Positions 1 through 64,000 of a stretch of 64,000 nucleotides of DNA are shown piece by piece (position 1 is the first letter of the stretch; every line of letters starts with the position of its first letter). The stretch is taken from the IMG/VR virus record IMGVR_UViG_3300032174_000075, positions 10,821-74,820 of that record. One strand, written 5' to 3'. Origin of the DNA: a virus. Made by a program: the position numbers and the translations under genes. Below the pieces are notes generated by a model. It was not told where the DNA came from, ran no database searches, and worked only from the letters and a program-made list of their open reading frames with translations.

Positions 1-2
1 AA

Positions 3-776
3 GTGCCGGAAGAGTTCGCACCGAAGGTCAACGGCGAGCATGTAGGCTGGGCTTGGGCGCCGGTAGACGAGCCTCCCCAGCCAATGCACCCGGGCTGCCA
101 GATAGCTCTGGACCGCCTGACGATGGACGAGCTGGGCGTGGCAAGGGCGATGGCCGATGGACGGCTTACGAGCCCGCAGGCTTACGAGAACGTCACGCTT
201 TTCGCCATTCGGATTACGGGAACCGGCCTGGCCTACCGCCGCGCGCATGACGAGTTCGTGTGGCGCGAGCCGGATATCTACCTGAACGACGAGTTCCTAG
301 CCCGCTGCAATGGGCTTCCGGTGATTTTCGAGCATCCGAAGAATGCCCTGCTCGACAGCAAAGAGTTCAACGACAGGATCATAGGAACGGTCTTGCTGCC
401 CTACATCATGAACAGCGAAGTGTGGGGCATCGCGAAGGTTTACGACCGCGCCGCCATCGCGATCATGATGGAAGACCGAGACGATATCTCGACTTCTCCG
501 GCTGTGTCGTGGCGGGATATTTCGGTCAACACCGTCGTCAAGACGGAAGACGGCTCAAAGCTTTTGATTGAAGGCAAGCCCTCCATCGTGGATCACATCG
601 CGATCTGCTCGCCTAAGGGCGTGTGGGACAAAGGCGGAGATGCACAGGGCGTGCGTATTGATGCGCAGCGCACCACAAGGTCCAAGCCTATCGAGTTTCC
701 TTCAGCAAAGCTCGATCTAGCGCTTTCAAAAGCGCGCAACCTCGCGCTCGATGAAGCGCTGCGCTCGTTCCGCTGA
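3..776 (+). CDS. DUF2213-like capsid maturation protease, 5'-truncated by the window edge
   Basis: IRITGTG..YR, CNGLPVIFEHP, STSPAV, IEGKP..VDHIAIC...GVWDK motifs; lies upstream of scaffold and capsid. Confidence 0.75.
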   Translation: MPEEFAPKVNGEHVGWAWAPVDEPPQPMHPGCQIALDRLTMDELGVARAMADGRLTSPQAYENVTLFAIRITGTGLAYRRAHDEFVWREPDIYLNDEFLARCNGLPVIFEHPKNALLDSKEFNDRIIGTVLLPYIMNSEVWGIAKVYDRAAIAIMMEDRDDISTSPAVSWRDISVNTVVKTEDGSKLLIEGKPSIVDHIAICSPKGVWDKGGDAQGVRIDAQRTTRSKPIEFPSAKLDLALSKARNLALDEALRSFR

Positions 777-815
777 GACGGGCAATCAATCCCAACCTGT
801 CAGAAGGACATTGTC

Positions 816-1661
816 ATGACCGAAGAAGAAGAGAAAAAGGCCCGTGAGGATCGCGCCAAGGCCGACGCTGAGGCCGGCGAGAAGCTGGACAAGCTGCTGA
901 GCCATATGGACTCGTTCGGTAGCCGCATGGACGCTATCGACAAGCGGCTTGACGCCTACGACGAAAAGGAAAAGGCCCGCACCGACGCTGAAAGGGCGAA
1001 GGCCGATGCTGATGCAAAGGCGAAAGAAGACCCCGACAACATCGCGGCCGACAAGAAGCGCAAGGACGCGGAGGAAGCCGAGAAAAAGGCGTCCGAAGAG
1101 AAAGCTAAGGCCGACGCTGAGGCTGAGACCAAAGCCAAAGAGGAAGAAGAAAAGAAGCGCTCCGACGCGGCCCGTGCTGATTCGGCCAGCTTCTCCGACA
1201 TCAAGGCGGAGATTGCCGCCCTTAAGGCCCGCACGCCTCGCCTCATGACGGACGATGACCACGCTACGTTCTCGACCGTCCAGGCTCGCGCCGATGGCGT
1301 CTATCAGATGTTCGGGGGGCACGCTCCGCCGCCGATGCAGTCGGAGGACTTGAACGCCTACCGTCTGCGGCTTGCCAGCGCTTTCCAGAGCCATTCTCCC
1401 AGGTGGAAGGACGCCAATCTCGTCAAGGTGGCCGTGGACTCCACCACGCTCACCAATGCGGAAGACGATATCTACGAGGCTGCCCGCCGTGCGGCGCTCG
1501 ACCCTGCGGACGTTCCCGAAGGCCGCGAGCGCGTAGTCACGCGCGTAGACCGCGAGACGAACCGGCGCACCCTTGAGTTCGCCCGCAAGGACAGCTTCGT
1601 GAAGGACTTCGGCCTACCGCCCCAGTACATCACGAAGTTCATCACTGAACGCCCCAACTAA
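816..1661 (+). CDS. Head scaffolding protein
   Basis: Charged E/K/A coiled-coil N-half; between protease and capsid genes; AGGA RBS. Confidence 0.7.
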   Translation: MTEEEEKKAREDRAKADAEAGEKLDKLLSHMDSFGSRMDAIDKRLDAYDEKEKARTDAERAKADADAKAKEDPDNIAADKKRKDAEEAEKKASEEKAKADAEAETKAKEEEEKKRSDAARADSASFSDIKAEIAALKARTPRLMTDDDHATFSTVQARADGVYQMFGGHAPPPMQSEDLNAYRLRLASAFQSHSPRWKDANLVKVAVDSTTLTNAEDDIYEAARRAALDPADVPEGRERVVTRVDRETNRRTLEFARKDSFVKDFGLPPQYITKFITERPN

Positions 1662-1675
1662 AGGAACCATACCCC

Positions 1676-2578
1676 ATGGTCGCGAATCCTGCTTTCAACC
1701 CGTACACTCAGACGAATGCGACGGGCTCCTTCAACATCTCCGCCTCGGGCTTGGTTCAGGGCACGGCGATGGACGATCCCGCCACCCGCTACAGGCTCGC
1801 GGGCGGCTATCTCGCCACGGCTGAAACGCTTCCCATGTGGGGCGGCGTCGGTATCAGCGAATTGGTGCCCGCGCAGAACGTGTCTCCGTTCCCGCCCAAT
1901 GCCACGCTCGGCGGCGCCATCTCGCGTGCGACAACGCTCACCGCGCAGGCGGCGGGGCAGCTCACCGGATTTTCGGTCTTCGACCAGAACTACTCGGCCG
2001 TGCAGTCTCCGCAATCTCCGGTTCCGCTCGTCGGCACGGGGGCGACGCTCAATTTCTACCGCCTCGGCTCACTCGCGCGCGTCAATCTCGCATGCGACCC
2101 GTCGCTTGTGTCTCTCGACGGCGGGCTGATCACGCAGCTTGTCTCGTGGGACTTCACCAACCAGCGCCTCATTCCGTATTCTGCGACCTATCCGCAGACG
2201 ACGATCACGGGCGCGGTTTGGGCGAGCACGGCTGGCGGACAGACCACATTCACGGTCGGAACCGATCTCACCTCGTACATCAATGCCGGCGACGACATTC
2301 AGGTGTCCGGCGTGGTTTCGACAGGCGGAACCGGCGTCGGCTTCAACGGCTCGTTCACGGTGGTTTCGATCACTTCGACAACCATTGTCGTCACGCAGGC
2401 TGCGGCGTCGTCTCCGGGCACCTATTCGTCCGGCGGCATCGTCGTTGCCGGCGGCGGTGCATTGCCCGTGAAGATTCTTCGTGTCTCGGTCGGCGATTGC
2501 ATGACCGTCAACTACAATTCGACCAGCGGTTTCGCGACCTGGAACTACCAGGGCTCGTGCGCCACGGTCCAGATTTAA
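1676..2578 (+). CDS. Capsid decoration/cement protein with inserted beta domain
   Basis: Immediately before major capsid gene; beta-rich G/T/S composition. Confidence 0.65.
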   Translation: MVANPAFNPYTQTNATGSFNISASGLVQGTAMDDPATRYRLAGGYLATAETLPMWGGVGISELVPAQNVSPFPPNATLGGAISRATTLTAQAAGQLTGFSVFDQNYSAVQSPQSPVPLVGTGATLNFYRLGSLARVNLACDPSLVSLDGGLITQLVSWDFTNQRLIPYSATYPQTTITGAVWASTAGGQTTFTVGTDLTSYINAGDDIQVSGVVSTGGTGVGFNGSFTVVSITSTTIVVTQAAASSPGTYSSGGIVVAGGGALPVKILRVSVGDCMTVNYNSTSGFATWNYQGSCATVQI

Positions 2579-2596
2579 GAACCAGGAGAAACGGCA

Positions 2597-3616
2597 ATGC
2601 CCAATATCGCTCCGGCCTATGTCACGATCAACCCGTCCTTCACAATGCCGGAGCTGCTGTTGCCATACAGCCAAGCCTCCGGTGCGTTCGATCTTCTGCC
2701 CGATGGGCAGCCGCTTGTGCGCCTTTCGGAAGGCGATCTCGTGGCCTACATCAATCGCATTGATCTTCGCACGCGCATGGCGTCCGGCCAGTCGGCATAC
2801 AACGAACTGCCGTCCGTCACGCCCGTGCTGTCGCAGATCAGCGCTCCGTCCTACCTGCTTCGCGTTCGCGCGGAGTACGACCATCACGACACGGCCGCGA
2901 TGAGCCGTCGTGGAGTGAGCATCGTCGAGGCCCAGCGTCTCGGCATGCGGCAGGGCCACTTCCAGCTTCTTCGCACGATGCTCCTGGACGGCATGAACCC
3001 CGCCAACGGCGAGGGCCTGCTGAACACGAACGGCGCCACGGCGACGACGCTCCCGGCCGATTCCAACGGCAACACGACCGTGCTGACCTACGACAACGGC
3101 CAGATGGCCTTCTATCTTGCCCAGCAGATTCAGGCGCTCAAGTCGCGCACCAATCAGCTTGGCATCGGCAAGGAGTTCACCATCCTTGGCCCGCAGCGCA
3201 CCCTCGGCACGTTCGAGTACAACGTCGTCCAACTCACGCAGTATCAGCGCGTGGGCGCGGGCACGGCCTCGACCGCTGGGACCGTCAAGGAAATCCTGAT
3301 GGCAAACGGCGACAAGATCGCCTGGTGCTATGACGATACCTTGATCGGCAAGGGCGCCGGCGGAACCGACGCGGTCATCATCTGCATGCCCAAGGTGACG
3401 AAGCCGAACGGCGGCACGATCAACACCAACGAGTTCGCCAAGCTTGCGCCGGGCCTGGAAGCGTGTACGCTTCAGCTTTGCGACATGGCGGCGCCGCGTG
3501 AAATCCCGACTCCGATCCCGGGCGGCGCCATCGACATCGTGAGCGAACTGCGCGCTACGTCAGGCTGGGGCGTTCGCGGCGAAGCGGTGACGATCATCAG
3601 CATGGCGTACTCGTAA
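2597..3616 (+). CDS. Major capsid protein
   Basis: 339 aa, AGGAG RBS, strong codon bias, position in head operon. Confidence 0.8.
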   Translation: MPNIAPAYVTINPSFTMPELLLPYSQASGAFDLLPDGQPLVRLSEGDLVAYINRIDLRTRMASGQSAYNELPSVTPVLSQISAPSYLLRVRAEYDHHDTAAMSRRGVSIVEAQRLGMRQGHFQLLRTMLLDGMNPANGEGLLNTNGATATTLPADSNGNTTVLTYDNGQMAFYLAQQIQALKSRTNQLGIGKEFTILGPQRTLGTFEYNVVQLTQYQRVGAGTASTAGTVKEILMANGDKIAWCYDDTLIGKGAGGTDAVIICMPKVTKPNGGTINTNEFAKLAPGLEACTLQLCDMAAPREIPTPIPGGAIDIVSELRATSGWGVRGEAVTIISMAYS

Positions 3617-3643
3617 GAGCCAACCCAAGGAGGGTAACCCCGA

Positions 3644-4180
3644 ATGTCTACCTTGTACGTCGCCAACGCGACGAAGCACTACCAGGAAATCGTGTACCGG
3701 CTTCCCGAGACGCCCGGCGCACGGCGCCAGACCTTGCGTCCCGGAGGGCAAGTCGGAATCCGCGATCTGTCCACCTTGGATGTAGAGGCCATCATTCGCC
3801 AGAACGTCCCTTATGGCTGGACGGATGTTTCGGCGGTGGACCGCGTGAAGCCCTTTGTCGGCATCGTCTATTCGGCCGACAAGCCGGTCAAGGCGGACAA
3901 GATCGAAGGCGTGATGGAGCACAACCTGGGAGTCCTGGTCAATCGAGGGCGCCAGAACCGCGAGATGGCGGCGGTTGCCACGAACGACATGCTTGAGCGC
4001 CAGTTCGAAGCAACGAACATCGCCGACCTCAAGTCCATGGTGATGACCATTGAGGAAGAGGACACCAAGACGCACAGCGCGGAACTGTCCGAACACTTCA
4101 CGGTGGATCGGCATGCGGAAGCGGCGCGAACGGAAAGCCAGCGCCCGAAACGCGCAGCCCACGGCGGCGGGCGGAAGTAA
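3644..4180 (+). CDS. Virion morphogenesis protein
   Basis: AGGAGG RBS; directly after capsid gene. Confidence 0.6.
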   Translation: MSTLYVANATKHYQEIVYRLPETPGARRQTLRPGGQVGIRDLSTLDVEAIIRQNVPYGWTDVSAVDRVKPFVGIVYSADKPVKADKIEGVMEHNLGVLVNRGRQNREMAAVATNDMLERQFEATNIADLKSMVMTIEEEDTKTHSAELSEHFTVDRHAEAARTESQRPKRAAHGGGRK

Positions 4181-4702
4181 GTGGCGCTTGTAGGCCCCAC
4201 CTATGCCGGGTTTGTTGTTTTCCTGAGAACCGTTGTCGGAATCTCGACCTCTGTTCTGCCCGATAGCGCTCCCGTCATTCCTGTGGCCTACAGCGTTGCT
4301 TTACAGACGGTCAATCCGCAATTGGCTATGGTGGCTTGCGCGCTTCCTGGTGCTCCACTCCCGGACAATACGCCGTCCATGTATGCGCTTGCGGTGTACA
4401 ATCTCGGCGCGGACAACATCATCAATTACGCTCCGGATGTTTCCCCGCCAGTGGCGTACAATGCAGCGGACAACAAGGACAACTTGCCCTACTTCGCGTA
4501 CTTCCGGGCTAAGTGGAAGTGCCTCGATTTTGTCTCTGGTGTCGTCCAGTCGAGCGGAGACGAAGGAACGAACGTTGGACTTGTCGTGCCGGAGCAGATG
4601 AAAGAGTTGACGCTTGGGAATTTAGCCAATTTGAAAACTCCTTATGGGAGGCGGTACTTGGGAATTGCACAGTCTGTCGGCACGAACTGGGGGCTGACGT
4701 GA
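4181..4702 (+). CDS. Head-tail adaptor (DUF4054-like)
   Basis: C-terminal TPYGRRYL motif; gene order. Confidence 0.65.
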   Translation: MALVGPTYAGFVVFLRTVVGISTSVLPDSAPVIPVAYSVALQTVNPQLAMVACALPGAPLPDNTPSMYALAVYNLGADNIINYAPDVSPPVAYNAADNKDNLPYFAYFRAKWKCLDFVSGVVQSSGDEGTNVGLVVPEQMKELTLGNLANLKTPYGRRYLGIAQSVGTNWGLT

Positions 4703-5190
4703 CGGTGCTTCGCTTGGGGGTAATCGACATTCCCTATGCGAACGCATCCGAGGAGACAGGAAAGCAGCGCTCCGCCAGATTGCGCAAGGGCAAGACCGCT
4801 CCGAAGATGAAGTCGGAAAGCATCACGACCGGGGACGTGGCGGAGATTCTGGAAGCCAAGTATCACCCGATAGAAATCTATTGGGAACTGCACGGGCAAG
4901 CGGTTGCGGACAAGATGACTGAAGGCCTTGTCGGCGCAATGGAGAATCTTCTATCCGGCGCACCTTTGGGTGGTAGCCCATTCGCGGAAGCCGAAGAGCA
5001 TATCGACTCCGGGTACAAGGAGTTCATCAATTCCGGGGAGCTCGACCGTCTCGGCTATCCCGGCCTGCCGACGAAAGCCGCGATCAAAGGTGTCAGCCAC
5101 CGTTTCAAGAAGAAGCGCGGCGGACAGAGGCCGAGCCTCGTAGACACAGGCCTGTACGTTGCAGCGTTCAAGTCCGAGATTGAAGAGTAA
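4699..5190 (+). CDS. Neck/tail-completion protein
   Basis: GTG start overlapping upstream TGA; C-terminal RPSLVDTGLY motif. Confidence 0.6.
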   Translation: MTVLRLGVIDIPYANASEETGKQRSARLRKGKTAPKMKSESITTGDVAEILEAKYHPIEIYWELHGQAVADKMTEGLVGAMENLLSGAPLGGSPFAEAEEHIDSGYKEFINSGELDRLGYPGLPTKAAIKGVSHRFKKKRGGQRPSLVDTGLYVAAFKSEIEE

Positions 5191-6228
5191 ATGTCCTCCA
5201 TCGGAGAGGCGGGACTACAACAAGCGACGCAAATGCATGCGGCCCTAAGCGAGGGCTTGGATGCAGTCTCGAACTTCCAGAAGGTCACATTCGAACAATA
5301 TGTTCGCCTGATTCTGCCGATGGACGGGTCGGTCTTCTGGGTGAAGTCGGCGCTCTTGTGCGATCAGATGCTATTCTCCGCCTATCGGTTCAATGCGGCG
5401 GCACTTCAGGAAGCGGCATCGTCTCGCACATCGTCAAAGCTTGTCGTCGCCGAGGGCGATTTGCACTACGCGACGCAGAACACGCAGGGCGAGAGCGACG
5501 CGGACGTTATGAACCGGGTCGTATTCACGTCGAAAACGCTTATCGAGGGCCTTCAGGAAGTCGGCCCCTACGTCACGTACATGGCGGAAATCGACGGCAT
5601 AAGGTTCGCGTTCTCATCCCGTGGGCAGCTTCAGCAGAATGCCGACCTCTATCACTACGTCGGCACCGCCGTTTACGCCACGATGGATACACAGGTCATA
5701 GACAATCCAGGGGAATTGGACGTTCAAAACGTCGTGGTCTCCAATAGCCTGCCGATCTTCCTTGCCATGAACTACTACGTGCCGGAAGTGTATGAGGACT
5801 TCGGCAACCTGACGCTCCCGATCTATCCGTCCTACTTGGTTCCGAACAATCTGCCGCCGCCGTTCGCGGCCGTGCATATCGAGCCCTGGGCAACCGAGGC
5901 ATTGGCGAGTGCGCCGCTTCTGGACAGCACGCTTTCGCATTCGCAGCTTGCACGGGACCGCGTGAAGATCACGCTTTACGGCAAACGCAATGGCGATGCG
6001 CAGGACTTCATGGACTTCCTCTTTCAGCAGTCCATCAATTACGATCAGTTCGGCATGATGGGCCTGCCTATCCTTCGAGATGAGAAGAAGACCCAGGTGG
6101 AGCTAGGAACCGTGGCGCAGAAGAAGTCGTTCGAGTTCGATATCTCCTACTACCAGACGCGGGCACGAGACATCGCCCGCCAATTGATCGAAAGTGCCCC
6201 TGTCACGGCGCTGGGCAACCCCCTCTAA
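5191..6228 (+). CDS. Head-closure/tail-terminator protein
   Basis: 345 aa abutting previous gene, upstream of sheath. Confidence 0.55.
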   Translation: MSSIGEAGLQQATQMHAALSEGLDAVSNFQKVTFEQYVRLILPMDGSVFWVKSALLCDQMLFSAYRFNAAALQEAASSRTSSKLVVAEGDLHYATQNTQGESDADVMNRVVFTSKTLIEGLQEVGPYVTYMAEIDGIRFAFSSRGQLQQNADLYHYVGTAVYATMDTQVIDNPGELDVQNVVVSNSLPIFLAMNYYVPEVYEDFGNLTLPIYPSYLVPNNLPPPFAAVHIEPWATEALASAPLLDSTLSHSQLARDRVKITLYGKRNGDAQDFMDFLFQQSINYDQFGMMGLPILRDEKKTQVELGTVAQKKSFEFDISYYQTRARDIARQLIESAPVTALGNPL

Positions 6229-6249
6229 AATTCCAAGGAGTCTTACGTC

Positions 6250-6861
6250 ATGTCGCAGAACCCCATCGCGGCGCTGATCTATGCGCTGTTGCCAACGAAT
6301 GTTTCCGCTCCGCTTCACGCCGATGCACAGGGCGCAATCGCCGCGTCGGAAGCGCACGGCAACATCTATACGCCGACCAAAGCCGGGCGGGTGATGATGG
6401 GCGCGAACCAGACTGGCGCGACGACTTCCGCCGCTCTGGCAACGACCTACACAGGCCTGTGCCTGTCCAATCCGGCGGCGAGCGGGGTCAATCTCTCGCT
6501 GCTGCGCGTGAACGTCTCGCTCAACGTCGCACCAGCGGCGCTGACGGCATTCGGCCTGATCGCGGGCTATGCAGCGGGCGGCGTTACCGTTCACACGACG
6601 CCGATCACGCCGTTCAACTCGTTCCTGAACGGCACTGCCCCGCTCGCCAAACTCGACGCGGCGTGTACGCTTGTCGGAACCGCAGCCTGGGCGCGCTGGC
6701 TCGGCGAGACACCGGCTACCACGTCCGTCACGACGTTCAGCGACATGACCAACGGCGGAATCATCATCCCGCCGGGTGGATACGTTGCCATCGGCACGAC
6801 GATTGCCGGTCCAACCGCAGGGCTGCTCGCGTCGTTCCAGTGGGAAGAATGCCCTCAATGA
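6250..6861 (+). CDS. Putative virion structural protein (beta-rich)
   Basis: AAGGAG RBS; A/T/G-rich; between neck and sheath genes. Confidence 0.55.
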   Translation: MSQNPIAALIYALLPTNVSAPLHADAQGAIAASEAHGNIYTPTKAGRVMMGANQTGATTSAALATTYTGLCLSNPAASGVNLSLLRVNVSLNVAPAALTAFGLIAGYAAGGVTVHTTPITPFNSFLNGTAPLAKLDAACTLVGTAAWARWLGETPATTSVTTFSDMTNGGIIIPPGGYVAIGTTIAGPTAGLLASFQWEECPQ

Positions 6862-6895
6862 GCCACCCGCTTAAGGGCCGCAAGGAAATCTCCGC

Positions 6896-8308
6896 ATGAC
6901 AAACAACATCGTTACCGTCAACGTCTCGGTCACGCAGGCGCCGACGCCGAGCAACCTGCAAAAGTCGGGTTGCTTCGTGACGCAAGGGGGCACGACCGGG
7001 GCCGCTGGCACGCAAACGCTCCTGACGCAGCTATCGGACCTGACCGCCATCCTCACCCCCGCCAAAGCCATCACGACGCTTGCATGGGCTTCTGGAACGG
7101 TGACGGCTACCGTGGCGGCACACGGACTCGGGTCCTCGGGAACCTTTTATGTGACGATCTCCGGGGCTGTTCCGGCTGCTTACAACGGCACGTTCCTGGC
7201 GACGCTCACGAACGGCACGCATTTCACCTACCCGCTGGCGTCCGACCCAGGTGCGGAGACTACGCCCGGCACCTACCAGCTCGCATCCGCCGTGCAATTG
7301 CTTCAGAAGGCCACCACGTTCTTTGCCCAAGGGGCGGGGCAGGCGGTCTATGTGAACGAGTTGGGATTCGGAAACCCGGCCGCCGGCGTGACAGCGCTCA
7401 ATACCTGGATCGGGAACAACCCGAGCGTCTATTATTCCTATCTACTCGATAGAGAATGGGCGTCGGAATCGACCTATCTCACGTTCCTGGCGCAGTTCGA
7501 AGCGCTCACGTCGAAGACGTTTTTCTTCACGACGATGACGAACAGCAACTACACGGCGTTCACCTCCGCCATGAACTGCGTCGTCGGCATGATCGAAGCG
7601 CCTGCGGTGGCTGCGGCAAACAGTGCCCTAGCGGGAGCCACGGTCGCAGGAACGGAGTTCTCGCTTGCGGCGGCGTTCTGGGTCTCGCTCAACTACACGC
7701 CTTCGTCCACGTCGCGCGTCACGCCTTACGCATTCTCGTTCCTCTATGGCGTCACGGCGTACCCGCTTTCTGGGAATGGAGCGCTGTTCACGGCCTGGAA
7801 GGCGGCGGGCGTCAATTGGGTCGGTTCCGGTTCGGAAGGCGGGCTCACCAATACGATCCTGTATTGGGGCACGACCATGGATGGCCGTTCGTTCAATTAC
7901 TGGTACTCGGTCGATTGGGCGCAGATCAACATCGACATCGACGTTTCAAACGCGATCATCAACGGCTCGAACAATCCGCAGAACCCGCTCTATCTCAATC
8001 AGGACGGAATCAATCGTCTTCAGGCCGTTGCCGCGCGCACGCTTTCGAACGGCATCAGCTACGGGCTCATCTTCGGCAAGCTTCAGCAGACCGCGCTTAC
8101 GCCGTCAGCATTCACGGCGGCATATGCGGCGGGACAATTCTCCGGCTCAGCCGTCGTCAACGCCGACCCGTTCACGGATTACTACCGCACCAATCCGAGC
8201 AATTACCGGCTCGGCGTGTATGGCGGGTTCTCCGTGGTCTACACACCGCTGCTCGGCTTCACGCAGGTTATCTTCAACATCAACGTGACGGACTTTGTAG
8301 TCCAATAA
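6896..8308 (+). CDS. Contractile tail sheath protein (DUF3383-like)
   Basis: NIVTVNVS start, YWYSVDW and LY.NQDGI..LQ motifs, 470 aa. Confidence 0.85.
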   Translation: MTNNIVTVNVSVTQAPTPSNLQKSGCFVTQGGTTGAAGTQTLLTQLSDLTAILTPAKAITTLAWASGTVTATVAAHGLGSSGTFYVTISGAVPAAYNGTFLATLTNGTHFTYPLASDPGAETTPGTYQLASAVQLLQKATTFFAQGAGQAVYVNELGFGNPAAGVTALNTWIGNNPSVYYSYLLDREWASESTYLTFLAQFEALTSKTFFFTTMTNSNYTAFTSAMNCVVGMIEAPAVAAANSALAGATVAGTEFSLAAAFWVSLNYTPSSTSRVTPYAFSFLYGVTAYPLSGNGALFTAWKAAGVNWVGSGSEGGLTNTILYWGTTMDGRSFNYWYSVDWAQINIDIDVSNAIINGSNNPQNPLYLNQDGINRLQAVAARTLSNGISYGLIFGKLQQTALTPSAFTAAYAAGQFSGSAVVNADPFTDYYRTNPSNYRLGVYGGFSVVYTPLLGFTQVIFNINVTDFVVQ

Positions 8309-8367
8309 ATGCTACAAGCGCCCTTTCAAGTTCTTGAAGAACTTGGGGTGTACGCGAAGGAACAACA

Positions 8368-8811
8368 ATGGTCGGAAACCCGCTCACGAACCAAGGCACA
8401 CTGAACCGGCTTCTTGCCTCGGTCATCATTCCCGCCTTTCCGGAACTGAATGTCACTTCGTCTTTTTTGGGCAAGGAAGGCGTGACGATCTCGTTCCAGG
8501 GGGACATTACGTTGATGATCCCGACGATGACCGGGACCGTGACCTCGCCGGAGCCGTACCAGATGGCTACCGTGCTCGTGCGGCTCTTGCGCACGCAGCC
8601 TTTGGCCGATGCTTTCAAGCAGCAGCTTGAAACCACGGCCCTCATCGGCGATATTACGGTTCGCCCGGATAGCCGCGCACTATCCCCCTATCAGTTCATC
8701 AATTGCGCGATATCGACGGTGGGCGACTTGGTCCTGAACGGCACGGATGCTGGATACGGCGTCTCCATCGTCGGATACTACCCGGTGAACAGTTCGCTAT
8801 TCGACGGGTAG
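8368..8811 (+). CDS. Tail tube protein
   Basis: 147 aa following the sheath gene. Confidence 0.75.
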   Translation: MVGNPLTNQGTLNRLLASVIIPAFPELNVTSSFLGKEGVTISFQGDITLMIPTMTGTVTSPEPYQMATVLVRLLRTQPLADAFKQQLETTALIGDITVRPDSRALSPYQFINCAISTVGDLVLNGTDAGYGVSIVGYYPVNSSLFDG

Positions 8812-8830
8812 GCAATAAGGATACTAGCCG

Positions 8831-9040
8831 ATGCGGCTTGAAGTCGGAGTTCTCTACGAAGCGGAAGGCGGCACATTCGGGCTCTGTACGCAGAGTGATG
8901 GCGAAGTGTTTGGCCTCGCCTTCGTCGCTCCGAAAGGTGCACGCGAGCCAATGACCTATCGCATCTACCGCGCAGACGGAACAAATGATGGCAACCCTCC
9001 AATCGTCGAAGAACTTTGGCGGCTGAGTAAAGGAAGGTAG
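8831..9040 (+). CDS. Small hypothetical protein inserted in tail operon
   Basis: AAGGA RBS; fills the gap between tube and chaperone. Confidence 0.5.
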   Translation: MRLEVGVLYEAEGGTFGLCTQSDGEVFGLAFVAPKGAREPMTYRIYRADGTNDGNPPIVEELWRLSKGR

Positions 9041-9043
9041 AAT

Positions 9044-9622
9044 TTGAAACTGGACAGAAAGCTCAATTTGGTCATTCCGGTAACGCAGGACAACAACGTC
9101 ACCGTTTACGTTCACGCCGCTCCGATCTCCCGCGAGGTGTTCGAGCGGTATTTTCTTGTCATCTCCAAGACGCACGCTCAAATCCTCGGTGCCGGACTAG
9201 GCTGGTCCATCGCGCCGCGTGTCGCGAGCATGATGCTGGAAAAGGTGGCGAAGGAGGACGATTCATGGGAAGGCCCGGCGGGCGTAGCGCGCGGGCTCAT
9301 CGGCGACATAGTGCGCCTTGCCAATGTGGCGGTGCCGGATGAAAAGGGCGGGTGGACGACCATCCCGCTTCAGCAGGCGCTTGATCAAAGCTATTTTTCC
9401 GAGGATGACACGGCAGAGATCAAGAATGCCGTGGTTTTTTTTACTGTCGCCTCGTGGATGTATCCCAGAGCGGATCGGAACGCGATTCTGAGCGAGGCGA
9501 TGAAGCTCTGGGGCGGGCGTACCGAATCATCGAACTCTACGGAGTTCGTGAGTTCTTTGCCGATATCGACAGAGACCGCCAATTCTGGCGCGACGGAGAC
9601 AGCATCGTCCATTCCACACTAG
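9044..9622 (+). CDS. Tail assembly chaperone (possible -1 frameshift product to 9738)
   Basis: Before tape measure; T8 run at 9435-9442; -1 frame open to 9738. Confidence 0.7.
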   Translation: MKLDRKLNLVIPVTQDNNVTVYVHAAPISREVFERYFLVISKTHAQILGAGLGWSIAPRVASMMLEKVAKEDDSWEGPAGVARGLIGDIVRLANVAVPDEKGGWTTIPLQQALDQSYFSEDDTAEIKNAVVFFTVASWMYPRADRNAILSEAMKLWGGRTESSNSTEFVSSLPISTETANSGATETASSIPH

Positions 9623-9737
9623 ATTGGGCCGCGAACGAAGGGTTCTCTCAGGTGTGCGACATGCTCGACTTGTCGTGGGGCTCCGCGCATGAGTTCCGAC
9701 AACGGCATTTGATACGGGCGCTTAAGGAGAACTCCTA

Positions 9738-11786
9738 GTGGCGATCCGTTCCGTTGTCGAAATCGACGTTCATTCCGAGCAGTTCAAGGCTTTCTCGGAA
9801 AGGTTCGAAAAGTACCAGGAACTGCTTGCAAAGAGCACAGGCTCTTGGTCCAAGACCGACAAGTCCGTCAAGGCGGTTGCCGATCATCTCACCGCTGCCA
9901 TCCTCACGCAGACCGACATGCTCGCCAAGGTCATCAAGGGCGAGAATGCCGTAGAGCAATCTTCGAAAAAGACCGCATCCTCGTGGCGCGACTTCGCCAA
10001 AAGCTCAAAGACCGTCGCCGGCAATATCAAGGATGCGACACTTTCGCTTCTGAAGTGGGCGTCAATCGGCGGCATCATTTCCGGCTTAGCAGGCGTCGGC
10101 GGCCTATTTGGAATTGATGCGCTTGCCCGTGGCGTCGGAGATACGCGCCGTCAGTCTCTCGGTCTTGGCACGACGTATGGAGAGAAGAAGGCATTCGACA
10201 TAAATTACGGGCGGGTTGTTGACAGCGACTCTTACCTCTCCAACGTCAATGAAGCCCTCCACGACCCAAATAAAAGATCGACACTGCTTAGCTTGGGCTT
10301 GAACGAGAAGGACCTGCAAGGCGACACGGCTGAGGTGGCTGTTAAGGCGCTGGAAAAGATAAAGGCACTAGCGGACAGGACTGACCCGAGGCTTTATAAG
10401 TCCACGATGGAAGCGTTTGGTGTCGATAAATTAGTTGGCCTCCAAGATTTCGAGCGTCTAGCCAATCTCTCAAAGCCAGAGTTTGCTTCCTATCGCAGCC
10501 CATATGAGCGCGATAAAAAGACACTCAATCTAGACCAGCGCAATACACGGGCATGGCAAGATTTTGCCAACCAGCTAAAGCGCGCCGGAGAGCAAATAGA
10601 GAATATTTTCGTGCGCAGACTGACTGCGCTCGTTGGGCCGCTCGATAAGTTCTCTCAAGCTGTTGTGAAGTCGATTGACACTTTCGTAAACAGCAAGGAA
10701 TTTGATAAGTGGATAAAAGCATTTGCCGACGATATCAAATGGGCGGCAACTACGCTCGGGTCGCAAAAATTCCAAGACGACATCAAAGCGTTCGCGACTA
10801 ACATAAGTTTGGCGGCGAAGGGGATTGTAGACGCACTGAAGTTTCTCGGAATAATTCCGAAGTCGAAAGAGGAAACTCTAAAGGGCGCGCAAGCGGGGCC
10901 ACCAAACGCTCACATTCCCGGACAGCCAGTCTATACCGAGAAGGACATTGCCCAAATCAAGGCTGCCAACGGAGGAGACTATAAAAACGCGCGCGCAATC
11001 ATAGATGCTGCTGAAAAGCGGCACCATCTCCCAAGCGGCTTTCTGTGGAACCAATTCGGTGCCGAGTCCGGCTATGGCAAGCACCTGAAAAGCCCTGCTG
11101 GCGCCCAAGGGCCTATGCAGTTAATGCCCGCAACGTCCAAGCGGTTCAACGTGAAGAACCCTTACTCTCTTGACGAGAGCGCGGAAGCCGCAGCAAAATA
11201 CGACGAACTCCTGCTAAAGAGATTTAAGGGAAGCCTGGCTAAGACTGCGGCAGCTTATAATTGGGGCGAAGGAAACGTCGATAAAGACGTAACACGCCAC
11301 GGCGATAATTGGGCCTTGCCGAAACATCTCCCGAATGAAACCAAGGACTATATCGACAAAATCGTTTCCGGAAAGGGGTTGTCGCAAGGCGTAAAAATAC
11401 AGACTGACCAATCCCAGACCGTGATAGCCGAAGATTCAGAGGCTCGGGCGCAACGTGACCGAGCCATGGGTGCAGCCGAGGCCAGTTCCAAAAGCCTCAA
11501 GCGCATTTCTGAGCATCTTACGCGGGAGATTGGTAGCTGGCGCATTCCTTTCAGAGCTCCTGCGAAAGAAGAGAAGCCATCTCACGCCGATATCAAGGCG
11601 TTGGCGCAGGCTTACTCAGATGGGGCAGGAAAGAATCGCGCCACAAGAGCGCCACAGGACAAATCAGTTAGCCCAACGCGCCCAATGCCCAAGACCCAGC
11701 CGGACACGGCGCGCGCAGTCCGCATAGACATCAACAACAACACTGGCGGAAACGCTGTCATAATCGCGAGCCAGTTGCCACAATGA
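9738..11786 (+). CDS. Tape measure protein with lytic transglycosylase (SLT) domain
   Basis: AES..SPAGAQGPMQLMPAT and AAYNWGEGNV SLT motifs. Confidence 0.9.
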   Translation: MAIRSVVEIDVHSEQFKAFSERFEKYQELLAKSTGSWSKTDKSVKAVADHLTAAILTQTDMLAKVIKGENAVEQSSKKTASSWRDFAKSSKTVAGNIKDATLSLLKWASIGGIISGLAGVGGLFGIDALARGVGDTRRQSLGLGTTYGEKKAFDINYGRVVDSDSYLSNVNEALHDPNKRSTLLSLGLNEKDLQGDTAEVAVKALEKIKALADRTDPRLYKSTMEAFGVDKLVGLQDFERLANLSKPEFASYRSPYERDKKTLNLDQRNTRAWQDFANQLKRAGEQIENIFVRRLTALVGPLDKFSQAVVKSIDTFVNSKEFDKWIKAFADDIKWAATTLGSQKFQDDIKAFATNISLAAKGIVDALKFLGIIPKSKEETLKGAQAGPPNAHIPGQPVYTEKDIAQIKAANGGDYKNARAIIDAAEKRHHLPSGFLWNQFGAESGYGKHLKSPAGAQGPMQLMPATSKRFNVKNPYSLDESAEAAAKYDELLLKRFKGSLAKTAAAYNWGEGNVDKDVTRHGDNWALPKHLPNETKDYIDKIVSGKGLSQGVKIQTDQSQTVIAEDSEARAQRDRAMGAAEASSKSLKRISEHLTREIGSWRIPFRAPAKEEKPSHADIKALAQAYSDGAGKNRATRAPQDKSVSPTRPMPKTQPDTARAVRIDINNNTGGNAVIIASQLPQ

Positions 11787-12502
11787 GCGGACTCGGAAAA
11801 TCCGTCTTCCAACTCGCATTCCAAAGCAGCCCGATCATTTTAGTGGATGGGATTGCAACAGGTCTGCCAACGGGCAGCATGTTGCCGATTATCGCGATTA
11901 CAGAGCCTTTGAACCTATTGGGAGGAATTTTGACGGGTGGCGATCTATCGCCAGACAACTTCTTTGCTAGTTTCTCCCCCGTACCTGGGGCAACACTGAT
12001 CGACCAGCAGGTTGGACATTATCCGTTTGCGAATCAGGCTGTTGCGGCGAACGCTGTGATTGCTCAACCTCTGACAATTTCCTTGAAAATGACGTGCCCC
12101 GTCCGCCTCGGGCTTGGATATTTTACCAAACTCGCAACCATGATTACATTGCAAACAGTCCTGGCGAAACACAATGGAATGGGCGGCACATACATCATAG
12201 CCACCCCGTCCTTTTTTTATACAAACTGCATTATGCTGCGAATGAGCGATGTTTCCGGCGGCGACAGCAATCAAGTTCAAACGACGTGGCAACTAGATTT
12301 TGAAAAGCCGCTCCTCACACTCAACGATGCACAAGAGGCCCAAAGCTCGCTCTTGCAAAAGCTGACTAATGGCACAAAGATTTTAGGTATCCCCCTCTGG
12401 TCCGGCTTTGAGTCTCTTCTAGGAGATGCAGGAAGTCTCGGCGGCATAGGCTCTGTGCAATCCGCTCAAGGGGTTGCGGGCGCGGCAATCCCTCCGTCAT
12501 AA
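11783..12502 (+). CDS. Baseplate/tube-initiator protein
   Basis: ATGA-coupled to tape measure; gene order. Confidence 0.6.
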   Translation: MSGLGKSVFQLAFQSSPIILVDGIATGLPTGSMLPIIAITEPLNLLGGILTGGDLSPDNFFASFSPVPGATLIDQQVGHYPFANQAVAANAVIAQPLTISLKMTCPVRLGLGYFTKLATMITLQTVLAKHNGMGGTYIIATPSFFYTNCIMLRMSDVSGGDSNQVQTTWQLDFEKPLLTLNDAQEAQSSLLQKLTNGTKILGIPLWSGFESLLGDAGSLGGIGSVQSAQGVAGAAIPPS

Positions 12503-12516
12503 GGCACAGGCTACTT

Positions 12517-12786
12517 ATGGCCCAACTCATTCTCTTTCAGCCAGGTCAGACCAACCCGCCATTCCAGTTCCAGGCGACGCTAGACGGGATACAGTACACA
12601 GCGACGGTGCGGTGGGGCTTGATGGGGCAGCGGTGGTATCTCAGTCTTTTTACGCTCGACGGCGTCCGTGTTTTCACACTCCCGATGGTCAGTAGCCCGG
12701 ATAACTATGACATCTCTCTGACGGCCGGGTATTTCGCCACGAAACTGATCCTCCGCGAAGCGTCGCAGACTTTTGAGATTGACTAG
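12517..12786 (+). CDS. Small baseplate protein
   Basis: PFQFQATLDG..Y...W...QRWY pattern; gene order. Confidence 0.6.
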   Translation: MAQLILFQPGQTNPPFQFQATLDGIQYTATVRWGLMGQRWYLSLFTLDGVRVFTLPMVSSPDNYDISLTAGYFATKLILREASQTFEID

Positions 12787-12789
12787 CCC

Positions 12790-13830
12790 GTGCGATACTA
12801 TTCCATCATTATCAAAAACTCCGATGCCTCTATCTACCGGCCTCCATCGCTTGCTTCACTGAAGCTCCCCGCAAGTTGGACTAGTTTTGTCAACAACCAG
12901 ACCATTCCCGGCGCGCTCGATATTCAAATAGAGGCTTATCTCGCGGCGTTTAATGCGCCAGTGGCCGGAACATTTGTTCGCGTATGGGGAATCTCTATCG
13001 AGGAGATAGGCCAGGCTAGTGACCTTCGAGGGAAAAATATTCAAGTTTTTGCCGGGATGCAAAAGGGACTCCCGCTAGCGAATCCGGCGCAGTCAGGTCT
13101 TATCCTTCAAGGCTATATCTTCAAGTCGTTTGGGAACTGGGTTGGCACAGACCAGACATTGGATTTGATTGTTGTGGCCGGCGATAGTCCGTTCGGAACT
13201 GGGTCTAAGGCCTCTCCAAAAAACATAATCCATCTGTGGGCCAAAGGCACGCCGCTTTCAGAGGCGATTAAGTCAACGCTGACGACCGCCTTTCCGGGCT
13301 ATGAAGTGGATATTAGCATAAACCCAAAGCTCGTATTGACAGAACAAGATACTGGCTACTACGAATCTGCAACACAGTATGCGCAGTATATTCAAGCTCT
13401 CAGTAAGTCGATTATAAACGACCAAGCTTATTTAGGGGTTTCGATTGTACTGAAAGAAAAAAAATTCACCGTCTATGACGGGACGACAAAAACAACGGCC
13501 ACGACCATAGATTTCAAGGACCTAATCGGGCAGCCAACTTGGATAGGCCCGCAGGAAATTCAGGTCAAAACTGTTATGCGGGCAGATATCGCGGTGGGGG
13601 CTTATGTCAAGCTTCCGGTTACGCAAACGACGACGACCTCGGAAGGGGCGCTTCCGGCCGGTAACGCACCACGGGCAAATAGCATCTTTCAAGGGGAGTT
13701 TTTCGTAAAGAGCATGAGCCATTTTGGCCGGTTTCGTCAGCCTGACGCCGCAAGCTGGAATACGATACTTGACCTCGTGGCGCCTCCGGGTGCGGCGGGG
13801 ACAGGTGACGACCTCGGAAGGGGCGCTTAA
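12790..13830 (+). CDS. Baseplate hub protein
   Basis: 346 aa, DLIGQPTW motif, precedes spike. Confidence 0.65.
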   Translation: MRYYSIIIKNSDASIYRPPSLASLKLPASWTSFVNNQTIPGALDIQIEAYLAAFNAPVAGTFVRVWGISIEEIGQASDLRGKNIQVFAGMQKGLPLANPAQSGLILQGYIFKSFGNWVGTDQTLDLIVVAGDSPFGTGSKASPKNIIHLWAKGTPLSEAIKSTLTTAFPGYEVDISINPKLVLTEQDTGYYESATQYAQYIQALSKSIINDQAYLGVSIVLKEKKFTVYDGTTKTTATTIDFKDLIGQPTWIGPQEIQVKTVMRADIAVGAYVKLPVTQTTTTSEGALPAGNAPRANSIFQGEFFVKSMSHFGRFRQPDAASWNTILDLVAPPGAAGTGDDLGRGA

Positions 13831-14498
13831 TGGCTGACAACGCTCAGAAAACGCCATTTGCCCAATCCATTCAGACCTTCGTCGAAGGCAAGGTCCAGGA
13901 CGGCATACAGCTACTTGGCAAAGCTTTTCCCGTCTCCATCGTCACGATCAACGATTGGTCGGCAGTCGTCAAATTCGAGATGAACGCAGCGCCGTTCACG
14001 TTGCCGAACATAGAAGTTCCACTTGCCCTCTCCGTGTACGAAAGGCCGCCGCTTCAGGTGGGGGATAAGGGATGGGTCCGTGCTGCCGACGTTCGATTGG
14101 GCGGCGTTACCGGGCTAGGCAGTGGCGTTCCTGGACTCACACTGCCGGCAAACCTCTCCGCGTTGGTGTTTGAGCCCATATCGAACATCACTTGGGATGC
14201 CCCGCCAGACAAAAATGCGTATCTCATTCAGGGACCGAACGGGTTCATTTTCCGCAACGTCGCCAACGACTATTCGATCATCGGCAACGGCTCGCACATT
14301 CAAGTAAAATACGGAGGGCGGACTTTCACGGTAGATGGAGCGCAGCTTGTAATGGCTTACGACTCCTCAAATTCCGTGACCGTCGATTCGTCCGGTGTCG
14401 CCATCCTGGGAACCTTGACGATCAACGGCGCCCCCTATCTGGCGCATGTTCATTCCGACGTTACGAGCGGAACCGATTCGACAGGTCCGGTGGCATGA
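13830..14498 (+). CDS. Baseplate central spike
   Basis: C-terminal HxH metal-binding tip (LAHVHSDV..G...TGP). Confidence 0.8.
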   Translation: MADNAQKTPFAQSIQTFVEGKVQDGIQLLGKAFPVSIVTINDWSAVVKFEMNAAPFTLPNIEVPLALSVYERPPLQVGDKGWVRAADVRLGGVTGLGSGVPGLTLPANLSALVFEPISNITWDAPPDKNAYLIQGPNGFIFRNVANDYSIIGNGSHIQVKYGGRTFTVDGAQLVMAYDSSNSVTVDSSGVAILGTLTINGAPYLAHVHSDVTSGTDSTGPVA

Positions 14499-15100
14499 TT
14501 TTGAGGCACAAAGTCTGCACTAAATGCAAGATAGAAAAGTCCTTAGAAGAGTACGCCAAACACGCGTCTCTTAAAGACGGGAGACAAGTTCAGTGCAGAG
14601 CATGCCACAAAGCATACAATGCTCAAAACAAAGCGCGGATCGCAGCACAGAGGAGAGATTGCTATCGGAAGAATCCTGACAGGATTAAAGCGAAAACTAG
14701 GGAATGGTATCGCAACAACCGACGGGCGGCTATTCAGTATCAGGCCGAATATCGCCGCGAGAACGCGGCGTCTCTTCAAGAGAAGGACGCAAAACGGCAT
14801 GCCAAGAATAAGGCCGCTGCAAAAACGTGGCGGCATAACAGAAAGGCCAGGGTCAGAAATTCCGGCGAAAGGCTTTCTCCGGATATCGTGACAAAACTTT
14901 TGTCCGAGCAGAATTTCAAATGTCCGTACTGCCTTGGAGACTTGCGCGTGGTCGGACATCATATTGATCATTATGTTCCGATCATTCTTGGCGGGGGAAA
15001 TTCGGATGATAATGTTCAGCTTACTTGCCCGCTTTGCAACCTAAGAAAGGGAAGCAAGCACCCGATGAATTTTTTACCAAAGATTGGGTCGTGTCATTAG
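14495..15100 (+). CDS. HNH homing endonuclease
   Basis: N-terminal CxxC..CxxC; CPYC..HIDHYVP...GG.N...NVQLTCPLCNLRK. Confidence 0.9.
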   Translation: MILRHKVCTKCKIEKSLEEYAKHASLKDGRQVQCRACHKAYNAQNKARIAAQRRDCYRKNPDRIKAKTREWYRNNRRAAIQYQAEYRRENAASLQEKDAKRHAKNKAAAKTWRHNRKARVRNSGERLSPDIVTKLLSEQNFKCPYCLGDLRVVGHHIDHYVPIILGGGNSDDNVQLTCPLCNLRKGSKHPMNFLPKIGSCH

Positions 15101-15443
15101 AACATGGGGACGCGTGCCAGACAATAACGGCGGGCTTACACAGTGGGTGATGGTAGAGACAGCTCAAGACGGGTCAAACGACCTCATATGGCTCGTGACG
15201 CTAATCCAGTGCCTAAAATTGAACCTTAATGAAAGTCCATTTTATGCTGGCTATGGCATCCCCGCCAAGCAATCCGTGATCCAGCAAGTCGCGCCTGATT
15301 TCAACGTCGCCTTGACGCAGCAACAGTTCTCGCAATATTTCGCCGCGCTGTCGGTGACGAAGCGCAACCTGCCAACGCCAACCTATGATATCCGGGTGAC
15401 GACGAATCAGGGCGTTTCGATAACGACGACGGTTCCCGTATGA
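15084..15443 (+). CDS. Baseplate wedge/sheath-initiator subunit
   Basis: RTWGR and ESPFY..YGIP motifs; precedes baseplate J. Confidence 0.65.
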   Translation: MGRVIRTWGRVPDNNGGLTQWVMVETAQDGSNDLIWLVTLIQCLKLNLNESPFYAGYGIPAKQSVIQQVAPDFNVALTQQQFSQYFAALSVTKRNLPTPTYDIRVTTNQGVSITTTVPV

Positions 15444-16870
15444 GCGATTTGCCGACGATCATAACCAAGGATGGATTACAGCCGCAGACGCCAGCGGAAC
15501 TTCGCGCCCAACTCATCGCATTGGCCGTCGCCGAAAGTCCCGGCCTCACCGCTACTCTCCCGGGCGCGCTTATCGAGGATATCGCCTCGACACAGGTAGC
15601 TGGCCTGACGCTGATCGACAGTGCCAGAGTGGAAACGGTCGATTCTCTGACGCCTTACGGGGCAAACGCATTTCTGCTGAACGAGCTTGGTCAGATTTAC
15701 GGCGTCCAGCAGGGCAAGCAGACAAGCACCTCCGTCTACGAAGTGTTCTCCGGGACGGTCGGGTTTATCGTCCCGCGCGGATTTACGGTCAGCGACGGCA
15801 CGCATCAATTCATCGTTCAAGACGGAGGGGTCGTTCAATCCGGTGGCTCGACAGCGCCTCTCTTCTGCCTAGCGACAGTCACGGATTCATTCGCCGTCCC
15901 GGCAGGAACCGTTACGACGCTCATCACGTCCGTTCCTGGGAGCATCACCCTTTCTTGCACAAATCCGCAGGAAGGAATCCCAGGGACCGGCATGCAGAGC
16001 GAGAGTGACTATCGAGCCCAAGTGCTACAGGCCGGCAAAGCCGCCGCACAGGGCATGCCAACGTTCCTGAAGACGCTGGTAGGGCAGGTATTCGGCGTCC
16101 AGCAGCGCCTCATCTCCATGCGCCAAGCGAACGGAGGCTGGGAAGTCATCGTTGGCGGGGGCGATCCCTATGCCGTGGCATATGCGATTTTCCAGGCCCT
16201 GTTCAACATCAACAATCTTGTCGGCTCGACGATTGCGATTACAGCGGTCACCAAGGCCAATCCCGGCGTTGCGACAACCGATCTCAACCACGGCCTAGTG
16301 ACCGGGCAGAACAACGTCAACATCGCCAACGCGGCAGGCGGCGGCTTTACGGTGATCAATGGCGGACCATACACGGTTACCGTCATAGACGAAAAGAGAT
16401 TCAGCTTTGCCGTCGATACGTCCGGATACTCCGGCACGTACACGGCAGGGACCGGAACTGTCACGCCGAATGCCCGCAATATCGCCGTCTCGGTCAACGA
16501 CTATCCCGACACGTATTCGATCCCCTTTGTGGTTCCGCCTCAGCAGTCGGTCACAATCGGCCTGACATGGAACACGACGGCGACAAACTCCGTTTCCGCA
16601 ACGGCGGTAGCAGAGGCCGGGGCACACGCTATCGCGAACTATGTGAACTCCATCCCTGTAGGAAGCCCGATCAACCTATTCGAGCTGCAATCGGTGTTTC
16701 AGGTGGCGGTGGCGGATTTGATCCCGACGCCGCTCTTGTCGCGGATGATCTTCACGGTTTCGGTCAATGGCGTGCCGACGACTGTGGATTCCGGCACGGG
16801 CCTTTTTGAGGGAGACCCTGAGAGCTTTTTCCAGATGAGCCCCACCGACTGCGTAATCGTGCAAGGGTGA
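15440..16870 (+). CDS. Baseplate J-like wedge protein
   Basis: G...ESDYRAQV motif, 476 aa. Confidence 0.85.
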   Translation: MSDLPTIITKDGLQPQTPAELRAQLIALAVAESPGLTATLPGALIEDIASTQVAGLTLIDSARVETVDSLTPYGANAFLLNELGQIYGVQQGKQTSTSVYEVFSGTVGFIVPRGFTVSDGTHQFIVQDGGVVQSGGSTAPLFCLATVTDSFAVPAGTVTTLITSVPGSITLSCTNPQEGIPGTGMQSESDYRAQVLQAGKAAAQGMPTFLKTLVGQVFGVQQRLISMRQANGGWEVIVGGGDPYAVAYAIFQALFNINNLVGSTIAITAVTKANPGVATTDLNHGLVTGQNNVNIANAAGGGFTVINGGPYTVTVIDEKRFSFAVDTSGYSGTYTAGTGTVTPNARNIAVSVNDYPDTYSIPFVVPPQQSVTIGLTWNTTATNSVSATAVAEAGAHAIANYVNSIPVGSPINLFELQSVFQVAVADLIPTPLLSRMIFTVSVNGVPTTVDSGTGLFEGDPESFFQMSPTDCVIVQG

Positions 16871-16874
16871 GCGC

Positions 16875-17477
16875 GTGCTGACGCAGATCATAAAACCCTA
16901 TTTGTACGAAGAATACGCCGATGACGAAAACATTCAGGCTCTTGTGGACGCATGGTCTACGATTGCCCAGCAATACATGGATTGGTTTGTCACCGTAAAC
17001 CTTCCAATTTACACGGGGCCAGTCGTCTCAGGCGCGCTTCTGGACTGGGTAGGGCAAGGCCTTTATGGGATTGCCCGGCCCGTCCTTCCCTTTGGCGAGG
17101 CATCGGACGACGGGCTCTACAACGCGCTTCTATTCGACGAGCTGACATTCGACGACTCGGATATCACCAGCTCAGGGTCGTTCATCACAGACGACGACAC
17201 GTACAGGCGCGTCATCACTTGGCACTTCTTCAAGGGGGATGGCAGGCAGTTCACGATTCCCTGGCTGAAGCGCCGCATCATGCAGTTCCTGACTGGTGTG
17301 AACGGCATTCCCATCAACATCGACCAAACTTACGACGTGTCCGTGATGATCAGCGGAACGATAGCCACCATCACAATCCCAGCATCGTATTCGTTCGCCA
17401 ATATCTTTCAGGCGGCGGTTGATGCTGGGGCATTGGAATTGCCATTTCAGTTTTCCTGGGCTGTCACGGTGGTATAA
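16875..17477 (+). CDS. Baseplate protein (DUF2612-like)
   Basis: LLDWVG..LYGI.R and DDDTYRRV motifs. Confidence 0.75.
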   Translation: MLTQIIKPYLYEEYADDENIQALVDAWSTIAQQYMDWFVTVNLPIYTGPVVSGALLDWVGQGLYGIARPVLPFGEASDDGLYNALLFDELTFDDSDITSSGSFITDDDTYRRVITWHFFKGDGRQFTIPWLKRRIMQFLTGVNGIPINIDQTYDVSVMISGTIATITIPASYSFANIFQAAVDAGALELPFQFSWAVTVV

Positions 17478-17486
17478 GGATAGGCA

Positions 17487-20030
17487 ATGGCCGCGACGAA
17501 ATATCAGCTAGCCGCCAACCTTGCGAAGTCCACGCTCGCCTCGAATCTTTCATCCGGCGGCACGACGATCTCGCTTGCGCCGGGCACGGGCGCATTGTTT
17601 CCGTCACCTGGGGCGAACCAGTATTTCACCTTAACCTTGAAGGACGCCGCGACAGGGACATTCACCGAGATTGTCTGGTGCACGGCCCGAACCACGGATA
17701 CGCTGACGGTCATCCGCGCCCAGGAAGGAACGACGGCACGGGCTTGGCTTGCGGGCGATCAGGCGAACAATCTATGGACGGCAGGCTCGTTCCAAAACCT
17801 GACGCAGCCAACCGACCTTCAGCAGCAGGCGCCGAACTACGCCCTGACGACCGGCGACAATACCCTGGTTGCCACATTGTCAGTCGTCCCGGCTGCATAT
17901 GTGGCGGGCCTCACATTGCGGCTCACCAAGAACGCAAATCCCAATACGACAGCGGTCACCCTGAACGTCAATTCCTTGGGGGCTAAGTCTGTTGTTCATA
18001 CGGACGGAACTGCGCTCGCGTCCGGCGATCTTCCGGGAAACTCGACGTTTATTGTCGTCTATGACGGCACGAAGTTTGTTCTACAGGGCCTTTCTACCGC
18101 CGCTGGCATTTCAACGTCGCAGCTCCAGCAACAGGCCGGCAATTACGCCCCCGATACAGGAAGTGCAAATTCCCTTGTCGTAACGCTCAATCCCGTTCCG
18201 GCGAACCTTGCCTTTCTCGTCGGCGTTCCGATTCGGATCAAAAAGAGCGCGGCTGCGAACACAGGCGGCTGCACGCTCGCGGTCAATGGCCTTGCTGCTA
18301 CGGTCATGAAATACGCCGATGGCTCGACGCTGAAAGCCGGAGACTTGCCCGCGAATGGTGTTTTCGAGGCGGTCTATGATGGCACACAGTTTGTGCTTCA
18401 AGGCCCGACAGGCGCGGCACAGACCGACAATCTCGCTGCTGGGGCCATACAACAGCAGGCCGGGAACTTCGCGGTCGATACGGGCACGGCAAACGCCTTA
18501 GTCGTCACGCTATCGCCTGTTCCCGCTTCCTTGGCGTCGATCTTGGGCTCGCCCATTCGCATCCAGAAAGGAGCCGCCGCGAATACGAGCACTTGCACGC
18601 TGGCAGTGAATGGACTGACAGCGACCGCGATAAAATACGCAGACGGAACTTCGCTGAAGGCTTCCGACCTCCCGGCAAATGGAGTCTTGGAAGTCAGCTA
18701 CGACGGCACGCAGTTCATTCTGCTTTCCGTCTCAGGCAGTTCGCAGGTTGGCTCTTTGGCTGCGTCCGCCATACAGCTTCAAACCGGAAACTATGCCGTC
18801 GATAGCGGAAGCGCGAACGCGCTGGCCGTGACGTTGAGCCCTGTTCCGGCGAACTTGGCAGCGCTGGTCGGGACTCCGATCCGCATCAAGAAATCCGGCT
18901 CGGCGAATACGGGGAGCTGCACCTTGGCCGTCAACGGGTTCACGGCAACGGCTGTGAAGTACGCCGATGGTACGTCCTTGAAGGCGGGCGATCTTCCCGC
19001 CAGCGGGGCGATAGAGGTTGTTTACGATGGGACGCAATTCGTCCTTCTATCGGTTACCGGCGCGACGCAGGTTGGAGGACTTGCTGGTGCTGCAATCCAG
19101 GCTCAAGCAGGAAACTATGCGCTAACGACCGGAGACAATACGCTTGTCGCGACGCTGTCGCCGGTTCCGGGAGCATATGCCGCTGGATTGACGCTCCGTC
19201 TGACGAAGAATGCGAACGCGAACAGCACGGCTGTGACGCTGAATGTGAACAGCCTTGGTGCAAAGAATGTCGTGCATAGCGATGGCTCGGCGCTGGCTGC
19301 TGGTGATTTGCCTGCCAATTCGACCTTTGTAGTCGTCTACGACGGCACGAGTTTTGTTCTGCAAGGTCTTTCGGCAGTTGCCGGGGTAACAGAAACACAA
19401 TTACAGCAGCAAGCCGGAAATTACGCGGTGGATACAGGGTCAGCCCTGAATGCCATAACGATCACGCTGGACCCTGTTCCGACATTGACGGAACTGATTG
19501 GCGCTCCGATCAGAGTCAAAAAGAGTGCGAACTCAAACAGCGGCGCCTGCACGCTCAATGTGAACAGTCTTGGCGCGATAGAGATCAAATACGCCGATGG
19601 CGCAAGCATGCGGAGCGCCGATCTTTATTCGAACAGCCTTTTTACTGTCATCTATAACGGGACCGTTTTTGTTTTGCAGAGCATTACCGGCACGCGGCAG
19701 ATAGTAAATCTGCTCGGCGACAGGGCGATCACCGATAATGGGTTTCTGCGGATAGGTTCGCTGCTCCTGCAATGGGGACTGACACTGCCGTTTTCGACCG
19801 CAGACGGTGTTCAGACGATCAATTTCAACACAGCCTATACCGTCAAGTGTTACGGCGTGAGTCTTGTCGGCATCAACCCATCTGGCGGAACAGCCTTGAG
19901 TTTTGATACCTTCCCTGAAGCAGTGGACTTCAGTTCTTCCACGGCCAGCTTCACGGCACTAATGCAGGCAACGGACGGCTCCGCTACGAATACGCAGAAA
20001 GCTGTCGCTTGGTTCGCTTGGGGGGATTAG
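17487..20030 (+). CDS. Tail fibre with six ~110-aa repeats and gp53-like C-terminus
   Basis: Repeats QQQAGNYAxDTG...YDGTxFVL; C-terminal LLLQWG motif. Confidence 0.85.
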   Translation: MAATKYQLAANLAKSTLASNLSSGGTTISLAPGTGALFPSPGANQYFTLTLKDAATGTFTEIVWCTARTTDTLTVIRAQEGTTARAWLAGDQANNLWTAGSFQNLTQPTDLQQQAPNYALTTGDNTLVATLSVVPAAYVAGLTLRLTKNANPNTTAVTLNVNSLGAKSVVHTDGTALASGDLPGNSTFIVVYDGTKFVLQGLSTAAGISTSQLQQQAGNYAPDTGSANSLVVTLNPVPANLAFLVGVPIRIKKSAAANTGGCTLAVNGLAATVMKYADGSTLKAGDLPANGVFEAVYDGTQFVLQGPTGAAQTDNLAAGAIQQQAGNFAVDTGTANALVVTLSPVPASLASILGSPIRIQKGAAANTSTCTLAVNGLTATAIKYADGTSLKASDLPANGVLEVSYDGTQFILLSVSGSSQVGSLAASAIQLQTGNYAVDSGSANALAVTLSPVPANLAALVGTPIRIKKSGSANTGSCTLAVNGFTATAVKYADGTSLKAGDLPASGAIEVVYDGTQFVLLSVTGATQVGGLAGAAIQAQAGNYALTTGDNTLVATLSPVPGAYAAGLTLRLTKNANANSTAVTLNVNSLGAKNVVHSDGSALAAGDLPANSTFVVVYDGTSFVLQGLSAVAGVTETQLQQQAGNYAVDTGSALNAITITLDPVPTLTELIGAPIRVKKSANSNSGACTLNVNSLGAIEIKYADGASMRSADLYSNSLFTVIYNGTVFVLQSITGTRQIVNLLGDRAITDNGFLRIGSLLLQWGLTLPFSTADGVQTINFNTAYTVKCYGVSLVGINPSGGTALSFDTFPEAVDFSSSTASFTALMQATDGSATNTQKAVAWFAWGD

Positions 20031-20058
20031 AATATCATGAGGTCGAAGGAACTTTGAC

Positions 20059-21495
20059 ATGAACATTTTCCGATGCGTGGTTGGCGCAACGTTGGTCGCG
20101 CTTGGTTTAGCGACTGGGGCTGGTGCGCAAACTCAGACCGCGCCAGTGCCGCAGTGCCAGTATCAGCCGAGCGGCGTCCAAGGTGGCACGCCGTCGTCGT
20201 GCGGCAATCTTCAAGGCTTTATCGGCAGCGACGGGAAGGTTCATCAAGTCTCGTCAACGGACCCCCTGCCAACGGCCGCCAGCAGCGGCGGAACGGTCAA
20301 CCAGGGCACGCCTAACGCTGGCGGGACTGCCTCATGGTGGACGCGCCTTGTCGACAATCTCGGGTCTGCGATTACCTCGACACTGAATGGCGGCAAGCAA
20401 TCTCTCGACGTGAACGTGAGCGGGTCGGCGCTGCCAGCGAACGCGGCGCAGGAAACCGGGGGAAATCTCGCCACTATCGCGACCAATACGACGGGGGGTG
20501 CGACTGCTGTAAGACAGGATACCGGCAATGCGTCGCTTTCTACGATTGCGACCAACACAACTGGTGCATCAACATCAGCGAAACAGGACACCGGAAATAC
20601 ATCACTGTCTTCAATCGACACGAAGTTGTCGTCACAGGCAACGGCCGCGAATCAAACTACTGGCAATACATCACTTTCAAGCATCGACACGAAACTCACC
20701 AGCCAGGCGACGGCGGCAAATCAGACGACGGCGAATGGTTCACTCTCGACGATTGCCACGAATACGACCGGGTCCTCTACCGCAGCGAACCAATCTGCGA
20801 TTCAGGCGCCCGTTGCCCCTGCCACAGCAACGGCGACGAAGTCTGTTCTCGGCGGGTGCCAATACAATTCGGCCGGCATTACGCCTACAGATGGGCAACA
20901 GTTCGCACTCCAATGCGGGCCGAAGGGCGGCCTCAGCGTTGGCGGTAGTGTCGCTTCTGCGGCGACGGACAACGGAAACCCCGTCAAGACGGGAGCGGTG
21001 TACAATTCATCGGTTCCTACGGTCACGACAGGACAGCGGGTCGATACGCAGGCCGACGCGCACGGCGACACGAAGATCGTCCCTGCGGATGCAAATGGCG
21101 TGCCTATCGACCCCACGCAGCCTGCGCCGATTTATGCCGCGCCTTGTGCGACGAATGCTTGCGGAATTTCCCGCGTTGCATCTACGGCGGTCGAATCCGG
21201 CCATGTCATCAAGGCCAGTGCCGGAAATCTCTATGACCTACAGGTCACGACGGGGGCGGGCGCTGGAAACGTCATGGTATTCAATTCGACGACGGTTCCG
21301 GGTGACGGAGCGGTTACGCCGGTCATCTGCGCGCCTGTTGCTGCGAACTCGATGATCGACATTGGCGCTGGCGGCGACCCGCCTGGGTACTTCACGACGG
21401 GGATATCCGTCGCATTTTCAACTGCGGCAGGTAGCGCCGCATGTCTAACCAAAACGGCCTCCTCGACTGCATTCTTCTCTTGGAAGTCACAGTGA
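20059..21495 (+). CDS. T/S/A-rich fibre-like protein with predicted signal peptide
   Basis: Hydrophobic N-terminus ending AGA-Q; internal LSSIDTKL / LxTIATNTTG repeats. Confidence 0.65.
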   Translation: MNIFRCVVGATLVALGLATGAGAQTQTAPVPQCQYQPSGVQGGTPSSCGNLQGFIGSDGKVHQVSSTDPLPTAASSGGTVNQGTPNAGGTASWWTRLVDNLGSAITSTLNGGKQSLDVNVSGSALPANAAQETGGNLATIATNTTGGATAVRQDTGNASLSTIATNTTGASTSAKQDTGNTSLSSIDTKLSSQATAANQTTGNTSLSSIDTKLTSQATAANQTTANGSLSTIATNTTGSSTAANQSAIQAPVAPATATATKSVLGGCQYNSAGITPTDGQQFALQCGPKGGLSVGGSVASAATDNGNPVKTGAVYNSSVPTVTTGQRVDTQADAHGDTKIVPADANGVPIDPTQPAPIYAAPCATNACGISRVASTAVESGHVIKASAGNLYDLQVTTGAGAGNVMVFNSTTVPGDGAVTPVICAPVAANSMIDIGAGGDPPGYFTTGISVAFSTAAGSAACLTKTASSTAFFSWKSQ

Positions 21496-21956
21496 TGCGC
21501 AAAACGCTCTTGCTTGTTGCCGTCGCATTCTGCGTTGGGCTTATATCGCATTCCAGCGCTGACACTGCCTCGGTCAGCGGTGTGCCGGCGAAGACGACGA
21601 ACATTGTCTCGGCCAAAAGCGTCAACCTTCAATCGACGGGCGATCAAGGCACGATCTCGATCCCACCGCAGATTACGAAGTACGCGGTCACGGCCGTACA
21701 GATCACGAATTGCTCCGCTACGCCTATTCTGGCCCAGCCCGCGATCTACACGGGAGCCAGCGCGTCCGGGACGAACATTGTGGCTGCGGCTGTCATTACG
21801 ACGGCGACGGCGACAACAAAAGTTGTCAATTCTACGGTCGTAGCAGGAACGCTGACCACGGCACTCACGGCCTCGACGCTCTACATCAACGTCACTGTCG
21901 CGAACTCCGGGGCGTTGACGTGTGATTTTTACGTTGTCCTGAATGACCTGAGCTAG
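21495..21956 (+). CDS. Small beta-sandwich protein with predicted signal peptide
   Basis: MRKTLLLVAVAFCVGLISHSSA-D. Confidence 0.6.
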   Translation: MRKTLLLVAVAFCVGLISHSSADTASVSGVPAKTTNIVSAKSVNLQSTGDQGTISIPPQITKYAVTAVQITNCSATPILAQPAIYTGASASGTNIVAAAVITTATATTKVVNSTVVAGTLTTALTASTLYINVTVANSGALTCDFYVVLNDLS

Positions 21957-21964
21957 GGGGCTGC

Positions 21965-22810
21965 ATGAACCGCCGCGATCTACTCAAGGCCATGGCGACG
22001 GCTCCGATCATCGGGGCGCCGAATATCGCTCGCGCGGGCTACATATACGGCCGCAAACCTTGGGTGCCGACAGACCTTGGCACACAACTCGTCGCATGGT
22101 GGCGCGCGCAAGACTACACGCTTATGGTCGATGATGGCTCGGGGCTGATATCGAGTTGGAAGGACTATATCGGCGGTCTCACCGTTACGGCGACGACCAC
22201 GGCACGTCCCACCTGGAGCGCGACAAGCTTCAACAGCAGCTACCCCGGACTAACCTTCGATGGATCAGCAAACTGTTTCGTTGCAACCTCATTCGGCGCT
22301 TTGCCGACCGGCTCGACGGCCGGAGAGATTTGGTGCGTGGCGACGCAGACCGTCGCGCAGATAGGCTATGTCTGTTCCTATGGCGGCACCGCTGGCGGGA
22401 CTCTTCGCCGAGCCGGCGTCAACGCGACATTCCATCCGAACGGTGGCGATGGCACGACAGCTCTTGCCGATAGCGGAACCAATCTGGTTTCATCTCCGGC
22501 GATTTGGGGGATTCAGTTCAGCGGGACGACGGCAAATGGTTGGATCAACGGAACAGCCTTCAATTCAAACCCGACGACCATTGGTTCGCTCAATACGCTC
22601 ACGACACGCCTTCGCATCGGCTCAAACAACGGCTCGTCAGCCGCAAGTTTCTTCGGCGGCGTGGGCAGCGATATTCTGGTAGTGAGCCCCACTTTATCGA
22701 CAGCGAATCGGCAAAATCTTGAAGGCTATTTCGCTTGGGCGCGGGGCATGCAGACGGCTTCGAACTCATTCCTTCCTGCCTCGCAGCCCTACAGATATGC
22801 TCCGCCCTAA
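21965..22810 (+). CDS. LamG/ConA-like lectin-fold protein with twin-arginine leader
   Basis: MNRRDLLK leader; LVAWWRA, ISSWKD, GLTFDG, LEGYFAW motifs. Confidence 0.65.
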   Translation: MNRRDLLKAMATAPIIGAPNIARAGYIYGRKPWVPTDLGTQLVAWWRAQDYTLMVDDGSGLISSWKDYIGGLTVTATTTARPTWSATSFNSSYPGLTFDGSANCFVATSFGALPTGSTAGEIWCVATQTVAQIGYVCSYGGTAGGTLRRAGVNATFHPNGGDGTTALADSGTNLVSSPAIWGIQFSGTTANGWINGTAFNSNPTTIGSLNTLTTRLRIGSNNGSSAASFFGGVGSDILVVSPTLSTANRQNLEGYFAWARGMQTASNSFLPASQPYRYAPP

Positions 22811-22825
22811 GCCAGAGATATTGAA

Positions 22826-25336
22826 ATGACCGTTGGCACTCAATCCGTGACGATCATCGGCAATGCCACAGGGCCTCGCGGTCCTGCCGGGCCTCAAGCG
22901 CCTGCGCCGACCGTTGCGGACGTGGAAACCTTTCGTAAGTCGAGCTTTGGCGATACCAGCGCGATCTTCGTCTCTGGGTATTACGGCTTCGGCACGCCCG
23001 GGGGTGGGTTGTTCTTGTATGATCTAGCCGCCGGTGCCGACAATGGCGGAACGGTCTTGCATGATTCCGGAGGACGCCCCTTCGTCCGGCAGAACTACAC
23101 AGGCTCCATCTATGAGTGGGGCGCGAAATGTGACGGCGTGATGTCCACTGCGCCAGGGGCGATAACCATAGGGTCCAGTACATTTACGTCTCCAATTGCG
23201 TTGACGCAGGCCGATATCGGAAAGCCGATTGCCATTGTCGGCGCTGGGGCTAGCGATGGAACGCTCGCCACTACGATTTTGAACGTCGATGTTACTGGGT
23301 TAATTCTGACCCTTTCCACTCCCGCAGTTTCGACCGTTCCGACATATCTAGCGCGCGCCGCAGGGGCAATCGTCACGCCTGGCTCGGCTTATGTGGTCGG
23401 CGATCAAAGCGTTATGTCGGACGGCACGACTATCTTTGTTGCTTCCGTTGGTTCGTCCGGAGAGATCACAAAATTCCTTGTCATGGCGCAGGGTGCCAAT
23501 ATTGCGACGTTACCCGGCACGCTCACGCAAAGCAGCACGACAGGCGCTGGGCATGATTTTACATGCACGCTTTCATACACTGCCAGCGGGCAGTTTGCCT
23601 ATGCAACAAACGACGGCGCAATTCTGAATACCGCGCTGGCTTGGACCGCAGCAAATCCAAATGCGCCCGATGTAAGTATTCCACGAAAAGTTCTCGCGAC
23701 CACGACGCCGATCTTGATGCCGTCCGGAGAAGTTCATCTTCGTGGTGGAGGAGGATTGAGTCTAAACAGCAACGCGGGGGCGGGCATTCTTGCTTTGGCG
23801 CCTATGAGCACGGGCGTCGTCTATCGCTCTTCGACGGCCGGAACAGGCGGGGGTGGCGTTCACAGCCTTTGGGTCGATGCTTACCAGCTCGCCCCATCCG
23901 CGACTGAACATGCCGGCGGACGAGATTTCATCTGGGAAAGCGTTTCTTCGCGAAATGGCCTAGTCCAGAACCACTATGCCCACGGCTCGACCACGGATGC
24001 TTGCGCGGGCGTGCTGTATACGCGGCCAGATGCGCGCGTTATCACGCAAACCTTCGCCAGAATCGACAAGGCCGCCCTCTACGGGTTCAATTTCCAATCG
24101 AACGGAGGACCCGGAACTATCAATTCCCCGGCCTCATCGAACAGTCTGACCTCGGCTATCGAAGATGCGACCTCGGGACTTCATATCTCCAGCGGCAATA
24201 TCTTCGGGGCATGGCCTTACGCGCCGCAATACGGGATCAATGTCACTGGGCAGGCAACCCTAATTGGAAATCAAACCGGAGGCCCGAGGATCGCGGGAGT
24301 GCGCGTCGCCGCCGGAAGGGTTCTGTGCCAAAATACTTACGTCCAGTTTGGCGCAACCACATATGCTGGCCCTGGAACTTATGGCGTCCTGATCGAGGCT
24401 ACTGGGTCCCCTTATTTTACCAACGATTGCGTGGTCATGGGGACGACGACCGATAGCGATATCGGCGCTGGCAATGTTATCCACCAAAACGGTTCGCCAG
24501 GAACTGGGACCGTCGTCCAGAATAATGCCAACGCGACATATTCTTGGCCCCCGGCCTCGAATGCCTCTACCGCTTCGATATGGGCTCAGCCGACGACAAA
24601 TGGCCTAGCCTCGGAAGCGGCAACCCTTTTGTCGCCAGCAATGGGATTCACGCAGTTCAATCTCTATGACACGTTGTTCCGCGCGATAGGGCCAAGCATC
24701 CTTGCGAAGCTTGATTTGCTGTATGTCTTTGTCGCCTTGGACGAGATAACGGCGCTCATCAATATCGCGAACCCAAGTGGTCCGGTATGCCTGAAGGTCG
24801 GGGCGCCAATCTTCACGGCCCTTGGCGGGTATACTGGCAACGGTTCTGGTTATCTCGACAATCAGATCATCACGAGCACGCTCACCAAGTTCGTGTTGAA
24901 CGATGCTTCAATGTTCGTTTGGACGGGGGATGATCAGGCCGCGAACAATTCGTATGCTGTAGGGCAAGCCAGTTCTCCGCGCTCGCGCATCAATCCAAGA
25001 ACGGCCTCTTTGAAACTTCTTACGCGCTCGCAAAGCGCGACGGACGACTCTACGGTCGGCAACGTAGCAAACAGCATCGGTATGACTGGTTGGACGAGAA
25101 ACGCAGCGCCGAGCTACACGCAATACAAGGACGCTGTTGTAGTCGGAACGCCGGCCACAGCTTCTACAGCGCGCGGAAACGCCGACATGACATTTCTTTC
25201 CGATTCGCTGGCTACTTTCTCGACGCGAAACATTCAAGCATTTGCGTGCGGCGGTTATCTGACGCCCACGGAGGTGACGGGGCTATTCACTCCGATGCGC
25301 GCCTACCTCGTGTCGCAAGGCCAGCCGGTGACCTAA
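22826..25336 (+). CDS. Tailspike/receptor-binding protein (beta-helix-like)
   Basis: GYY...GGGLF, DNGGTV and WGAKCDG tailspike head motifs. Confidence 0.75.
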   Translation: MTVGTQSVTIIGNATGPRGPAGPQAPAPTVADVETFRKSSFGDTSAIFVSGYYGFGTPGGGLFLYDLAAGADNGGTVLHDSGGRPFVRQNYTGSIYEWGAKCDGVMSTAPGAITIGSSTFTSPIALTQADIGKPIAIVGAGASDGTLATTILNVDVTGLILTLSTPAVSTVPTYLARAAGAIVTPGSAYVVGDQSVMSDGTTIFVASVGSSGEITKFLVMAQGANIATLPGTLTQSSTTGAGHDFTCTLSYTASGQFAYATNDGAILNTALAWTAANPNAPDVSIPRKVLATTTPILMPSGEVHLRGGGGLSLNSNAGAGILALAPMSTGVVYRSSTAGTGGGGVHSLWVDAYQLAPSATEHAGGRDFIWESVSSRNGLVQNHYAHGSTTDACAGVLYTRPDARVITQTFARIDKAALYGFNFQSNGGPGTINSPASSNSLTSAIEDATSGLHISSGNIFGAWPYAPQYGINVTGQATLIGNQTGGPRIAGVRVAAGRVLCQNTYVQFGATTYAGPGTYGVLIEATGSPYFTNDCVVMGTTTDSDIGAGNVIHQNGSPGTGTVVQNNANATYSWPPASNASTASIWAQPTTNGLASEAATLLSPAMGFTQFNLYDTLFRAIGPSILAKLDLLYVFVALDEITALINIANPSGPVCLKVGAPIFTALGGYTGNGSGYLDNQIITSTLTKFVLNDASMFVWTGDDQAANNSYAVGQASSPRSRINPRTASLKLLTRSQSATDDSTVGNVANSIGMTGWTRNAAPSYTQYKDAVVVGTPATASTARGNADMTFLSDSLATFSTRNIQAFACGGYLTPTEVTGLFTPMRAYLVSQGQPVT

Positions 25337-25698
25337 TGGCGCAGAACAACGCCGACTACAACGGAGTCCTGAGTTGTGTTCAGGACGACCGAGTCACGCC
25401 GATCTACCTGACGGCAGACGGAACGTCAGGCGGGACGCCGCTGCATCTTGAACTGTGGCTGCGCCAATCTCCGGGCGGCCCAGTCGTGGCGGAGTTTTCC
25501 ACGGTAGACAATACCCTTGTTATTCTTGAGCCTCCGAACGACAATCAAATATCCTGGCACATTCCGTTCACGACGATGCAGACACTCGCGGCAAATCTCT
25601 ATTACGGCGACGTGCTCGCGTTGGTGTCGGATACGTCTAGGCTTGGATACGGCTCGCTCTTGTTTCCAGTAGAGCAAGGATCGACGGAAATGGAGTAG
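25336..25698 (+). CDS. Tail-associated small protein
   Basis: TAATG coupling to the tailspike gene. Confidence 0.55.
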   Translation: MAQNNADYNGVLSCVQDDRVTPIYLTADGTSGGTPLHLELWLRQSPGGPVVAEFSTVDNTLVILEPPNDNQISWHIPFTTMQTLAANLYYGDVLALVSDTSRLGYGSLLFPVEQGSTEME

Positions 25699-25724
25699 AA
25701 GACAGCCTGTCTCTGAGGTGCCGC

Positions 25725-25757
25725 GCCCGGTCACGCTTGAATGCTGGCCGGGCTTTG
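25725..25757 (+). terminator. Hairpin between late operon and convergent cassette
   Basis: GCCCGGTCA/TGGCCGGGC stem followed by TTTG. Confidence 0.5.
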
Positions 25758-25772
25758 CATATCCGGGCGATT

Positions 25773-26609
25773 TCAAAAATGCATCCTGTCGCTATCTATG
25801 GTGTCGATCATCCGCAAGCCGTCGGTGCCGGGTATTTCTTGGTCCAGCGAGATCGGCGCGAATAAAAATGGATGCATTCTCCGCACACGAGCCAGCGCCT
25901 TCGGAACAGCCGTCTTCATTTCACCGGGACGGAGTGAGCCCTCTAAGATCGCAAGGATGATGTCTTGGCAGACATCCGCTCGAATGAAGTGAGGGACCTG
26001 CGCCGGAACCATCCGATTGACCATTGCTAGAAGGCCAGTCGGGTCGTCGCGTTCGCTGTCCAAATATGGATAGCATTTTTCCCGCGTTGGCGTATGGCGA
26101 AGGTCGTTTTCGCGATTGACGAGCTTTCGCCTGTTCCTGATTACCGAGCACAACGACTTGCTTATCCCAAGGCGTTCGCATATCTCAGTTGGCCTGATGC
26201 CTTGATGGCTGAGCGCTATCACGGCCTTTGTTGTTTCGTTAAATTCCCGCGCGCTATATCGACGAATCTTTATGCCAGTGTCGGCCAAAATTCGCTTCAC
26301 TTTATCTATTGAAACCAAAAACTTCTCTCCGACCTTTTCAAGCGTCGCGCCAGACAGATATTCGGCGACAATTTCCGCCGTCGGAAACGTCGCCCTTTCT
26401 TGCTGATAGCGCTTCTTGATTAGATCGAAGCCATGGCGTTCTGTAACGCCGTTGCGAATGGCGACTTGGCGAATTGTCTCCCGCGAAAGCCCATATACAC
26501 TCGCTATTGACTGCAACGAATGCTCTCCGCTTTGTAACATCGCAATGATTTCGCAGTTCCTCGCGGTCCTGTCGGCACATGGGGGAGGCTTTTTGCGAGC
26601 GCCTGTCAC
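25773..26609 (-). CDS. Triple-HTH protein with C-terminal sigma-like domain
   Basis: Three HTH-like segments (SLQSIASVYGLSRETIRQ etc.), DVCQDIILAILEG and PISLDQEI. Confidence 0.7.
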   Translation of the reverse strand: MTGARKKPPPCADRTARNCEIIAMLQSGEHSLQSIASVYGLSRETIRQVAIRNGVTERHGFDLIKKRYQQERATFPTAEIVAEYLSGATLEKVGEKFLVSIDKVKRILADTGIKIRRYSAREFNETTKAVIALSHQGIRPTEICERLGISKSLCSVIRNRRKLVNRENDLRHTPTREKCYPYLDSERDDPTGLLAMVNRMVPAQVPHFIRADVCQDIILAILEGSLRPGEMKTAVPKALARVRRMHPFLFAPISLDQEIPGTDGLRMIDTIDSDRMHF

Positions 26610-26797
26610 TGCCTCTTCAACTCCTGTATCCTCTCCAGCGCCTCCATGAGGGCGATGATCTGGGGGGATGGTGAGCGTAATCCGGTTTCCATTTCTCGCA
26701 CTCGCTTGTTCGGGCTTTCGAGGCGGAGCTTTTCGCCGAACTGAGTCACGGATAGCCCGAGGCGGAGACGGAGCGCGCGGATTTCAAAAGGGGTCAT
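26606..26797 (-). CDS. XRE/HigA-like HTH protein
   Basis: MTPFEIRALR..LGLSV.QF....V..ME.G.R.P; ATGA-coupled on both sides. Confidence 0.75.
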   Translation of the reverse strand: MTPFEIRALRLRLGLSVTQFGEKLRLESPNKRVREMETGLRSPSPQIIALMEALERIQELKRQ

Positions 26798-28524
26798 TTG
26801 AATGCTGCCTCCGCTAAGGCCATGACCTTCTCCCGATAGGTTTTGGGCCGGCCTTCGTCAGTAGGCGGCAGAACAGTCATAAGCGTTGCTTTCTCTGCGT
26901 CAAAAACAATTCGCACATTTTTACCCCGCACTCGTATCCATCCCTCGAAAGCGTAGCCGTGATCATCGCCTTTGTGCGCCGACTTCACACCAGACACTCT
27001 TCCTTCTGAGACCGCCGCGCGCATCTCCCGGTTTACAGCCGTTGTCCATTTGATCCCATAGCGCTCTTCTAATCTGGCATGATTGTGCAACGTGCCATCG
27101 TCTAAATGCCGCAACTGTTTGGGGTCGAGATTCTGGAGAATTTCCTCGGCGTCAAAATAATCTACGTATTGATCATCTTTCATATGTAGACGGCGCTGTT
27201 CGTCGCGCACCTGATGATGGTAGACATCATCGACCTGTGATGGCGGATAGAAGCGGTGGTCAATCGCATCCCAAGCGCGCCGTTTCTCGTTCATCTGCTC
27301 GACGCGCCACTCATCTTGAGAAATCGACGCTTCAAGGCGGTCATATTCATCGCCGTCATTCTCGGCAGTTAATGACAGCGCGTGACCCGCTTGTTCAAAA
27401 TTTTCCCTATAGAACTTCGTCACAAACCAACGGACGTTTGTCTGCTTGGCCTTAAGTTCGGCTATCGTGACGCGTCCTTCTAGCATCGCCAGCATAATCT
27501 CTTGTACGATATCGGAGCGCATATGAGGCGGGATAGATTTTGGTATAAGAGAGTTCGCTTCCAAGAGATCGGCGTGCTCGTCACGAACCTTCGCGATATA
27601 TGGAAACTGTAGCAGTTCGGCGCCAGCATGATTGTGAAGGCGAAGGACCTTCTTGGGCTGCGGCAATATTTGCCGCCAAGTATATGACGGCTGAAAGCCC
27701 TTATCGAGAGCGTACCTCACGATTGATTGCGGAGAACGCCCAAGCGCATTTGCCGCTAATTCGACGTTCGCATTGTTCTCACAGAACCTTTCAAGCGCAG
27801 TCTTTTCGGATTGAGTCCACCAAGTTCGCGTACTCATCCAAGCGCCGCCGACGTAGCGGTTTTGCCCTATTTCGTAATTGTGCGCTCTGGCGTCTCGCTC
27901 TGCGAACATGAAAGAGCGAAGCTTTTTACGGGCTGTGCAAGAACTTTTCTTCCCATAGCCGACATGCGCCTCTAAAACTTTCCCCCACGATGATCCGTTA
28001 TTTACATCGTTGATCGCAACGATGGTCATAAGAACCTGCTTCCACGTCAGTTTTGTGGCGCGAAACGGCGTGCCTGATGTAAGTGAGTAACTGTACCCGC
28101 ATCTCTGGCACTTAAAGAGGTGCCTCCCCGTATCTCTCGTAATATGATAGCTCACCCCATGGGCGCACTCTGGGCATATCGGCTCTCCGTCGGTTTCTGG
28201 CCAACGAAGCTGTTTGAAAAGTTCGCGAGCCGCCCATTCCGAAAGAGGTTCAATCGCCTCTGGAGTGAGGGCCTTTGCGGCAGGGCTAGTCATGAAAGCG
28301 CTGCCGGAAGTGTAGCAAGAGCGGCATACTCCAATGCTGCCGGGAAACTTATTGGCCCCACATTTTTTGCACGTTGAATATGCTTCTTCTCGGTCCTCCT
28401 TAAGGAGATTTGCTGCGTCGCTTTCATTTGCCGCCAATATGGCGTTGTTCGATATAAACGCGCCGCCGTGTTCCTTGTAGAGCGGCTTACGGCCTTTGTT
28501 GTGTCGCGACCTACGCGTGCCCAT
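26794..28524 (-). CDS. Multidomain protein: IS1595-type Zn-ribbon/HTH, Myb-like HTH, sigma-2-like and RelE/RegB-like domains
   Basis: RWP...PICPEC..FKCQRC...SLTSGTPF..TKL; no DDE; DIVQEIMLAMLEG; HARLEERYG...IVFD....LMTVLP. Confidence 0.7.
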   Translation of the reverse strand: MGTRRSRHNKGRKPLYKEHGGAFISNNAILAANESDAANLLKEDREEAYSTCKKCGANKFPGSIGVCRSCYTSGSAFMTSPAAKALTPEAIEPLSEWAARELFKQLRWPETDGEPICPECAHGVSYHITRDTGRHLFKCQRCGYSYSLTSGTPFRATKLTWKQVLMTIVAINDVNNGSSWGKVLEAHVGYGKKSSCTARKKLRSFMFAERDARAHNYEIGQNRYVGGAWMSTRTWWTQSEKTALERFCENNANVELAANALGRSPQSIVRYALDKGFQPSYTWRQILPQPKKVLRLHNHAGAELLQFPYIAKVRDEHADLLEANSLIPKSIPPHMRSDIVQEIMLAMLEGRVTIAELKAKQTNVRWFVTKFYRENFEQAGHALSLTAENDGDEYDRLEASISQDEWRVEQMNEKRRAWDAIDHRFYPPSQVDDVYHHQVRDEQRRLHMKDDQYVDYFDAEEILQNLDPKQLRHLDDGTLHNHARLEERYGIKWTTAVNREMRAAVSEGRVSGVKSAHKGDDHGYAFEGWIRVRGKNVRIVFDAEKATLMTVLPPTDEGRPKTYREKVMALAEAAFK

Positions 28525-28690
28525 GGCGCCCTTCCTCCATGAGCGTCACGTTGTATTTCTCGGTCAGGTCTGAAATCCAGTCGCGCAGAAGATCGGCGCG
28601 CAGCACCCAATCGAGCGATTCCCAGTCGGCCGGAAACTGGACGGAACCTTCGCCATCCGCGAAACTTGCGAGCAATTTGGGCTTTGTCAT
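28511..28690 (-). CDS. 59-aa hypothetical protein (not in ORF track)
   Basis: GAGGAG RBS; MTKPKLLASF...LRADLLRDWISDL; overlaps next start. Confidence 0.6.
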   Translation of the reverse strand: MTKPKLLASFADGEGSVQFPADWESLDWVLRADLLRDWISDLTEKYNVTLMEEGRHGHA

Positions 28691-28749
28691 CTTCGACTCC
28701 TCGCCCTCGTTAGGGCTGTAGCGGCGCGGGTGGTGCGCCTATCGACGGC

Positions 28750-28800
28750 TAGGATTGAGCCACAGCCCCGTTGACAGGTCAAGGCTGAAAGCGCACATTT
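28750..28800. promoter_or_regulatory. Overlapping divergent sigma70-type promoters
   Basis: Near-palindrome TTGACAGGTCAA at 28771-28782; + strand TTGACA-N17-CACATT. Confidence 0.5.
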
Positions 28801-28805
28801 CCGCT

Positions 28806-29010
28806 CGGGAACGCCGCCGCTACAGCTAGGCGTGGCTTGGCCGGGAGAGACGGCTGTGTCGCTGCATCGGCGAGCCTTTGCCTTAACGGCAATCCTTCAC
28901 GGAGGGTTGAAGCCTATCGTAACAGACGGCTTGCGCAAAGGCTCACCGCTGCAACGATAATCGGAGACGGGCATGCGCGAGAAAACTTGCATCGGCGACG
29001 GCGGCTCTTC
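28806..29010 (+). ncRNA. Putative structured RNA/leader upstream of holin-like gene
   Basis: 25-bp stem 28857-28881/28935-28959, closing stem 28813-28819/28999-29005, several hairpins. Confidence 0.55.
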
Positions 29011-29059
29011 GTTCGTCGGCGCTGGCAACTCCGCCTAACCACCAAGGAGAACATCCCTC

Positions 29060-29386
29060 ATGGCCGCGCCCTCCGCTCCGGTTATCGTCGCCACGAAGTC
29101 AGCGTGGCTTTCAAAGACGAATTGGGTTGCTGGCCTGACAGGTCTTGGAGCGATCGTCACGCAGTTCACGCCACTATTGCCGCCAGAGTGGCAAGGGAAG
29201 GCGACGGCCTTTGTCGCGCTGCTTGGTGCGGTCGGGGTGTGGATCACAAGGACGTTTTTCACTACCAGTCTCACGCCATCATCTACGGCTGACCTTCCTT
29301 CCGCTGCCAATGCCATCCGAGCCTCTGGCGCATCCGAGGCGCAGGTTGTGGACGCCTTGAACGCCGCTCAGATTACCGCGAAATAG
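29060..29386 (+). CDS. Holin-like membrane protein
   Basis: AAGGAG RBS; WLSKTNW motif and two hydrophobic helices. Confidence 0.6.
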   Translation: MAAPSAPVIVATKSAWLSKTNWVAGLTGLGAIVTQFTPLLPPEWQGKATAFVALLGAVGVWITRTFFTTSLTPSSTADLPSAANAIRASGASEAQVVDALNAAQITAK

Positions 29387-29396
29387 GAGTGCTATC

Positions 29397-29606
29397 GTGA
29401 CTGCGTGGTTTCTGATAATGAGCATACTCATTTACTCAGGCGATGATGGATCTTGGCATAGACAATACCAAGTCCGGGATCAGGCCTTTCCATCTCAGGA
29501 AGAATGCGAAGTCGCGCGTTATCACAGGACGCACAACGACTATTTCGACGGCGATCTACAAACCGCTTGCGTCGAAGTGACACTGCTTCCGAAGATCGAC
29601 AGATAG
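29397..29606 (+). CDS. Hypothetical protein
   Basis: AGGAG RBS; F.SQEECE motif common in small phage proteins. Confidence 0.55.
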   Translation: MTAWFLIMSILIYSGDDGSWHRQYQVRDQAFPSQEECEVARYHRTHNDYFDGDLQTACVEVTLLPKIDR

Positions 29607-29614
29607 GAGTCCCC

Positions 29615-29998
29615 ATGAATCCCCTCAAATCCCTCGCCCTGGCCTCCGTAGTGGCAACCTCCCTTGGCGGCTGTCAGACAGTCGCCAGCCTTCTGACGGG
29701 CCAGAGCGTGGCCCAGGTGGCGCCTACGACCATCGCGGACGCGGAGAAAGCGTTAACGATTGCGCACTTGGCCTATCAGGCCCTCGGGGAAACTCTCAAG
29801 TCAGGGGCGGATAGCGGCATTCTCCATGGTCCCAATGCTGCAACTGCGAAGAGCTACTATGACAAAGCTGGCGACTACCTCGACGTAGCGGACAAGGCCG
29901 ATGCGGCTGCGAACGCGCAGGGTATTTTCTCCGCTGTCGCCAGCGCCGAGTCGTTCATCACGCAGGCCAAGGCGCTTGTGCCGAGTACGAGCCACTGA
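29615..29998 (+). CDS. Lipoprotein, possible spanin component
   Basis: Lipobox LGGC after hydrophobic leader; lysis region. Confidence 0.6.
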   Translation: MNPLKSLALASVVATSLGGCQTVASLLTGQSVAQVAPTTIADAEKALTIAHLAYQALGETLKSGADSGILHGPNAATAKSYYDKAGDYLDVADKADAAANAQGIFSAVASAESFITQAKALVPSTSH

Positions 29999-30240
29999 GC
30001 CGTCATGAACGAGGAGCTTCTGAGCGCGTTTCGTGAGTGGTGGCACCAGAAGGCCCGCCACGGCGAGACGGCCTCCGCTGCTGCGACTTCTTTGGAGAAG
30101 CACCTTTTGGAGCGCGGCTTCATGATCGTGCGCGCGGAACGCCATCTTGCCGCCACTGAATGGAGTCTCGATCCTGAAAGGGTGTGAATCGCTACGATGG
30201 CCCTTTCCTTCCCCGCCCGCTAACGCCTAGGAGCCCTCCC

Positions 30241-30447
30241 ATGGACGCCACACAGATTGTCTCCCTCATCACCTCCCTCGCCGATCTTGTCGCCAAGCTC
30301 GCCCCGCTGGCGACTCAGGGTGGAGCGGTCCTTTCCGAAACCGATGCGAACGCCGTTCATGGCGCCCTTCTCAAAGCCGAGGAAGCCACAGCGGCGCTCC
30401 GCCCCCAGGTTGACGCCGCCCTGGACGCTGCCGCCGCCCGAGGCTGA
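30241..30447 (+). CDS. Small helical protein (lysis region)
   Basis: AGGAG RBS. Confidence 0.5.
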   Translation: MDATQIVSLITSLADLVAKLAPLATQGGAVLSETDANAVHGALLKAEEATAALRPQVDAALDAAAARG

Positions 30448-30590
30448 GACTTACACCCGCTAGGGGCGTTTACTCCGGTATGACATTGCATGAGCGCTTT
30501 TCGGCTGGCTCAAGTGCCGCTATACCTAGTGGCACGAGGAACGGTTCGCGCTATAGTTGGAAGGCGCTGTTAACGAGGGCTTGGGAGGCA

Positions 30591-30902
30591 ATGGGCGGGA
30601 TAAACCTCAGCGCGGGCCAGTTCAACATCGCAAGCTTCCTGTCCGTGATCGCAGTCGCGGCGGTCCTTTGGTTCGGCAACCTCGTGACCGGGGACCATGA
30701 GAAGATTTCCGGGATTGCAGGCGGCGTCCAGAATATCCAGACTTCCGTCGCCGGCATGCAGGCGCAGGTATCGACTCTACAGGGCCAGGTCACGGCATTC
30801 CAGGGCGATCTTGCCGAGATGCGCGCCCGGCTCGATTGCGCCCAAGGCGTCGGGACCGTGGCAGGATGCGAACGCAAGCGCCGGATGGCGCCAACGCAAT
30901 GA
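30591..30902 (+). CDS. Membrane-anchored coiled-coil protein
   Basis: GGAGG RBS; TM helix then heptad pattern. Confidence 0.55.
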   Translation: MGGINLSAGQFNIASFLSVIAVAAVLWFGNLVTGDHEKISGIAGGVQNIQTSVAGMQAQVSTLQGQVTAFQGDLAEMRARLDCAQGVGTVAGCERKRRMAPTQ

Positions 30903-31210
30903 GCGACGCTGGTGGATTGTCTGCGCCAGGAAGTGCGACGGTCACAAACGACGAGCGCCTGACCAATACGAATGGCACGCTGGTTTCCGTCCGACTCGGG
31001 GAGGATGAACGTCGGGCGCTCCGCTGGCTTTCTCCTCTCTTGATCTTCGTCGGCTTCAATCTCGCGCTAAGCCTTGTGCTCTATTTCGAGTGGCAGCGCG
31101 CCGCGACCAATTACGCGCTTGTCTATAGCCACCAGCTTAAGGAAGAGGCATACTTGGCGGCGCATGGGGTGGACGTGACCAAGTTCGGTGACGCTCTGCC
31201 AGAGCCGTAG
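30899..31210 (+). CDS. Single-pass membrane protein
   Basis: ATGA coupling; hydrophobic helix. Confidence 0.5.
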   Translation: MSDAGGLSAPGSATVTNDERLTNTNGTLVSVRLGEDERRALRWLSPLLIFVGFNLALSLVLYFEWQRAATNYALVYSHQLKEEAYLAAHGVDVTKFGDALPEP

Positions 31211-31218
31211 GAACGACT

Positions 31219-31608
31219 ATGGGTTGGGCAGTCGGTGAAGGCAAGGACGGCCGCGATATCGGGTACGGCGTTCCTGCGCTGTGTGATCATCCGTGCTGCA
31301 ATGCGAGAATCAATCGCGGTCTCTCTTTCGTCTGTGGAATGATAAATTCGCCTGGCGAGGATCGCGGCTGCGGTTTGCATTTCTGCCTGGACCACCTTCG
31401 CCATTCGCAGCGCTTTGGGCAACTCTGCCCCCGGCGCTGGCCGAAGAAGCTTGAGCCTTTCGAGCGCAAGCCGGACTTACACGAATGGACCTCCCATAAG
31501 ATGACAGATGAGACTTGGCAGGAATGGCGCAACACGCATCTTGCGGAAGTCGAGGATTACCATCGCAGAATCGGCGGCGAAGAAATGCCGCATGTCGAAA
31601 GCACATAG
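31219..31608 (+). CDS. Cys/His-rich hypothetical protein
   Basis: RDIGYGVPA.CDHP.C and GCGLHFC..H. Confidence 0.65.
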   Translation: MGWAVGEGKDGRDIGYGVPALCDHPCCNARINRGLSFVCGMINSPGEDRGCGLHFCLDHLRHSQRFGQLCPRRWPKKLEPFERKPDLHEWTSHKMTDETWQEWRNTHLAEVEDYHRRIGGEEMPHVEST

Positions 31609-32097
31609 AGGAACGGCGCTGGCAATGGATTGGCGCGAAGATACCAGCCGTGAGAATGAAGCGCATGCTGGCGATATATTAATCGCAGCCCGGCGCCTTA
31701 ACAGGCTGGCAGTGCAAATGAAGGCACTCGGATATGTGGACATAAAGCCGACGCTCGGGGACGTTCAGAATGTTCCAATCAACAAAGTCTATGACGCGCT
31801 ATCCGACATGCTTGAAGAGGCTCTAAACCGAATAGGAGATTTGCAATGTCCGGTGACGATGACGACGTGATCATTCACAGGGTCCAGCACAACACCACAA
31901 CCGACACGGCGACACCCGTAACGGGCTCACGAGCCGACATGGCCGCGCTCATGTCGCATATCAATATCCCAGCGCTCCCAAGCCAGTCTCAGAAGGACTT
32001 GGCGAATGCAATTGTGGCGCTCACGGCGTGAGGGCAATCTGAGAAACCGCCGCGCGACGGCTTCGCGCATAGCAGAAGAAGCAGTAGGAGAAGAAGC

Positions 32098-32397
32098 ATG
32101 TTCACGATCAAACTTTACAAATACGACGGTGCCAACCAGAAGGTTTTCGCGGCCGAGAGCTTTTCGATTTTGCGCGGGAGGAACTCTGGGAGCACTGACG
32201 GCCCATGTAGTTCCTGGTCGGAAATTACCGCGCATATGAAGAACCAAAACGACGCCGTGAGGTTCGATATCGGCGACAGCCCCTATCAGCCAAGCGGCGG
32301 GGTTTGGGAAAGGGCCATCATCGAAAACGCCGCCGGCCGCACGACAGAGATAATCGGAGCGGACCAGCCCTATAAGGCGCCAGTGGCCCAAGCCTAG
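32098..32397 (+). CDS. Hypothetical protein
   Basis: AGGAG RBS; IENAAGRT motif. Confidence 0.55.
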   Translation: MFTIKLYKYDGANQKVFAAESFSILRGRNSGSTDGPCSSWSEITAHMKNQNDAVRFDIGDSPYQPSGGVWERAIIENAAGRTTEIIGADQPYKAPVAQA

Positions 32398-32429
32398 TCG
32401 CCCTTTCCCCCTAGACGTGCTACAAGAGC

Positions 32430-32460
32430 CCCGCTGGGCGACTGGCGGGGCTTTGCCTTT
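32430..32460 (+). terminator. Intrinsic terminator-like hairpin
   Basis: AGCCCCGCTGG-GCGA-CTGGCGGGGCT followed by T-rich tail. Confidence 0.55.
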
Positions 32461-32688
32461 GAGTGCGCGCGGCAGGCGAGGAACAATCATGATAGATAAC
32501 GAACTGCTTGGTTTGGTCGTGGCGCAGCAAGGTAGGAAATACCTTACGCGTGGCGGTAAGGTTGTCGGCCCGCTTCGTCTAGGCGGGGAAGGGATGGAAG
32601 ACCATTATCTGAGCGGCGGCCACGCGTGGCATTCGTCTGGAGAGGGCTGCGGTGATCCCGATTATGACCTTGTGCAGGAAGTCTCTGA

Positions 32689-33048
32689 ATGAGTGGCCGC
32701 GCGGGCATTAGTTGCAAGCCTCCTCGCCAATTTGAGGAAGGATGGGTGTCGGTACTCACCGCCTGTTCGATGGCCGCTGAGTATGTGAAGCGTGCTGGGC
32801 TGTCTCTGCGCTATCGAAGCGCGAAGAGCGAGGCCTGTTATTACATCATGCCTGGTCGATTTGGGCTACTGCGAATCGCCACCCATTCGAAGGGTGGCAA
32901 GAACCCAGACATGAAAGACGGACCGGCCATCGTCAGCGTCACATTCCCGGAAGCCAACCTGCGTGGCTTCACAAGAGAGCACGTCGAGAACCATGCAGCG
33001 AACGGGATTGGTCTGTATCTCATTCGTTCGAAACGAACAGACTCATAG
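32689..33048 (+). CDS. Hypothetical protein
   Basis: SEACYY...LRIATH pattern. Confidence 0.5.
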   Translation: MSGRAGISCKPPRQFEEGWVSVLTACSMAAEYVKRAGLSLRYRSAKSEACYYIMPGRFGLLRIATHSKGGKNPDMKDGPAIVSVTFPEANLRGFTREHVENHAANGIGLYLIRSKRTDS

Positions 33049-33060
33049 AAGGGCTAGAAC

Positions 33061-33495
33061 ATGGCTGACGACACCGACGAATCAGACGGACTCCAGCGGC
33101 TCCGGGAGATCAGCGGAAAGCTGGTTGACATGGACCCGGACCTGTTCCAGCAGATTATCGACGCGCTGCCCGACGCGCTTTTGATTGCGGATGCGCAGTC
33201 GAAAATCCTGCTCGTCAACAAGCAATTGGAACTCATGTTCGGCTGGCCGCGCACAATGCTCATGGGCCAGCGCCTCGACATGCTCATGCCCGAGGAGGTC
33301 CGCACAATCCACAAGGCGCATTTCGACGATTACTTCATGAATCCGTCCGCGCGCCCGATGAACATGGGCAAGCACCTCACGGGGCTGCGCCGGGACGGCC
33401 GCTTGGTCACCGTGCAAATCAGCCTCGGCCCGATCATCAGCCCGCAAGGAACATGGGGGCTCGCACTTATCCGGCGTGCCATAGACGGCAAGTAA
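33061..33495 (+). CDS. Stand-alone PAS-domain protein
   Basis: IIDALPDALLIAD...ILLVN...E.MFGW...LMGQ.LDMLMP and GLRRDG..V.V.ISL. Confidence 0.9.
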   Translation: MADDTDESDGLQRLREISGKLVDMDPDLFQQIIDALPDALLIADAQSKILLVNKQLELMFGWPRTMLMGQRLDMLMPEEVRTIHKAHFDDYFMNPSARPMNMGKHLTGLRRDGRLVTVQISLGPIISPQGTWGLALIRRAIDGK

Positions 33496-33867
33496 ATGGT
33501 CGGGGAGGTGAATAGCGATTTTCGCGAAACTCTCATCCGCCAACTTGAAAATCAGGAGCGGGCGTTTGAACGGCTTGAAGCGAAGGTGGACCAGCTCCGC
33601 GTCGAGAAATTGGCAGAGATCAGAACCGAGATAAACGACGCACGCCGGGAGTCCGCATCGGCGGTTTCTCTCGCTAGGGCGGATGCTGCGTCCGAGATAG
33701 CCCGCGTTCGATCCGATGCTGCTGCTGATGCTGCCACTCTTCGCACCACGACCAGCGAAAAGCTTGCGGCCCTTCAGGTGCGGTCTGGGCTATGGGGCGG
33801 CATGTCTGGCGGAATTGCAGCCCTCCTCGCAGCGCTGGCGGTCTATGTCGCCAAGGGCGGCCATTAG
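33496..33867 (+). CDS. Coiled-coil protein with C-terminal TM helix (holin/XhlA-like layout)
   Basis: Abuts PAS gene; heptads then hydrophobic C-terminus. Confidence 0.55.
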   Translation: MVGEVNSDFRETLIRQLENQERAFERLEAKVDQLRVEKLAEIRTEINDARRESASAVSLARADAASEIARVRSDAAADAATLRTTTSEKLAALQVRSGLWGGMSGGIAALLAALAVYVAKGGH

Positions 33868-34748
33868 CTCAGCGGCGTCCATGCCCAAGCATCGGGGCAA
33901 TCTCCGCGCTTATAGAACCACGCCGCAGCCCCGTTTATCGAGTTCGTGATCTTGAGAATTACGCGGTTCAAGTCCCCGTAAGAATCTTCCGCGCCGAGTT
34001 TGATCGCGAGCGCCTTCGCTCTGTCCTCGTTCTTCGTCAGGAATGTTCTGCGTGAATGCGTGCGAAGATTGTAGACGCTGCCGTGCCATGGAAGCGCGGA
34101 TTTCTCTTCTGAGGACGGCAATCGCGCAGGCAGAAAGCTTTCCGGTGCTGGCGGCAAGTTCCCGCCAAAGAAGCGCGGGCGCCCCTTCCCGATCTTCGAT
34201 GTCTTGCTCGCAATCTACAGGCGGTCCTACTTCTTCGTCTGTTTCTCAGGCAGCTTTCCGAGCGCGCCAACGCAGACCTGATAGCGCCCGCCACCTTCAT
34301 CAAGCAGACCAATGCCGCCCAGGACAACAGCCGTCCCGCCATTCGCGTGTATCCAACGCTGCGCCGCGCAGACGAGGTTATGAGCATGATCGCCTTTGCG
34401 GTATCGCAACCACGTCCACTTTGCTTTGCGCTTCTTCACGGGCGTCGCTCTTCTGCTCATTTCGACACCGCCCTTTGCTGCGTTATCGCTATGGCCGCAT
34501 CTATTAGTGCTTCAGAGCGCTTCCCATTTATCGCGGACGCGAAGGCGTCCGTCTGAACTTGTCGAGACGGGTCAGCCTTGGACACAAGGTACGCAGCCCT
34601 CATGAGAGCGCTCTCTCGCCTATTCTTCTCGTTTTTCCTGTTGCGCTCGTTTGTCGAATCCGTTCGAGCTCGCCGTTTTGCGAGGACGGTGCACGCCTCT
34701 TGGATTTGATCTTTCGTGCCTTTCAAAAGTACACGCACTGCGGCGCTC

Positions 34749-35129
34749 CTAGCTAGTTGTCCGTTCGCCACCAGCGAGCCGGAAGTAAACGATATCGTCA
34801 GGGTGGAGTTCGTAGCTGCGCTCCGGTTGCGTCCCGTAAGCCGCCGCTTCGATCTGAAAGCGATCCATTGCCGTGCGATGCGTGTTGATCTTGTTGGCGC
34901 ATTCTTGGAGTCGCCCTTGCAGGGTAGGATCGAGAACGATCTGCACGTTCTTCCCGCCGGTCACCTCGTATTCCCGCACTTCGACACCGGCCGCTTTGGC
35001 GGCGCCAATCGCTTTATCTTGCTCATGGCCCCACCAGTTCAGGCGCTCCGTGTGGTAGTCGCACTCACGAGCAGCCGCATCGCTGATCTGCTTGCCTGTG
35101 AATTGAAATGTGTGCTCTTGGCGTTTCAT
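34749..35129 (-). CDS. Hypothetical protein
   Basis: AGGAG RBS; part of tightly packed leftward operon. Confidence 0.55.
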   Translation of the reverse strand: MKRQEHTFQFTGKQISDAAARECDYHTERLNWWGHEQDKAIGAAKAAGVEVREYEVTGGKNVQIVLDPTLQGRLQECANKINTHRTAMDRFQIEAAAYGTQPERSYELHPDDIVYFRLAGGERTTS

Positions 35130-36383
35130 TTCTAAAGTCTCCTAGCTTTTCTCTTGCGCAGGTGGCGGCTGATCTGCTCTGGATATTCTTCGATCAGCCG
35201 GTCAAGGATTCGCATGTCTTCTGCGAATTTGGCCGACGCCTTTTCGAAGTTCTTGGCAAATCGCTCTTGGCGATCCCAGTCTCTCTGCGTCACTTCGCGC
35301 GGCATGGCGTCTCCTATTGTGTCATCCGTAGTACGGTAGAGAAAACCATTCTTTTTCTGACAGCACGAAAGGCATGGCACGCGTCTTGCGCACCATCACG
35401 TATCCTTTCGCACGCGCCATGAGCGTGACGCGTCCTCCGCGAAACACACGCGGCCTCTTGAGCGCCTGAATGCAGTCCTCGCATTCATCGTTGATCTTGT
35501 GAGGCTTCAACATTTCGGTCTCCTTAAATGTCTGCGTCGAACGGCGAGATGATGGATACCGCCGACGCGCTGATGACGGTATCGACCGACACGTTGAAGC
35601 GGTTCTCTATATCGACGCGCATTCGGCCAGACACCAGAACCCGTACGCGATCTCCAAAGCTCAGATACACATTCACATCCGTCTTGAACCAACCCGGCAT
35701 GATCGCGGCTTTCTCGTTCGCATCCACGTCCGGGAAGTTTCTGCGGAAGCCGAAAAGGCGGCGTGCGTGATCTCGCCACGTTGGAATATGCGTCATGCAA
35801 AAGGTGTCCGGCGCCTCGTCTTGAGCGGTCATCACGCATTTCCCTTCGCTTTGAGATGGTCCTTCGCAAACTGCTTGATGAAGTCCTGTAGCTCGGCCTC
35901 GATCAAAGACATGCGCCGAAGGTCGCGGTCGGTCGCATCCTCGCCGGAATCGAGAAACGTCATGATGCTGCCGAACAGGTGTTGTGCGCCGGCGAAGAAT
36001 GCCATCCGCATTTCGCGAACCTGATCCTCTGGCGCATCCTTCGCCATAGCGGTCATGCGGAGTCCAACGAACCCAGCCTCGATGATTTTGCCGCTATCGC
36101 TGAGCGCCTTTGTGAGCTTGGCGGCTTCTTCGTTGACGTTGATGGTCATGCTCGGCGCTCCGCTCAGGTTGTCTGTTTCTTGCCCCGTACATTCCCACGT
36201 TCCCAGGCTTTCGATAGCTCTGGTGTCGCAAAGAATGAGAAGTGGCAATTGATCTGGTTCGGACCATCTTTGCGCGCCAGGTATCCAGCCCTCTCGGCTT
36301 GCTCTTCCGAACGAGATTCGGGCTTGAGGCGATGCGCGAGTGATTGATCGGCCATCTTCCGTGCTCCTAACGTTTTGTCTGCT

Positions 36384-36779
36384 TCAACATGGACGCTGAT
36401 ATTGTTCGGCGAACTTCTGCGCGCTGAGAACGCTGAACACGCCCTCTGCATCGCGAATGATCACGTCGCCGATCTCCGCGCGCAGATGGCCACCACGCTG
36501 CTTGATCAGAATATAGGGCGGATAATGATCCGGCTTTCGCAGCGATTTGAGATATGCCGCGAGGTCTCCCTTCAAAGAAAACCATTCGCTATGAACGCGA
36601 TATTGCATGAAGCGATGGTGAAGATGACGTTCTTCATGGACGCCGCCGCGACGAACGCGCAGCAAAATACATTCTTTGTGGTTATGCGTCTGGATGGACG
36701 CTAGGCGCCTGAACACGTCTTTCGCGTGCCCGATCTTCACTGGGCCACGGTCGCCAGCCTGGATGAAATAGATGGTCAC
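36384..36779 (-). CDS. GIY-YIG (T5orf172/MUG113-like) domain protein
   Basis: IYFIQ...PVKIG...RRL..IQT, E..LH.RF and EWF motifs. Confidence 0.8.
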   Translation of the reverse strand: MTIYFIQAGDRGPVKIGHAKDVFRRLASIQTHNHKECILLRVRRGGVHEERHLHHRFMQYRVHSEWFSLKGDLAAYLKSLRKPDHYPPYILIKQRGGHLRAEIGDVIIRDAEGVFSVLSAQKFAEQYQRPC

Positions 36780-36931
36780 TTGCGCTCGACTTCTTTCAAA
36801 GCCAATTCCAGGCCGCGCAATAAAATTTGCGTGATGGATGGCGCATACGGGTCTTTTGAGCGGTCCGTAGCTTTTTCCAGCCGCGCCGCCTGGGAGTCTG
36901 GGATTCGGATAGTCGCGGTTCTGTCAGCCAT
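36776..36931 (-). CDS. 51-aa ribbon-helix-helix-like regulator (not in ORF track)
   Basis: TATIRIP beta strand then two helices; first gene after a promoter. Confidence 0.55.
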   Translation of the reverse strand: MADRTATIRIPDSQAARLEKATDRSKDPYAPSITQILLRGLELALKEVERK

Positions 36932-36937
36932 GATTAT

Positions 36938-36980
36938 TTTGTAGGACAAGCTTTACAAGTTGTCAAGTCCGTACTATATC
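36938..36980. promoter_or_regulatory. Overlapping divergent promoters
   Basis: - strand TTGACA-N17-TACAAA; + strand TTTACA-N17-TATATC; ACAAG direct repeats. Confidence 0.6.
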
Positions 36981-37467
36981 ACCCGGGAGATGGAGGCCGC
37001 AGATGCCTAGTTTGACCGAAAATGAACTGCAGAATCTGCACAGGCTACCGTTCGCGGAACGCAGCCTGATCTCGATGCGGTGTCATATCGCGCGGAATGA
37101 GCCGCGGGCGGTGCGCGACCAAATCCTTCGCGACGCAATCAATAGCTGAGGCCTCTGACCATGACAATTTTTCGAGTGAGGTTCCAAGTGCAAGGCGGCC
37201 ATGTGCATTGTCGCCTGTTCGCCGCTGCGCAGCGTGGCGTGACGTTCGCCAAGTGCGGCGACTTCGTCGTGCGCAAAGGCGCGGAGTTTCGTGACTTTGT
37301 GGCGGCTTTCGAGAATGCTGATTCGGAACTATGCACTTGGGAAACCCAAGCCTAGGTCTAGCGGCAAGTTGTGGACACCATGACGGACCGTGACCGCTCC
37401 TCCACAGCGACTCAGATACCATTCCCGGAATGGTGGCAGCATCGGGCTGCTGATGAAGGGCGTGTAG

Positions 37468-38238
37468 ATGGCGCGCGACACGATACTTGGGCTCGGGCTT
37501 ACGTTCGCGCTTCTGTTTATTCAGTATCGGTATAGAGACATGCCCGCTCCAATTACGGCGGCCGGCATTGCCTTTGGGGTCGCGCTGATGCTTTGGCCCT
37601 ACTTGCCCTTTCCACAGAAATACAATGCGCCCATTTTTGTGGCCCTCTGTTTGTTGGCTTTGTGCGTAGGCGTGGCTGATTGGGTGTACGAGATATATAG
37701 TCAGACGGAGATCACCGAGCGGCCCATTCAAAATGCCCGTCCGGTAACGCCAAAGGCATCACCGCAGCATGCAACCAGCGCCGCAGGGTCGCCTGTTGTA
37801 GCCCCCGAGAAGCCTCACGTTGACCCGCGACGAAGATTCGTCGTTCCACTTCGCGCGTTCTATGCTGAGGGCGATGAAATTATTCGCTTTTTGGCCGGCG
37901 CAAATACAGAAGATGAATTTAAGAAAAGGCAAGACCGGTTGTGGGATTGGACGACTCGCATCGGACTGTGGACATGCAAGAACATGGGGGAATCTGCGAT
38001 GGCCAAAGCAATACCCCTTACACTTGATCCTTATGTTGCCGCCGCCCATCCTATTCCCGGGGAAGAATTGCTCTCTGCGCAAAAGAACGCGCTGCTGACT
38101 ATGATAGGCGTTGTTCAAGAAAGATTGTCGTCTCTAATAGAGCACGACACATGGGACCCAATTGGCGAGCCAATCTTACCAAAGGAAGGGTGTGAGGCTG
38201 TGGTTGGAAAGGCAACCGATCCGGCGGCAAAGTTCTGA
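37468..38238 (+). CDS. IS passenger: membrane protein with three N-terminal TM helices
   Basis: Three hydrophobic segments; convergent with the transposase. Confidence 0.7.
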   Translation: MARDTILGLGLTFALLFIQYRYRDMPAPITAAGIAFGVALMLWPYLPFPQKYNAPIFVALCLLALCVGVADWVYEIYSQTEITERPIQNARPVTPKASPQHATSAAGSPVVAPEKPHVDPRRRFVVPLRAFYAEGDEIIRFLAGANTEDEFKKRQDRLWDWTTRIGLWTCKNMGESAMAKAIPLTLDPYVAAAHPIPGEELLSAQKNALLTMIGVVQERLSSLIEHDTWDPIGEPILPKEGCEAVVGKATDPAAKF

Positions 38239-38241
38239 CGT

Positions 38242-39168
38242 TCATGCAGCCCGCTTCCGAATTGGGTCCTGATACATCAACCGTGCGCCTGCGCTAAGTG
38301 CAATCGCCTTCATGGTTCGCTCCGCGTCCGAACTCTTGCGCTCGTTCCAGCGATAGGAGAACTCGTTGCAGTAGCGGTGCAGGTGGGTCTTGCTGACGCT
38401 GTGGAATGAGCCGGTGATACCGCGCTTAAGCAGCGCGAAATAAGACTCCGCATCGTTTGTCGAGACGCCGTCGCGGGCATACTCGAACTTCGCATGATTG
38501 ACCGTCTCGTGGCCGCCCTCGAACCACTTGCCCACGCCACGATAAGAAATGAGCTGGTCGGTCTGGATTTGCGAAGACGGATGCACATTGTTGCGGATCG
38601 CGTCTTGCAACGTCTTGGCGGTGATATTCGCAATCGGCCAAGAGCGGACGCGCCCGCCACGCTCGACCAATGCGACGACGGGAGCCTTATCGGTCCCGCG
38701 ACCTTCCTTGGACTTCTTGCCGCTATGTTTGCGCGGCTTGCCGCCGACATAGGTTTCATCCGCGACCACGATGCCTTGAAGGAGCCCCTTCAATGGATTT
38801 TGCGCCATCGCGTGCCGGATGCGGTGGTTCAAGTGCCACGCGGTGCGATAGGAACCGAGGCCAAGCTGGCGCTGCAATTGAAGGGCGCTTACGCCTTTCT
38901 TTGAAGAACACATGATCGAGAAAGCCATGAGCCAAATCCTGATCGGAAGGTGCGAGGCTTCCATGATCGTGTTCACGGTGACGCTGAATTGCTGCGCGCA
39001 GCCATTGTTGCATTTCCAAACGCCGGGACGATGCTTCTTGCCCTTGAATTTTGTGTGGCCTTCGACGCAGCCGCAATGCGGACAAACCGGACCCTTCGGC
39101 CAGACGATGCCCTCTAGCGTTTCGCGGGCTTGATCTTCGGTCATTTTGGACAGTTCGGAGAGGTTCAT
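38242..39168 (-). CDS. IS1595-family (ISXO2-like) DDE transposase
   Basis: CPHCG Zn ribbon, VSALQLQRQLG HTH, DETYVGG / QTD / NDAESYF. Confidence 0.95.
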   Translation of the reverse strand: MNLSELSKMTEDQARETLEGIVWPKGPVCPHCGCVEGHTKFKGKKHRPGVWKCNNGCAQQFSVTVNTIMEASHLPIRIWLMAFSIMCSSKKGVSALQLQRQLGLGSYRTAWHLNHRIRHAMAQNPLKGLLQGIVVADETYVGGKPRKHSGKKSKEGRGTDKAPVVALVERGGRVRSWPIANITAKTLQDAIRNNVHPSSQIQTDQLISYRGVGKWFEGGHETVNHAKFEYARDGVSTNDAESYFALLKRGITGSFHSVSKTHLHRYCNEFSYRWNERKSSDAERTMKAIALSAGARLMYQDPIRKRAA

Positions 39169-39236
39169 CGGTTCGGCCCTTGATCGTGTATGCAGTATGT
39201 AATACATTCGAAGCCGTTGTCAAGCGGAGTGCATAC

Positions 39237-39455
39237 ATGGATTTCAAGAAAGCTACCGATGAGTTGCTGGCCGGGATCAGCCATCAGGAATTGGCGGATG
39301 CCTTGGGCTGTTCGGTGCCAACCGTGCGGCAGGCCAGGCTGGACGAAGGCGCCAAGGCCCGCAGGAGCCCGCCAGAGGGCTGGCAGGCGGTTGTGGCGAA
39401 GCTTGCCAAGGCGCGGGCGGCTGGGCTCCTACGGCTCGCGGGTCGGCTCCAATAG
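39237..39455 (+). CDS. IS passenger: HTH regulator
   Basis: SHQELADALGCSVPTVRQ; divergent from the transposase. Confidence 0.75.
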   Translation: MDFKKATDELLAGISHQELADALGCSVPTVRQARLDEGAKARRSPPEGWQAVVAKLAKARAAGLLRLAGRLQ

Positions 39456-39619
39456 GCCGGTTGACAAGAATCGTGCCCGCAGCGAGACTCGAACTCGCAC
39501 GGCTCCGGCGAAGGAACCGGGGGATTCCAGGTCCCCCGCGTCTACCAGTTCCGCCATACGGGCCACGATTGAGGGCTTCTCCGGCCCGGGTAGGACCAAG
39601 ACCGGAGAGCCTGTCAGCG

Positions 39620-39648
39620 ACGCCGCCTTCGGGCGGCGTTTTGCTTTC
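39620..39648 (+). terminator. Intrinsic terminator
   Basis: ACGCCGCC-TTCG-GGCGGCGT then TTTG. Confidence 0.7.
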
Positions 39649-39833
39649 TAGAGGCTGCTAAGGCGGTTCCATGGGCGAATCTCCTGGGGTTGCCTTCGGA
39701 GATTGGCGAGACGGGATTTCGCCGTCGAAATCCGCGCGTAATTCGCCGCCATTTCGCCGCCGATTTTGGCAAGCATTGATTTCAAAGAGTTTTTTAGATC
39801 GAAACCCGCCGGAAGGTGTCGAAAATTCGCCAC

Positions 39834-40958
39834 TTAGACGTTCTTTGCGGTTGGCTTCCGCCCCCTTTTTAGGGTGCCTGTACCGCGAAGTTTGCGAATC
39901 GCCGCTCGGGTTACAGATTTCCCTGGAAACATGCCTTCCGCCGATTTCCACGCATGGTCTTCTGTTTGCTCGGCCTCAGTAAAAAGCTTGGTGTAGAGCG
40001 CGTACCATTCTTTCAGGTGGCCTTCTGCTACCGGTCGCCCGTTTTCTTCTTCTTGTTCTGCGATCTCTGTCGTTGGCGAAGGATCGGGAGCCGCGGAAGG
40101 TCCCGCTTGAGGATTGAAGTCTTTCGGAAGCAAAGCGCGAACGCCGTTTGGTTCAAATCTAACGCCGCAATACCTCACCGTCGTAGGGTCGGCTACCAGT
40201 CTACTGGTCGGATCAAGGTAGATTGTCGCATCGCCGGTTTTCCAAAAGCTGTGCTTCGAATCTATACCCTGAATGTGACCCCAAAAGTCGCCGTCAATAG
40301 GCACGAACTCGGATAGTTCGGGTGGGTTGAATCCAGTTTTCCACGATTCTATGGCAGCTGCAGATTTGAGGACACTGCCTCGCAAGCGCTCCATAATTGC
40401 GGTCACGGCCGCTTCCGCACCTAGCGCCCGTTGAAGGACAGCCAACGACTCGTTCGGTGCCAGCCACGCAAGGAACTCTTCGGGCGAGATGGTTTTGTCA
40501 GGCGCGGTTTCGGTGCGCACCGGGAGGTCGACCGTCGCGACCTTCTCTTTTTGCGTTGGCAATATTGGAAATGGCTTCGGCAAATCAGCAATCATTGCGC
40601 TGATGCCAGCGGGATCAAATCGTATGCCAAATACCCTTACCGTTCGGTGCATAGAATGCTTTGAGCCGGCGAAAAGATGAAGAGAGAAATTGATGTCGGC
40701 TGTATCCCACCAGTCGGGGGATTTGCTTGACACTTGAGACCAATACCTTTGAGGAATGAGAAACCCTAGTTTGAGTTCAGTCGGATTTTCAAATGCTGCG
40801 GATTTGGAAGCTGCTCGTATCTGTCCCCCTTTTAGACGTTCCAGAATCGCGCGCGACGCAACACCAATATCCGGAATGCGCTCTTGAATAAGGGTCAAGG
40901 CCTGTCTGGGTAAGAGCCAGGTAACGAGCTCGTCGGCTGCTAAGCCGCTATCTGACAT
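39834..40958 (-). CDS. IS passenger: tandem-duplicated-domain protein with basic C-terminus
   Basis: Two copies of WL.P...AI.ERL.G...W...GxRFxPxG; ends KRGRK. Confidence 0.7.
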
Positions 40959-41075
40959 TCCCCACTCCGGCAGGGCTCCGAGATGTGAGAGGGGAAGCGC
41001 GCCGGAGTGCCGCGCTTGTCGGATGGCCGTCCTATCCCCTGCACAAGTTATAGCTGAATCGGGTATGCTTGGGAC

Positions 41076-41207
41076 ATGGCAAAAGCGAAAACCAAGAAGC
41101 CGCCAGCCGAGAACAAGCCCATTGGGTTTGAAGACTTTGTCCGCGCCGCCATGGCGACAGGGAAGCCGCCAAAAGCCAAGCCCAAGAAGCGGAAGGCGAA
41201 AAAATGA
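41076..41207 (+). CDS. 43-aa basic protein (not in ORF track)
   Basis: MAKAKTKK...FEDFVRAAMATGKPPK; ATGA-coupled to next gene. Confidence 0.5.
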   Translation: MAKAKTKKPPAENKPIGFEDFVRAAMATGKPPKAKPKKRKAKK

Positions 41208-41494
41208 GAACCTATGGCGCGGTTGCGGTCGCAATCATTCTGGCTAGCTGTGGCGGTCCATCCAAAAAGCAGGACGTGGCTTCCTGCAACCTGGAAGCCC
41301 TGCGGGTCTATAGCCATGAGCACGGCCCCGACCTAAGCGGCCTCATCGGCCAATACACGGCCACCTGCATGGAGGCGAAGGGCTACAAGATGACCTTCAC
41401 GGCGAGAGAATGTGCCGCCCATGGCGGCGACTTCTTGCTCCAGGAAATTGAAGCAGACTGCTACGTCAGGGAAAATTCCCTTTGGGCACAATAG
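41204..41494 (+). CDS. IS passenger: lipoprotein
   Basis: Lipobox LASC; CMEAKGY motif. Confidence 0.65.
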   Translation: MRTYGAVAVAIILASCGGPSKKQDVASCNLEALRVYSHEHGPDLSGLIGQYTATCMEAKGYKMTFTARECAAHGGDFLLQEIEADCYVRENSLWAQ

Positions 41495-41526
41495 GTTGAT
41501 GCCGGTTTGCGAAGTGCATAGTTCCG

Positions 41527-41863
41527 TCCGAAGAAACCCTGCGCCGAATGTCCATGGCGTCGCGATGTAAAGCCTGGCCGCTTTCCGCCAGAGAGATACC
41601 GCGCCTTGGCATGCACTGCTGAGGATATGAGCAGCCACATCTTCGCGTGTCACAAGAGCGCGGACGACAAGCCTACCGCCTGCGCAGGATTTATCCTTCG
41701 TGGCGCGGATCACAATTTGTCCTTGCGCCTCGCATATTGCCATGGCGAAGTGGGCGAGATATCGGATGGTGGCTATCCGCTTTTCGAGAACTATCGGCAG
41801 ATGGCACATGCGAACGGGGTGAAGCCTAATGACCCCGCGCTTAGAAACTGCAGGGATCGTTAG
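41527..41863 (+). pseudogene. DUF6283-like gene truncated at its 5' end by the IS
   Basis: KKPCAECPWRRD...FACH...CAG frame has no start; in-frame TAG lies within the TIR. Confidence 0.7.
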
Positions 41864-42534
41864 AGAGTTCGCCATGGCGAAAGACCAATACCCCAAGGAC
41901 TACAACCCTCCCGAACGCGGCACGTGCGAAGTGTGCGGCTATGTCACGAAGGGCTGGACGAAGAAGTGGCTGGCGCGCTGTCCCAAGCACTGGCAGGCGC
42001 TATTGCCCGAAGGCCATCTCGGATCGCTTGCATGACTTCACCGCTTGATCAGATGATCCTAGCCGCTGTCCGCTGTACCAAGTGCGGCGCGCAGGGCTAT
42101 GGAAAATGCGGTTGCTGGACTCGGTGCCAGAAGTGCCAATGCATGTACGAAACCGGGAAAGAGTGTAGGCGCTGTGCTGGCGAGCCTCTGACGATCGTCG
42201 CCTCGACGAGCAAGCCGAGCAGGCGAAAGAGAAACCGGGCATAGCGCCCGCGTTATACTCACTCCGCGCCCTGCGTATACACGCTGACTTTCACTTAATC
42301 CTTTTCGGGCCATGCTTTGTCAAGAGGTAGACGTTGCCTTCGCTATCCGTCATGCAAAGTACGTCATCGGCGCCGACCTGATTTCGTGGTTCTGAGTCGA
42401 AGCATGGCACAGTTGCTCGCGGGCCAGCCGCAGTCGTAGTTGTAGTTCGTCGCTGTTCAGTGACCCGCTGTCCGCATCCTAATATCGCCACAGCAATAGC
42501 GCAGAATGCAGCATAGCATAGGACGCGGATCGCG

Positions 42535-42906
42535 CTAGTCATCGCGTAGCTGCCTTACGTTCGGCTTCCAGTCTTGGCGCATGGGGCGGGAGGGCCAGGG
42601 GCGCTTGCTTGCTTTCGGCAGAATGTGTTTCTTGCGCTTGGCGTATATGGATGATTTCTCGGCAACGTCGGCCGCGTTCTTGTCCGGGAGGCAATTACAG
42701 CACGTCAGACAGAGATTGTCTTCTGCATTCCGACCTGAATTTACTAGGGCGACGCGATGCTCAAGCGTCCATTTCTCGCCGGCACGGATTAGCCGTGCGC
42801 AGCTATGGCATCGACCCTGCTCGCGTTCGAAGACACGCAGTCGCACGCGTGGCGGAGCTGGCGTATCGTCCGTTCTTCCGCTCCACGGCTTCACGCTGCG
42901 CGGCAT
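42535..42906 (-). CDS. HNH endonuclease
   Basis: CHSC...EH...L...G.N...NLCLTC. Confidence 0.8.
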   Translation of the reverse strand: MPRSVKPWSGRTDDTPAPPRVRLRVFEREQGRCHSCARLIRAGEKWTLEHRVALVNSGRNAEDNLCLTCCNCLPDKNAADVAEKSSIYAKRKKHILPKASKRPWPSRPMRQDWKPNVRQLRDD

Positions 42907-42909
42907 ATC

Positions 42910-43212
42910 TTATCGCTCGCTGCTTTTTGTAAGATTTGAAACGGCGATGATGGCCGCAATGTCAGCCCTGAGCTTTTCCGCAGCCGCAACGATATTCTCC
43001 GCTGAGTTCAAGAGCTGCTTCCCGCCACCAGAGTAAACGATAGCCTCAAGCTCCCCTACTTGATATTCTCGGGTTGCTACTCGGGTCCCGCACTTCTTGC
43101 ACACTTTGCGACGGTATACGGAATTGTTGCGCCCCTGGCGACTGTCGCAAGTATACATCGGTGCCCCGCATTTCGGGCACATAATTCCGTGAGCCTTACG
43201 GGCCATCCCCAC
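42910..43212 (-). CDS. NrdR-N-like zinc-ribbon protein
   Basis: CPKCG..DSR...RRKVCKKCG.R..TRE. Confidence 0.7.
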   Translation of the reverse strand: MGMARKAHGIMCPKCGAPMYTCDSRQGRNNSVYRRKVCKKCGTRVATREYQVGELEAIVYSGGGKQLLNSAENIVAAAEKLRADIAAIIAVSNLTKSSER

Positions 43213-43215
43213 GAT

Positions 43216-43650
43216 CTACCCGCCCTCTTGTGCTTGTGCGGAGAGGGAGGTGGAGGCATCTTGCTCTTGCCCGTCATGGAACGTCACGCCGTTGCTCGCG
43301 CCCCACGCTGCGATACATTCGATAAGATCGCTCATTTCCTGCTTGGAAAGATCGGACGAGCGATAGCCGAGCGGGATGACTGTAGCACCGTCCAGGGCTG
43401 GGATGAACTCGACTTCGCAGCCGAGCGCCTTCATGAAAAGAACTTTCCAAATATGCGGCGGATACTTGCGGCCGTTGTGCTCCTTCTGCGCCGCCACGTC
43501 GGTCAGCATGGCCCACATGCGGTCATTTTGGGGCAAACTTCTTTTCTGCGCCTTGAACTCAACCCGTGTCCCGAACGGTGCCGCTTTCACGTAGCGGCAT
43601 GCGCGCTCTTTGACGGCGGTGCTGTTGAGAACGAGGAGATGGCGGCTCAC
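43216..43650 (-). CDS. ninB: NinB/Orf recombination protein
   Basis: KRSLPQNDRMWAML.DVA and SSDLSKQEMSDLIE motifs. Confidence 0.9.
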   Translation of the reverse strand: MSRHLLVLNSTAVKERACRYVKAAPFGTRVEFKAQKRSLPQNDRMWAMLTDVAAQKEHNGRKYPPHIWKVLFMKALGCEVEFIPALDGATVIPLGYRSSDLSKQEMSDLIECIAAWGASNGVTFHDGQEQDASTSLSAQAQEGG

Positions 43651-44750
43651 CTTTTCTTTGCCTCTTTGAACAGCGCAGTAGATTTATCGGCGCAGGCTTC
43701 TTTCCATGCGGCGACTTCGGCAGGCATATCGCCTAGGTCAGACAGGACCGCATCGCGCAAGGCTTCAATCTCGCGCTCCGACGTAAAGCCCTTCAATTCC
43801 TCGTACTGATCGGAAAGCCAGTCTTTGAATGCGGCGGCTTTGTCCTGTTCCGTGGCCCGAGCGACGGTAACTGTCTCTGCCTGTGGAGCGACAAAAGATT
43901 GCTCGCCGAGGGTCTCGCGCATGTCCGCTTGAGGACTGTGTTCAAGCTTAGGGGCTGGCGGCGGCGCTGGGGGCGGCGTCAATGCAATAGTTTCCGGCCT
44001 ATCTGAGAAGTCGAAATTCGCCTCATCGTCGCGCTGGATAATCTCGCGCATCTGATCGCTCACAGGAACTGTCTTGACGCCGCGCCGGAGAACGGATTTG
44101 CGGTAGCCCTCGCTCTGGAACTTCGTCCACATGAGAGAGTTCTTCGCCTTCGATTGCTCCCGCGTCTGTTCTATTTGAGTGCAGTCCATGACTTCGCGGT
44201 GAAGAATCGTGCCGTCCTCGCGCTTGTAAATGCAGTAGGCGCCGATCATCTTGCCACGGTCTGTCCCGAGGCGAGCGGGCTCATGCTCGATTTTCGGGTC
44301 ATCTCCCTGGTGCCAAATGAAGCGGTCAGCCTCATGCACGACTTCTGCGTTGGCTATGATTCCGTCCAGTTCGCGAAGGCGCTTGCGAAGGCCTGCAGCC
44401 ATCGGATTCCACTGCGCCTGCTTTTCCCACCTGTCCGGCTGGCCTTTCTTGGCGACGTTCACATTGTAGACGGCGATATGGCCTTCGCGACCATCAGGCA
44501 CCAAGCCGTCCTGCGCCGCACGAACAACGGACGCCATGACCGTTCGCATTGACGCTTGGAGAATTGCCGGGTCTTGCCGCACCGCCGCGATGACTGTATT
44601 TTTGAATCGAGCTGGCGAAATCGTTGACGGCAGCATCGAAGCAAGTGAGGCGGCGCGCTCTTCGAGCTCCGCCTCAAATTGCTTGTAGATCGTAAGCGCC
44701 CCGTCCTTCCGAGCGCCGGGCGCGCCCTCATAGTGGCTTTGGTCGCTCAC
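43647..44750 (-). CDS. recT: RecT-family single-strand annealing protein
   Basis: AAQDGLVPDGREG, IGAYC, W.....KSVLRR..K.VP. Confidence 0.85.
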   Translation of the reverse strand: MSDQSHYEGAPGARKDGALTIYKQFEAELEERAASLASMLPSTISPARFKNTVIAAVRQDPAILQASMRTVMASVVRAAQDGLVPDGREGHIAVYNVNVAKKGQPDRWEKQAQWNPMAAGLRKRLRELDGIIANAEVVHEADRFIWHQGDDPKIEHEPARLGTDRGKMIGAYCIYKREDGTILHREVMDCTQIEQTREQSKAKNSLMWTKFQSEGYRKSVLRRGVKTVPVSDQMREIIQRDDEANFDFSDRPETIALTPPPAPPPAPKLEHSPQADMRETLGEQSFVAPQAETVTVARATEQDKAAAFKDWLSDQYEELKGFTSEREIEALRDAVLSDLGDMPAEVAAWKEACADKSTALFKEAKKR

Positions 44751-45694
44751 CGCACGTCCTTTTCCGTTGTGACCGTCACGCCTGGAACGGTATGGCCAGC
44801 GTCCACAGCCCGCTGTGCGAGCCTGGCGATAAGATCGACAAGTTCTCTGTGGCCCCGAAGGAAATTGTAGACGGCGTCTTGATCCGTGACTGTTGCGCGC
44901 TTGACTTCCTTGATCGTCGCGGCGCGGCCGTAGGCTCCCTTGATTGCCGTGATGGGCACAGGGGCAGCCTCGGGAGGCGGCGGTAGCGGCGGAGGCGGAG
45001 CTTCCGGGTGCGCCGCCAATTGCTCGGCCAAGGCCTTCTTACGGGTCTCCTCAGCGGCGAGGCGCGCTTGCTCGGCTGCTCGGGCCTTACGGGTCTCGTA
45101 TGCTCCCAGCGCGGCCCTGAGGGCGTCTGCGGCTTCCTTGGCCCGCTTCACGATAGGCTGCCAGCGGGCGTCCACGGCCTTCCCGGCTTCCAGGTGAGGC
45201 TTTTTGAGGGCTTCCCGGCGCTTGTCGGCTTGGCCGCTCAATTCGTTCAGGCGAGCCCGTGCGGACTGCGCCTTTGCCGCCGTCTCATCGTCTTTGATAT
45301 CGACATAATCTTGCGCGTTGGCGGCGGCGGATTCGATCTGCCCGGACAGAACGTCAGCCTCATCCTGCGGAGGATCGTTGTGGCCTGCTGGCGGGGGAGA
45401 TAGCGAAGCGGTTACGGCCGCATCCTCATCGAACCATATGCCAGTCTCGACGCGGCTACGGTAGGCTTCCTCGGTCACGGGCTTGTCGCACACGAAGTTC
45501 CAAATCCTCGCCGGATCGGAACTGGCGCCATCAACGAGCGCCACGAGTTTGCCTTCGTGTTCCCAAATGGCGACGGGTAGAAGGGCGCCCCCTTTGGCGG
45601 CGCGCATTCTGTAAAACCCCGGCTGCGCATCGCCATCATGAACGGGCGGCGAGTTTCCCGCGAGCGCGCTCTGCCAGAAATCATATCCTGTCAT
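44747..45694 (-). CDS. Recombination-module coiled-coil protein
   Basis: PGFYR and PVAIW N-domain, GHNDPP linker, VPGV C-terminus; coupled to recT. Confidence 0.65.
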   Translation of the reverse strand: MTGYDFWQSALAGNSPPVHDGDAQPGFYRMRAAKGGALLPVAIWEHEGKLVALVDGASSDPARIWNFVCDKPVTEEAYRSRVETGIWFDEDAAVTASLSPPPAGHNDPPQDEADVLSGQIESAAANAQDYVDIKDDETAAKAQSARARLNELSGQADKRREALKKPHLEAGKAVDARWQPIVKRAKEAADALRAALGAYETRKARAAEQARLAAEETRKKALAEQLAAHPEAPPPPLPPPPEAAPVPITAIKGAYGRAATIKEVKRATVTDQDAVYNFLRGHRELVDLIARLAQRAVDAGHTVPGVTVTTEKDVR

Positions 45695-46156
45695 CGTTTT
45701 CTCTCTGTCTACGGCGTGTGCCGAGGGTGCATCTTGTCGTAGGCTTGGCCTACCGCGAAAGGAACCATTGTGCTGTGAGGTATTGGCTGTTCCACAACGG
45801 CGCAGTCGAGACGCTTGGGAGGACGGAAGCATTCGTTATTTTCCTTCCAGCATCTCATTTCCCATTGAGATTCATTATAGACCACCGTCCAGTCTTCTAT
45901 TGAAGTAGTCTGGTAAGGGCGGAAGGCAGAAAAGTTGCTGTGAGTCTTGAAGCTGGGGCGGCCGCTTCCAATCTTTCTTTCCCTGCCAGCACAATCGAAA
46001 ATCGAGACTATGCCGACGCCGTTTCGGGCAACCTCGATTTTAAGCCACGGATTCCCCCATTGGTCGGGCGCCGTGATCGTAAAACTTGTGAAGCTGCTAA
46101 CAGCGGCGGCTTGGAGAGCCACTGCTAGAAATATTGCCGTGCTCATTCCGTCTCCT

Positions 46157-46465
46157 TTATTTCGCCGTTGCGGCGAAAAGCTTCTTCGGGTCCAGGCATA
46201 GCGCCTTTGCGAAGGCGAATACGTCGGAAAGCAGCACACGCTGGCGCCCAAGCTCGATATTGGCGATGGAGCCGCGAGAGTACCCGAGCCTGTCGGCCAA
46301 TTCCTGTTGCGAAAGCTCCATGTCGAGACGCGCTTCCCGTACCGCAGCCCCGAACAGAACATAGGGCCGCTCGCATTGCAATACCTCGCGTGTTACATTG
46401 ACGACGCGGTAGACCCTGCGCTGGCCGGAGACTGTCCGCTTGGTTTTGACCCGCCTCGGGCTCAT
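46157..46465 (-). CDS. XRE-family HTH regulator
   Basis: LSQQELADRLGYSRGSIANIELGRQ. Confidence 0.85.
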   Translation of the reverse strand: MSPRRVKTKRTVSGQRRVYRVVNVTREVLQCERPYVLFGAAVREARLDMELSQQELADRLGYSRGSIANIELGRQRVLLSDVFAFAKALCLDPKKLFAATAK

Positions 46466-46945
46466 CCGCCCCTCGCCTCCGCTATGGCCTCTTGCCATGC
46501 TGTATCGGATGGAGTGTTGTCGGAGATGGCGGCGAGGAGTTGATCAAGCTGTTCCTGGACCGCAGTTATGCCGCACAGAGCTTGTGCATTCTGCATCGCA
46601 GAGACATACGTTGCCGTTGCATCCTTGACCATCCTGCGCGCGCGGCGTTCTGCATCCGCTTGGTCATCGCTTATGCCGGAGTGGTGGGTGGAATCGTGGT
46701 AGAGGGGTATGGCACTCATGGCTCCGAACAGCTCCCAGTTTCGCGGATATTTTCAGCCGCCAAAACAAGGGCTTTGGCCATACGGACTTGTTCCTCGGTG
46801 GGGACATCTTCGTAATCTCGGTCATCATCTTCCGAGAAGTAGTCCGTGATTTGATGAGCGAGCCACATGAGGTCAGCAAACGGCATGGCCGAGATGCAGG
46901 ACATATACTCTTTGTGTTCCCTGGTTGTGCTGATTGAGTCGCTGC

Positions 46946-47170
46946 TCATTCTGTCCTCCAGATGCGGTACTGGTTGTTATGCTTGCCGTGAACGAATTTC
47001 TTTGGCGCGTTCCGAACACAAGCAGATTTTGCTGCTGCTGCTGCTGGGCCCGCGCCCTTCGATGGGAACAGAAAGCTATCTCCTACTTCCATCTTGGCCC
47101 ACGGATACTTTGTGATGCGTCCGCGCGGCGGCAGTGGGATGCCTCGGTCAATTTGTATTTCATCGCTCAT
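46946..47170 (-). CDS. Small DNA-binding protein (KYPW..MEVGDSF..RIWR type)
   Basis: Motif pattern; paralogue at 52615-52824. Confidence 0.7.
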   Translation of the reverse strand: MSDEIQIDRGIPLPPRGRITKYPWAKMEVGDSFLFPSKGAGPAAAAAKSACVRNAPKKFVHGKHNNQYRIWRTE

Positions 47171-47388
47171 AGATTCTCCTGCCTCTTCGGCTCGTCGGTT
47201 TTTGGACCTCAATTACCGCCTCATCATCCCGCCGTATCTCCTCCGGCCTCGCTCCGCAGTCTGCACAATCTCCCGTCTCATCGGTGAATGTGTGCATGCA
47301 GCGGCCAGAGAGGGCGAGTTCGATCTTGTCGAGCAAGGGCTTTAGATCGGAGAGGGCGTCGTGTGTCATGTCTCAGGCCTGTGCGTTG

Positions 47389-48045
47389 CTAAGCAGCCAT
47401 GCCAGGAAACACGCGGCTGACCTGAATTTTCCGGTCTTTTACATGCGGGTCTTTTGCGACAGCCCGAGGCCCGCTTTTGTATAGGTGCGTTGCGAGGTTA
47501 ACCGCAGCGCCCCATTGTGCGCCGGAAAGCCCGAGCACCTTGACCCGCTCGTTTGCGAAGCCGTTCTTTTCGATGGCGGCCCGATCCTTGGCCCACGCTT
47601 CCGCATCTTCCCACTTCGCGGCGTCATATTTCGCCGCAAGTAAATGGCGGAGAATTTCAGCCGCAGTGATTTGGATGCATTGTTCATAGCCAGGGCCTAA
47701 GCCCCCCATCTCGATTGACCAGACTGAAACGCCGTCATCCCATCGCTTGAGCCAGTCTGCCGCGTCAGCACCGTAACGCTGAATATCGCTGTACTCTTCG
47801 TCTTCAGCCTCGGTTCGATACCAAGCCTTCTGTCCGTTGACGAACAGCCCGCGCACCCGACGCCCAAGGTTGTCTTTCGGGTAGAACCGCGCAGTTTCGC
47901 CCGTGTGCGGCGCGCCGTGGAAATCTTTACCGCAATGGATAGTCCAGCCGCCGCACGTGATGGCATAGCCACCACCGCTGTCTTGCGATACGTTGTCGAT
48001 TGCCATCTCTTCGAAATCGTCGTCGTTTTGCGGGTAAGAGGTCAT
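47389..48045 (-). CDS. Hypothetical protein
   Basis: SIEMGGLGPGYEQCIQ; AGGAG RBS. Confidence 0.65.
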   Translation of the reverse strand: MTSYPQNDDDFEEMAIDNVSQDSGGGYAITCGGWTIHCGKDFHGAPHTGETARFYPKDNLGRRVRGLFVNGQKAWYRTEAEDEEYSDIQRYGADAADWLKRWDDGVSVWSIEMGGLGPGYEQCIQITAAEILRHLLAAKYDAAKWEDAEAWAKDRAAIEKNGFANERVKVLGLSGAQWGAAVNLATHLYKSGPRAVAKDPHVKDRKIQVSRVFPGMAA

Positions 48046-49194
48046 CTCGTGGGCTCCTGTGTCTTTCGGGGTCGTTTTCATTGTGGCCTCATGAATGCAA
48101 TCGCTGCCCCTATCGCAAGAGCAAGCGGGACAAGACGCCAGAAGATGGGCCAGCCGGTCACTTTTTACCTCTTCCTAAGTTGATGCCGGCCAGGAAGGAT
48201 TCCATGATTGCCCAACCGTAAAAGACTGGCGAGCCGTATAACTCTCCGTCCGCGCGGGGGAAGAGAGTTTTGCGAAAAGCGTCTGCCGCTTGGAAATCTT
48301 CATCTGGCCTATCCAGCGGGGTAACTCTTTTGCGTGGCTTTCGCGGGCGACCGTCCCGACGAATTGGGTTCTTTGCGGTCGGGCTGCGGCTTCTGCCTTG
48401 CAAATATTTCATCTCTGTTCTACCTCCCGCTCATCATCAAAAGCCATCCCACTATCCCCACAAGAGCCATAGCGCCAGCGAGTACAGCAGGGACGGTAAT
48501 CCATGCGGGGAATAAACGCGGCTCGCGTCGCCATTTCTGGCGCCAATGGTTGCTCATCGTGCCGCCTCCCTTTATTTGACCGCAAGATTGCGGCGCAGAT
48601 TTTCCAAAAGCTCTTTCGCGGCCTTCTTTCCGGCGCACGATCCGCATAAATCGTCAGTACGACATTGCCATGCGATAGAGCCATACTGGTAGTTGAGCTT
48701 TGCGCGGCATTCGTCGCAATGCACCCAGCCGCGCGGAGTAGTGTAACATACTAAGCGACGCCGCCCGTCAGCTGACATAGTCCACTTTCTTGTCATCCAG
48801 TTCACGGCCGCTCCTCAATCTTTTTCTGCTTCGGGATGCTCACGCCGCGCTTTACCAAGCGCCGCAAGATATACAGCCGCGCACTTTTCAACGAGCACGA
48901 GGACTTCCGGGTCCATCCGCTCAAGCACAGACGCTGCAAACGGTCGTAAAGTAAATCTCACCGCCCATGCCGCACTCCATCATCGTCCCGCCTCCTTCAG
49001 CGCCTTATAGCCCTTCGCCGACAAGCTGACGCGACTTAGCGGACCCCAGAGATAGCCGTCGTCGATCAATCGTTTCGCCAGGGTGCGTGTTTCCAGATTG
49101 CTCTTTGTCGAGAGGTCAATCGGATTTGGATTCTCGCGGATGACGGAGAGGAAATCGAGGTCGGAGGGGGAGAGGGGCGTCATGCCGTGCGGCC

Positions 49195-49737
49195 TTATTG
49201 CGCCTGCTCGTGTTGTGTAGTGTCGATCACCAGGGGCTTGATGGTGAGATCGAACGGCTTGTCAGAGTAGAGATAGTCGCCGGACCATTGCCAGTATCGT
49301 CCATCGGCACCGAAGCAATAGATGTAGGGCTCAGACTGCCCATATACGCCGTCTTCGCCGGGACCATCCATGAGTTGGTAATTCCCGCTTCTGTCGCTGT
49401 CCTTGTCGGTGTCGGCGATGCCGGGGTAAGGCATCCACTCGTATTGCTTGGTTTGCGTGATCCGCTTTCCGGCGGAGGTGCATTTGCCAGAGACTGTGAG
49501 ATATTGAACCGGCTGACCGGACTGGTTCAAGAAAACCACATATCCGATGATGCCAGGTTTCCCGAATAGAAGGCGCCGGTGCTTGATGTTCTCGATTTCG
49601 TAGCTGTAGGTCTGCTCCTTGGAAACTTCGGCGTCGGCCTGACGACGCTGTGCCTCGACGGCGCTACGCGGAGGAGGCTGCTGGTCGCACCCGAACAGCG
49701 CGACGGCGATTGTGATCAATAGAATTGCTCTTTTCAC
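49195..49737 (-). CDS. Lipoprotein
   Basis: Lipobox LFGC; DGVYG and YLYSDKP. Confidence 0.7.
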   Translation of the reverse strand: MKRAILLITIAVALFGCDQQPPPRSAVEAQRRQADAEVSKEQTYSYEIENIKHRRLLFGKPGIIGYVVFLNQSGQPVQYLTVSGKCTSAGKRITQTKQYEWMPYPGIADTDKDSDRSGNYQLMDGPGEDGVYGQSEPYIYCFGADGRYWQWSGDYLYSDKPFDLTIKPLVIDTTQHEQAQ

Positions 49738-50216
49738 TGATTTTCTCCTTGGCAGTAGGAAGGGCTATACGAAACCGGAAGTGGCTCGTAAGCCTCAGTT
49801 GAGATAGGTAGATAGTGCTCCGGGTTTTTGAAAATTCCGGCATCGAGTCGCGATGCGCGCGAATTGTAGTCCGCAACGAGACTCTGGCAGACTTGTTTGA
49901 TCCCAGTCAGTTCAGTCATTCGCGCCGATGCGCGTTCGGGCGTGTGGGCCTCCGCGTAATGCAGGTTTTCTTCTGCTTCATGGATTTGCGCCGGGAAAAC
50001 CTGTAGCCTTGCGTTCGCGTCGTGGAAGTACCGATATTGCATGAGTGCGTTGTCGGGGTCGATGATACGTCGAGCGACGGTCGTTCCGCTGTTCACCACG
50101 GAGAACGGGAGTGTGATAACGCCGAAAGCGCATCCCGCCATCACCAGAAAAAACAGCGCGGCGAAGGTCCAGAAAGCCCACTTCACAACAATGCCGACAG
50201 TAATCTCTTCGTCCAT
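49734..50216 (-). CDS. Membrane protein coupled to the lipoprotein gene
   Basis: N-terminal TM; ADYN motif; GTGA overlap. Confidence 0.65.
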   Translation of the reverse strand: MDEEITVGIVVKWAFWTFAALFFLVMAGCAFGVITLPFSVVNSGTTVARRIIDPDNALMQYRYFHDANARLQVFPAQIHEAEENLHYAEAHTPERASARMTELTGIKQVCQSLVADYNSRASRLDAGIFKNPEHYLPISTEAYEPLPVSYSPSYCQGENQ

Positions 50217-51520
50217 GCCGTCCTCCTATGGAGTTTGCTGTTCGTCGCTATGCCGTCTTGGAATCTAGTTTTTCCATCCTTGCCGCCTCTACCTCCGCAA
50301 AGCAGCGCAGAATCTTCAGCAGTTCGACGGCATAGATGCGCTCGGGCCCGGTCTCGCTGCGCTTGATCTCCCCAGCCTCATCGGCGATCCTGATGGCGCG
50401 GGCAGATTCGCGGAGTTGGGCGAGGAGGGGTTCGAGAGTGTGTAGGATGGCAATTAATTTACCCCTGTCACAGTGAGCCTTGAACCCGTCCGGATCAAAG
50501 AAGGATGCTGCGGTCGTGTTCTCGTCATCATCATAGATGACGTGACGTGCCTCGATTTCCAACAAATCAAGGCCAGCTGTGGTCAGTCTACCAAACTCTT
50601 CCGCCGCGAGAAGGGTGCGGATCGCAGCAGCGGCACGTCGGGCGAGCGGATCGCCAGGCGACAGGTCCAAGCCCATGCGGCCTTCTGCATCAAGATCGCG
50701 CAGCAGCGATTCCAAATCTAGCGCGTCAGTAGAGGCGGTCATGACTCGCCCCTCTCCGCGACGCTGTAAAACTCTCTGACGATCTGAAGCGAGCTTTGTA
50801 GGTTTTGCCCGCGTTCGCAGGCTTTGTAGCCCAACTCAAACACAAGCTCGATAGTCGCCATTTGGCTTCTGGTGACTAGGGGCTTAGCGCTATCTCTTGT
50901 GGGAGCGCTCATCCCTCTACCTCATCCGGGTTGGCAGGCGCAGGCTCGGTAGCCTTCTCATTGACGACTCTCACCTGGACCTCATACTTCGTGCCGTTGA
51001 AGTCGGTGAACAGCATCGCATAGCGGCAGTCTCCAACCGTCTCTATAGCGCCGACGCTGGTAAAGACCTTCTCCGTGTCGCCAGGAAGAACCGCGCGCTT
51101 GATGAGCGAGGCTAGATAGGCTGGGTAGACGAGCGTTCGCGGTGCCGTAACAGCGCGGAGCATGTTGTTTATCTCGGCCACGAGGTCAAACATTGTGACC
51201 GCCGCGAGCAAGCGCACGAGCGCGGGTTAGGGCCGCTGCGTAGGTTGGCATCCCTAAGTGGGCTGTGTGAGATATCGCGCGGTAGTCGGCCTTCACCGTA
51301 TCGCAAGCGTGGATAAAGTGGAGAGGCTTCCCCGCTATCGCAGATGCAAAGCGACAGATCAGACAGTCCTTAGAGCTTAGCGGGTCATATGCCGTGCTCG
51401 CGTCTTGCGTCTCCAACCAAGCGATCAGCCCATGCAGATCGGGCGTGAACTTGCGCGCTGGCGCATCGGTTGTGGGCATTTCGATTGGGAGGCGGGATTT
51501 GAGGAACATGGTGCGATCTC

Positions 51521-52432
51521 CTAATCAGTCCAACTGACCGTACCGACAGGCGTTGTCCCGTTCGCTTCGTGCTGCGCCATTTCTTCGATGTAGGCGAGCG
51601 CCCAATCATCCGGGATCGCGCCGTAGTTCTGCTGCGGCCAGCCAGGATGCGACATGTCGTGGATCAAAGAGGCCGCTCCAGCAAAACCGTATTTGTCTTT
51701 CAGCTTCCATCCGGCGGCACCAGCCATGTTCACGAGATGGCCAGCCGTGCACATTGGCGTGTTGCAGATATTCGGCTCCGGCGTCGGGCGTTCTGGCCCG
51801 AAGGTCGATTGCTTGAATGCCCGCTTCTTCGCTTGAATGTCAGCCAGAAGATGCGTGTAGGGTTTTTCGAGGACAGGGATATCTCCGAACGCCGCTCTCA
51901 GGGCGCTCGGGGTCCAGCCCGCCGCGATCAGGGCGCTCGGGGTCCAGCCCGCCGCTCTCAGGGCGCTCGGGGTCCAGCCCGCCGCTCTCAGGGCGCTCGG
52001 GGTCCAGCCCGCCGCTCTCAGGGCGCTCGGGGTCCAGCCCGCCGCGATCAGGGCGCTCGGGGTCCAGCCCGCCGCGATCAGGGCGCTCGGGGTCCAGCCC
52101 GCCGCTCTCAGGGCGCTCGGGGTCCAGCCCGCCGCGATCAGGGCGGAGAATTGGCGGCTCGCCATCAAAGCCAATTCGTGCCGTGTAAATTCCTTCGCCA
52201 TTGTCATTCCTCTCTCGCCTGAGTGGGCGGGGGGGGGGTAGGCTAGAACGTCGTTGTCGTTATATTTTCCGGCTGGGCATGTCGTGAAGAAATGCTCCTC
52301 GACGCCACGCCTCATAACTGCCATGTTGACAATCGCGTCGGCGTTCTGCTCGCTCTTGTTTCTTTCAAGAACGCGGACGTGATGCGGCGCCCTGATCTCC
52401 ACTTCGATCACGTCAACCATGGACATCTTCAT
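51521..52432 (-). CDS. Repeat-containing protein (probable second start at 52207)
   Basis: AAGWTPSAL(R/I) repeats; internal GAGG RBS before ATG at 52207. Confidence 0.65.
   Translation of the reverse strand: MKMSMVDVIEVEIRAPHHVRVLERNKSEQNADAIVNMAVMRRGVEEHFFTTCPAGKYNDNDVLAYPPPAHSGERGMTMAKEFTRHELALMASRQFSALIAAGWTPSALRAAGWTPSALIAAGWTPSALIAAGWTPSALRAAGWTPSALRAAGWTPSALRAAGWTPSALIAAGWTPSALRAAFGDIPVLEKPYTHLLADIQAKKRAFKQSTFGPERPTPEPNICNTPMCTAGHLVNMAGAAGWKLKDKYGFAGAASLIHDMSHPGWPQQNYGAIPDDWALAYIEEMAQHEANGTTPVGTVSWTD
51891..52145. repeat. 30-bp coding tandem repeat, 8.5 units
   Basis: GCCGC(TC/GA)TCAGGGCGCTCGGGGTCCAGCCC with no spacers. Confidence 0.98.
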
Positions 52433-52526
52433 CTCCTCAGAAACTGTCTCCGCCGACCTGGGCTCTCTCGGGGGCTGTCGAAGGGGCTAGGGATATCCGA
52501 GAGGACCCAGGCCGGGGAGTGAGGGG

Positions 52527-52607
52527 AAGGTAGACGGGGCTATTTCGGTTGTCAAGCATGTTAATCTGATAAAAGCGCTTGACCGATACAATTTCTTTCG
52601 GTAAGCA
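52527..52607. promoter_or_regulatory. Main divergent early promoters
   Basis: - strand TTGACA-N17-TACCTT; + strand TTGACC-N17-TAAGCA; at the strand switch. Confidence 0.7.
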
Positions 52608-52614
52608 GAATTTT

Positions 52615-52824
52615 ATGCCAATCAAACATTCTGACCCGCCGCCTCCGCGCCGTCCGAACTACTCCAAGCAGGTGTTCGATATGAAGGTGGGGGCAACCCT
52701 TCTATTCGACGGTGCAAAGCCACGAAGCATCCAAGCTATCTGTTCACGCATCGGGGCTGACGAAGAACGCAAATACGTCACCGAAAAGCAGAATGGTGGC
52801 GTGCGCGTGTGGAGGCTCGAATGA
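52615..52824 (+). CDS. Small DNA-binding protein, probably leaderless
   Basis: MKVG...GVRVWRL; ATG 7 nt after the -10 box, no SD. Confidence 0.7.
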   Translation: MPIKHSDPPPPRRPNYSKQVFDMKVGATLLFDGAKPRSIQAICSRIGADEERKYVTEKQNGGVRVWRLE

Positions 52825-53273
52825 GCGTTCCCTACGCTGGCGCTATGAGCGGCGGTAAGGCTCGTGACGAAATCACCCGGCTCCTGCAACGGTTCGGGTG
52901 CGAGTCTGTCGGATTCATGGATGACTTCGCCGAGCGTTCGGTTTTGCTCGCCTTCGTGCATCGCGGGCGTCCGATACAACTCCGCGCTTCTGCTAAGGGC
53001 TGGGCGCAAATGTACCTCAAGGAGCATCCATATACGCACCGGATGAGAAAGTCCCGCCCCGAGCACGAACAGGATGCGCTCGCGCAAGGCACCATCGCCA
53101 TTAATTCAGTCCTCCGGGATTGGGTGAAGGGCCAATTGACCGCCGTGGAAACGGGGATTCTCTCGTTTGAGGCCGTCTTCATGCCCTTCATGGTCACAAG
53201 CGACGGCCGTCCATTGATTGACCGCCTCGCTGAAACCAATTTACTCCCCGCCACTACAGAAGGTGCGCCATGA
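52821..53273 (+). CDS. Conserved phage hypothetical protein
   Basis: EI..LL.RFG and DWVKGQL.AVE.G...FE.VF. Confidence 0.7.
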   Translation: MSVPYAGAMSGGKARDEITRLLQRFGCESVGFMDDFAERSVLLAFVHRGRPIQLRASAKGWAQMYLKEHPYTHRMRKSRPEHEQDALAQGTIAINSVLRDWVKGQLTAVETGILSFEAVFMPFMVTSDGRPLIDRLAETNLLPATTEGAP

Positions 53274-53457
53274 CCATCATCGCCTCTCACGCCGACTACC
53301 GCCCCGAGGATTTTGCATTTCCCCGCACCCAGGGCCGCTACAGCGGGAAGCTTGAGAAGTCTGCGCCGCCGATACGGCTCGATGTTCTCGGGATGATTCT
53401 CGCTCTATGCGACGCTGCGGTTTCTGCGGTCAGTGCATGGGTGCTGAGGGTGGCGAG

Positions 53458-53682
53458 ATGAACAAGTGGAGGCCAATCAAATCCGCGCCAAAGGACGGAA
53501 CTCATATTCTTCTGAGTGGACGCGTGTTGCCAGAGGACGACATTCTCGTCGTCTTGGGCTTATACGTCAAAGGTAACCACAACAAATGGAACTTCTACAA
53601 CCACTTCGATGAGAGTTGGGATGCCTTCCTGAACGAGCGCCCGCCAACGCATTGGATTCCTTTGCCAAAGGCCCCAAAATGA
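53458..53682 (+). CDS. DUF551-like protein
   Basis: WRPIKSAPKDGT...PTHWIPLP. Confidence 0.8.
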   Translation: MNKWRPIKSAPKDGTHILLSGRVLPEDDILVVLGLYVKGNHNKWNFYNHFDESWDAFLNERPPTHWIPLPKAPK

Positions 53683-53903
53683 GCGAGTGGCAGGACATTT
53701 CGACGGCGCCTAAGGACGGGACGCGCATCCTCGGCTATGACGGCTTTGATATTGTCATCATGGAATGGTGGGCTCCTGATCTTGATGATTTCGAGGACGA
53801 TGATCCTCCGCCAACGCCAAGTTGGTGCTCATACTCAAGCGAAGGCGACGAGTTCATTGAGCGCCCCACACACTGGATGTCGCTTCCTGAGCCGCCCAAA
53901 TGA
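53679..53903 (+). CDS. DUF551-like protein (tandem paralogue)
   Basis: WQDISTAPKDGT...PTHWMSLPEPP. Confidence 0.8.
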   Translation: MSEWQDISTAPKDGTRILGYDGFDIVIMEWWAPDLDDFEDDDPPPTPSWCSYSSEGDEFIERPTHWMSLPEPPK

Positions 53904-54314
53904 CCCGCATCCTCCTCTACCTCATCGCCACCTCTCTCCTCCTAATAGCTCTAGGATGGATTGGCGTGAATGCTTTGTTTCGTGAGACTGACGACCCCGA
54001 CTACAGAACCGAAAAGGACTTGCCATGACGAAGCCTCGCTCGCCCAAAATCGACTGCCTCGAATGCCGCTTTCATGGCGTGATTCGCGTGCCGATTTCAG
54101 TATTCACTTCCGAAGGCCTCGACGCAGCGAACAAGCGTCTCGAAGCCATCGTCTCTCAAATCTCCAAAGTCGCGCTCGACGGCTCGACATACGAGATTAC
54201 GTTCGTCGCCGCAAAGCCGGGCAAGATGGACGCTCCCAAGCCTGCGCCGGCAGTGGGCGAAATACCGCCCGAGATGGACAGGCGCGCCTGATTGGCGAGG
54301 TAGGAGTGTAGTCT

Positions 54315-54887
54315 TTGAATGCTGGCATGTCCAAAGGTGAACGCACAGAACTCGGGCAGTTGATCCGAAAACAAGAGCGCGTGATGAAGGCGGCTGCATC
54401 GGAGCGCAGTGCAAAGCTCATGGCCGAGTTCGAACAGCAAATGGATGAAACGTTTTCGTTTAACGATGACGCGATTTGGAAGCAGGCGGTTGACGCGGCG
54501 AAAGAAGTAATGGCGCAGGCAAACCGAGATATCGCCGCACGCAGCACTGCGCTTGGTATTCCTCCAGAGTTCGCGCCGAGTCTTTCCTTTTGGTGGAACG
54601 ACAAGGGGCAGAACGCAGTAAAGTCGAGGCGCGAAGAATTGCGCCGCATCGCCAAGCGCAAGATCGAAGCGAGCGAGACTGAGGCGCGCACGAAGATTGA
54701 GGCGATGAGTCTTTCCGCGCAAACCGAAGTGATTGCCCACGGCATGAAATCGGAAGCCGCTCGTGTGTTCCTCGAAAGAATGCCGTCGCTCGACTCACTC
54801 ATGCCGAGCGTCACACAAGCGGACATATCGGCGCTGTTGCCGGTGAGCAGAATGGGAAGCCAGATGCTTCTCGGAACAGACAGCTAA
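54315..54887 (+). CDS. Helical hypothetical protein
   Basis: 190-aa ORF with AGGAG RBS. Confidence 0.6.
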   Translation: MNAGMSKGERTELGQLIRKQERVMKAAASERSAKLMAEFEQQMDETFSFNDDAIWKQAVDAAKEVMAQANRDIAARSTALGIPPEFAPSLSFWWNDKGQNAVKSRREELRRIAKRKIEASETEARTKIEAMSLSAQTEVIAHGMKSEAARVFLERMPSLDSLMPSVTQADISALLPVSRMGSQMLLGTDS

Positions 54888-55241
54888 AGCCATGCGCCAG
54901 AAACTCTACGGCGGCTTCGTCAACGGAAAGCTGCACACTTGGACGGAGGCGTGGACCGAGGCCAAGGGCCACAAAGAGTATACCCACCGCCGCACCGCTG
55001 TTTTCTCCCGCCGCGCAGATGCCAAGCGCGAATATGAGGACGTTCGCGAGCTTAGGGTGACAGCCGCATGACCAAGCGCTGGATCACGACCAAAGAGAAC
55101 CGCCGCACGCGCAAATACAAGGCGCTACACGCTCAATTGCGCGAGGAAGTCTATGGCACTCCAGCGCCTGTAGAAGACAAGCGCGACCGCAAGCAAAGCC
55201 GCTCCGCCAGTTTCCGCAGACAGGGAGACGTGGGGTAGGGG

Positions 55242-55673
55242 ATGGGCTGTAGTCGCGTTCATAATTGGAATGACGCTCGGATCGAAAAGCTCAAAGAGCT
55301 ATTCGCTGATGGCCTGTCGTTCTCGCAAATTGCTCGGGCTTTAGGTGGTGTCACGCGGAACGCATGCATCGGGAAAGTTAGACGCCTTGGCCTGGGTGGC
55401 GACAGAAAGAAGCCTGAGAGAGTTCGCCCGCGCGCAAACTTCGAGCCTGCCATGCAACCACGCCCGATCAAGCCTCGCATCATCGAAGGTATCGAGCCTG
55501 AATCTCTCAAACTCTCCATCACTGAGATATCCGACCGCACCTGCAAATGGCCCAGCGACGATTATCCCTATACCTATTGCGGTCACAAGCCTAAGCTCGG
55601 CTCGCCGTATTGCGAGTATCATTTCCAGAAATCGCGCTCGGTTCCGTATGGGCCAAGGGAGAAGACGGCGTGA
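55242..55673 (+). CDS. gcrA: GcrA-like transcriptional regulator
   Basis: W....IEKLK.L..DGLS.SQIA..LGGVTRNACIGK..RLGL; CKWP..CG....GSPYC..H. Confidence 0.9.
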   Translation: MGCSRVHNWNDARIEKLKELFADGLSFSQIARALGGVTRNACIGKVRRLGLGGDRKKPERVRPRANFEPAMQPRPIKPRIIEGIEPESLKLSITEISDRTCKWPSDDYPYTYCGHKPKLGSPYCEYHFQKSRSVPYGPREKTA

Positions 55674-55877
55674 GCATTCTCCTCCTCACCCGCGCCAACG
55701 GCGAGTACAACGTCCGCATTTACCATGGAGACGATGATGCGCGACGTTCTCCGCGCCTCACGACAGAGATAGCGCGCATTCAACTCACCGAAGAGCAAGC
55801 CACGCTATCGCTCGACGAATTGAAGGCCATGGTCGCGGCTGATATGGTGGAAGACGGCTTGTGATAGGAGCGCTAGA

Positions 55878-56288
55878 ATGTTGATCGGGTACGTCACACA
55901 AGTTTGCTGCAATTCTCAGTGCGGGATTGCGTTCGCCGTTCCATCATCTTGGGATGCCCAGAAGCGCAAAGACCACACGAATTTCTATTGTCCGAACGGG
56001 CACTCTCAACATTATACTGAACAGTCTGAAGAAGAAAAGCTGCGCGCTGAACGCGACCGCCTTGCTCAGCGCATTGCCCAACGCGATGACGAAATTAGGC
56101 ATCAACGCGAGCTTCGCGCTGCGGCCGAACGTCAGCTATCAGCAACGCGCGGCGTGGTTACGCGAGTGAAGACCCGTGTCGCCAATGGAGTATGCCCATG
56201 CTGCAAGCGATCCTTCAGCGACCTACGGCAGCACATGGCGACGAAGCATGCCGGTTACGCGGGGCATGATGAAGCCAGAACGGCGTAG
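55878..56288 (+). CDS. Zn-finger coiled-coil protein
   Basis: FYCPNGH and GVCPCCKRSF..L.QHM..KH. Confidence 0.7.
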   Translation: MLIGYVTQVCCNSQCGIAFAVPSSWDAQKRKDHTNFYCPNGHSQHYTEQSEEEKLRAERDRLAQRIAQRDDEIRHQRELRAAAERQLSATRGVVTRVKTRVANGVCPCCKRSFSDLRQHMATKHAGYAGHDEARTA

Positions 56289-56518
56289 GGATTTCTAGAT
56301 GCCCTCCTTCCCCAGCCCCTACACGACCATCTCCGCCACAGTAGATCGCTATGACGCGGACAACGATCAAATGGCGATGCGCCTCACGACAGGTGAGCGG
56401 GTGTTTATACCGTGGGAGGATTTTTCCTGGGCGTCGTGGTTCACCGCCTGGCAGGCCGAGGCCGGCAAGATCGTGAGCCTTAAGGTGCGCGAATCAGCCT
56501 TGGCGCGGAAAGCTTACT

Positions 56519-56875
56519 ATGGCCGAGGGTGAGAGTCTGCCCCCCAGCACTCCGCCGCAGGCTGCGTGGCTCCGAATCGCGGCCGAGGAGGCGCAGCGTT
56601 CCGGCCTGAGGCTGGCTGGCGTCCTGGGTGGCTCTAAACAGCGGCCCTACGTCTATGCCCGCTGGCGGGCTTGGCAGAGGCTTCAGGACGAGTTCCCGAG
56701 GGCGTCTCTCGCTGGCATGGGAAGAACTACCGGCTTCGATCATTCCTCCGTGCGCTGGGGCCTGATGCGGGTGAGCGGCGGTGACCCAGCCCTTGCGGCA
56801 CCACGCATTCGACAGATAGCCCAGTTCCTCCCACGACCGCTTCAACGCCCAATCCCGATTCGCCCGACGCTGTGA
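56519..56875 (+). CDS. DnaA domain IV-like HTH protein
   Basis: AR..AW.....SL..MG....DHSSV. Confidence 0.7.
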   Translation: MAEGESLPPSTPPQAAWLRIAAEEAQRSGLRLAGVLGGSKQRPYVYARWRAWQRLQDEFPRASLAGMGRTTGFDHSSVRWGLMRVSGGDPALAAPRIRQIAQFLPRPLQRPIPIRPTL

Positions 56876-57013
56876 ATTTGCTCTTGCCTTCCGCCCGAAT
56901 CTGCGCATAGTGGGCGCGTCGGTGGCGACGGTCACTGACGCCTAAGCATCGCGCCGGGCTCATGGTGTTCTCCATGCGCCTGGCCCGGCCGATAGCTCAC
57001 ATGGAGTTCGTCA

Positions 57014-57394
57014 ATGTGCATGATCGACGATTGCGACCCGTGCGATGTCTACAGCGCGAAGGTTGTCAAAGCCCGCAAGCCGCATAAGTGCTCCGAATGT
57101 GGGCGTCAAATCAGCCCCGGCGAATCGTACCACTACGCGTTCATGGTACAAGAGGGCCACGGCGATTCGTTCCATACCTGTCAGCACTGTTTTGTCGGCG
57201 CGCAATGGCTGATCACCAATTGCGGCGGGTTCGTCCACTACTCCGTCCTTGAAGAAATTCGCGAGCACGCGAGCGAATATCCGTATCTCTCAGACGGGCT
57301 CGCTGCCCTCGCTGATGGCATGACAAGCCAGTGGAAGAATATGCCGGTGCCGGCAATGCCCGCTCCTATCACTGTTGCGGAGCAATCCCCATGA
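57014..57394 (+). CDS. Zn-binding hypothetical protein
   Basis: KARKPHKCSEC...I.PGE.Y...CQHC. Confidence 0.7.
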   Translation: MCMIDDCDPCDVYSAKVVKARKPHKCSECGRQISPGESYHYAFMVQEGHGDSFHTCQHCFVGAQWLITNCGGFVHYSVLEEIREHASEYPYLSDGLAALADGMTSQWKNMPVPAMPAPITVAEQSP

Positions 57395-57623
57395 CCGCTC
57401 CCGATCCGGCCGCCACTCTTCCTCATTGTCGGCATAGTGACGAAAATTCCTGCGAACAATATCGCTTGCAACGCAAGCGTTGCCAAGATTGTCCACTACT
57501 GCCACCAATAGACGCGCCCCCAATTTACATTACTGGGTTCCTTAACGACATCGCAATGAAGGCGATGCACGGCTGGCGCATGAATGACGGCTCGATATAC
57601 CCGCCCGAGATGGGAATTGGGGC

Positions 57624-58049
57624 ATGAGCGCTGTTCCTTGCAACGGATGCCGAACATGCTGTCGTGATCAGCTTGTGCCATTGCTTGAAGAGGACGAGCC
57701 GAACATCTCTCACTACGACGTTGTGATTCATGAGAATAATGGTCTCATAGTGAAGGCGCTCAGAGAGAAACCGAATGGCGAGTGCGCGCACCTTGGCCCT
57801 GCTGGCTGTGAGATATACGAGCATCGCCCCATCGTCTGCCGCTCCTACGATTGTCGCAAGCAGTTCAAGATCATGTCGCGGAATGAGCGGCGAGGCTTTA
57901 CCAATAGCCAGATTTGGAAAGAGGCTCGCGCTCGGCTTCACACCCTTGATGCAGACGATCTTGCTACATTGCAAAAATACAACGGTTTAGCATCAGACGG
58001 GTTTAAAAAAATGCTGCGGCCTGTCGTTCGGAAGAATGACGCAGCATGA
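57624..58049 (+). CDS. YkgJ/CxxCxxCC-family cysteine-cluster protein
   Basis: CNGCRTCC...C..L...GC.IYE.RP.VCR.YDC. Confidence 0.85.
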   Translation: MSAVPCNGCRTCCRDQLVPLLEEDEPNISHYDVVIHENNGLIVKALREKPNGECAHLGPAGCEIYEHRPIVCRSYDCRKQFKIMSRNERRGFTNSQIWKEARARLHTLDADDLATLQKYNGLASDGFKKMLRPVVRKNDAA

Positions 58050-58054
58050 CTCAC

Positions 58055-58610
58055 CCCCCTTCCCTTCTCTCCCCACACCGCCCGTCTCTAAGACGATTGA
58101 GCGGCCAGGAGGGCTTGGAAGCACAACAGCCGCCCATCTTTGAGAAGACAAGCGGCTGTGTTGCGTGCGTTCGGTTGAACGAGCAGAGGAGCCATGACAA
58201 GCCCCTCGGCTATACCGCATATAGCGGTCGCTTTCAACCCCGCGCGCAATCCCATGTGTTCTCAACGGGAATGCTTGGCCTCTTTGCCGGGATAATCGCT
58301 GGGGGAACTTCCTCGTAAGCCTGGCCGCCGTGCTCGCGCCGCGAGGTGTCAGCACACAGACCAGAAACCCGAGACTTCCGCCCCCCCGACTGGGTCCGTG
58401 CCCTGAGGGATATACCTGCCTGTAAAACCCCCTGATCCGGTCTCGGAAGGGGAGGCGATTGGGCCACGATACGGTCGGCAGAGAAAACAGCGGTTTGAAA
58501 GCGGGTCGAAGGGCTTTGAGGGGTAATTTTATTGCTCTTAGTCCTTTTTGGAGTGCCGTCATCCAAACCTCGGGCAACCCAAGTCCCCAGGGGAGGAAGA
58601 CGGAAGTAAC
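58055..58610 (+). ncRNA. Putative large structured RNA (~550 nt)
   Basis: More than 12 nested helices with G-U pairs and GNRA loops on +; see findings. Confidence 0.6.
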
Positions 58611-58746
58611 TTCATTCCGCGCCTATCCCCCCTCGACAAGTACGCGGGAAACCGCGATTTCGGGGGGTTAGGTGTACACTCCCTCCCCTCACTGGGTCAC
58701 GCGTGTTAGCAAGGCAGGGCTTAGCTACTCTTACATAGAGCGGCCC

Positions 58747-59808
58747 ATGCCCTGGATCGAGCCAGAGTATCTAAACTGTAGCGTCTATCTCTATCCCTCA
58801 GAAGCCGAGGCAGAAGAAGGCAAAAGGATCGGCGGAAGCGGATTCTTGATCAGCATTACGCTTGCGCAGGATCACCAGCACGGCGGCTGGGTCTCTCAGC
58901 AAATGGTCTGCGTCGTTACAAACAAGCATGTGGCTGACGCCGGCAATAAAGTGGTTCGCGTAAATACCAAGAGTGGCGGCAAGGACACCATCGCCCTTGA
59001 TCACGCTATCTGGTATGACCATTCTGAAGCTGACTTGACGTTGTGCCCAATTGGCTTGGACGTTGAACATCAATTTTCCTGCGTCTCGACCGACGCCCTC
59101 ATAACTGAGAAAATTATTTCTGCCTTCGATATTGGCCCTGGCGATGAGACATTTATGGTCGGGCGGTTTGTCAATCACGAAGGCCGTCAGCGAAATACGC
59201 CAAGCCTGAGATTCGGCAATATCGCCCAAATGCCATTCGAGCCTATTAAAATGAATGGGCTCCCGCCGCAGGATGCTTTCTTGGTAGAGACGCGCTCTAT
59301 CGCTGGGTACAGCGGGTCTCCAGTCTTTGTATATCTCCCGCCGCAGCCCGACTTATCGAAATACCCTACGGTGCATGCCGCTGTCCTAAAAGGTGAAATG
59401 AAAATACCGGGGATCAACCCAAAGCGAATGGCATTCGACGTTCGGTTGGGGCCATGGGTGCTTGGAATAGATTTCTGCCATATCCACGACAAAGAACCGG
59501 TGCTGAGTAGAATCACCGAAACCCCAGTTTCCCCGGAATGGTACGTCAAATCGAACACTGGAATGGCCGGCGTTATCCCCGCATGGAAAATATTCGAAAT
59601 CCTCAATGGAGATGACATGCGCAAAGTCGTTGGAACCGCGATAAAGATCGCGAGAGAAAGGCTTAGACCTTCTGGCGGCGCTACTCTCGACGTGGCGCGC
59701 GACGAGCCCAAATCTGATCAGAATGGCCCTAACCCCGACCACAAAGAGGATTTCATGCGTCTTCTAGGCGCGGCAGCGAAAGCGAAACCATCAACCGATC
59801 AAACATAG
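58747..59808 (+). CDS. IS passenger: trypsin-like serine protease
   Basis: GSGF, VTNKHV, ADL and GYSGSPV triad motifs. Confidence 0.88.
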   Translation: MPWIEPEYLNCSVYLYPSEAEAEEGKRIGGSGFLISITLAQDHQHGGWVSQQMVCVVTNKHVADAGNKVVRVNTKSGGKDTIALDHAIWYDHSEADLTLCPIGLDVEHQFSCVSTDALITEKIISAFDIGPGDETFMVGRFVNHEGRQRNTPSLRFGNIAQMPFEPIKMNGLPPQDAFLVETRSIAGYSGSPVFVYLPPQPDLSKYPTVHAAVLKGEMKIPGINPKRMAFDVRLGPWVLGIDFCHIHDKEPVLSRITETPVSPEWYVKSNTGMAGVIPAWKIFEILNGDDMRKVVGTAIKIARERLRPSGGATLDVARDEPKSDQNGPNPDHKEDFMRLLGAAAKAKPSTDQT

Positions 59809-60643
59809 AGCGATGACAGTGCCGATTGTTGCGACGATACGAGAACTCGCTGACGTATTTCCAAAGATGCTTTTGGGAAACGTGAATGTGTGTCCCTTTG
59901 ATCGACCGCTTCAATTGCGACCAATGCCCTTCAATGCCGTTCGTGTGGTGGATACCGTCAACCCATTCATCTTTGCTGTGGTTGACCGTGCCGTGCGGGT
60001 AGCCCATCGGTCCAAGGTTCACGTATCCGGGCCATTCGTCCGTGCTGACGACCGCGCCCTTCGCAACGTTCCTCACAACGGCGCGCTCAAGGACATGCTG
60101 ACGGCGGTTCGGGATTGGGCCAGCGACCACGCGACCGTCACGCTGCAACATGCCAAGCAGTGTCGTCTTGTTTTCCATCGCGTTCTCTCTGCCGCGTCCG
60201 GTGTTGCGACCGCCCATCAGCGTTTCGTCAATCTCGACGTGACCGGAAAGCGGGCCAGCCCCGTGCGTGTCTGCATTCGCCATGAGCTTGCGAAGCTCGT
60301 GCGCCATGCGCCACGCCGTCTTGTAGGTGCAGCCGATCTGCCGCTCCAATTCCTTCGCCGCGACGCCGTGACGGGTAGAGGTCATGAGGTACATCGCGAA
60401 GAACCAATTCGTCAGCTTCGTGCTCGACTTGTGAAAGATCGTCCCGGCGCACGGGTAGATATGGTGCCCGCATTCCTGGCAGGCGAACGCCTTGCGGGTG
60501 TTCATGGCGTGAAACTGCGCCTCCGCCACGCCACAGCCCGGACAGGTGATCTTCGTCCCGCCATGCTGGATGTTCATGAGCGCCAGAAGGCAGGCGGCGT
60601 CGTCCGGGAACTGGGCTTGGAACTGCTTGAAAGTATATTTCAT
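59753..60643 (-). CDS. IS1595-family (ISXO2-like) DDE transposase
   Basis: CPGCG/CQECG Zn ribbon; VEIDET / STDEW / TNGIEGHW. Confidence 0.95.
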   Translation of the reverse strand: MKYTFKQFQAQFPDDAACLLALMNIQHGGTKITCPGCGVAEAQFHAMNTRKAFACQECGHHIYPCAGTIFHKSSTKLTNWFFAMYLMTSTRHGVAAKELERQIGCTYKTAWRMAHELRKLMANADTHGAGPLSGHVEIDETLMGGRNTGRGRENAMENKTTLLGMLQRDGRVVAGPIPNRRQHVLERAVVRNVAKGAVVSTDEWPGYVNLGPMGYPHGTVNHSKDEWVDGIHHTNGIEGHWSQLKRSIKGTHIHVSQKHLWKYVSEFSYRRNNRHCHRSMFDRLMVSLSLPRLEDA

Positions 60644-60668
60644 GGCGGCAACCCTCGGTTATGGGGAG

Positions 60669-60697
60669 AGTATGCCCGATGACTTACTTGCTGTCAA
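60669..60697 (-). promoter_or_regulatory. Transposase promoter adjoining the TIR
   Basis: TTGACA-N17-CATACT. Confidence 0.7.
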
Positions 60698-60766
60698 GGG
60701 ATAAACGCGCTTCATTCTGGAAACTAAAAATCGCGGTTTTAGCACCCAATGCCGCTAGGAGTTGAC

Positions 60767-61348
60767 ATGGACATCGCCGCCCTCAATTCGACCATGAAGA
60801 AATATCCCGTCTCGTTTTGCGGGGAAGACAGTATTGCAGACAAGGGCTGGTGCTATGGCGTCTGGTACTGCGGGACCTCGTTCACGAAAGTCAAACTCTA
60901 CGGCCAATACCCTCCGACCTTTCTCAGGCGCGCAATTGCTCTATTTCCTCTCGCCAAAGATGTGCTGCATGCTCCCAGTGGCTCGTTAGAGGGCCTTCCT
61001 ATTGGTCATGTTACGATGGACATGTACGCGGATGACGTGCGTAAACCTATGTTTCAAGGCGATTGTGAAGCTATGCCATTCGCAGACAACGCCTTCGACC
61101 TCGTTTTGAGCGACCCGCCCTATTCTGAGGAAGATTCTCGTCTTTATGGCTGCGCCAAGTTTCCGGAGAAAAAGTTTCTCGCCGAAAGCCGCCGCGTGCT
61201 GCGGCCCGGAGGATACCTTGGCTTTCTCGCCTACCACTATCCGTCCTATCGGCGCGCTGACTGGCGGCTGCGTGGACTATTTGCGGTCGTTACTGGGTTC
61301 TCCCGCCGCACGCGGATGTTCTCAGTATTTGAAAGCACAAAGGTCTAG
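60767..61348 (+). CDS. SAM-dependent amino-methyltransferase (DPPY type)
   Basis: FDLVLSDPPY and RVLRPGG; AGGAG RBS. Confidence 0.8.
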   Translation: MDIAALNSTMKKYPVSFCGEDSIADKGWCYGVWYCGTSFTKVKLYGQYPPTFLRRAIALFPLAKDVLHAPSGSLEGLPIGHVTMDMYADDVRKPMFQGDCEAMPFADNAFDLVLSDPPYSEEDSRLYGCAKFPEKKFLAESRRVLRPGGYLGFLAYHYPSYRRADWRLRGLFAVVTGFSRRTRMFSVFESTKV

Positions 61349-61359
61349 GAGAAGCAGCC

Positions 61360-61776
61360 GTGGGCAACAACCGTCCCTACGTCTGCCCCCTCTACGACAC
61401 AGACTTCCTCGCTCAGTGGCGTGTGTTCACTGCGCCTGAATCGGCGCCAAAATCAGCGAGCAAGAAAGATGCCTGGAAAGCATATGGGCAAACCATCACG
61501 ATCCGTCCCTCTCACACACTCATGCTCTTGTGCATCGAGGAATATCTATGTGACATTCACAAGCGCAAGCAATTCCAGGCTCACCTAGCCACATGGTATC
61601 GCCGCGCAGGATGGGAAGGCTACCTTTCCGATGCTCAATATCGGCTAGACCATCCAGCTCCGAAGATCGTGCCACGCCCATCCTTCAAAGCCGAACCTCT
61701 CACTCCCGAACAGCTCACCCCTAAACGGCCATGGCGGGAGATACTGGCGCAGCACAATTTGGCGAAGGGTAGCTGA
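61360..61776 (+). CDS. Phage replication protein, C-terminal-domain-only
   Basis: F...W.......SKKDAWKAY...HLATW....W resembles initiator C-domains; no N-terminal wHTH. Confidence 0.55.
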   Translation: MGNNRPYVCPLYDTDFLAQWRVFTAPESAPKSASKKDAWKAYGQTITIRPSHTLMLLCIEEYLCDIHKRKQFQAHLATWYRRAGWEGYLSDAQYRLDHPAPKIVPRPSFKAEPLTPEQLTPKRPWREILAQHNLAKGS

Positions 61777-61777
61777 G

Positions 61778-62263
61778 ATGGGCGATACACGGCGTTTCGA
61801 CCTATTCGCGGACTTGATCACCAGCCAAGTTCCGGGGGCATCTTCATTGGAGATAGCCGACGTTGCCGGCGGCAAGGGATATTTACGGGCCGCTCTCCAT
61901 CAACGCGGCATTCGCAGGGTAACGACATGGGACAAGCGACGCAGCATGCCAGCTCACCGTCCGGGCTACAGGCGGGCATGGTTCGATTACAAGAGCGCGC
62001 CAGATGACTACGGTCTCGTGGTCGGGATGCATCCCGACGAAGGGACCGACCATATCGTCATGTATGCCGCGCTGCACCGGATTCCATTTGTCGTCTGCCC
62101 TTGCTGTGTGAAGCCGAGCGCGGCACAATTTTCCGGGCAACGAGATTACCGAGTGTGGTGCTCACACCTCGCGGCTCTTGCTCGTGGCCTAGGCATGCGG
62201 GTTGATGAGTTCTCCCTGAGAATGCACGGATGCTCGACTGTTTTTGTGGGCCGTCCGAGGTAG
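61778..62263 (+). CDS. Class I SAM methyltransferase-like protein
   Basis: IADVAGGKG and VVGMHPD...PFVVCPCCV. Confidence 0.7.
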   Translation: MGDTRRFDLFADLITSQVPGASSLEIADVAGGKGYLRAALHQRGIRRVTTWDKRRSMPAHRPGYRRAWFDYKSAPDDYGLVVGMHPDEGTDHIVMYAALHRIPFVVCPCCVKPSAAQFSGQRDYRVWCSHLAALARGLGMRVDEFSLRMHGCSTVFVGRPR

Positions 62264-62494
62264 CATGCGATATAGCGGGAGCGAGCAAAAGCATCGGCGC
62301 ATCGCGCGAGAAAATAGAACGCAGACCCGCAGGTATTCCTTCGCGTATCCAGGGACCGGCGTCAGCCCGTTCGCCCATCCCCAGACGGAATTTGCGTGAA
62401 CGCCAAGCCGCATCGCTAGTTCGGCCTGGGTCCACCGTAGCTCTATCAGGGCGGCGGAAAGGGCCTCGGGCGTCGTGATGTTTTCGGGGTCCAT
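62189..62494 (-). CDS. XRE HTH protein
   Basis: WTQAELAMRLGVHANSVWGWANG..PVP. Confidence 0.7.
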   Translation of the reverse strand: MDPENITTPEALSAALIELRWTQAELAMRLGVHANSVWGWANGLTPVPGYAKEYLRVCVLFSRAMRRCFCSLPLYRMLPRTAHKNSRASVHSQGELINPHA

Positions 62495-62502
62495 AGGCTG
62501 TG

Positions 62503-62532
62503 AAACATACTCACAATAGGTGTGAGTTCAAG
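62503..62532 (-). promoter_or_regulatory. Promoter with palindromic operator for the HTH gene
   Basis: TTGAAC-N16-TATGTT overlapping ACTCACA-ATAGG-TGTGAGT. Confidence 0.55.
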
Positions 62533-62836
62533 CGAAATATTCCAGGCATTTCGCCATTTCCAGAACGTATGAAACAGGAGGTATTTTGAAGTGACGGCTT
62601 GCGTTTTAGGCCTGCCGCGCGGTAGATTACTTCTGTGCTCGGGCTGCTTTCTTCTGATAGGACCAAATAGCGGATGCCACTTCAGGAGCCGATCGCTACT
62701 GAGCCCCATGAAGCTCTTTCCATCAGCATAAAAGATCGCGAGCCCGGAGCTTACATCGCTCGGCTTGAGAAACGGGGCGATCTTTCAGTCCTAGTTTTCG
62801 AGCGCGACCCTCTTTACGACCCGGTAGAGTGGCCCA

Positions 62837-63559
62837 ATGTCTGAAAGCATGGAAGTCACTGCCATCAAAATCGAGAAACGCCTTTGTGCCGCGTTGCTCA
62901 GGCAATGGGCGCCGTCCGGAATGAGTGTTGAGTCTCTTTCCGACGATGCGGCCAGCGAAATTGAAAGGTTGCGGGCGGGAAAGAAGACCTGGTACGTCCT
63001 CAAAGTGGAAGGCGGCTACGAGCTGTCCGTTGCCAGCGATCTATGCCGGCACGATTACAAGGCGTGCGTGCCCAAGGTTTTCGAGCGTCGGGTTGTGGGC
63101 CGGGAAGCATATCCGATTCCGTATCCAAAATGGTCCGGATATGTTTTCGTCTGTGTCTGCCCAAAGGCAGGGCAGAACTACCGCGATGTTCTAGCCACGC
63201 CCCACGCAATCGACTTCGTCTCGCTGGCATTCGACAAGAGCGAGTGCGCCCTTAATCCTTCCGCGATTTCAGAAGAGATGATCGCGGGGTGGGCCATGGA
63301 CGAGCACATTGACTGGCACGAGGCCACGAAGCCCCCGAGCAAGGCACGCAAATGCGTCTATGCCTCTGGGGACAAAGTCAGGGTCATCGCTATAGGCCAT
63401 CCCTACGAAGGCTGGGAGGGAACCGTGAAAGACGCCCGTCCTGGAAGCGCTAACATCTACCTCGGTCCTAACAATTTCCCTGTACGCGTCAAGGAAGACG
63501 ATATAATGCTGGTGTCCGTATTCCAGCAGCGGGCTTCTCAGAGCAATGTCAGGGCATGA
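62837..63559 (+). CDS. NusG/RfaH-paralogue antiterminator
   Basis: NGN (WYVLKV..G.E, GYVFV) plus KOW (GDKVRVI..GHPYEG.EG.V). Confidence 0.8.
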   Translation: MSESMEVTAIKIEKRLCAALLRQWAPSGMSVESLSDDAASEIERLRAGKKTWYVLKVEGGYELSVASDLCRHDYKACVPKVFERRVVGREAYPIPYPKWSGYVFVCVCPKAGQNYRDVLATPHAIDFVSLAFDKSECALNPSAISEEMIAGWAMDEHIDWHEATKPPSKARKCVYASGDKVRVIAIGHPYEGWEGTVKDARPGSANIYLGPNNFPVRVKEDDIMLVSVFQQRASQSNVRA

Positions 63560-63729
63560 CGCTACGCAACAAAAGCCAAAATCCAAACGCAGACCTCGCC
63601 GCGCTTACTTCCGACAATACTACGAAACGGTCGGTCGTTCGCGTGGTGGGCACAAGAAACGCCAACGCAAAACCGACCAAGAGGCACCATCGGTAGCGGT
63701 GTAAAACGCAGGGTGCCGCAAAATAGTTC

Positions 63730-63830
63730 TTGACACTAAAGCGGCAACCTCTCATTCCTATTGAGCTTTTCGTGGTCGGGGGCGGAAAATCGTTCTGCCG
63801 TTGACAGCGCGAGCGTCTCTGAAGACCAAG
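63730..63830 (+). promoter_or_regulatory. Candidate late promoter(s)
   Basis: TTGACA at 63730 (N17-CATTCC) and at 63801, downstream of the NusG-like gene. Confidence 0.4.
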
Positions 63831-64000
63831 AAAACCAAGGAAATAACCCGTTCGGAGCGTGACACGAAATGTGCGGCATCAGGTAGCAAGCACACCTAAC
63901 CGACCGCTCTGCCACTATCGGTTTACATACCCGTCAGACTCGCAATAAAGCTGCGCCATGAGCGAAAGCTATTGGCGACTAGTCCTGCGCGATGCCGCTG

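Follow-up and report, generated by a model that had tools for sequence, protein, structure and literature searches.

Two paralogous proteins in a reversed phage cassette belong to a large, unnamed DNA-binding family and share a possibly sigma-derived module

Two genes of a reversed four-gene cassette in a viral genome code for DNA-binding proteins that belong to a large, unnamed family present in phages of Alphaproteobacteria. The two proteins, of 278 (P0001) and 576 residues (P0002), have a helical module in common, and it is tentatively proposed here that they are early phage transcription factors in which this module, derived from a sigma factor, docks on RNA polymerase. The module would be a diverged fragment, possibly a mimic, of a sigma-70-family factor, its bundle corresponding to domain 2 (regions 2.1-2.2 and onward) and its tail to region 3.2 or the ECF linker. 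It would dock the protein on the host RNA polymerase, while the choice of promoter would fall, in place of a C-terminal domain 4, to exchangeable modules at the N-terminus, namely sigma-r4-like HTHs, a Myb-like HTH, and an IS1595 zinc ribbon. Acting early in infection, such proteins might either redirect the polymerase to phage promoters or compete with the host sigma, and P0002 would add a RelE/ParE-fold domain paired with an Xre-type protein.

The cassette lies in the window, the whole 64,000-nt stretch analyzed here (positions 10,821 to 74,820 of IMG/VR record IMGVR_UViG_3300032174_000075), and consists of four minus-strand open reading frames at 28690..28511 (59 aa), 28524..26794 (576 aa, P0002), 26797..26606 (63 aa, the Xre-type HTH protein P0003) and 26609..25773 (278 aa, P0001). 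Consecutive frames overlap by 14, 4, and 4 nt, P0003 sharing 4 nt with each neighbor. Their orientation is opposite to that of the tail and lysis genes, and they lie between tail-fibre genes that reach to 25698 and small genes that start at 29060, both on the plus strand. Coordinates and strands thus agree with the original prediction of four overlapping genes antisense to the late operon. The first gene encodes an acidic protein of 59 aa, for which no homologue or family was found in Pfam, PHROG, NCBIfam or PADLOC. P0001 starts with GTG, a start supported by the conservation, in its homologue P0006, of residues that precede the alternative starts. Upstream of the cassette, a divergent non-coding region (28691..29059) contains a perfect 12-nt inverted pair (28715-28726 and 28815-28826), which is a candidate operator. 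No sigma-70-type consensus promoter or terminator was found flanking the cassette, and a DNA search found no similarity to it in known phages.

In P0001, an array of three HTH modules (about aa 17-49, 72-121, and 130-160; 26130..26561, minus strand) precedes the shared module, which occupies the very C-terminus (aa 180-278; 25776..26072, minus strand) and runs from YPY...IRADVCQDIILAILEG into the protein-ending PISLDQEIPGTDGLRMIDTIDSDRMHF tail. The array is defined by Pfam matches to Sigma70_r4 (E 2e-8), HTH_23 (E 2e-9), and HTH_7 and by a local region 4 HMM built from E. coli sigmas, which matches all three HTHs. There is also a Cbp1-like multi-HTH match (E 4e-10), and aa 163-278 are covered by phrog_24127, a family of unknown function.

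P0002 is a longer, multidomain protein. It begins with a basic peptide, MGTRRSRHNKGRKPLYKEH (aa 1-19; 28468..28524, minus strand), which recurs with 80-100% identity as the very first residues of about 45 of 161 family representatives, proteins whose identity elsewhere is only 25-50%. An IS1595-type transposase zinc ribbon follows (aa 95-144; 28093..28242, minus strand; PF12760, E 9e-11), within a segment covered by phrog_25593 (aa 75-214). The phage's own IS1595-type transposase, P0027, carries both a zinc ribbon and a DDE domain, and its N-terminus matches P0002 at 26% identity (E 2e-6). Since P0002 has the ribbon without a DDE domain, its sequence identifies it as no transposase. Descent as a recent copy of the N-terminus of P0027 was rejected, the identity being only 26%. 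The next region is Myb-like and of HTH type (aa 215-300; 27625..27882, minus strand), with BLAST matches in about 80 of the 161 representatives, which makes it the commonest module directly upstream of the shared domain; its profile consensus (A2) aligns to an HTH protein. The shared module itself (aa 307-406; 27307..27606, minus strand) is a helical bundle with FPY...MRSDIVQEIMLAMLEG followed by the acidic stretch LSLTAEN. In the AF2 model, its helices span aa 315-326, 333-348, and 354-378, and the SLT stretch is disordered.

The original prediction had recognized a paralogous segment in the two proteins, and this was confirmed: the quoted motifs are present, and aa 180-276 of P0001 align with aa 307-406 of P0002 at 29% identity (BLASTP E 9e-10 in a single comparison), a likeness that, judged by alignment, is far beyond chance. 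A profile built from just these two sequences retrieved 740 family representatives at E<=1e-3, 197 of them at E<=1e-10. The module of about 100 residues has no Pfam, NCBIfam or named PHROG model; a Pfam search with the isolated modules was empty, and NCBIfam and PADLOC gave HTH-level matches only for the proteins. Its motif reads YPY..R.E..LL.VN.LVP..LP..[MI]RAD[IV]CQ[ED]I[MI]LA.LEG and is followed by a conserved S-L-D-x-P acidic tail. Neither the D nor the Q of the D..Q motif varies in alignments of 89 and 73 members, and in cultured relatives the Q is replaced by S or N. Scans with a degenerate form of the motif gave 2 matches in IMG/VR and none in 185,579 species genomes, and a metagenome scan gave 2 loci.

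Across the family, the module always lies C-terminal to variable DNA-binding modules, namely HTHs, the IS1595-type zinc ribbon or the Myb-like HTH. The variable region before it has a median length of 124 aa, and in 70 of 161 proteins the chain stops directly behind the module. Pfam matches in 73 longer members include Zn_ribbon_IS1595 (18), HTH_23 (6), Sigma70_r4_2 (3), GcrA (1), and others. HNH domains occur in 6 of these 73, C-terminal to the module where checked. This survey of domain shuffling bears out the earlier suggestion that the N-terminal DNA-binding modules are swappable. The inverted order that had been noted, with HTHs N-terminal and thus the reverse of sigma factors, holds in both cassette proteins and beyond them, as every sigma-r4-like HTH confidently detected in the family is N-terminal to the module and none is C-terminal as in sigma.

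The proposed tie to sigma factors draws on four partly independent weak signals. The first concerns the D-x-x-Q-E helix, which had been likened to region 2.2. With three target alignments, hhalign sets RADICQEIMLA of the module on DL[IV]QE of region 2.2 (P 0.0084-0.025). One target gave P 0.011 in the region 2.2 register, a second gave P 0.024, with 3 of 150 shuffles reaching the score, and the third gave P 0.0084 (2 of 200 shuffles), with 75 co-linear columns extending through region 2.4 into the ECF linker; region 4, the negative control, gave P 0.31. These targets are shallow, comprising six E. coli sigmas and close RpoE orthologues, and the hhalign probabilities are only 2-5%. To deepen the sigma profile, a protein search was seeded with RpoE and FecI, but it yielded close RpoE orthologues only, and a viral scan with region 2 of RpoD, RpoS, and RpoH yielded near-identical RpoD copies. 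The second signal comes from the tail, whose PISLD had been compared with region 3.2. In a sigma alignment running from region 2 to the end, the best local match of the SLD tail profile is indeed region 3.2, EPISMETPIGDDEDS of RpoD (score 15.5 against a null of 8.8 +/- 1.7; 0 of 100 column shuffles; HH P 0.021), but the stretch is short and compositionally acidic, and the resemblance is hence suggestive only. Region 3 as a counterpart of the core was also considered and rejected: the whole module scores 17.9 against regions 3.0-3.2 and the tail alone 15.5, and because nearly all of the score comes from the tail, that assignment is without independent support.

The third signal is structural. 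In the AF2 model of the P0001 module (pLDDT 83.5), sigma entries make up about 17 of the best 50 VIA-align rows, and the majority of these are domain-2 structures. Their Z scores are 4.2-5.4, and in most cases 59-72 residues align at 2.8-4.6 A. They include SigR (Z 5.3) and Taq sigma-A domain 2 (Z 5.0) along with SigH, SigC, SigK, BldN, SigB, and sigma-28, and sigma chains recur among the weak Foldseek matches of the same model. Finally, of the 30 named ESM-Atlas clusters nearest to the P0002 module (scores 0.91-0.93), 26 include Sigma70_r2 and the other 4 bear the name of sigma-70 fragments, and one such sigma cluster was also found for the P0001 module; the match shares only 114-129 of 256 features, which is the range of distant relatives or chance.

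An alternative, possible though on the doubtful side, is that these are phage transcription regulators with an ordinary helical effector module unrelated to sigma, serving oligomerization or the binding of a ligand or partner, and that the D..QE and SLD likenesses are convergent or due to chance. Several results are as this would predict. PF04542 (Sigma70_r2) gave no match at E<=10 in either protein, the isolated modules or the six-frame translated phage genome, nor at E<=0.001 among 162 family members, and phmmer and hmmsearch comparisons with PDB sequences, including the family profile, returned HTH-level or chance matches and no sigma. The hhalign register is unstable at probabilities of 2-5%, for the core without its tail aligns to group 1-3 sigmas in a different register (P 0.4). 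In the P0002 model, MLLE (Z 5.8) and PDCD5 domains rank above sigma, which appears in only 2 rows (SigR and AlgU, Z 4.0); the best sigma fold match in any model is at Z<=5.5, a value that helical bundles often exceed by chance. Foldseek found nothing in the PDB at E<=0.001 for either model (nothing at E<2.8 for that of P0001) and, among viral models, one unnamed family member only. The first helix of the module is much shorter than sigma region 2.1, the motif Q is lost in cultured relatives, and the P0001 tail is predicted with high confidence and may pack on the bundle rather than form a free linker. Against a module unrelated to sigma stand the four signals above (the region 2.2 register at P about 0.01, the region 3.2 tail, the domain 2 enrichment, and the ESM clusters) and the arrangement of both sigma-like pieces in sigma order, bundle then tail. 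The original comparison of the helix with region 2.2 is weakly upheld: a consistent register, the ESM clusters, and one fold model favor it, whereas the Sigma70_r2 profile and the group 1-3 sigmas do not. The structure comparison proposed for the shared domain gave a weak enrichment for sigma domain 2 in one model and nothing significant in Foldseek.

If the module is of sigma origin, its closest counterparts would be in the sigma-70 family, especially the ECF (group 4) factors, which it would resemble in an acidic D-x-x-Q-E helix in the region 2.2 register and in the acidic S-L-D-x-P stretch after it, comparable to region 3.2 or the ECF linker; in P0001, HTHs of region 4 type also occur in the same protein. 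It differs from them in its short first helix and in the lack of a Sigma70_r2 HMM match in the proteins that carry it, and its DNA-binding modules are N-terminal and often not region-4-like (zinc ribbon, Myb-like), with many members ending at the tail. Split or truncated sigmas are known from T4 (gp55/gp33), SPO1 (gp33/gp34), B. subtilis (SigO-RsoA), and Tn916 (Sig7-8) (bioRxiv 10.64898/2026.10.01.756105). Like these, the cassette proteins would be phage or mobile-element proteins keeping part of sigma, and a chain may have the region 2 part but no region 4; in those systems, however, a second subunit supplies the missing part, whereas the cassette proteins have another kind of DNA-binding module fused ahead of the putative sigma fragment, and their sigma activity is putative. 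A conceptual parallel is offered by dCas12f-sigmaE, in which a separate RNA-guided protein, associated with an intact ECF sigma, is the targeting device (bioRxiv 10.1101/2025.06.10.658880). This device supplants -35 recognition by sigma while the sigma domain 2 part engages the polymerase, but in the cassette proteins the targeting modules would be covalently fused to a sigma fragment. An RNA-guided transcription complex (9n9q_C) is among the weak fold matches of the P0001-module model.

A bolder version of the proposal, which we consider unlikely, is that these are true, circularly re-ordered minimal sigma factors, in which binding of core polymerase and promoter opening would be the work of the domain-2-like bundle together with a region-3.2-like finger, the fused N-terminal modules (HTH arrays, Myb-like HTH, transposase zinc ribbon) replacing domain 4 in recognizing the upstream part of the promoter. 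They would then be plug-and-play promoter-specificity subunits for alphaproteobacterial phages. Should the module simply dock on RNA polymerase, it would define a widespread, unnamed class of phage transcription factors, with 740 sequence clusters that include cultured Brevundimonas and Ochrobactrum phages, in which exchangeable DNA-binding modules accompany a sigma fragment and the canonical order is reversed. This would extend the range of partial sigmas represented by T4 gp55, RsoA, and Tn916 Sig7-8, run parallel to dCas12f-sigmaE, and offer a way into the poorly understood control of middle and late genes in phages of this bacterial class. With the cultured phages, the docking idea can be tested directly. 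Even if the sigma likeness is spurious, the module represents a new, large domain family of phage regulators.

Likeness to sigma domain 2 could also serve another end, in that the module might mimic this domain to capture sigma-binding proteins such as GcrA rather than polymerase, an idea to which we assign a very low probability. The weak domain 2 likeness would fit here too, GcrA is described as a sigma-70 cofactor (PMC4647560), and the phage encodes a GcrA homologue of its own (PF07750, E 3.5e-29; window 55263-55631), as a related phage does twice; but the idea is pure inference, and co-occurrence with GcrA was looked at in three phages, one of which (62% complete) is without it. GcrA of Caulobacter also has a comparable two-part layout, with a small N-terminal HTH and a C-terminal helical domain acting through the polymerase holoenzyme, in an alphaproteobacterial setting (PMC4647560). 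One family member has a Pfam GcrA match, but GcrA binds sigma while the module resembles it, and the GcrA HMM matched nothing in the cassette (P0001 and P0002, including the Myb-like HTH region) at E<=10.

The C-terminus of P0002 (aa 477-557; 26854..27096, minus strand) has a predicted fold like that of the RelE/ParE superfamily, modeled by AF2 as helix-helix-four strands-helix with pLDDT of about 90. VIA-align of the P0002 model matched CdiA-CT (7m5f_C, Z 6.0), YafQ (Z 4.9), RelE (Z 4.8), MqsR (Z 4.6), and BrnT (Z 4.2) as well as ParE and HigB2 toxins; about 18 of the best 50 rows are such toxins, at Z 3.8-6.0 and all with Z < 8. Searches of Pfam, NCBIfam, and PADLOC with aa 409-576 or aa 417-576 gave no match. 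The small Xre-type gene for P0003 adjoins the 3' end of P0002, overlapping its stop by 4 nt; P0003 matches Pfam HTH_3 (E 4e-5) and phrog_14076, a transcriptional regulator, and weakly the HTH of the MqsA antitoxin (E 0.012). On these models, the P0002 C-terminus and P0003 look like a toxin-antitoxin-like appendage of putative activity. As in HigBA- and MqsRA-type pairs, the coding sequence for a predicted RelE/ParE-like fold precedes and overlaps a small gene for an Xre-type HTH protein, but here the toxin-like fold forms the C-terminal end of a DNA-binding protein of 576 aa and has no sequence-family match. The original prediction had passed over both this domain and the partner gene lying between the two proteins. 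In another phage, a P0002-like protein is likewise followed by a small HTH gene, the product of which belongs to a family different from P0003.

This appendage leads to a further, improbable alternative, namely that the cassette was inserted chiefly as a selfish or accessory element, be it a moron or a toxin-antitoxin-like or homing-nuclease-like unit. Its DNA-binding modules would then direct a nuclease-type domain at the C-terminus, the Xre protein would neutralize or repress that domain, and the shared module would be scaffolding. The reversed placement between tail-fibre genes and plus-strand small genes, a GC content of 0.52 versus 0.56-0.58 in the flanks, the toxin-first order known from HigBA and MqsRA, and the small HTH gene in the other phage would all suit such an insert, as would the HNH domains of long members, which take the place of the RelE-like domain in P0015 and P0019. 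A search with the flanking 120-aa gene, made to test for insertion, found no relatives. However, the members that end after the module, like P0001, have no nuclease-type domain, the RelE-like matches reach only Z 4-6 without a PADLOC or toxin family match, and the small partners come from different families. Relatives, moreover, are part of ordinary arrays of early genes and share the strand of their neighbors. It is by this last observation that early action is suggested for the proposed polymerase-docking transcription factors: members are found in co-directional early-type gene arrays in Brevundimonas phage Delta (gp104), Ochrobactrum phage POI1126 (gp58), and two uncultured phages.

Two proteins of the minus-strand cassette, the 278-aa P0001 (26609..25773) and the 576-aa P0002 (28524..26794), share a module that, judging from sequence comparison, is a real family. 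Residues 180-276 of P0001 align with residues 307-406 of P0002 at 29% identity (BLASTP, E 9e-10), and the motifs quoted in the original prediction are present, which bears out its claim of a paralogous segment. Searching 1.84 billion representatives with a two-sequence profile brought up 740 proteins at a cut-off of E≤1e-3; with the cut-off at E≤1e-10 there were 197. The module consensus reads YPYI..RDE.ADLLAVN.LVPRGLPE.MRADICQEIMLALLEG.VTLDELK..V..FIRKFYK.N.E..GAISLDAP..DDG, with the D and Q of RADICQ invariant in alignments of 89 and 73 members. None of the Pfam, NCBIfam, and named PHROG families covers it, while phrog_24127, a family of unknown function, does. The region preceding the module is variable (median 124 aa), and the protein ends right after the module in 70 of 161 cases. 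Among 73 longer members, Pfam detects Zn_ribbon_IS1595 (18), HNH (6), HTH_23 (6), Sigma70_r4_2 (3), and GcrA (1), among others, and a Myb-like HTH occurs in about 80 family members. DNA-binding modules precede the shared module, with HNH being C-terminal in the members checked for position, and all confidently detected HTHs resembling sigma-70 region 4 are N-terminal to it, a domain order that is not that of the sigma-70 family. Shuffling of N-terminal modules and the permuted order, both anticipated for these proteins, are therefore traits of the family.

P0001 begins with three HTH modules (Sigma70_r4, E 2e-8; HTH_23, E 2e-9; Cbp1-like, E 4e-10) and ends with the shared module directly after them. 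P0002 is more elaborate, running from a basic 19-aa peptide through an IS1595-type zinc ribbon (E 9e-11), a Myb-like HTH, the shared module, and long helices to a helix-helix-four-strand domain. About 45 of 161 family representatives begin with a version of the basic peptide, MGTRRSRHNKGRKPLYKEH (28468-28524, minus strand; aa 1-19), at 80-100% identity, compared with 25-50% over the rest of those proteins; no other element of the proteins bearing it is as well conserved. It might be a minor-groove arm like the GRPxxY segment with which some small-terminase HTHs open. Having the zinc ribbon but no DDE domain, P0002 does not qualify as a transposase. The phage does contain a complete transposase gene of the IS1595 type, with both zinc ribbon and DDE domain (38242-39207, minus strand); its product and the zinc-ribbon stretch of P0002 share only 26% identity. 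The C-terminal domain of the predicted P0002 model resembles toxins, with about 18 of the 50 best structure-match rows being RelE, YafQ, MqsR, BrnT, ParE, HigB2, and CdiA-CT (Z 3.8-6.0). The 63-aa P0003 (26797..26606, minus strand) is an Xre-type HTH protein with a weak MqsA-like match, and the 59-aa protein (28690..28511, minus strand) has no family or homologue match. It is improbable that these genes form a selfish unit, toxin-antitoxin-like or built around a nuclease, with the shared module as scaffolding.

The original prediction held the shared module to be a sigma-like domain, a claim that stands in part. The Sigma70_r2 HMM matched neither the two proteins nor their isolated modules, and it found nothing in 162 members of the family or in a six-frame translation of the phage genome; the family profile retrieved no sigma from PDB sequences, and Foldseek gave no significant match for either model. 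Probabilities from hhalign were just 2-5% against sigma alignments that stayed shallow, as efforts to broaden them brought in nothing but near-identical sequences, and the core without its tail gave P 0.4 in a different register against group 1-3 sigmas. Among the matches of the P0002 model, SigR and AlgU (Z 4.0) come below MLLE (Z 5.8) and PDCD5. Such results are what a non-sigma effector or oligomerisation domain within ordinary regulators would give, a reading that is possible and rather unlikely. On the other side, hhalign placed RADICQEIMLA on the DL[IV]QE of region 2.2 with three target alignments, at P 0.011 with one, at P 0.024 with a second (score reached by 3 of 150 column shuffles), and at P 0.0084 with the third, where 75 co-linear columns continue through region 2.4 into the ECF linker (2 of 200 shuffles); the control against region 4 gave P 0.31. 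D403 and Q406 in region 2.2 of E. coli sigma-70 are presumably core-binding determinants. The acidic tail alone found its best match at region 3.2 (EPISMETPIGDDEDS) in an alignment of sigmas from region 2 to the end; the score was 15.5 where the null is 8.8 +/- 1.7, and 0 of 100 shuffles came up to it. The P0001 module model (pLDDT 83.5) has sigma entries, mostly domain-2 structures, in about 17 of its best 50 VIA rows from 48,161 chains, including SigR (Z 5.3) and Taq sigma-A domain 2 (Z 5.0) as well as SigH, SigC, SigK, BldN, SigB, and sigma-28. Likewise, the 30 named ESM-Atlas clusters nearest to the P0002 module (0.91-0.93) comprise 26 with Sigma70_r2 and 4 with a sigma-70 fragment name, and the P0001 module has one such sigma-type cluster. 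Each of these signals is weak by itself, and they are only partly independent, yet they are mutually consistent and in sigma order. Sigma ancestry or mimicry of the module is somewhat favoured on balance, and the results, with no HMM match and a domain order unlike that of sigma, do not establish P0001 and P0002 as sigma-70 family members.

Among known systems, the cassette proteins would function most like a partial sigma. Phages and mobile elements are known to have split sigmas, such as T4 gp55/gp33, SPO1 gp33/gp34, SigO-RsoA, and Tn916 Sig7-8 (bioRxiv 10.64898/2026.10.01.756105), and in dCas12f-sigmaE another targeting device is described as supplanting −35 recognition (bioRxiv 10.1101/2025.06.10.658880). 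Paralogy, architecture, predicted folds, and gene contexts are observed here, and from this point we infer docking and the direction of effect. Our best reading, to which we give slightly less than an even chance, is that the proteins are early-expressed phage transcription factors whose C-terminal module would dock on host polymerase. The bundle would sit on the beta-prime clamp helices, the acidic tail would act like the sigma finger, and the N-terminal modules would select the DNA site, such that the proteins would serve as promoter-specificity factors or compete with host sigma. It is very improbable that the module instead imitates sigma domain 2 as a decoy to capture proteins that bind sigma, for example GcrA, described as a sigma-70 cofactor in Alphaproteobacteria (PMC4647560). 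In favour of a decoy, the phage carries its own GcrA homologue (55242-55673, plus strand; PF07750, E 3.5e-29). The GcrA model matched neither P0001 nor P0002. The related uncultured phage G001 has two GcrA genes.

A degenerate motif and alignment scan of 185,579 species genomes found no family member; members are present in IMG/VR and metagenome contigs and in three cultured phages, Delta and Leszy of Brevundimonas and POI1126 of Ochrobactrum. The gene is embedded among small early-type genes that all run in its own direction in Delta (gp104, L096:5425-6249), in POI1126 (gp58, L097:5617-6276), and in two uncultured phages, and it adjoins regulators or RecT-like, ParB-like, or HNH genes. In cultured relatives the Q of the D..Q helix is replaced by S or N, which counts against the sigma reading, and gp104 and gp58 retain S[LI]DA..GTD.L..D.I.S[DE]..HF at the very C-terminus. 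It may be the tail on which function chiefly depends in the cultured-phage subfamily.

The window covers bases 10821-74820 of a 74.8-kb IMG/VR record with a completeness rating of 100%, and the phage is contractile-tailed, with sheath, baseplate, and fibre genes. The four cassette ORFs together take up 25773-28690; consecutive ones, as called, overlap by 14, 4, and 4 nt, and they are flanked by plus-strand tail-fibre genes on one side and plus-strand small genes on the other, in agreement with the predicted antisense arrangement. The orientation is that of the RecT and exonuclease genes, which lie further along the window on the minus strand, although the plus-strand genes that come after the cassette stand between the two. 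GC content is 0.52 in the cassette (26001-28000) vs. 0.56-0.58 in the flanking late genes, and AT skew over the same interval is strongly negative relative to them; low GC and negative skew are as expected for later acquisition. No consensus promoter or terminator was found around the cassette. Upstream lies a 369-nt divergent region with a perfect 12-nt inverted pair, GCTGTAGCGGCG (28715-28726) and CGCCGCTACAGC (28815-28826), whose sequence occurs in 5 copies in the window at ≤1 mismatch vs. 0.5 expected, making the pair a candidate operator for one of the cassette HTH proteins.

Another phage, the uncultured G002, encodes a protein that is built like P0002, and there too the next gene codes for a small HTH protein, though one of a different family. 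Downstream of both, on the same strand, are genes that by eye resemble the phage Gp37/Gp68 family (L011:1055-2125) and, at 836 aa, a ClpB-type ATPase (L011:1933-4443).

Follow-up and report, generated by a model that had tools for sequence, protein, structure and literature searches.

The window, the 64,000-nucleotide stretch of DNA analysed here, comprises bases 10821-74820 of a 74,820 bp IMG/VR virus record, rated complete by CheckV. A soil metagenome, probably its source, is the sole public run that contains it. The gene plan is that of a tailed phage, with the large terminase and portal genes just before the window start and the structural genes running along the plus strand to an 836-aa tail-fibre-like gene (22826-25336). 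Further plus-strand genes start at ~29060, and beyond them lies an early region on the minus strand, in which RecT and an exonuclease are encoded; a second XRE gene, a stronger match than the one described below, is also found in the early region. No tyrosine integrase was detected in the phage. Between the tail-fibre gene and the plus-strand genes from ~29060 lies a minus-strand cassette that includes the gene of interest, ORF576. The GC content of the cassette is 51-53%, against ~57% phage-wide, and this reversed, low-GC cassette has the look of a moron or of a selfish insert. An alphaproteobacterium is the probable host, because the phage has a canonical GcrA gene, relatives of the ORF576 core domain occur in cultured Brevundimonas and Ochrobactrum phages and the transposase relatives include one from Sagittula. 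The canonical GcrA-family gene (55242-55673, plus strand; PF07750, E 3.5e-29) is separate from the GcrA-like HTH of ORF576.

The cassette consists of five minus-strand ORFs joined by ATGA and GTGA junctions and by overlaps of 4-14 nt. A 59-aa ORF (28511..28690) without a family match, which overlaps the start of ORF576 by 14 nt, may be the operon's first gene. ORF576 itself (26794..28524) encodes 576 amino acids and has a GGAGGA Shine-Dalgarno sequence ~8 nt before its ATG. It is followed by a 63-aa XRE-family HTH gene (26606..26797), translationally coupled on both sides; its ATG overlaps the ORF576 stop codon (ATGA), as the first-pass annotation had reported, and its stop codon overlaps in turn with the GTG start of ORF278 (GTGA). 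The XRE protein matches HTH_3 just above the cut-off (E 4.4e-5; 23.9 bits, cut-off 23). ORF278 (25773..26609) encodes three tandem HTHs and then a C-terminal copy of the ORF576 core domain (aa 180-276; nt 25782-26072, minus strand). A 116-aa ORF (25426..25776), with no family match and a 4-nt overlap with the ORF278 stop, may be the operon's last gene.

ORF576 begins with a basic peptide, MGTRRSRHNKGRKPLYKEH (aa 1-20; 28465..28524, minus strand), which is conserved at the protein level across divergent relatives. It is 95-100% identical even between proteins whose remaining sequence is only ~30% identical or whose middle part differs. The DNA encoding it, compared at four loci, carries many synonymous changes; selection therefore acts on the peptide itself and, as judged from these substitutions, the N-peptide of ORF576 was shown to be under purifying selection. 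The same peptide begins a 381-aa protein at L018:4990-6135 that has neither Myb nor core; a neighbouring gene there matches the core weakly. A small CxxC...CxxC knuckle (aa 48-75; 28300..28383, minus strand), present in few relatives only, comes after the peptide.

Residues 77-214 (27883..28296, minus strand) form an IS1595-type Zn-ribbon and HTH without the DDE domain. The Pfam model Zn_ribbon_IS1595 (PF12760) matches aa 95-144 (E 9.2e-11; 42 bits, cut-off 25.4), and by BLASTP the similarity to transposases reaches past the Zn-ribbon, through the HTH, to about aa 215-227. The first-pass annotation had recognised this head from its likeness to two intact transposases in the window, and both comparisons bear it out: aa 79-179 are 26% identical to the transposase at 38242-39207 (minus strand; E 2e-6) and aa 117-206 are 24% identical to that at 59753-60643 (minus strand; E ~2e-4). 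Database IS1595 transposases are 39-46% identical to aa 77-179/227 over ~100-150 aa. A six-frame search of the phage with DDE_Tnp_IS1595 (PF12762) found three transposase genes only and left ORF576 unmatched, as did a Pfam scan of ORF576, and the inverted repeats found in 25000-29400 are short, at chance level, with none bracketing the gene; the DDE domain and flanking TIRs are thus absent, as had been claimed. The Zn-ribbon and following HTH are what ORF576 shares with the IS1595-family (ISXO2-like) transposases. Unlike them, it lacks DDE_Tnp_IS1595 and TIRs, and its head is embedded between an unrelated N-peptide and Myb, core and C-terminal domains.

In a tree of the heads, ORF576 falls within a weakly supported group of 17 made up of family members only, apart from the resident transposases. 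A second family-only clade of nine members, with 100/100 support, is nested among transposases. Given these two groupings, and with the sequences being short, the family probably captured the IS1595 head more than once. The head is present in 21 of 145 family members by Pfam. The proposal of a domesticated IS1595 DNA-binding module is well supported, since the architecture is kept in distant homologues and occurs in split form in one phage. In that phage (L016, IMGVR_UViG_2548877000_000004, 5484-6858) a 175-aa IS1595 Zn-ribbon/HTH gene lies immediately upstream of a gene whose 285-aa product comprises N-peptide, Myb, core and linker, which argues that the IS1595 head and the Myb-core unit work together.

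The next domain is a Myb/GcrA-type three-helix HTH with a predicted fold (aa 222-288; 27661..27861, minus strand). A Myb-like HTH had been read from the sequence, and the structure model confirmed it as a fold at aa 228-277. Its best structural match is the DNA-binding domain of GcrA (PDB 5yiu), whose fold the predicted structure of ORF576 shares. PDB sequences searched by phmmer and by profile gave a sole match, 2lvs_A (E 0.045), on the Myb part. The GcrA HMM (PF07750) misses ORF576 at E<=10, in contrast to the separate canonical GcrA gene, the only one in the phage that it matches. Similarity of the GcrA sigma-interacting domain to the ORF576 core is undetectable.

The core (aa 303-380; 27385..27618, minus strand) is the family-defining domain. 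It is composed of four helices, carries the motifs PEHADLL...N.LVP...R.D..Q...LEG...WF..KFY and has P308, E316, H317, N324, P328, R336, D338, Q341, A346, E349, F367 and F371 as invariant residues. ORF576 aa 307-406 are paralogous to ORF278 aa 180-276 (29% identity, E 9e-10). A helical linker (aa 381-469; 27118..27384, minus strand) with an acidic SL...DD..YD motif connects the core to the C-terminal part.

The first-pass annotation described a sigma-like domain in this region. A helical domain is indeed present and has its paralogue in ORF278; the sigma label, on the other hand, did not extend beyond the level of motifs. At that level, the resemblance is to sigma-70 regions 2.1-2.3 and 3.2: R.D(I/V)CQE..LA..EG in the core resembles DLIQEG..GLM and is accompanied by the aromatic WF..KFY helix, and an acidic SL(D)...DD..D segment, very clear in ORF278-type proteins, comes after. 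Sigma-70 region 4 is absent from ORF576. The Atlas neighbour cluster of the core carries a viral Sigma70_r2 (0.91), with an ECF sigma factor at TM 0.46. Sigma70_r2 (PF04542) gave no match at E<=10 in the phage, and in five related phages the core domains were likewise unmatched. When the core, alone or together with the linker, was compared by hhalign with six E. coli sigma factors, the probabilities were ~1% (0.7-1.4%), and the 50 best VIA matches of the multi-domain model include no sigma chain. A tie of the core to the GcrA sigma-binding domain or to sigma region 2 was not obtained by PF04542, PF07750 or hhalign. The likeness of the core to sigma region 2 is a lead only. A C-terminal motif, SLD..I.GTDGL..D.I.SD..HF, is common to ORF278 (window 25782-25850, at its C-terminus), gp58 of Ochrobactrum phage POI1126 and gp104 of Brevundimonas phage Delta (L039:4617-5276 and L040:4425-5249); it resembles sigma region 3.2, a homology that profile comparison did not support.

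The C-terminal segment, set off in the first-pass annotation as a RelE/RegB-like end, is confirmed as a separate segment. It models as a discrete domain with a pLDDT of 84 (aa 476-555; 26860..27099, minus strand), with an alpha-alpha-beta4 arrangement and, in the model, a RelE/ParE-like topology. The arrangement predicted in ORF576, two helices packed on a four-stranded antiparallel sheet, resembles that of RelE/ParE toxins and BECR toxin tips. About 25 of the VIA top 30 matches to the C-terminal model belong to this toxin group, and the VIA structural matches include YafQ, RelE, MqsR, HigB2, BrnT, ParE, CdiA-CT and colicin D. Foldseek against the PDB gave nothing at E<=0.001 with either the aa 219-576 model or the C-terminal model, and against BFVD the C-terminal domain matched only unnamed viral proteins of ~100 aa. 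H480, R484, R488 and G490 are invariant or nearly so, and the invariant H, R, E and R lie on a single helix; at the RelE-type catalytic positions the residues are not conserved. No toxin family was found for ORF576 in Pfam (E<=1), NCBIfam (E<=0.1) or PADLOC, and the DUF4258 HMM did not match it at E<=10. A word-index search with the C-terminal domain alone returned only the query protein itself. The domain is similar to small phage proteins that stand alone and to a portion of the DNA ligases of phages, and a 598-aa protein of the representative library (P0139) consists of six or seven tandem copies, the H/R motif being intact in some only. Because it occurs as tandem repeats, as stand-alone proteins and as parts of ligases, an adaptor fits this domain better than a toxin does.

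ORF576 belongs to a large family. A word-index search yielded 38 relatives; four of these (P0006, P0009, P0010, P0013) are full-length, share the domain order and are 31-35% identical. An IMG/VR phage (L001) also carries a copy of the full-length architecture. Homologues that keep the whole architecture at such identity speak against a one-off IS remnant, an outcome that the first-pass annotation had allowed for. In L001 the full-length homologue is flanked by a 334-aa protein with a DGQHR motif and no Pfam match (6420-7424) and by an 836-aa ClpB-like double-AAA+ ATPase (10694-13204). A profile search with N-peptide, Myb, core, linker and C-terminal domain as the query gave 4147 cluster representatives at E<=1e-3; the number falls to 312 at a threshold of 1e-10 and to 124 at 1e-30. 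Domains were mapped with purpose-built HMMs on 170 retrieved proteins, and 145 members were scanned with Pfam.

The minimal recurring unit is Myb plus core, in proteins of ~180-260 aa. The N-peptide, the IS1595 head, other HTHs, the linker and a C-terminal slot are optional modules. The slot is empty or holds either the alpha/beta domain or an HNH. Some 30 homologues have the alpha/beta domain (P0002, P0005, P0006, P0009, P0010, P0013, P0014, P0021, P0023, P0024, P0039-P0065). The HNH is present in 7 of the 145 members; in the five checked (P0008, P0016, P0019, P0082, P0089) it is C-terminal, after the linker. There are no Pfam models for the Myb, core, linker and C-terminal domains, and the PHROGs that match the family have no known function. 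Most homologues come from Logan assemblies. Searching 50,697 GenBank phage records by tblastn with ORF576 and a minimal family member gave no match, and scans of genome contigs and of metagenome contigs gave one short locus each. The members that could be placed, a small sample, are on viral contigs and in phages of Alphaproteobacteria.

Gene context was read for a handful of relatives. In phage POI1126, gp58 lies among early genes, downstream of the integrase, and adjoins two annotated transcriptional regulators, and gp104 of phage Delta is within a run of small early genes. L002 and L023 have Myb-core genes that precede the large terminase gene by a few kb, and in L002 a NusG-like gene is close by. 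The copy in L025 is near tail-fibre genes, as in the window. This mixture of contexts suits regulators and mobile accessory genes alike.

The favoured reading, put forward tentatively and at somewhat less than an even chance, is that ORF576 is a multi-headed sequence-specific DNA-binding protein of a modular phage family, most likely a regulator of transcription or of the genome and not a toxin. The family-wide picture favours it. There are thousands of nuclease-free members and several DNA-reading heads. A conserved helical core that does not look enzymatic is present in two genes of one operon. The neighbourhoods of relatives are regulatory, as in the early regions of POI1126 and Delta and beside the NusG-like gene. 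The DNA-reading heads would place ORF576 on specific phage or host sites. The core, common to ORF278, may be the output surface, which would contact host RNA polymerase or sigma factor or would pair the two proteins. The XRE protein may autoregulate the operon, and the C-terminal domain could serve as an accessory module, either adaptor or effector. Against a regulator, no domain of ORF576 gives a direct functional assignment.

The HNH found in the C-terminal slot and the RelE/BECR-type structural matches point instead to an effector nuclease. ORF576 could then be a site-directed nuclease or exclusion factor, like a free-standing homing endonuclease, in which the heads target a long site and the C-terminal slot is the effector, an HNH in some members and RelE/BECR-shaped here; the XRE protein would merely control a selfish, horizontally acquired cassette. 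The HNH of the five checked members occupies the same post-linker position as the C-terminal domain of ORF576, whose model matches almost only RelE/ParE, CdiA-CT and colicin D toxins and whose invariant H, R, E and R share one helix. The reverse strand and low GC of the cassette agree with such an origin, and the PHROG matches of ORF278 and of N-peptide proteins are DNA-binding parts of HNH/homing endonucleases. An HNH motif is absent from ORF576 itself by Pfam scan. A nuclease of this kind is considered unlikely, at about one chance in a handful.

A more far-reaching form of regulation, for which the chances are judged slim, is that the Myb+core family are permuted, minimal phage initiation or RNA-polymerase-recruitment factors. 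Interchangeable heads, among them the repeatedly captured IS1595 heads and the arginine-rich N-peptide, would come first, and a sigma-2.2/2.3-like helix bundle and a sigma-3.2-like acidic finger would come last. If this were true, ORF576 and ORF278 would reprogramme the host RNA polymerase, and some lineages would carry a nuclease-type effector in the C-terminal slot as well.

The first-pass annotation had proposed a toxin-antitoxin or defence unit with a HigA-like partner. In such a unit the C-terminal RelE-like domain would be a DNA-tethered RNase toxin and the overlapping XRE gene a HigA/MqsA-type antitoxin, acting in a toxin-antitoxin system or in abortive infection. The gene order, a toxin-like domain first and then an HTH across an ATGA overlap, resembles higBA and mqsRA; the structural matches of the C-terminal domain include toxins of this kind (YafQ, RelE, MqsR, HigB2, BrnT, ParE), and the cassette position is moron-like. 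The best NCBIfam match of the XRE protein is TIGR03830 (MqsA), though over the HTH half only and far below the cut-off (15.4 bits against 61.8). At 63 aa, however, the protein is essentially the HTH alone, with neither a toxin-binding extension nor an antitoxin-family match in NCBIfam above cut-off, and the HigA-like partner thus reduces to a bare HTH. PADLOC showed nothing above noise at the ORF576/XRE locus, and Pfam and NCBIfam likewise lack a toxin-antitoxin or defence match. Only one further locus that has the C-terminal domain could be read, L001; the gene that overlaps it downstream is not an XRE gene and instead encodes an unrelated 116-aa protein with no HTH_3 or family match. The C-terminal domain, moreover, also occurs tandem-repeated, fused to ligases and alone in phages, and its residues at the RelE-type catalytic positions vary. 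Modelling of the C-terminal domain (alignment A5) in complex with the XRE protein scored 0.00 and gave no verdict. Only the gene order and a weak fold match speak for a toxin-antitoxin pair, nothing in the analysis shows ORF576 to be part of one, and this explanation is regarded as improbable.

The other proposal of the first-pass annotation was a regulator of IS1595 ends. Two IS1595 transposase genes are in the window, as it had stated, and the phage has a third outside (G000 2977-3948, plus strand); the three DDE transposases are 27-33% identical to one another. Clear 23-nt TIRs were found only for the middle gene (37324-37346 / 41504-41526, 21/23 match), enclosing 4.2 kb, and a quick search around the other two transposase genes gave only weak 12-13-nt matches. 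The TIR at 37324-37346 has no third copy in the window and none near the cassette. The TIR-bounded 4.2-kb element also contains a 91-nt tRNA-Pro(UGG) gene (39473-39563, minus strand; ARAGORN). That the ORF576 head binds the TIRs of resident elements and represses or directs their transposition, as its homology to the DNA-binding N-terminus of IS1595 transposases and the presence of three such genes might suggest, is very improbable and has no positive evidence: the head is 24-31% identical to the three residents against 39-46% to unrelated transposases, the tree sets it in the family-only group of 17 away from them, the single element with clear TIRs has its end sequence nowhere else in the window, and relatives occur in phages with no IS seen beside them.

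With a DNA-binding regulator as the favoured reading, ORF576 combines two themes already known, DNA-binding regulators built by domain shuffling and the reuse of transposase heads for DNA binding. The family of phage DNA-binding proteins to which it belongs appears to be undescribed, no literature on the Myb+core family having been found. What is new is a family with thousands of representatives, whose defining domains are missing from Pfam and have no function assigned in PHROGs, which has apparently recruited the IS1595 DNA-binding head more than once. The C-terminal slot of its members varies as well, being empty or filled by an HNH nuclease or by a RelE/ParE-shaped domain. The N-peptide of ~19 aa, nearly unchanged across highly divergent proteins, marks a probably important interaction. 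Should the core contact RNA polymerase, the family would represent a new means by which phages redirect transcription; should the C-terminal domain have nuclease activity, it would count as a new kind of effector tethered to DNA.

Follow-up and report, generated by a model that had tools for sequence, protein, structure and literature searches.

A non-coding spacer in the window (the 64,000-nucleotide stretch of viral DNA that was analysed) carries at 58124-58292 what may be a small RNA element that acts in cis and can adopt either of two folds, each excluding the other. Under this reading, to which a probability of roughly 0.35 was assigned, the spacer would be transcribed within a rightward early operon and the element in its 5' third would have a regulatory output, while the other ~400 nt may be lineage-specific structure or filler.

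The spacer (58050-58617, + strand) lies between a gene for a CxxCxxCC zinc/iron-chelating domain protein (57624-58049, + strand; PF03692, E = 4e-10; homologues found) and the insertion point of an IS. Nowhere else does the phage have so long a stretch free of genes (568 nt); with the IS removed the spacer measures 617 nt and ends at the methylase start, 60767. Coding potential, scored with a 3-periodic Markov model, was negative in 6 of 6 frames between about 57900 and 58650 and positive for the flanking genes. Codon-position GC was flat (0.58/0.59/0.60, against ~0.58/0.44/0.60 in neighbouring genes), and overall GC was 0.60-0.61 versus 0.53-0.55 in the flanks. The spacer is thus non-coding, as the original prediction had it from the want of a convincing gene.

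The inserted element (58618-60709) is a genuine IS of the IS1595 family. It is bounded by an 8-bp target duplication, CTTCATTC, at 58610-17 and 60710-17, and by matching terminal repeats reading CGCGyyTATCCC.... A trypsin-like peptidase is carried as passenger (58747-59808, + strand), and the transposase (59753-60643, - strand) is a DDE_Tnp_IS1595 protein (PF12762 at 1e-36) with an N-terminal zinc ribbon (PF12760 at 1e-8). The first gene past the spacer encodes a small DNA methyltransferase (60767-61348, + strand; phrog_3816, E = 2e-24; relatives L003-L006).

All ten helices listed in the original prediction were complementary and correctly placed. Compared with 100 dinucleotide shuffles, the spacer gave fold z-scores of -3.2 (+ strand) and -3.8 (- strand). 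Thirty-two windows of the same size from the genome gave a mean of -0.65, a standard deviation of 1.0 and a minimum of -2.3; the spacer exceeds this background by about 2.5-3 SD on both strands, beyond the range of all 32, so that the dense folding noticed earlier was confirmed. Pair probabilities above 0.8 were obtained for the local helices at 58126-59, 58160-58250, 58330-55, 58436-47 and 58510-45. A closing helix between the two ends of the spacer (58059-74/58590-606) reached this value only with the spacer folded alone. Most other long-range pairs had probabilities of ~0.1 and shifted with the chosen boundaries; apart from the closing helix under that setting, the predicted long-range pairing is ambiguous. 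C-rich and G-rich tracts occupy opposite ends of the spacer. For 58293-58617 (+ strand), where the predicted fold consists of the last three local hairpins and the 3' strand of the closing helix, no homologue was found anywhere, nor was one found for any of the ~400 of 568 nt outside a conserved stretch of ~170 nt. A single RNA of ~550 nt, as originally proposed, therefore did not hold up, only ~170 nt being conserved.

The sole part of the spacer with homologues is the 169-nt core at 58124-58292 (+ strand), which folded with z = -3.9 (0 of 200 shuffles as stable) and was the source of covariance model R1. The model matched one integrated element of the host's order, G020, over its full length (47.7 bits, E about 1e-8), and the first hairpin and a 14-mer of the core were also found in a second, G182, bringing the RNA unit to three members including this phage. 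The three loci have no proteins in common, neither with the phage nor between G020 and G182; since they share nothing else, the conservation rests on the RNA element itself. The copy in G020 lies between tRNA-Arg and terminase, upstream of a terminase-capsid-portal block, and that in G182 lies 1.9 kb from an integrase. No recognised replication gene stands beside either.

In hairpin 1 (58126-58159, + strand; pair probability 0.9-0.98) an internal loop separates an outer stem of 8 bp from an inner stem of 4 bp. Across the three sequences 11 of 11 pairs were kept, four of them by double compensatory changes and with no one-sided break; three sequences are too few for a statistical test of this covariation. 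It is followed by a multibranched middle domain (58160-58250, + strand; pair probability about 0.95), which is treated as an insertion in the model alignment and is variable, its 87 nt being replaced by 40 nt in G020 and by about 78 nt in G182. Next comes the 14-mer GTGTTCTCAACGGG (58256-58269, + strand), identical in the window, G020 and G182, which doubles here as the 5' half of a hairpin at 58256-74 containing three G-U pairs; this hairpin was not preserved in G182. The conserved tail TTGGCCTCTTTGCCG (58275-58289, + strand) falls within a 36-nt stretch matching G020 at 92%, and CTTTGCCG from it reappears in G182 after an insertion.

A second pairing involves the apex and 3' half of hairpin 1 (UUGAGAAGAC, 58140-58149, + strand), which is complementary to the invariant 14-mer. 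Each of the three copies has kept this complementarity, a G-U taking the place of an A-U, with duplex energies of -12.6, -13.3 and -15.1 kcal/mol; this long-range helix shows conservation, not covariation. In what would be state A, hairpin 1 would form together with the local hairpin 58256-74. In state B, 58140-49 would pair with 58256-65 of the 14-mer and enclose the variable middle domain. The alternative folds were 0.8-5.2 kcal/mol apart in each of the three copies, state B being 5 kcal/mol less stable than state A in the window copy.

The strand was judged from the wobble pairs. The G-C to G-U change and the three G-U pairs in hairpin 58256-74 fit the + strand only, and both G-C to G-U and A-U to G-U changes preserve pairing in the RNA sense only. 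The earlier argument that G-U pairs favour the + strand thus stood locally, at 58256-74, and failed for the spacer overall, where the - strand folds at least as well. Together with the compensatory changes in hairpin 1, these comparisons support the view that part of the spacer behaves as a + strand RNA under selection. We read the three copies as an uncatalogued, putative two-state + strand RNA element.

The element is co-oriented with the flanking genes, and switching between its states would set how much transcription or translation continues downstream, here into the methylase and a gene resembling replication organisers. Candidate triggers are RNA polymerase, a host factor, or a ribosome that reaches the element through an ATGA-coupled ORF. 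Each of the three loci has different genes downstream, and no shared regulated target is evident. With E. coli-type consensus sequences, no promoter (either strand) or terminator was found within the spacer.

In topology the unit resembles four-segment attenuators and leader switches such as trp and pyrBI: pairings 1:2 and 3:4 oppose 2:3, with similar energies in 3 of 3 copies. The segments would be the 5' strand of the stem, the apex with the 3' strand, the 14-mer, and the local partner of the 14-mer, and as in those leaders segment 1 is entered by an ORF that is coupled to the upstream gene. Unlike them, the unit has a weak 3:4 hairpin (58256-74), in which three pairs are G-U and after which UUGGCCUCUUUGCC stands in place of a U-tract; this hairpin is not kept in G182, regulatory codons are lacking, and G020 either lacks the ORF or has it out of frame. 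Hairpin 58256-74 was also considered as an intrinsic terminator and rejected, there being no U-tract and no terminator-like site of E. coli-type consensus in the spacer. The putL and putR sites of phage HK022 and EAR of the Bacillus eps operons are cis-acting processive antitermination RNAs. The unit may be likened to them as a small structured RNA heading a long phage operon, the G020 copy being upstream of the terminase-capsid-portal block; it has no sequence or Rfam similarity to them. The phage encodes a NusG-like antiterminator at 62837-63559; this protein was not found in G020 or G182.

Other accounts of the unit were weighed against a cis-acting switch. On one of these, the spacer has no function and is a remnant in a decaying prophage with several IS1595 copies; recombination among mobile elements would have spread a short mosaic fragment, giving the three-way match, and GC-rich composition would account for the predicted folds. 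This is improbable: about 400 of 568 nt have no homologue, IS1595 transposases lie at L007:2977-3948 and at 59753-60643 of the window within one 74.8-kb record, spacer GC is 0.61 against 0.53-0.55, and the long-range pairs are ambiguous. However, conservation is limited to exactly the paired segments, with compensatory changes and with the intervening sequence replaced, the fold z-scores lie outside the genome's own range, and the IS inserted just past the closing helix and not inside it. Somewhat less probable is an element acting as DNA, either a single-stranded hairpin (an initiation or priming signal, or an ssDNA promoter) or a host-protein binding site, used by unrelated mobile elements of the host group. 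Hairpin 1 is a near-perfect palindrome, matched by R1 on the - strand as well (E = 0.018), so a DNA hairpin would yield an identical signal, and the unit is present in integrated elements without shared genes. Yet the wobbles in hairpin 58256-74 and in the apex-to-14-mer helix would in DNA be weak G-T or broken A-C pairs, depending on strand, and the spacer has no repeats or iterons; the outer stem, which varies in sequence but keeps its complementarity, speaks against a sequence-specific operator.

The unit might instead be an independent small RNA gene acting in trans on host or competitor transcripts, which is unlikely. It is compact (120-170 nt) and self-contained, it moves between unrelated elements, and the invariant 14-mer could serve as a seed region; but no promoter-like or terminator-like site of E. 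coli-type consensus flanks it, it is co-directional inside an operon, and an ORF that is coupled to the upstream gene overlaps it. That 90-aa ORF (58046-58318, + strand), which begins by an ATGA overlap with the upstream stop codon, may be a leader ORF. Very doubtfully, it could be a real small protein gene whose motifs (IFEKTSG / VFGNTSG, VFSTG) account for the conserved blocks. An analogous ORF over the G182 copy begins with the same overlap, and both motifs are in frame in the window and G182 copies with a spacing that differs by 21 nt. Against this, the coding score is negative throughout, codon-position GC is flat, the two blocks are in different frames in G020, the G020 copy being out of frame, the differences between G020 and G182 show no bias towards third codon positions, and the middle parts are dissimilar and rich in Arg, Pro, Ser and Gly.

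The original prediction had cast the ~550-nt RNA as an R-loop or primer (ColE1 RNA II-like) forming a phage origin in place of the missing DNA-binding half of an initiator, the ORF at 61360-61776 (+ strand). This 138-aa protein has 27 relatives by HMMER. It shares the middle-domain motif Y..FE..W..Y ... SK.DA.KAW ... H.ATWLR..RWE, and over residues 12-97 it can be aligned with the middle domain found in prophage proteins of 341-386 aa that come from the same host order and carry DUF1376 or HTH_36 together with DnaA_N. Its predicted structure (pLDDT 90.9) matched the folds of DnaD, replisome-organiser and RepA-like proteins. A Pfam search of the protein gave no domain; PF07120 and PF13730 were absent from the whole record, and for Phg_2220_C (PF09524), a suggested resemblance, nothing in the record matched even at E up to 1. 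It thus has the middle domain of prophage replication organisers and lacks their N-terminal winged-helix DNA-binding domain and C-terminal DnaA_N, having instead a short conserved tail common to seven other proteins of 129-137 aa. The earlier view of a partial initiator was correct in that one domain of larger replication proteins is present and the DNA-binding domain is absent; as a member of a conserved stand-alone subfamily, the protein is no truncation.

An RNA-dependent origin is highly improbable. In its favour, the record shows no recognisable primase, helicase or full initiator, as had been noted before, the 138-aa protein is without the winged helix of its larger relatives, and C-rich and G-rich tracts mark the two spacer ends. 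The record is, however, cut at its right end, past which there may be replication genes; the 138-aa protein is a member of a stand-alone subfamily, and conservation covers 170 nt only. No direct repeats or iterons, DnaA boxes, CtrA boxes or GANTC sites were found in the spacer. An origin of the iteron or DnaA-box type was likewise rejected (no repeats, no DnaA boxes; GC 0.60). The 138-aa family was not found in the G020 or G182 genomes, which leaves the proposed functional link between RNA and protein unsupported; with no such co-occurrence and no origin hallmarks, the RNA-primed origin is unsupported. The whole spacer is similar to the ColE1 RNA II pre-primer in length (about 550 nt) and in its dense predicted structure, but it has no antisense partner of the RNA I type, no Rom, no promoter of E. 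coli-type consensus and no homology by Rfam, only 170 nt of it are conserved, and elsewhere the unit is away from replication genes. Nothing ties the spacer to DNA replication.

Rfam 15 gave no match in the whole window at gathering thresholds, chance-level matches only in 57900-58900 (E of 2.9 or more), and nothing except tRNA on the G020 and G182 copies. The original prediction could not place the RNA with RNase P, tmRNA or group I/II cores, and the scan likewise found no family. With GOLLD, ROOL and HEARO the spacer shares prophage location and GC enrichment, and ROOL is similar to it in size; there was no match even at E up to 10, no tRNA cluster is nearby, and most of the length is unconserved here. 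It is conceivable, if rather unlikely, that the 120-170-nt unit is a first glimpse of an uncatalogued class of two-state RNA in unrelated phages and integrative islands of Micropepsales-type Alphaproteobacteria. Such a class would be a portable control device heading gene blocks, for instance a protein-independent antitermination or translation-coupled switch, set here within a much larger lineage-specific scaffold.

In place of a speculation about 550 nt, the analysis leaves a testable unit of 170 nt whose mutually exclusive helices are spelled out, and it removes, as unsupported, the more exciting claim of an RNA-primed origin. The 138-aa protein defines a stand-alone subfamily of the replication-organiser domain, whose annotation is useful for prophages of Alphaproteobacteria. 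Were the two-state element real, it would represent a new family of cis-regulatory RNA, from a soil lineage that has been little studied, and a control module that moves between mobile elements independently of any protein gene.

The 5' third of the spacer (58050-58617) between the CxxCxxCC protein gene and the insertion sequence probably forms a small, previously uncatalogued RNA element with two alternative folds on the + strand. The element is common to the phage and two unrelated mobile elements, and the evidence, resting on these three sequences, is suggestive but thin.

The spacer itself is real, non-coding and unusually structured. Codon-position GC was flat in every frame (0.58/0.59/0.60, against about 0.58/0.44/0.60 in neighbouring genes). 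With 53 long ORFs of the phage as training set, a 3-periodic second-order Markov model gave coding scores below zero in each of the six frames between about 57900 and 58650 (flanking genes, +2 to +10), in agreement with the original prediction that no convincing gene is present; a gene and a recent pseudogene are both excluded on this basis. Fold z-scores were -3.2 on the + strand and -3.8 on the - strand (100 dinucleotide shuffles). For 32 windows of the same size across the genome the mean was -0.65 (sd 1.0, minimum -2.3), making the spacer the most structured of those sampled by about 2.5-3 sd and bearing out the dense folding that had been described. The core (58124-58292, 169 nt) alone gave z = -3.9, with none of 200 shuffles equally stable. 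All ten helices of the original prediction were complementary where it had placed them, but its single RNA of ~550 nt was not recovered as one well-defined architecture. Pair probabilities were high only for local elements (58126-59, a multibranch at 58160-58250, 58330-55, 58436-47 and 58510-45) and, when the spacer was folded without flanks, for a 15-bp closing helix (58059-74/58590-606). The remaining long-range pairs had probabilities near 0.1, and MFE and centroid structures disagreed.

Rfam 15 gave no match in the whole window at gathering thresholds, in line with the original failure to match the RNA to RNase P, tmRNA or group I/II cores, and chance-level matches only at E up to 10 in the spacer region. 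No homologue of the whole spacer was detectable in any collection reached. Nothing was returned by blastn against INPHARED phages, by comparison with loci of the methylase relatives (where the upstream DNA held a RusA-like gene or other ORFs and no RNA), or by blastn and nhmmer against 160 viral and metagenome loci with CxxCxxCC homologues. Apparent long gaps at these last loci were artefacts of a crude gene filter, one being a 1111-aa tail-fibre-like gene; a tRNA scan of the loci, plus Rfam on ten of them, gave no lead for the spacer. True homologues of the whole spacer would most probably be carried on the contigs of the nearest CxxCxxCC relatives (P0003-P0009; ENA and Logan; 50-62% identity).

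The single initial lead was a 36-nt, 92% match of 58254-58289 in G020, a genome of the host's order. A covariance model built from the core (R1), searched across 151 genomes in the host's family, found the same place in G020, spanning the whole model (47.7 bits, E about 1e-8). BLAST of the G020 non-coding region against the order gave a single lead, a second genome, G182, in which R1 scoring aligned hairpin 1 (58126-58159 in the window) and a conserved 14-mer (58256-58269) was seen on reading the sequence. The exact 14-mer occurred in G020, G182 and one further genome among 301 of the order; the further match (G027) lies inside a gene reading as crotonase/enoyl-CoA-hydratase type and was rejected as chance. 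Genus-level searches around G182 and G020 gave no further copy, R1 had no match over 100 loci, a 33-nt motif was not found in 401 class-level genomes, and three exact or degenerate patterns were not found in viral contigs. From the R1, BLAST and 14-mer searches, the family therefore has three members.

Hairpin 1 reads ACAGCCGC-CCA-UCUU-UGAG-AAGA-CAA-GCGGCUGU in the window, GGGCCGC-CG-UGUU-UGGG-AACA-CCA-GCGGCCC in G020 and GGCCCGC-CG-UGUU-UGGG-AACA-CAA-GCGGGCC in G182. The three copies have eleven pairs in common, with none broken on one side; four of these pairs have two-sided changes (C-G to G-C, A-U to G-C, G-C to C-G, and C-G to G-C in the inner stem). The middle domain (87 nt in the window, 40 in G020, about 78 in G182) is unrelated in sequence among the copies, with stem-loops in each. 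The 14-mer, GUGUUCUCAACGGG, is invariant, and a CUUUGCC(G) tail is the fourth conserved feature. The 14-mer is complementary to the part of hairpin 1 made up of its apex and 3' half (UUGRGAASAC), with duplex energies of -12.6, -13.3 and -15.1 kcal/mol in the three copies. Forcing this long-range helix, in place of hairpin 1 and a local hairpin at 58256-74, costs little (-72.3 vs -67.1 in the window, -96.8 vs -95.3 in G182). The G020 energies were -52.7 vs -51.9, and its unconstrained MFE already uses the apex/14-mer helix. Two exclusive, near iso-energetic predicted folds from the two best-conserved segments are as would be expected of an RNA switch. An A/G difference in the apex converts an A-U pair with the 14-mer to G-U, so this pairing is kept only in the + sense RNA. 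The local hairpin has three G-U pairs and one G-C to G-U change in G020, which would fit the + strand only. The original argument that G-U pairs favour the + strand thus holds for the apex/14-mer helix and the local hairpin, but not for the global fold, which is different and slightly more stable on the - strand.

The same conservation could reflect a real protein gene overlapping the RNA unit, ORF 58046-58318 (90 aa), whose start overlaps the upstream stop as ATGA (58046-58049). The G182 ORF begins likewise (1439-1442 of its locus, L023), and these two copies have the two conserved blocks in frame. In G020, however, the blocks are out of frame, the coding score of the ORF region is negative, and the middle parts have nothing in common. 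Differences between G020 and G182 show no concentration at third codon positions but are spread over all three; two of them are exactly compensating stem positions. The ATGA overlap in the window and G182 copies suggests translational coupling into the RNA unit.

An RNA-dependent origin had been proposed, in company with a 138-aa ORF (61360-61776) said to resemble part of an initiator. HMMER, run in full over 1.8 billion representatives, gave 27 relatives of this ORF. The closest seven are equally short (129-137 aa) with the same C-terminal tail; a truncated-initiator view was rejected on these grounds, and the ORF is not a fragment. The tail of the stand-alone subfamily (the ORF and P0014-P0021) is conserved as PRxSFxAS..P....P.R.aaeILA. 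Longer relatives (8 of the 27) carry an added DnaA_N-like domain, and in prophage proteins from the host's order an N-terminal DUF1376 or HTH_36 winged helix precedes the domain and DnaA_N follows it. An alignment-based model was confident (pLDDT 90.9), a single-sequence model poor. The best viral fold matches, with weak E-values, were DnaD, replisome-organiser, RepA-like and DUF1376 proteins; PDB sequence and fold searches gave nothing significant, with a weak DnaA_N match in one. In fold, the stand-alone subfamily corresponds to the middle domain of prophage replication organisers of the DUF1376/HTH_36-DnaA_N type. Given the domain's position in these larger proteins and the fold matches, the original description of the protein was therefore fair.

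DUF1376, HTH_36, DnaA_N and Phg_2220_C domains were found nowhere in the record, and searches gave no support for ORF 56519-56875 resembling DnaA domain IV. The earlier statement that no primase, helicase or full initiator is visible stood, no recognised helicase, primase or loader being found in the record; as the record stops 2.2 kb past the 138-aa ORF, replication genes may simply be situated beyond its end. The spacer contains no repeats, DnaA boxes, CtrA boxes or GANTC sites, and in neither G020 nor G182 is the RNA unit accompanied by the 138-aa family. Neither an RNA-primed origin nor a single ~550-nt RNA is supported.

The record is a 74.8-kb IMG/VR provirus, of which the window covers bases 10821-74820, and host DNA occupies the record's left end (an msrA fragment, read from the first bases, and an MgtC/DUF4010 gene). 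Because the latter is 83% identical to a Rhizomicrobium MAG gene, the host is taken as a Micropepsales-type alphaproteobacterium. The spacer lies in a rightward block of small, tightly packed early genes, among them those for a GcrA cell-cycle regulator homologue (55242-55673; PF07750, 2e-29), Zn-finger proteins and the CxxCxxCC protein (57624-58049). After the spacer and IS come a DNA methylase (60767-61348; Shine-Dalgarno AGGAG at 60757-61), the 138-aa ORF and a second methyltransferase-like ORF. Two methyltransferase-like genes in one operon (60767-62263), in a phage with a GcrA homologue, hint at epigenetic control of the host. A NusG-like antiterminator (62837-63559; PF02357; phrog_6386, transcription antiterminator) is co-directional with the spacer near the contig end; neither G020 nor G182 yielded a homologue. 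The leftward block carries RecT, exonuclease and NinB, and a 303-aa early-left protein (51521-52432, - strand) strongly matches the Pfam Decapeptide-repeat family (PF25296, 2e-23) and is otherwise unannotated.

The IS is an intact IS1595-family element (58618-60709), flanked on either side by the 8-bp target duplication CTTCATTC (58610-17 and 60710-17). Inverted repeats related to each other form its termini, as read from the sequence (CGCGCCTATCCC... and the complement of ...GGGATAAACGCG). The - strand carries the transposase, for which there is a good promoter match, and its ORF overlaps that of the passenger, a 353-aa trypsin-like peptidase, by 56 nt at their 3' ends. With the IS removed, the CxxCxxCC stop and methylase start are 617 nt apart. 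Mapping of the single DNA run containing the stretch, probably the source sample, gave only the source contig across the spacer, with no variants and no IS-free form; no RNA run was listed as containing the stretch.

In G020 the RNA unit lies about 215 nt (the 36-nt match, 290 nt) after tRNA-Arg(CCG), and about 1.3 kb downstream of it is a block of genes for large terminase, capsid, portal and integrase. The approximately 1.6 kb from this tRNA to the large terminase (12972-14640 of locus L021, G020:C30:44000-58723) is without a convincing ORF and looks densely structured beyond the conserved unit. In G182 a tyrosine integrase lies 1.9 kb before the unit. No protein is shared around the G020 copy, the G182 copy and the phage (tblastn, all ORFs around both copies); the RNA unit thus travels alone among mobile elements of the host group. 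The favoured reading, a cis-acting regulatory switch, is held tentatively, at a probability of about 0.35; translation entering the RNA unit from the upstream gene may help to set the switch.
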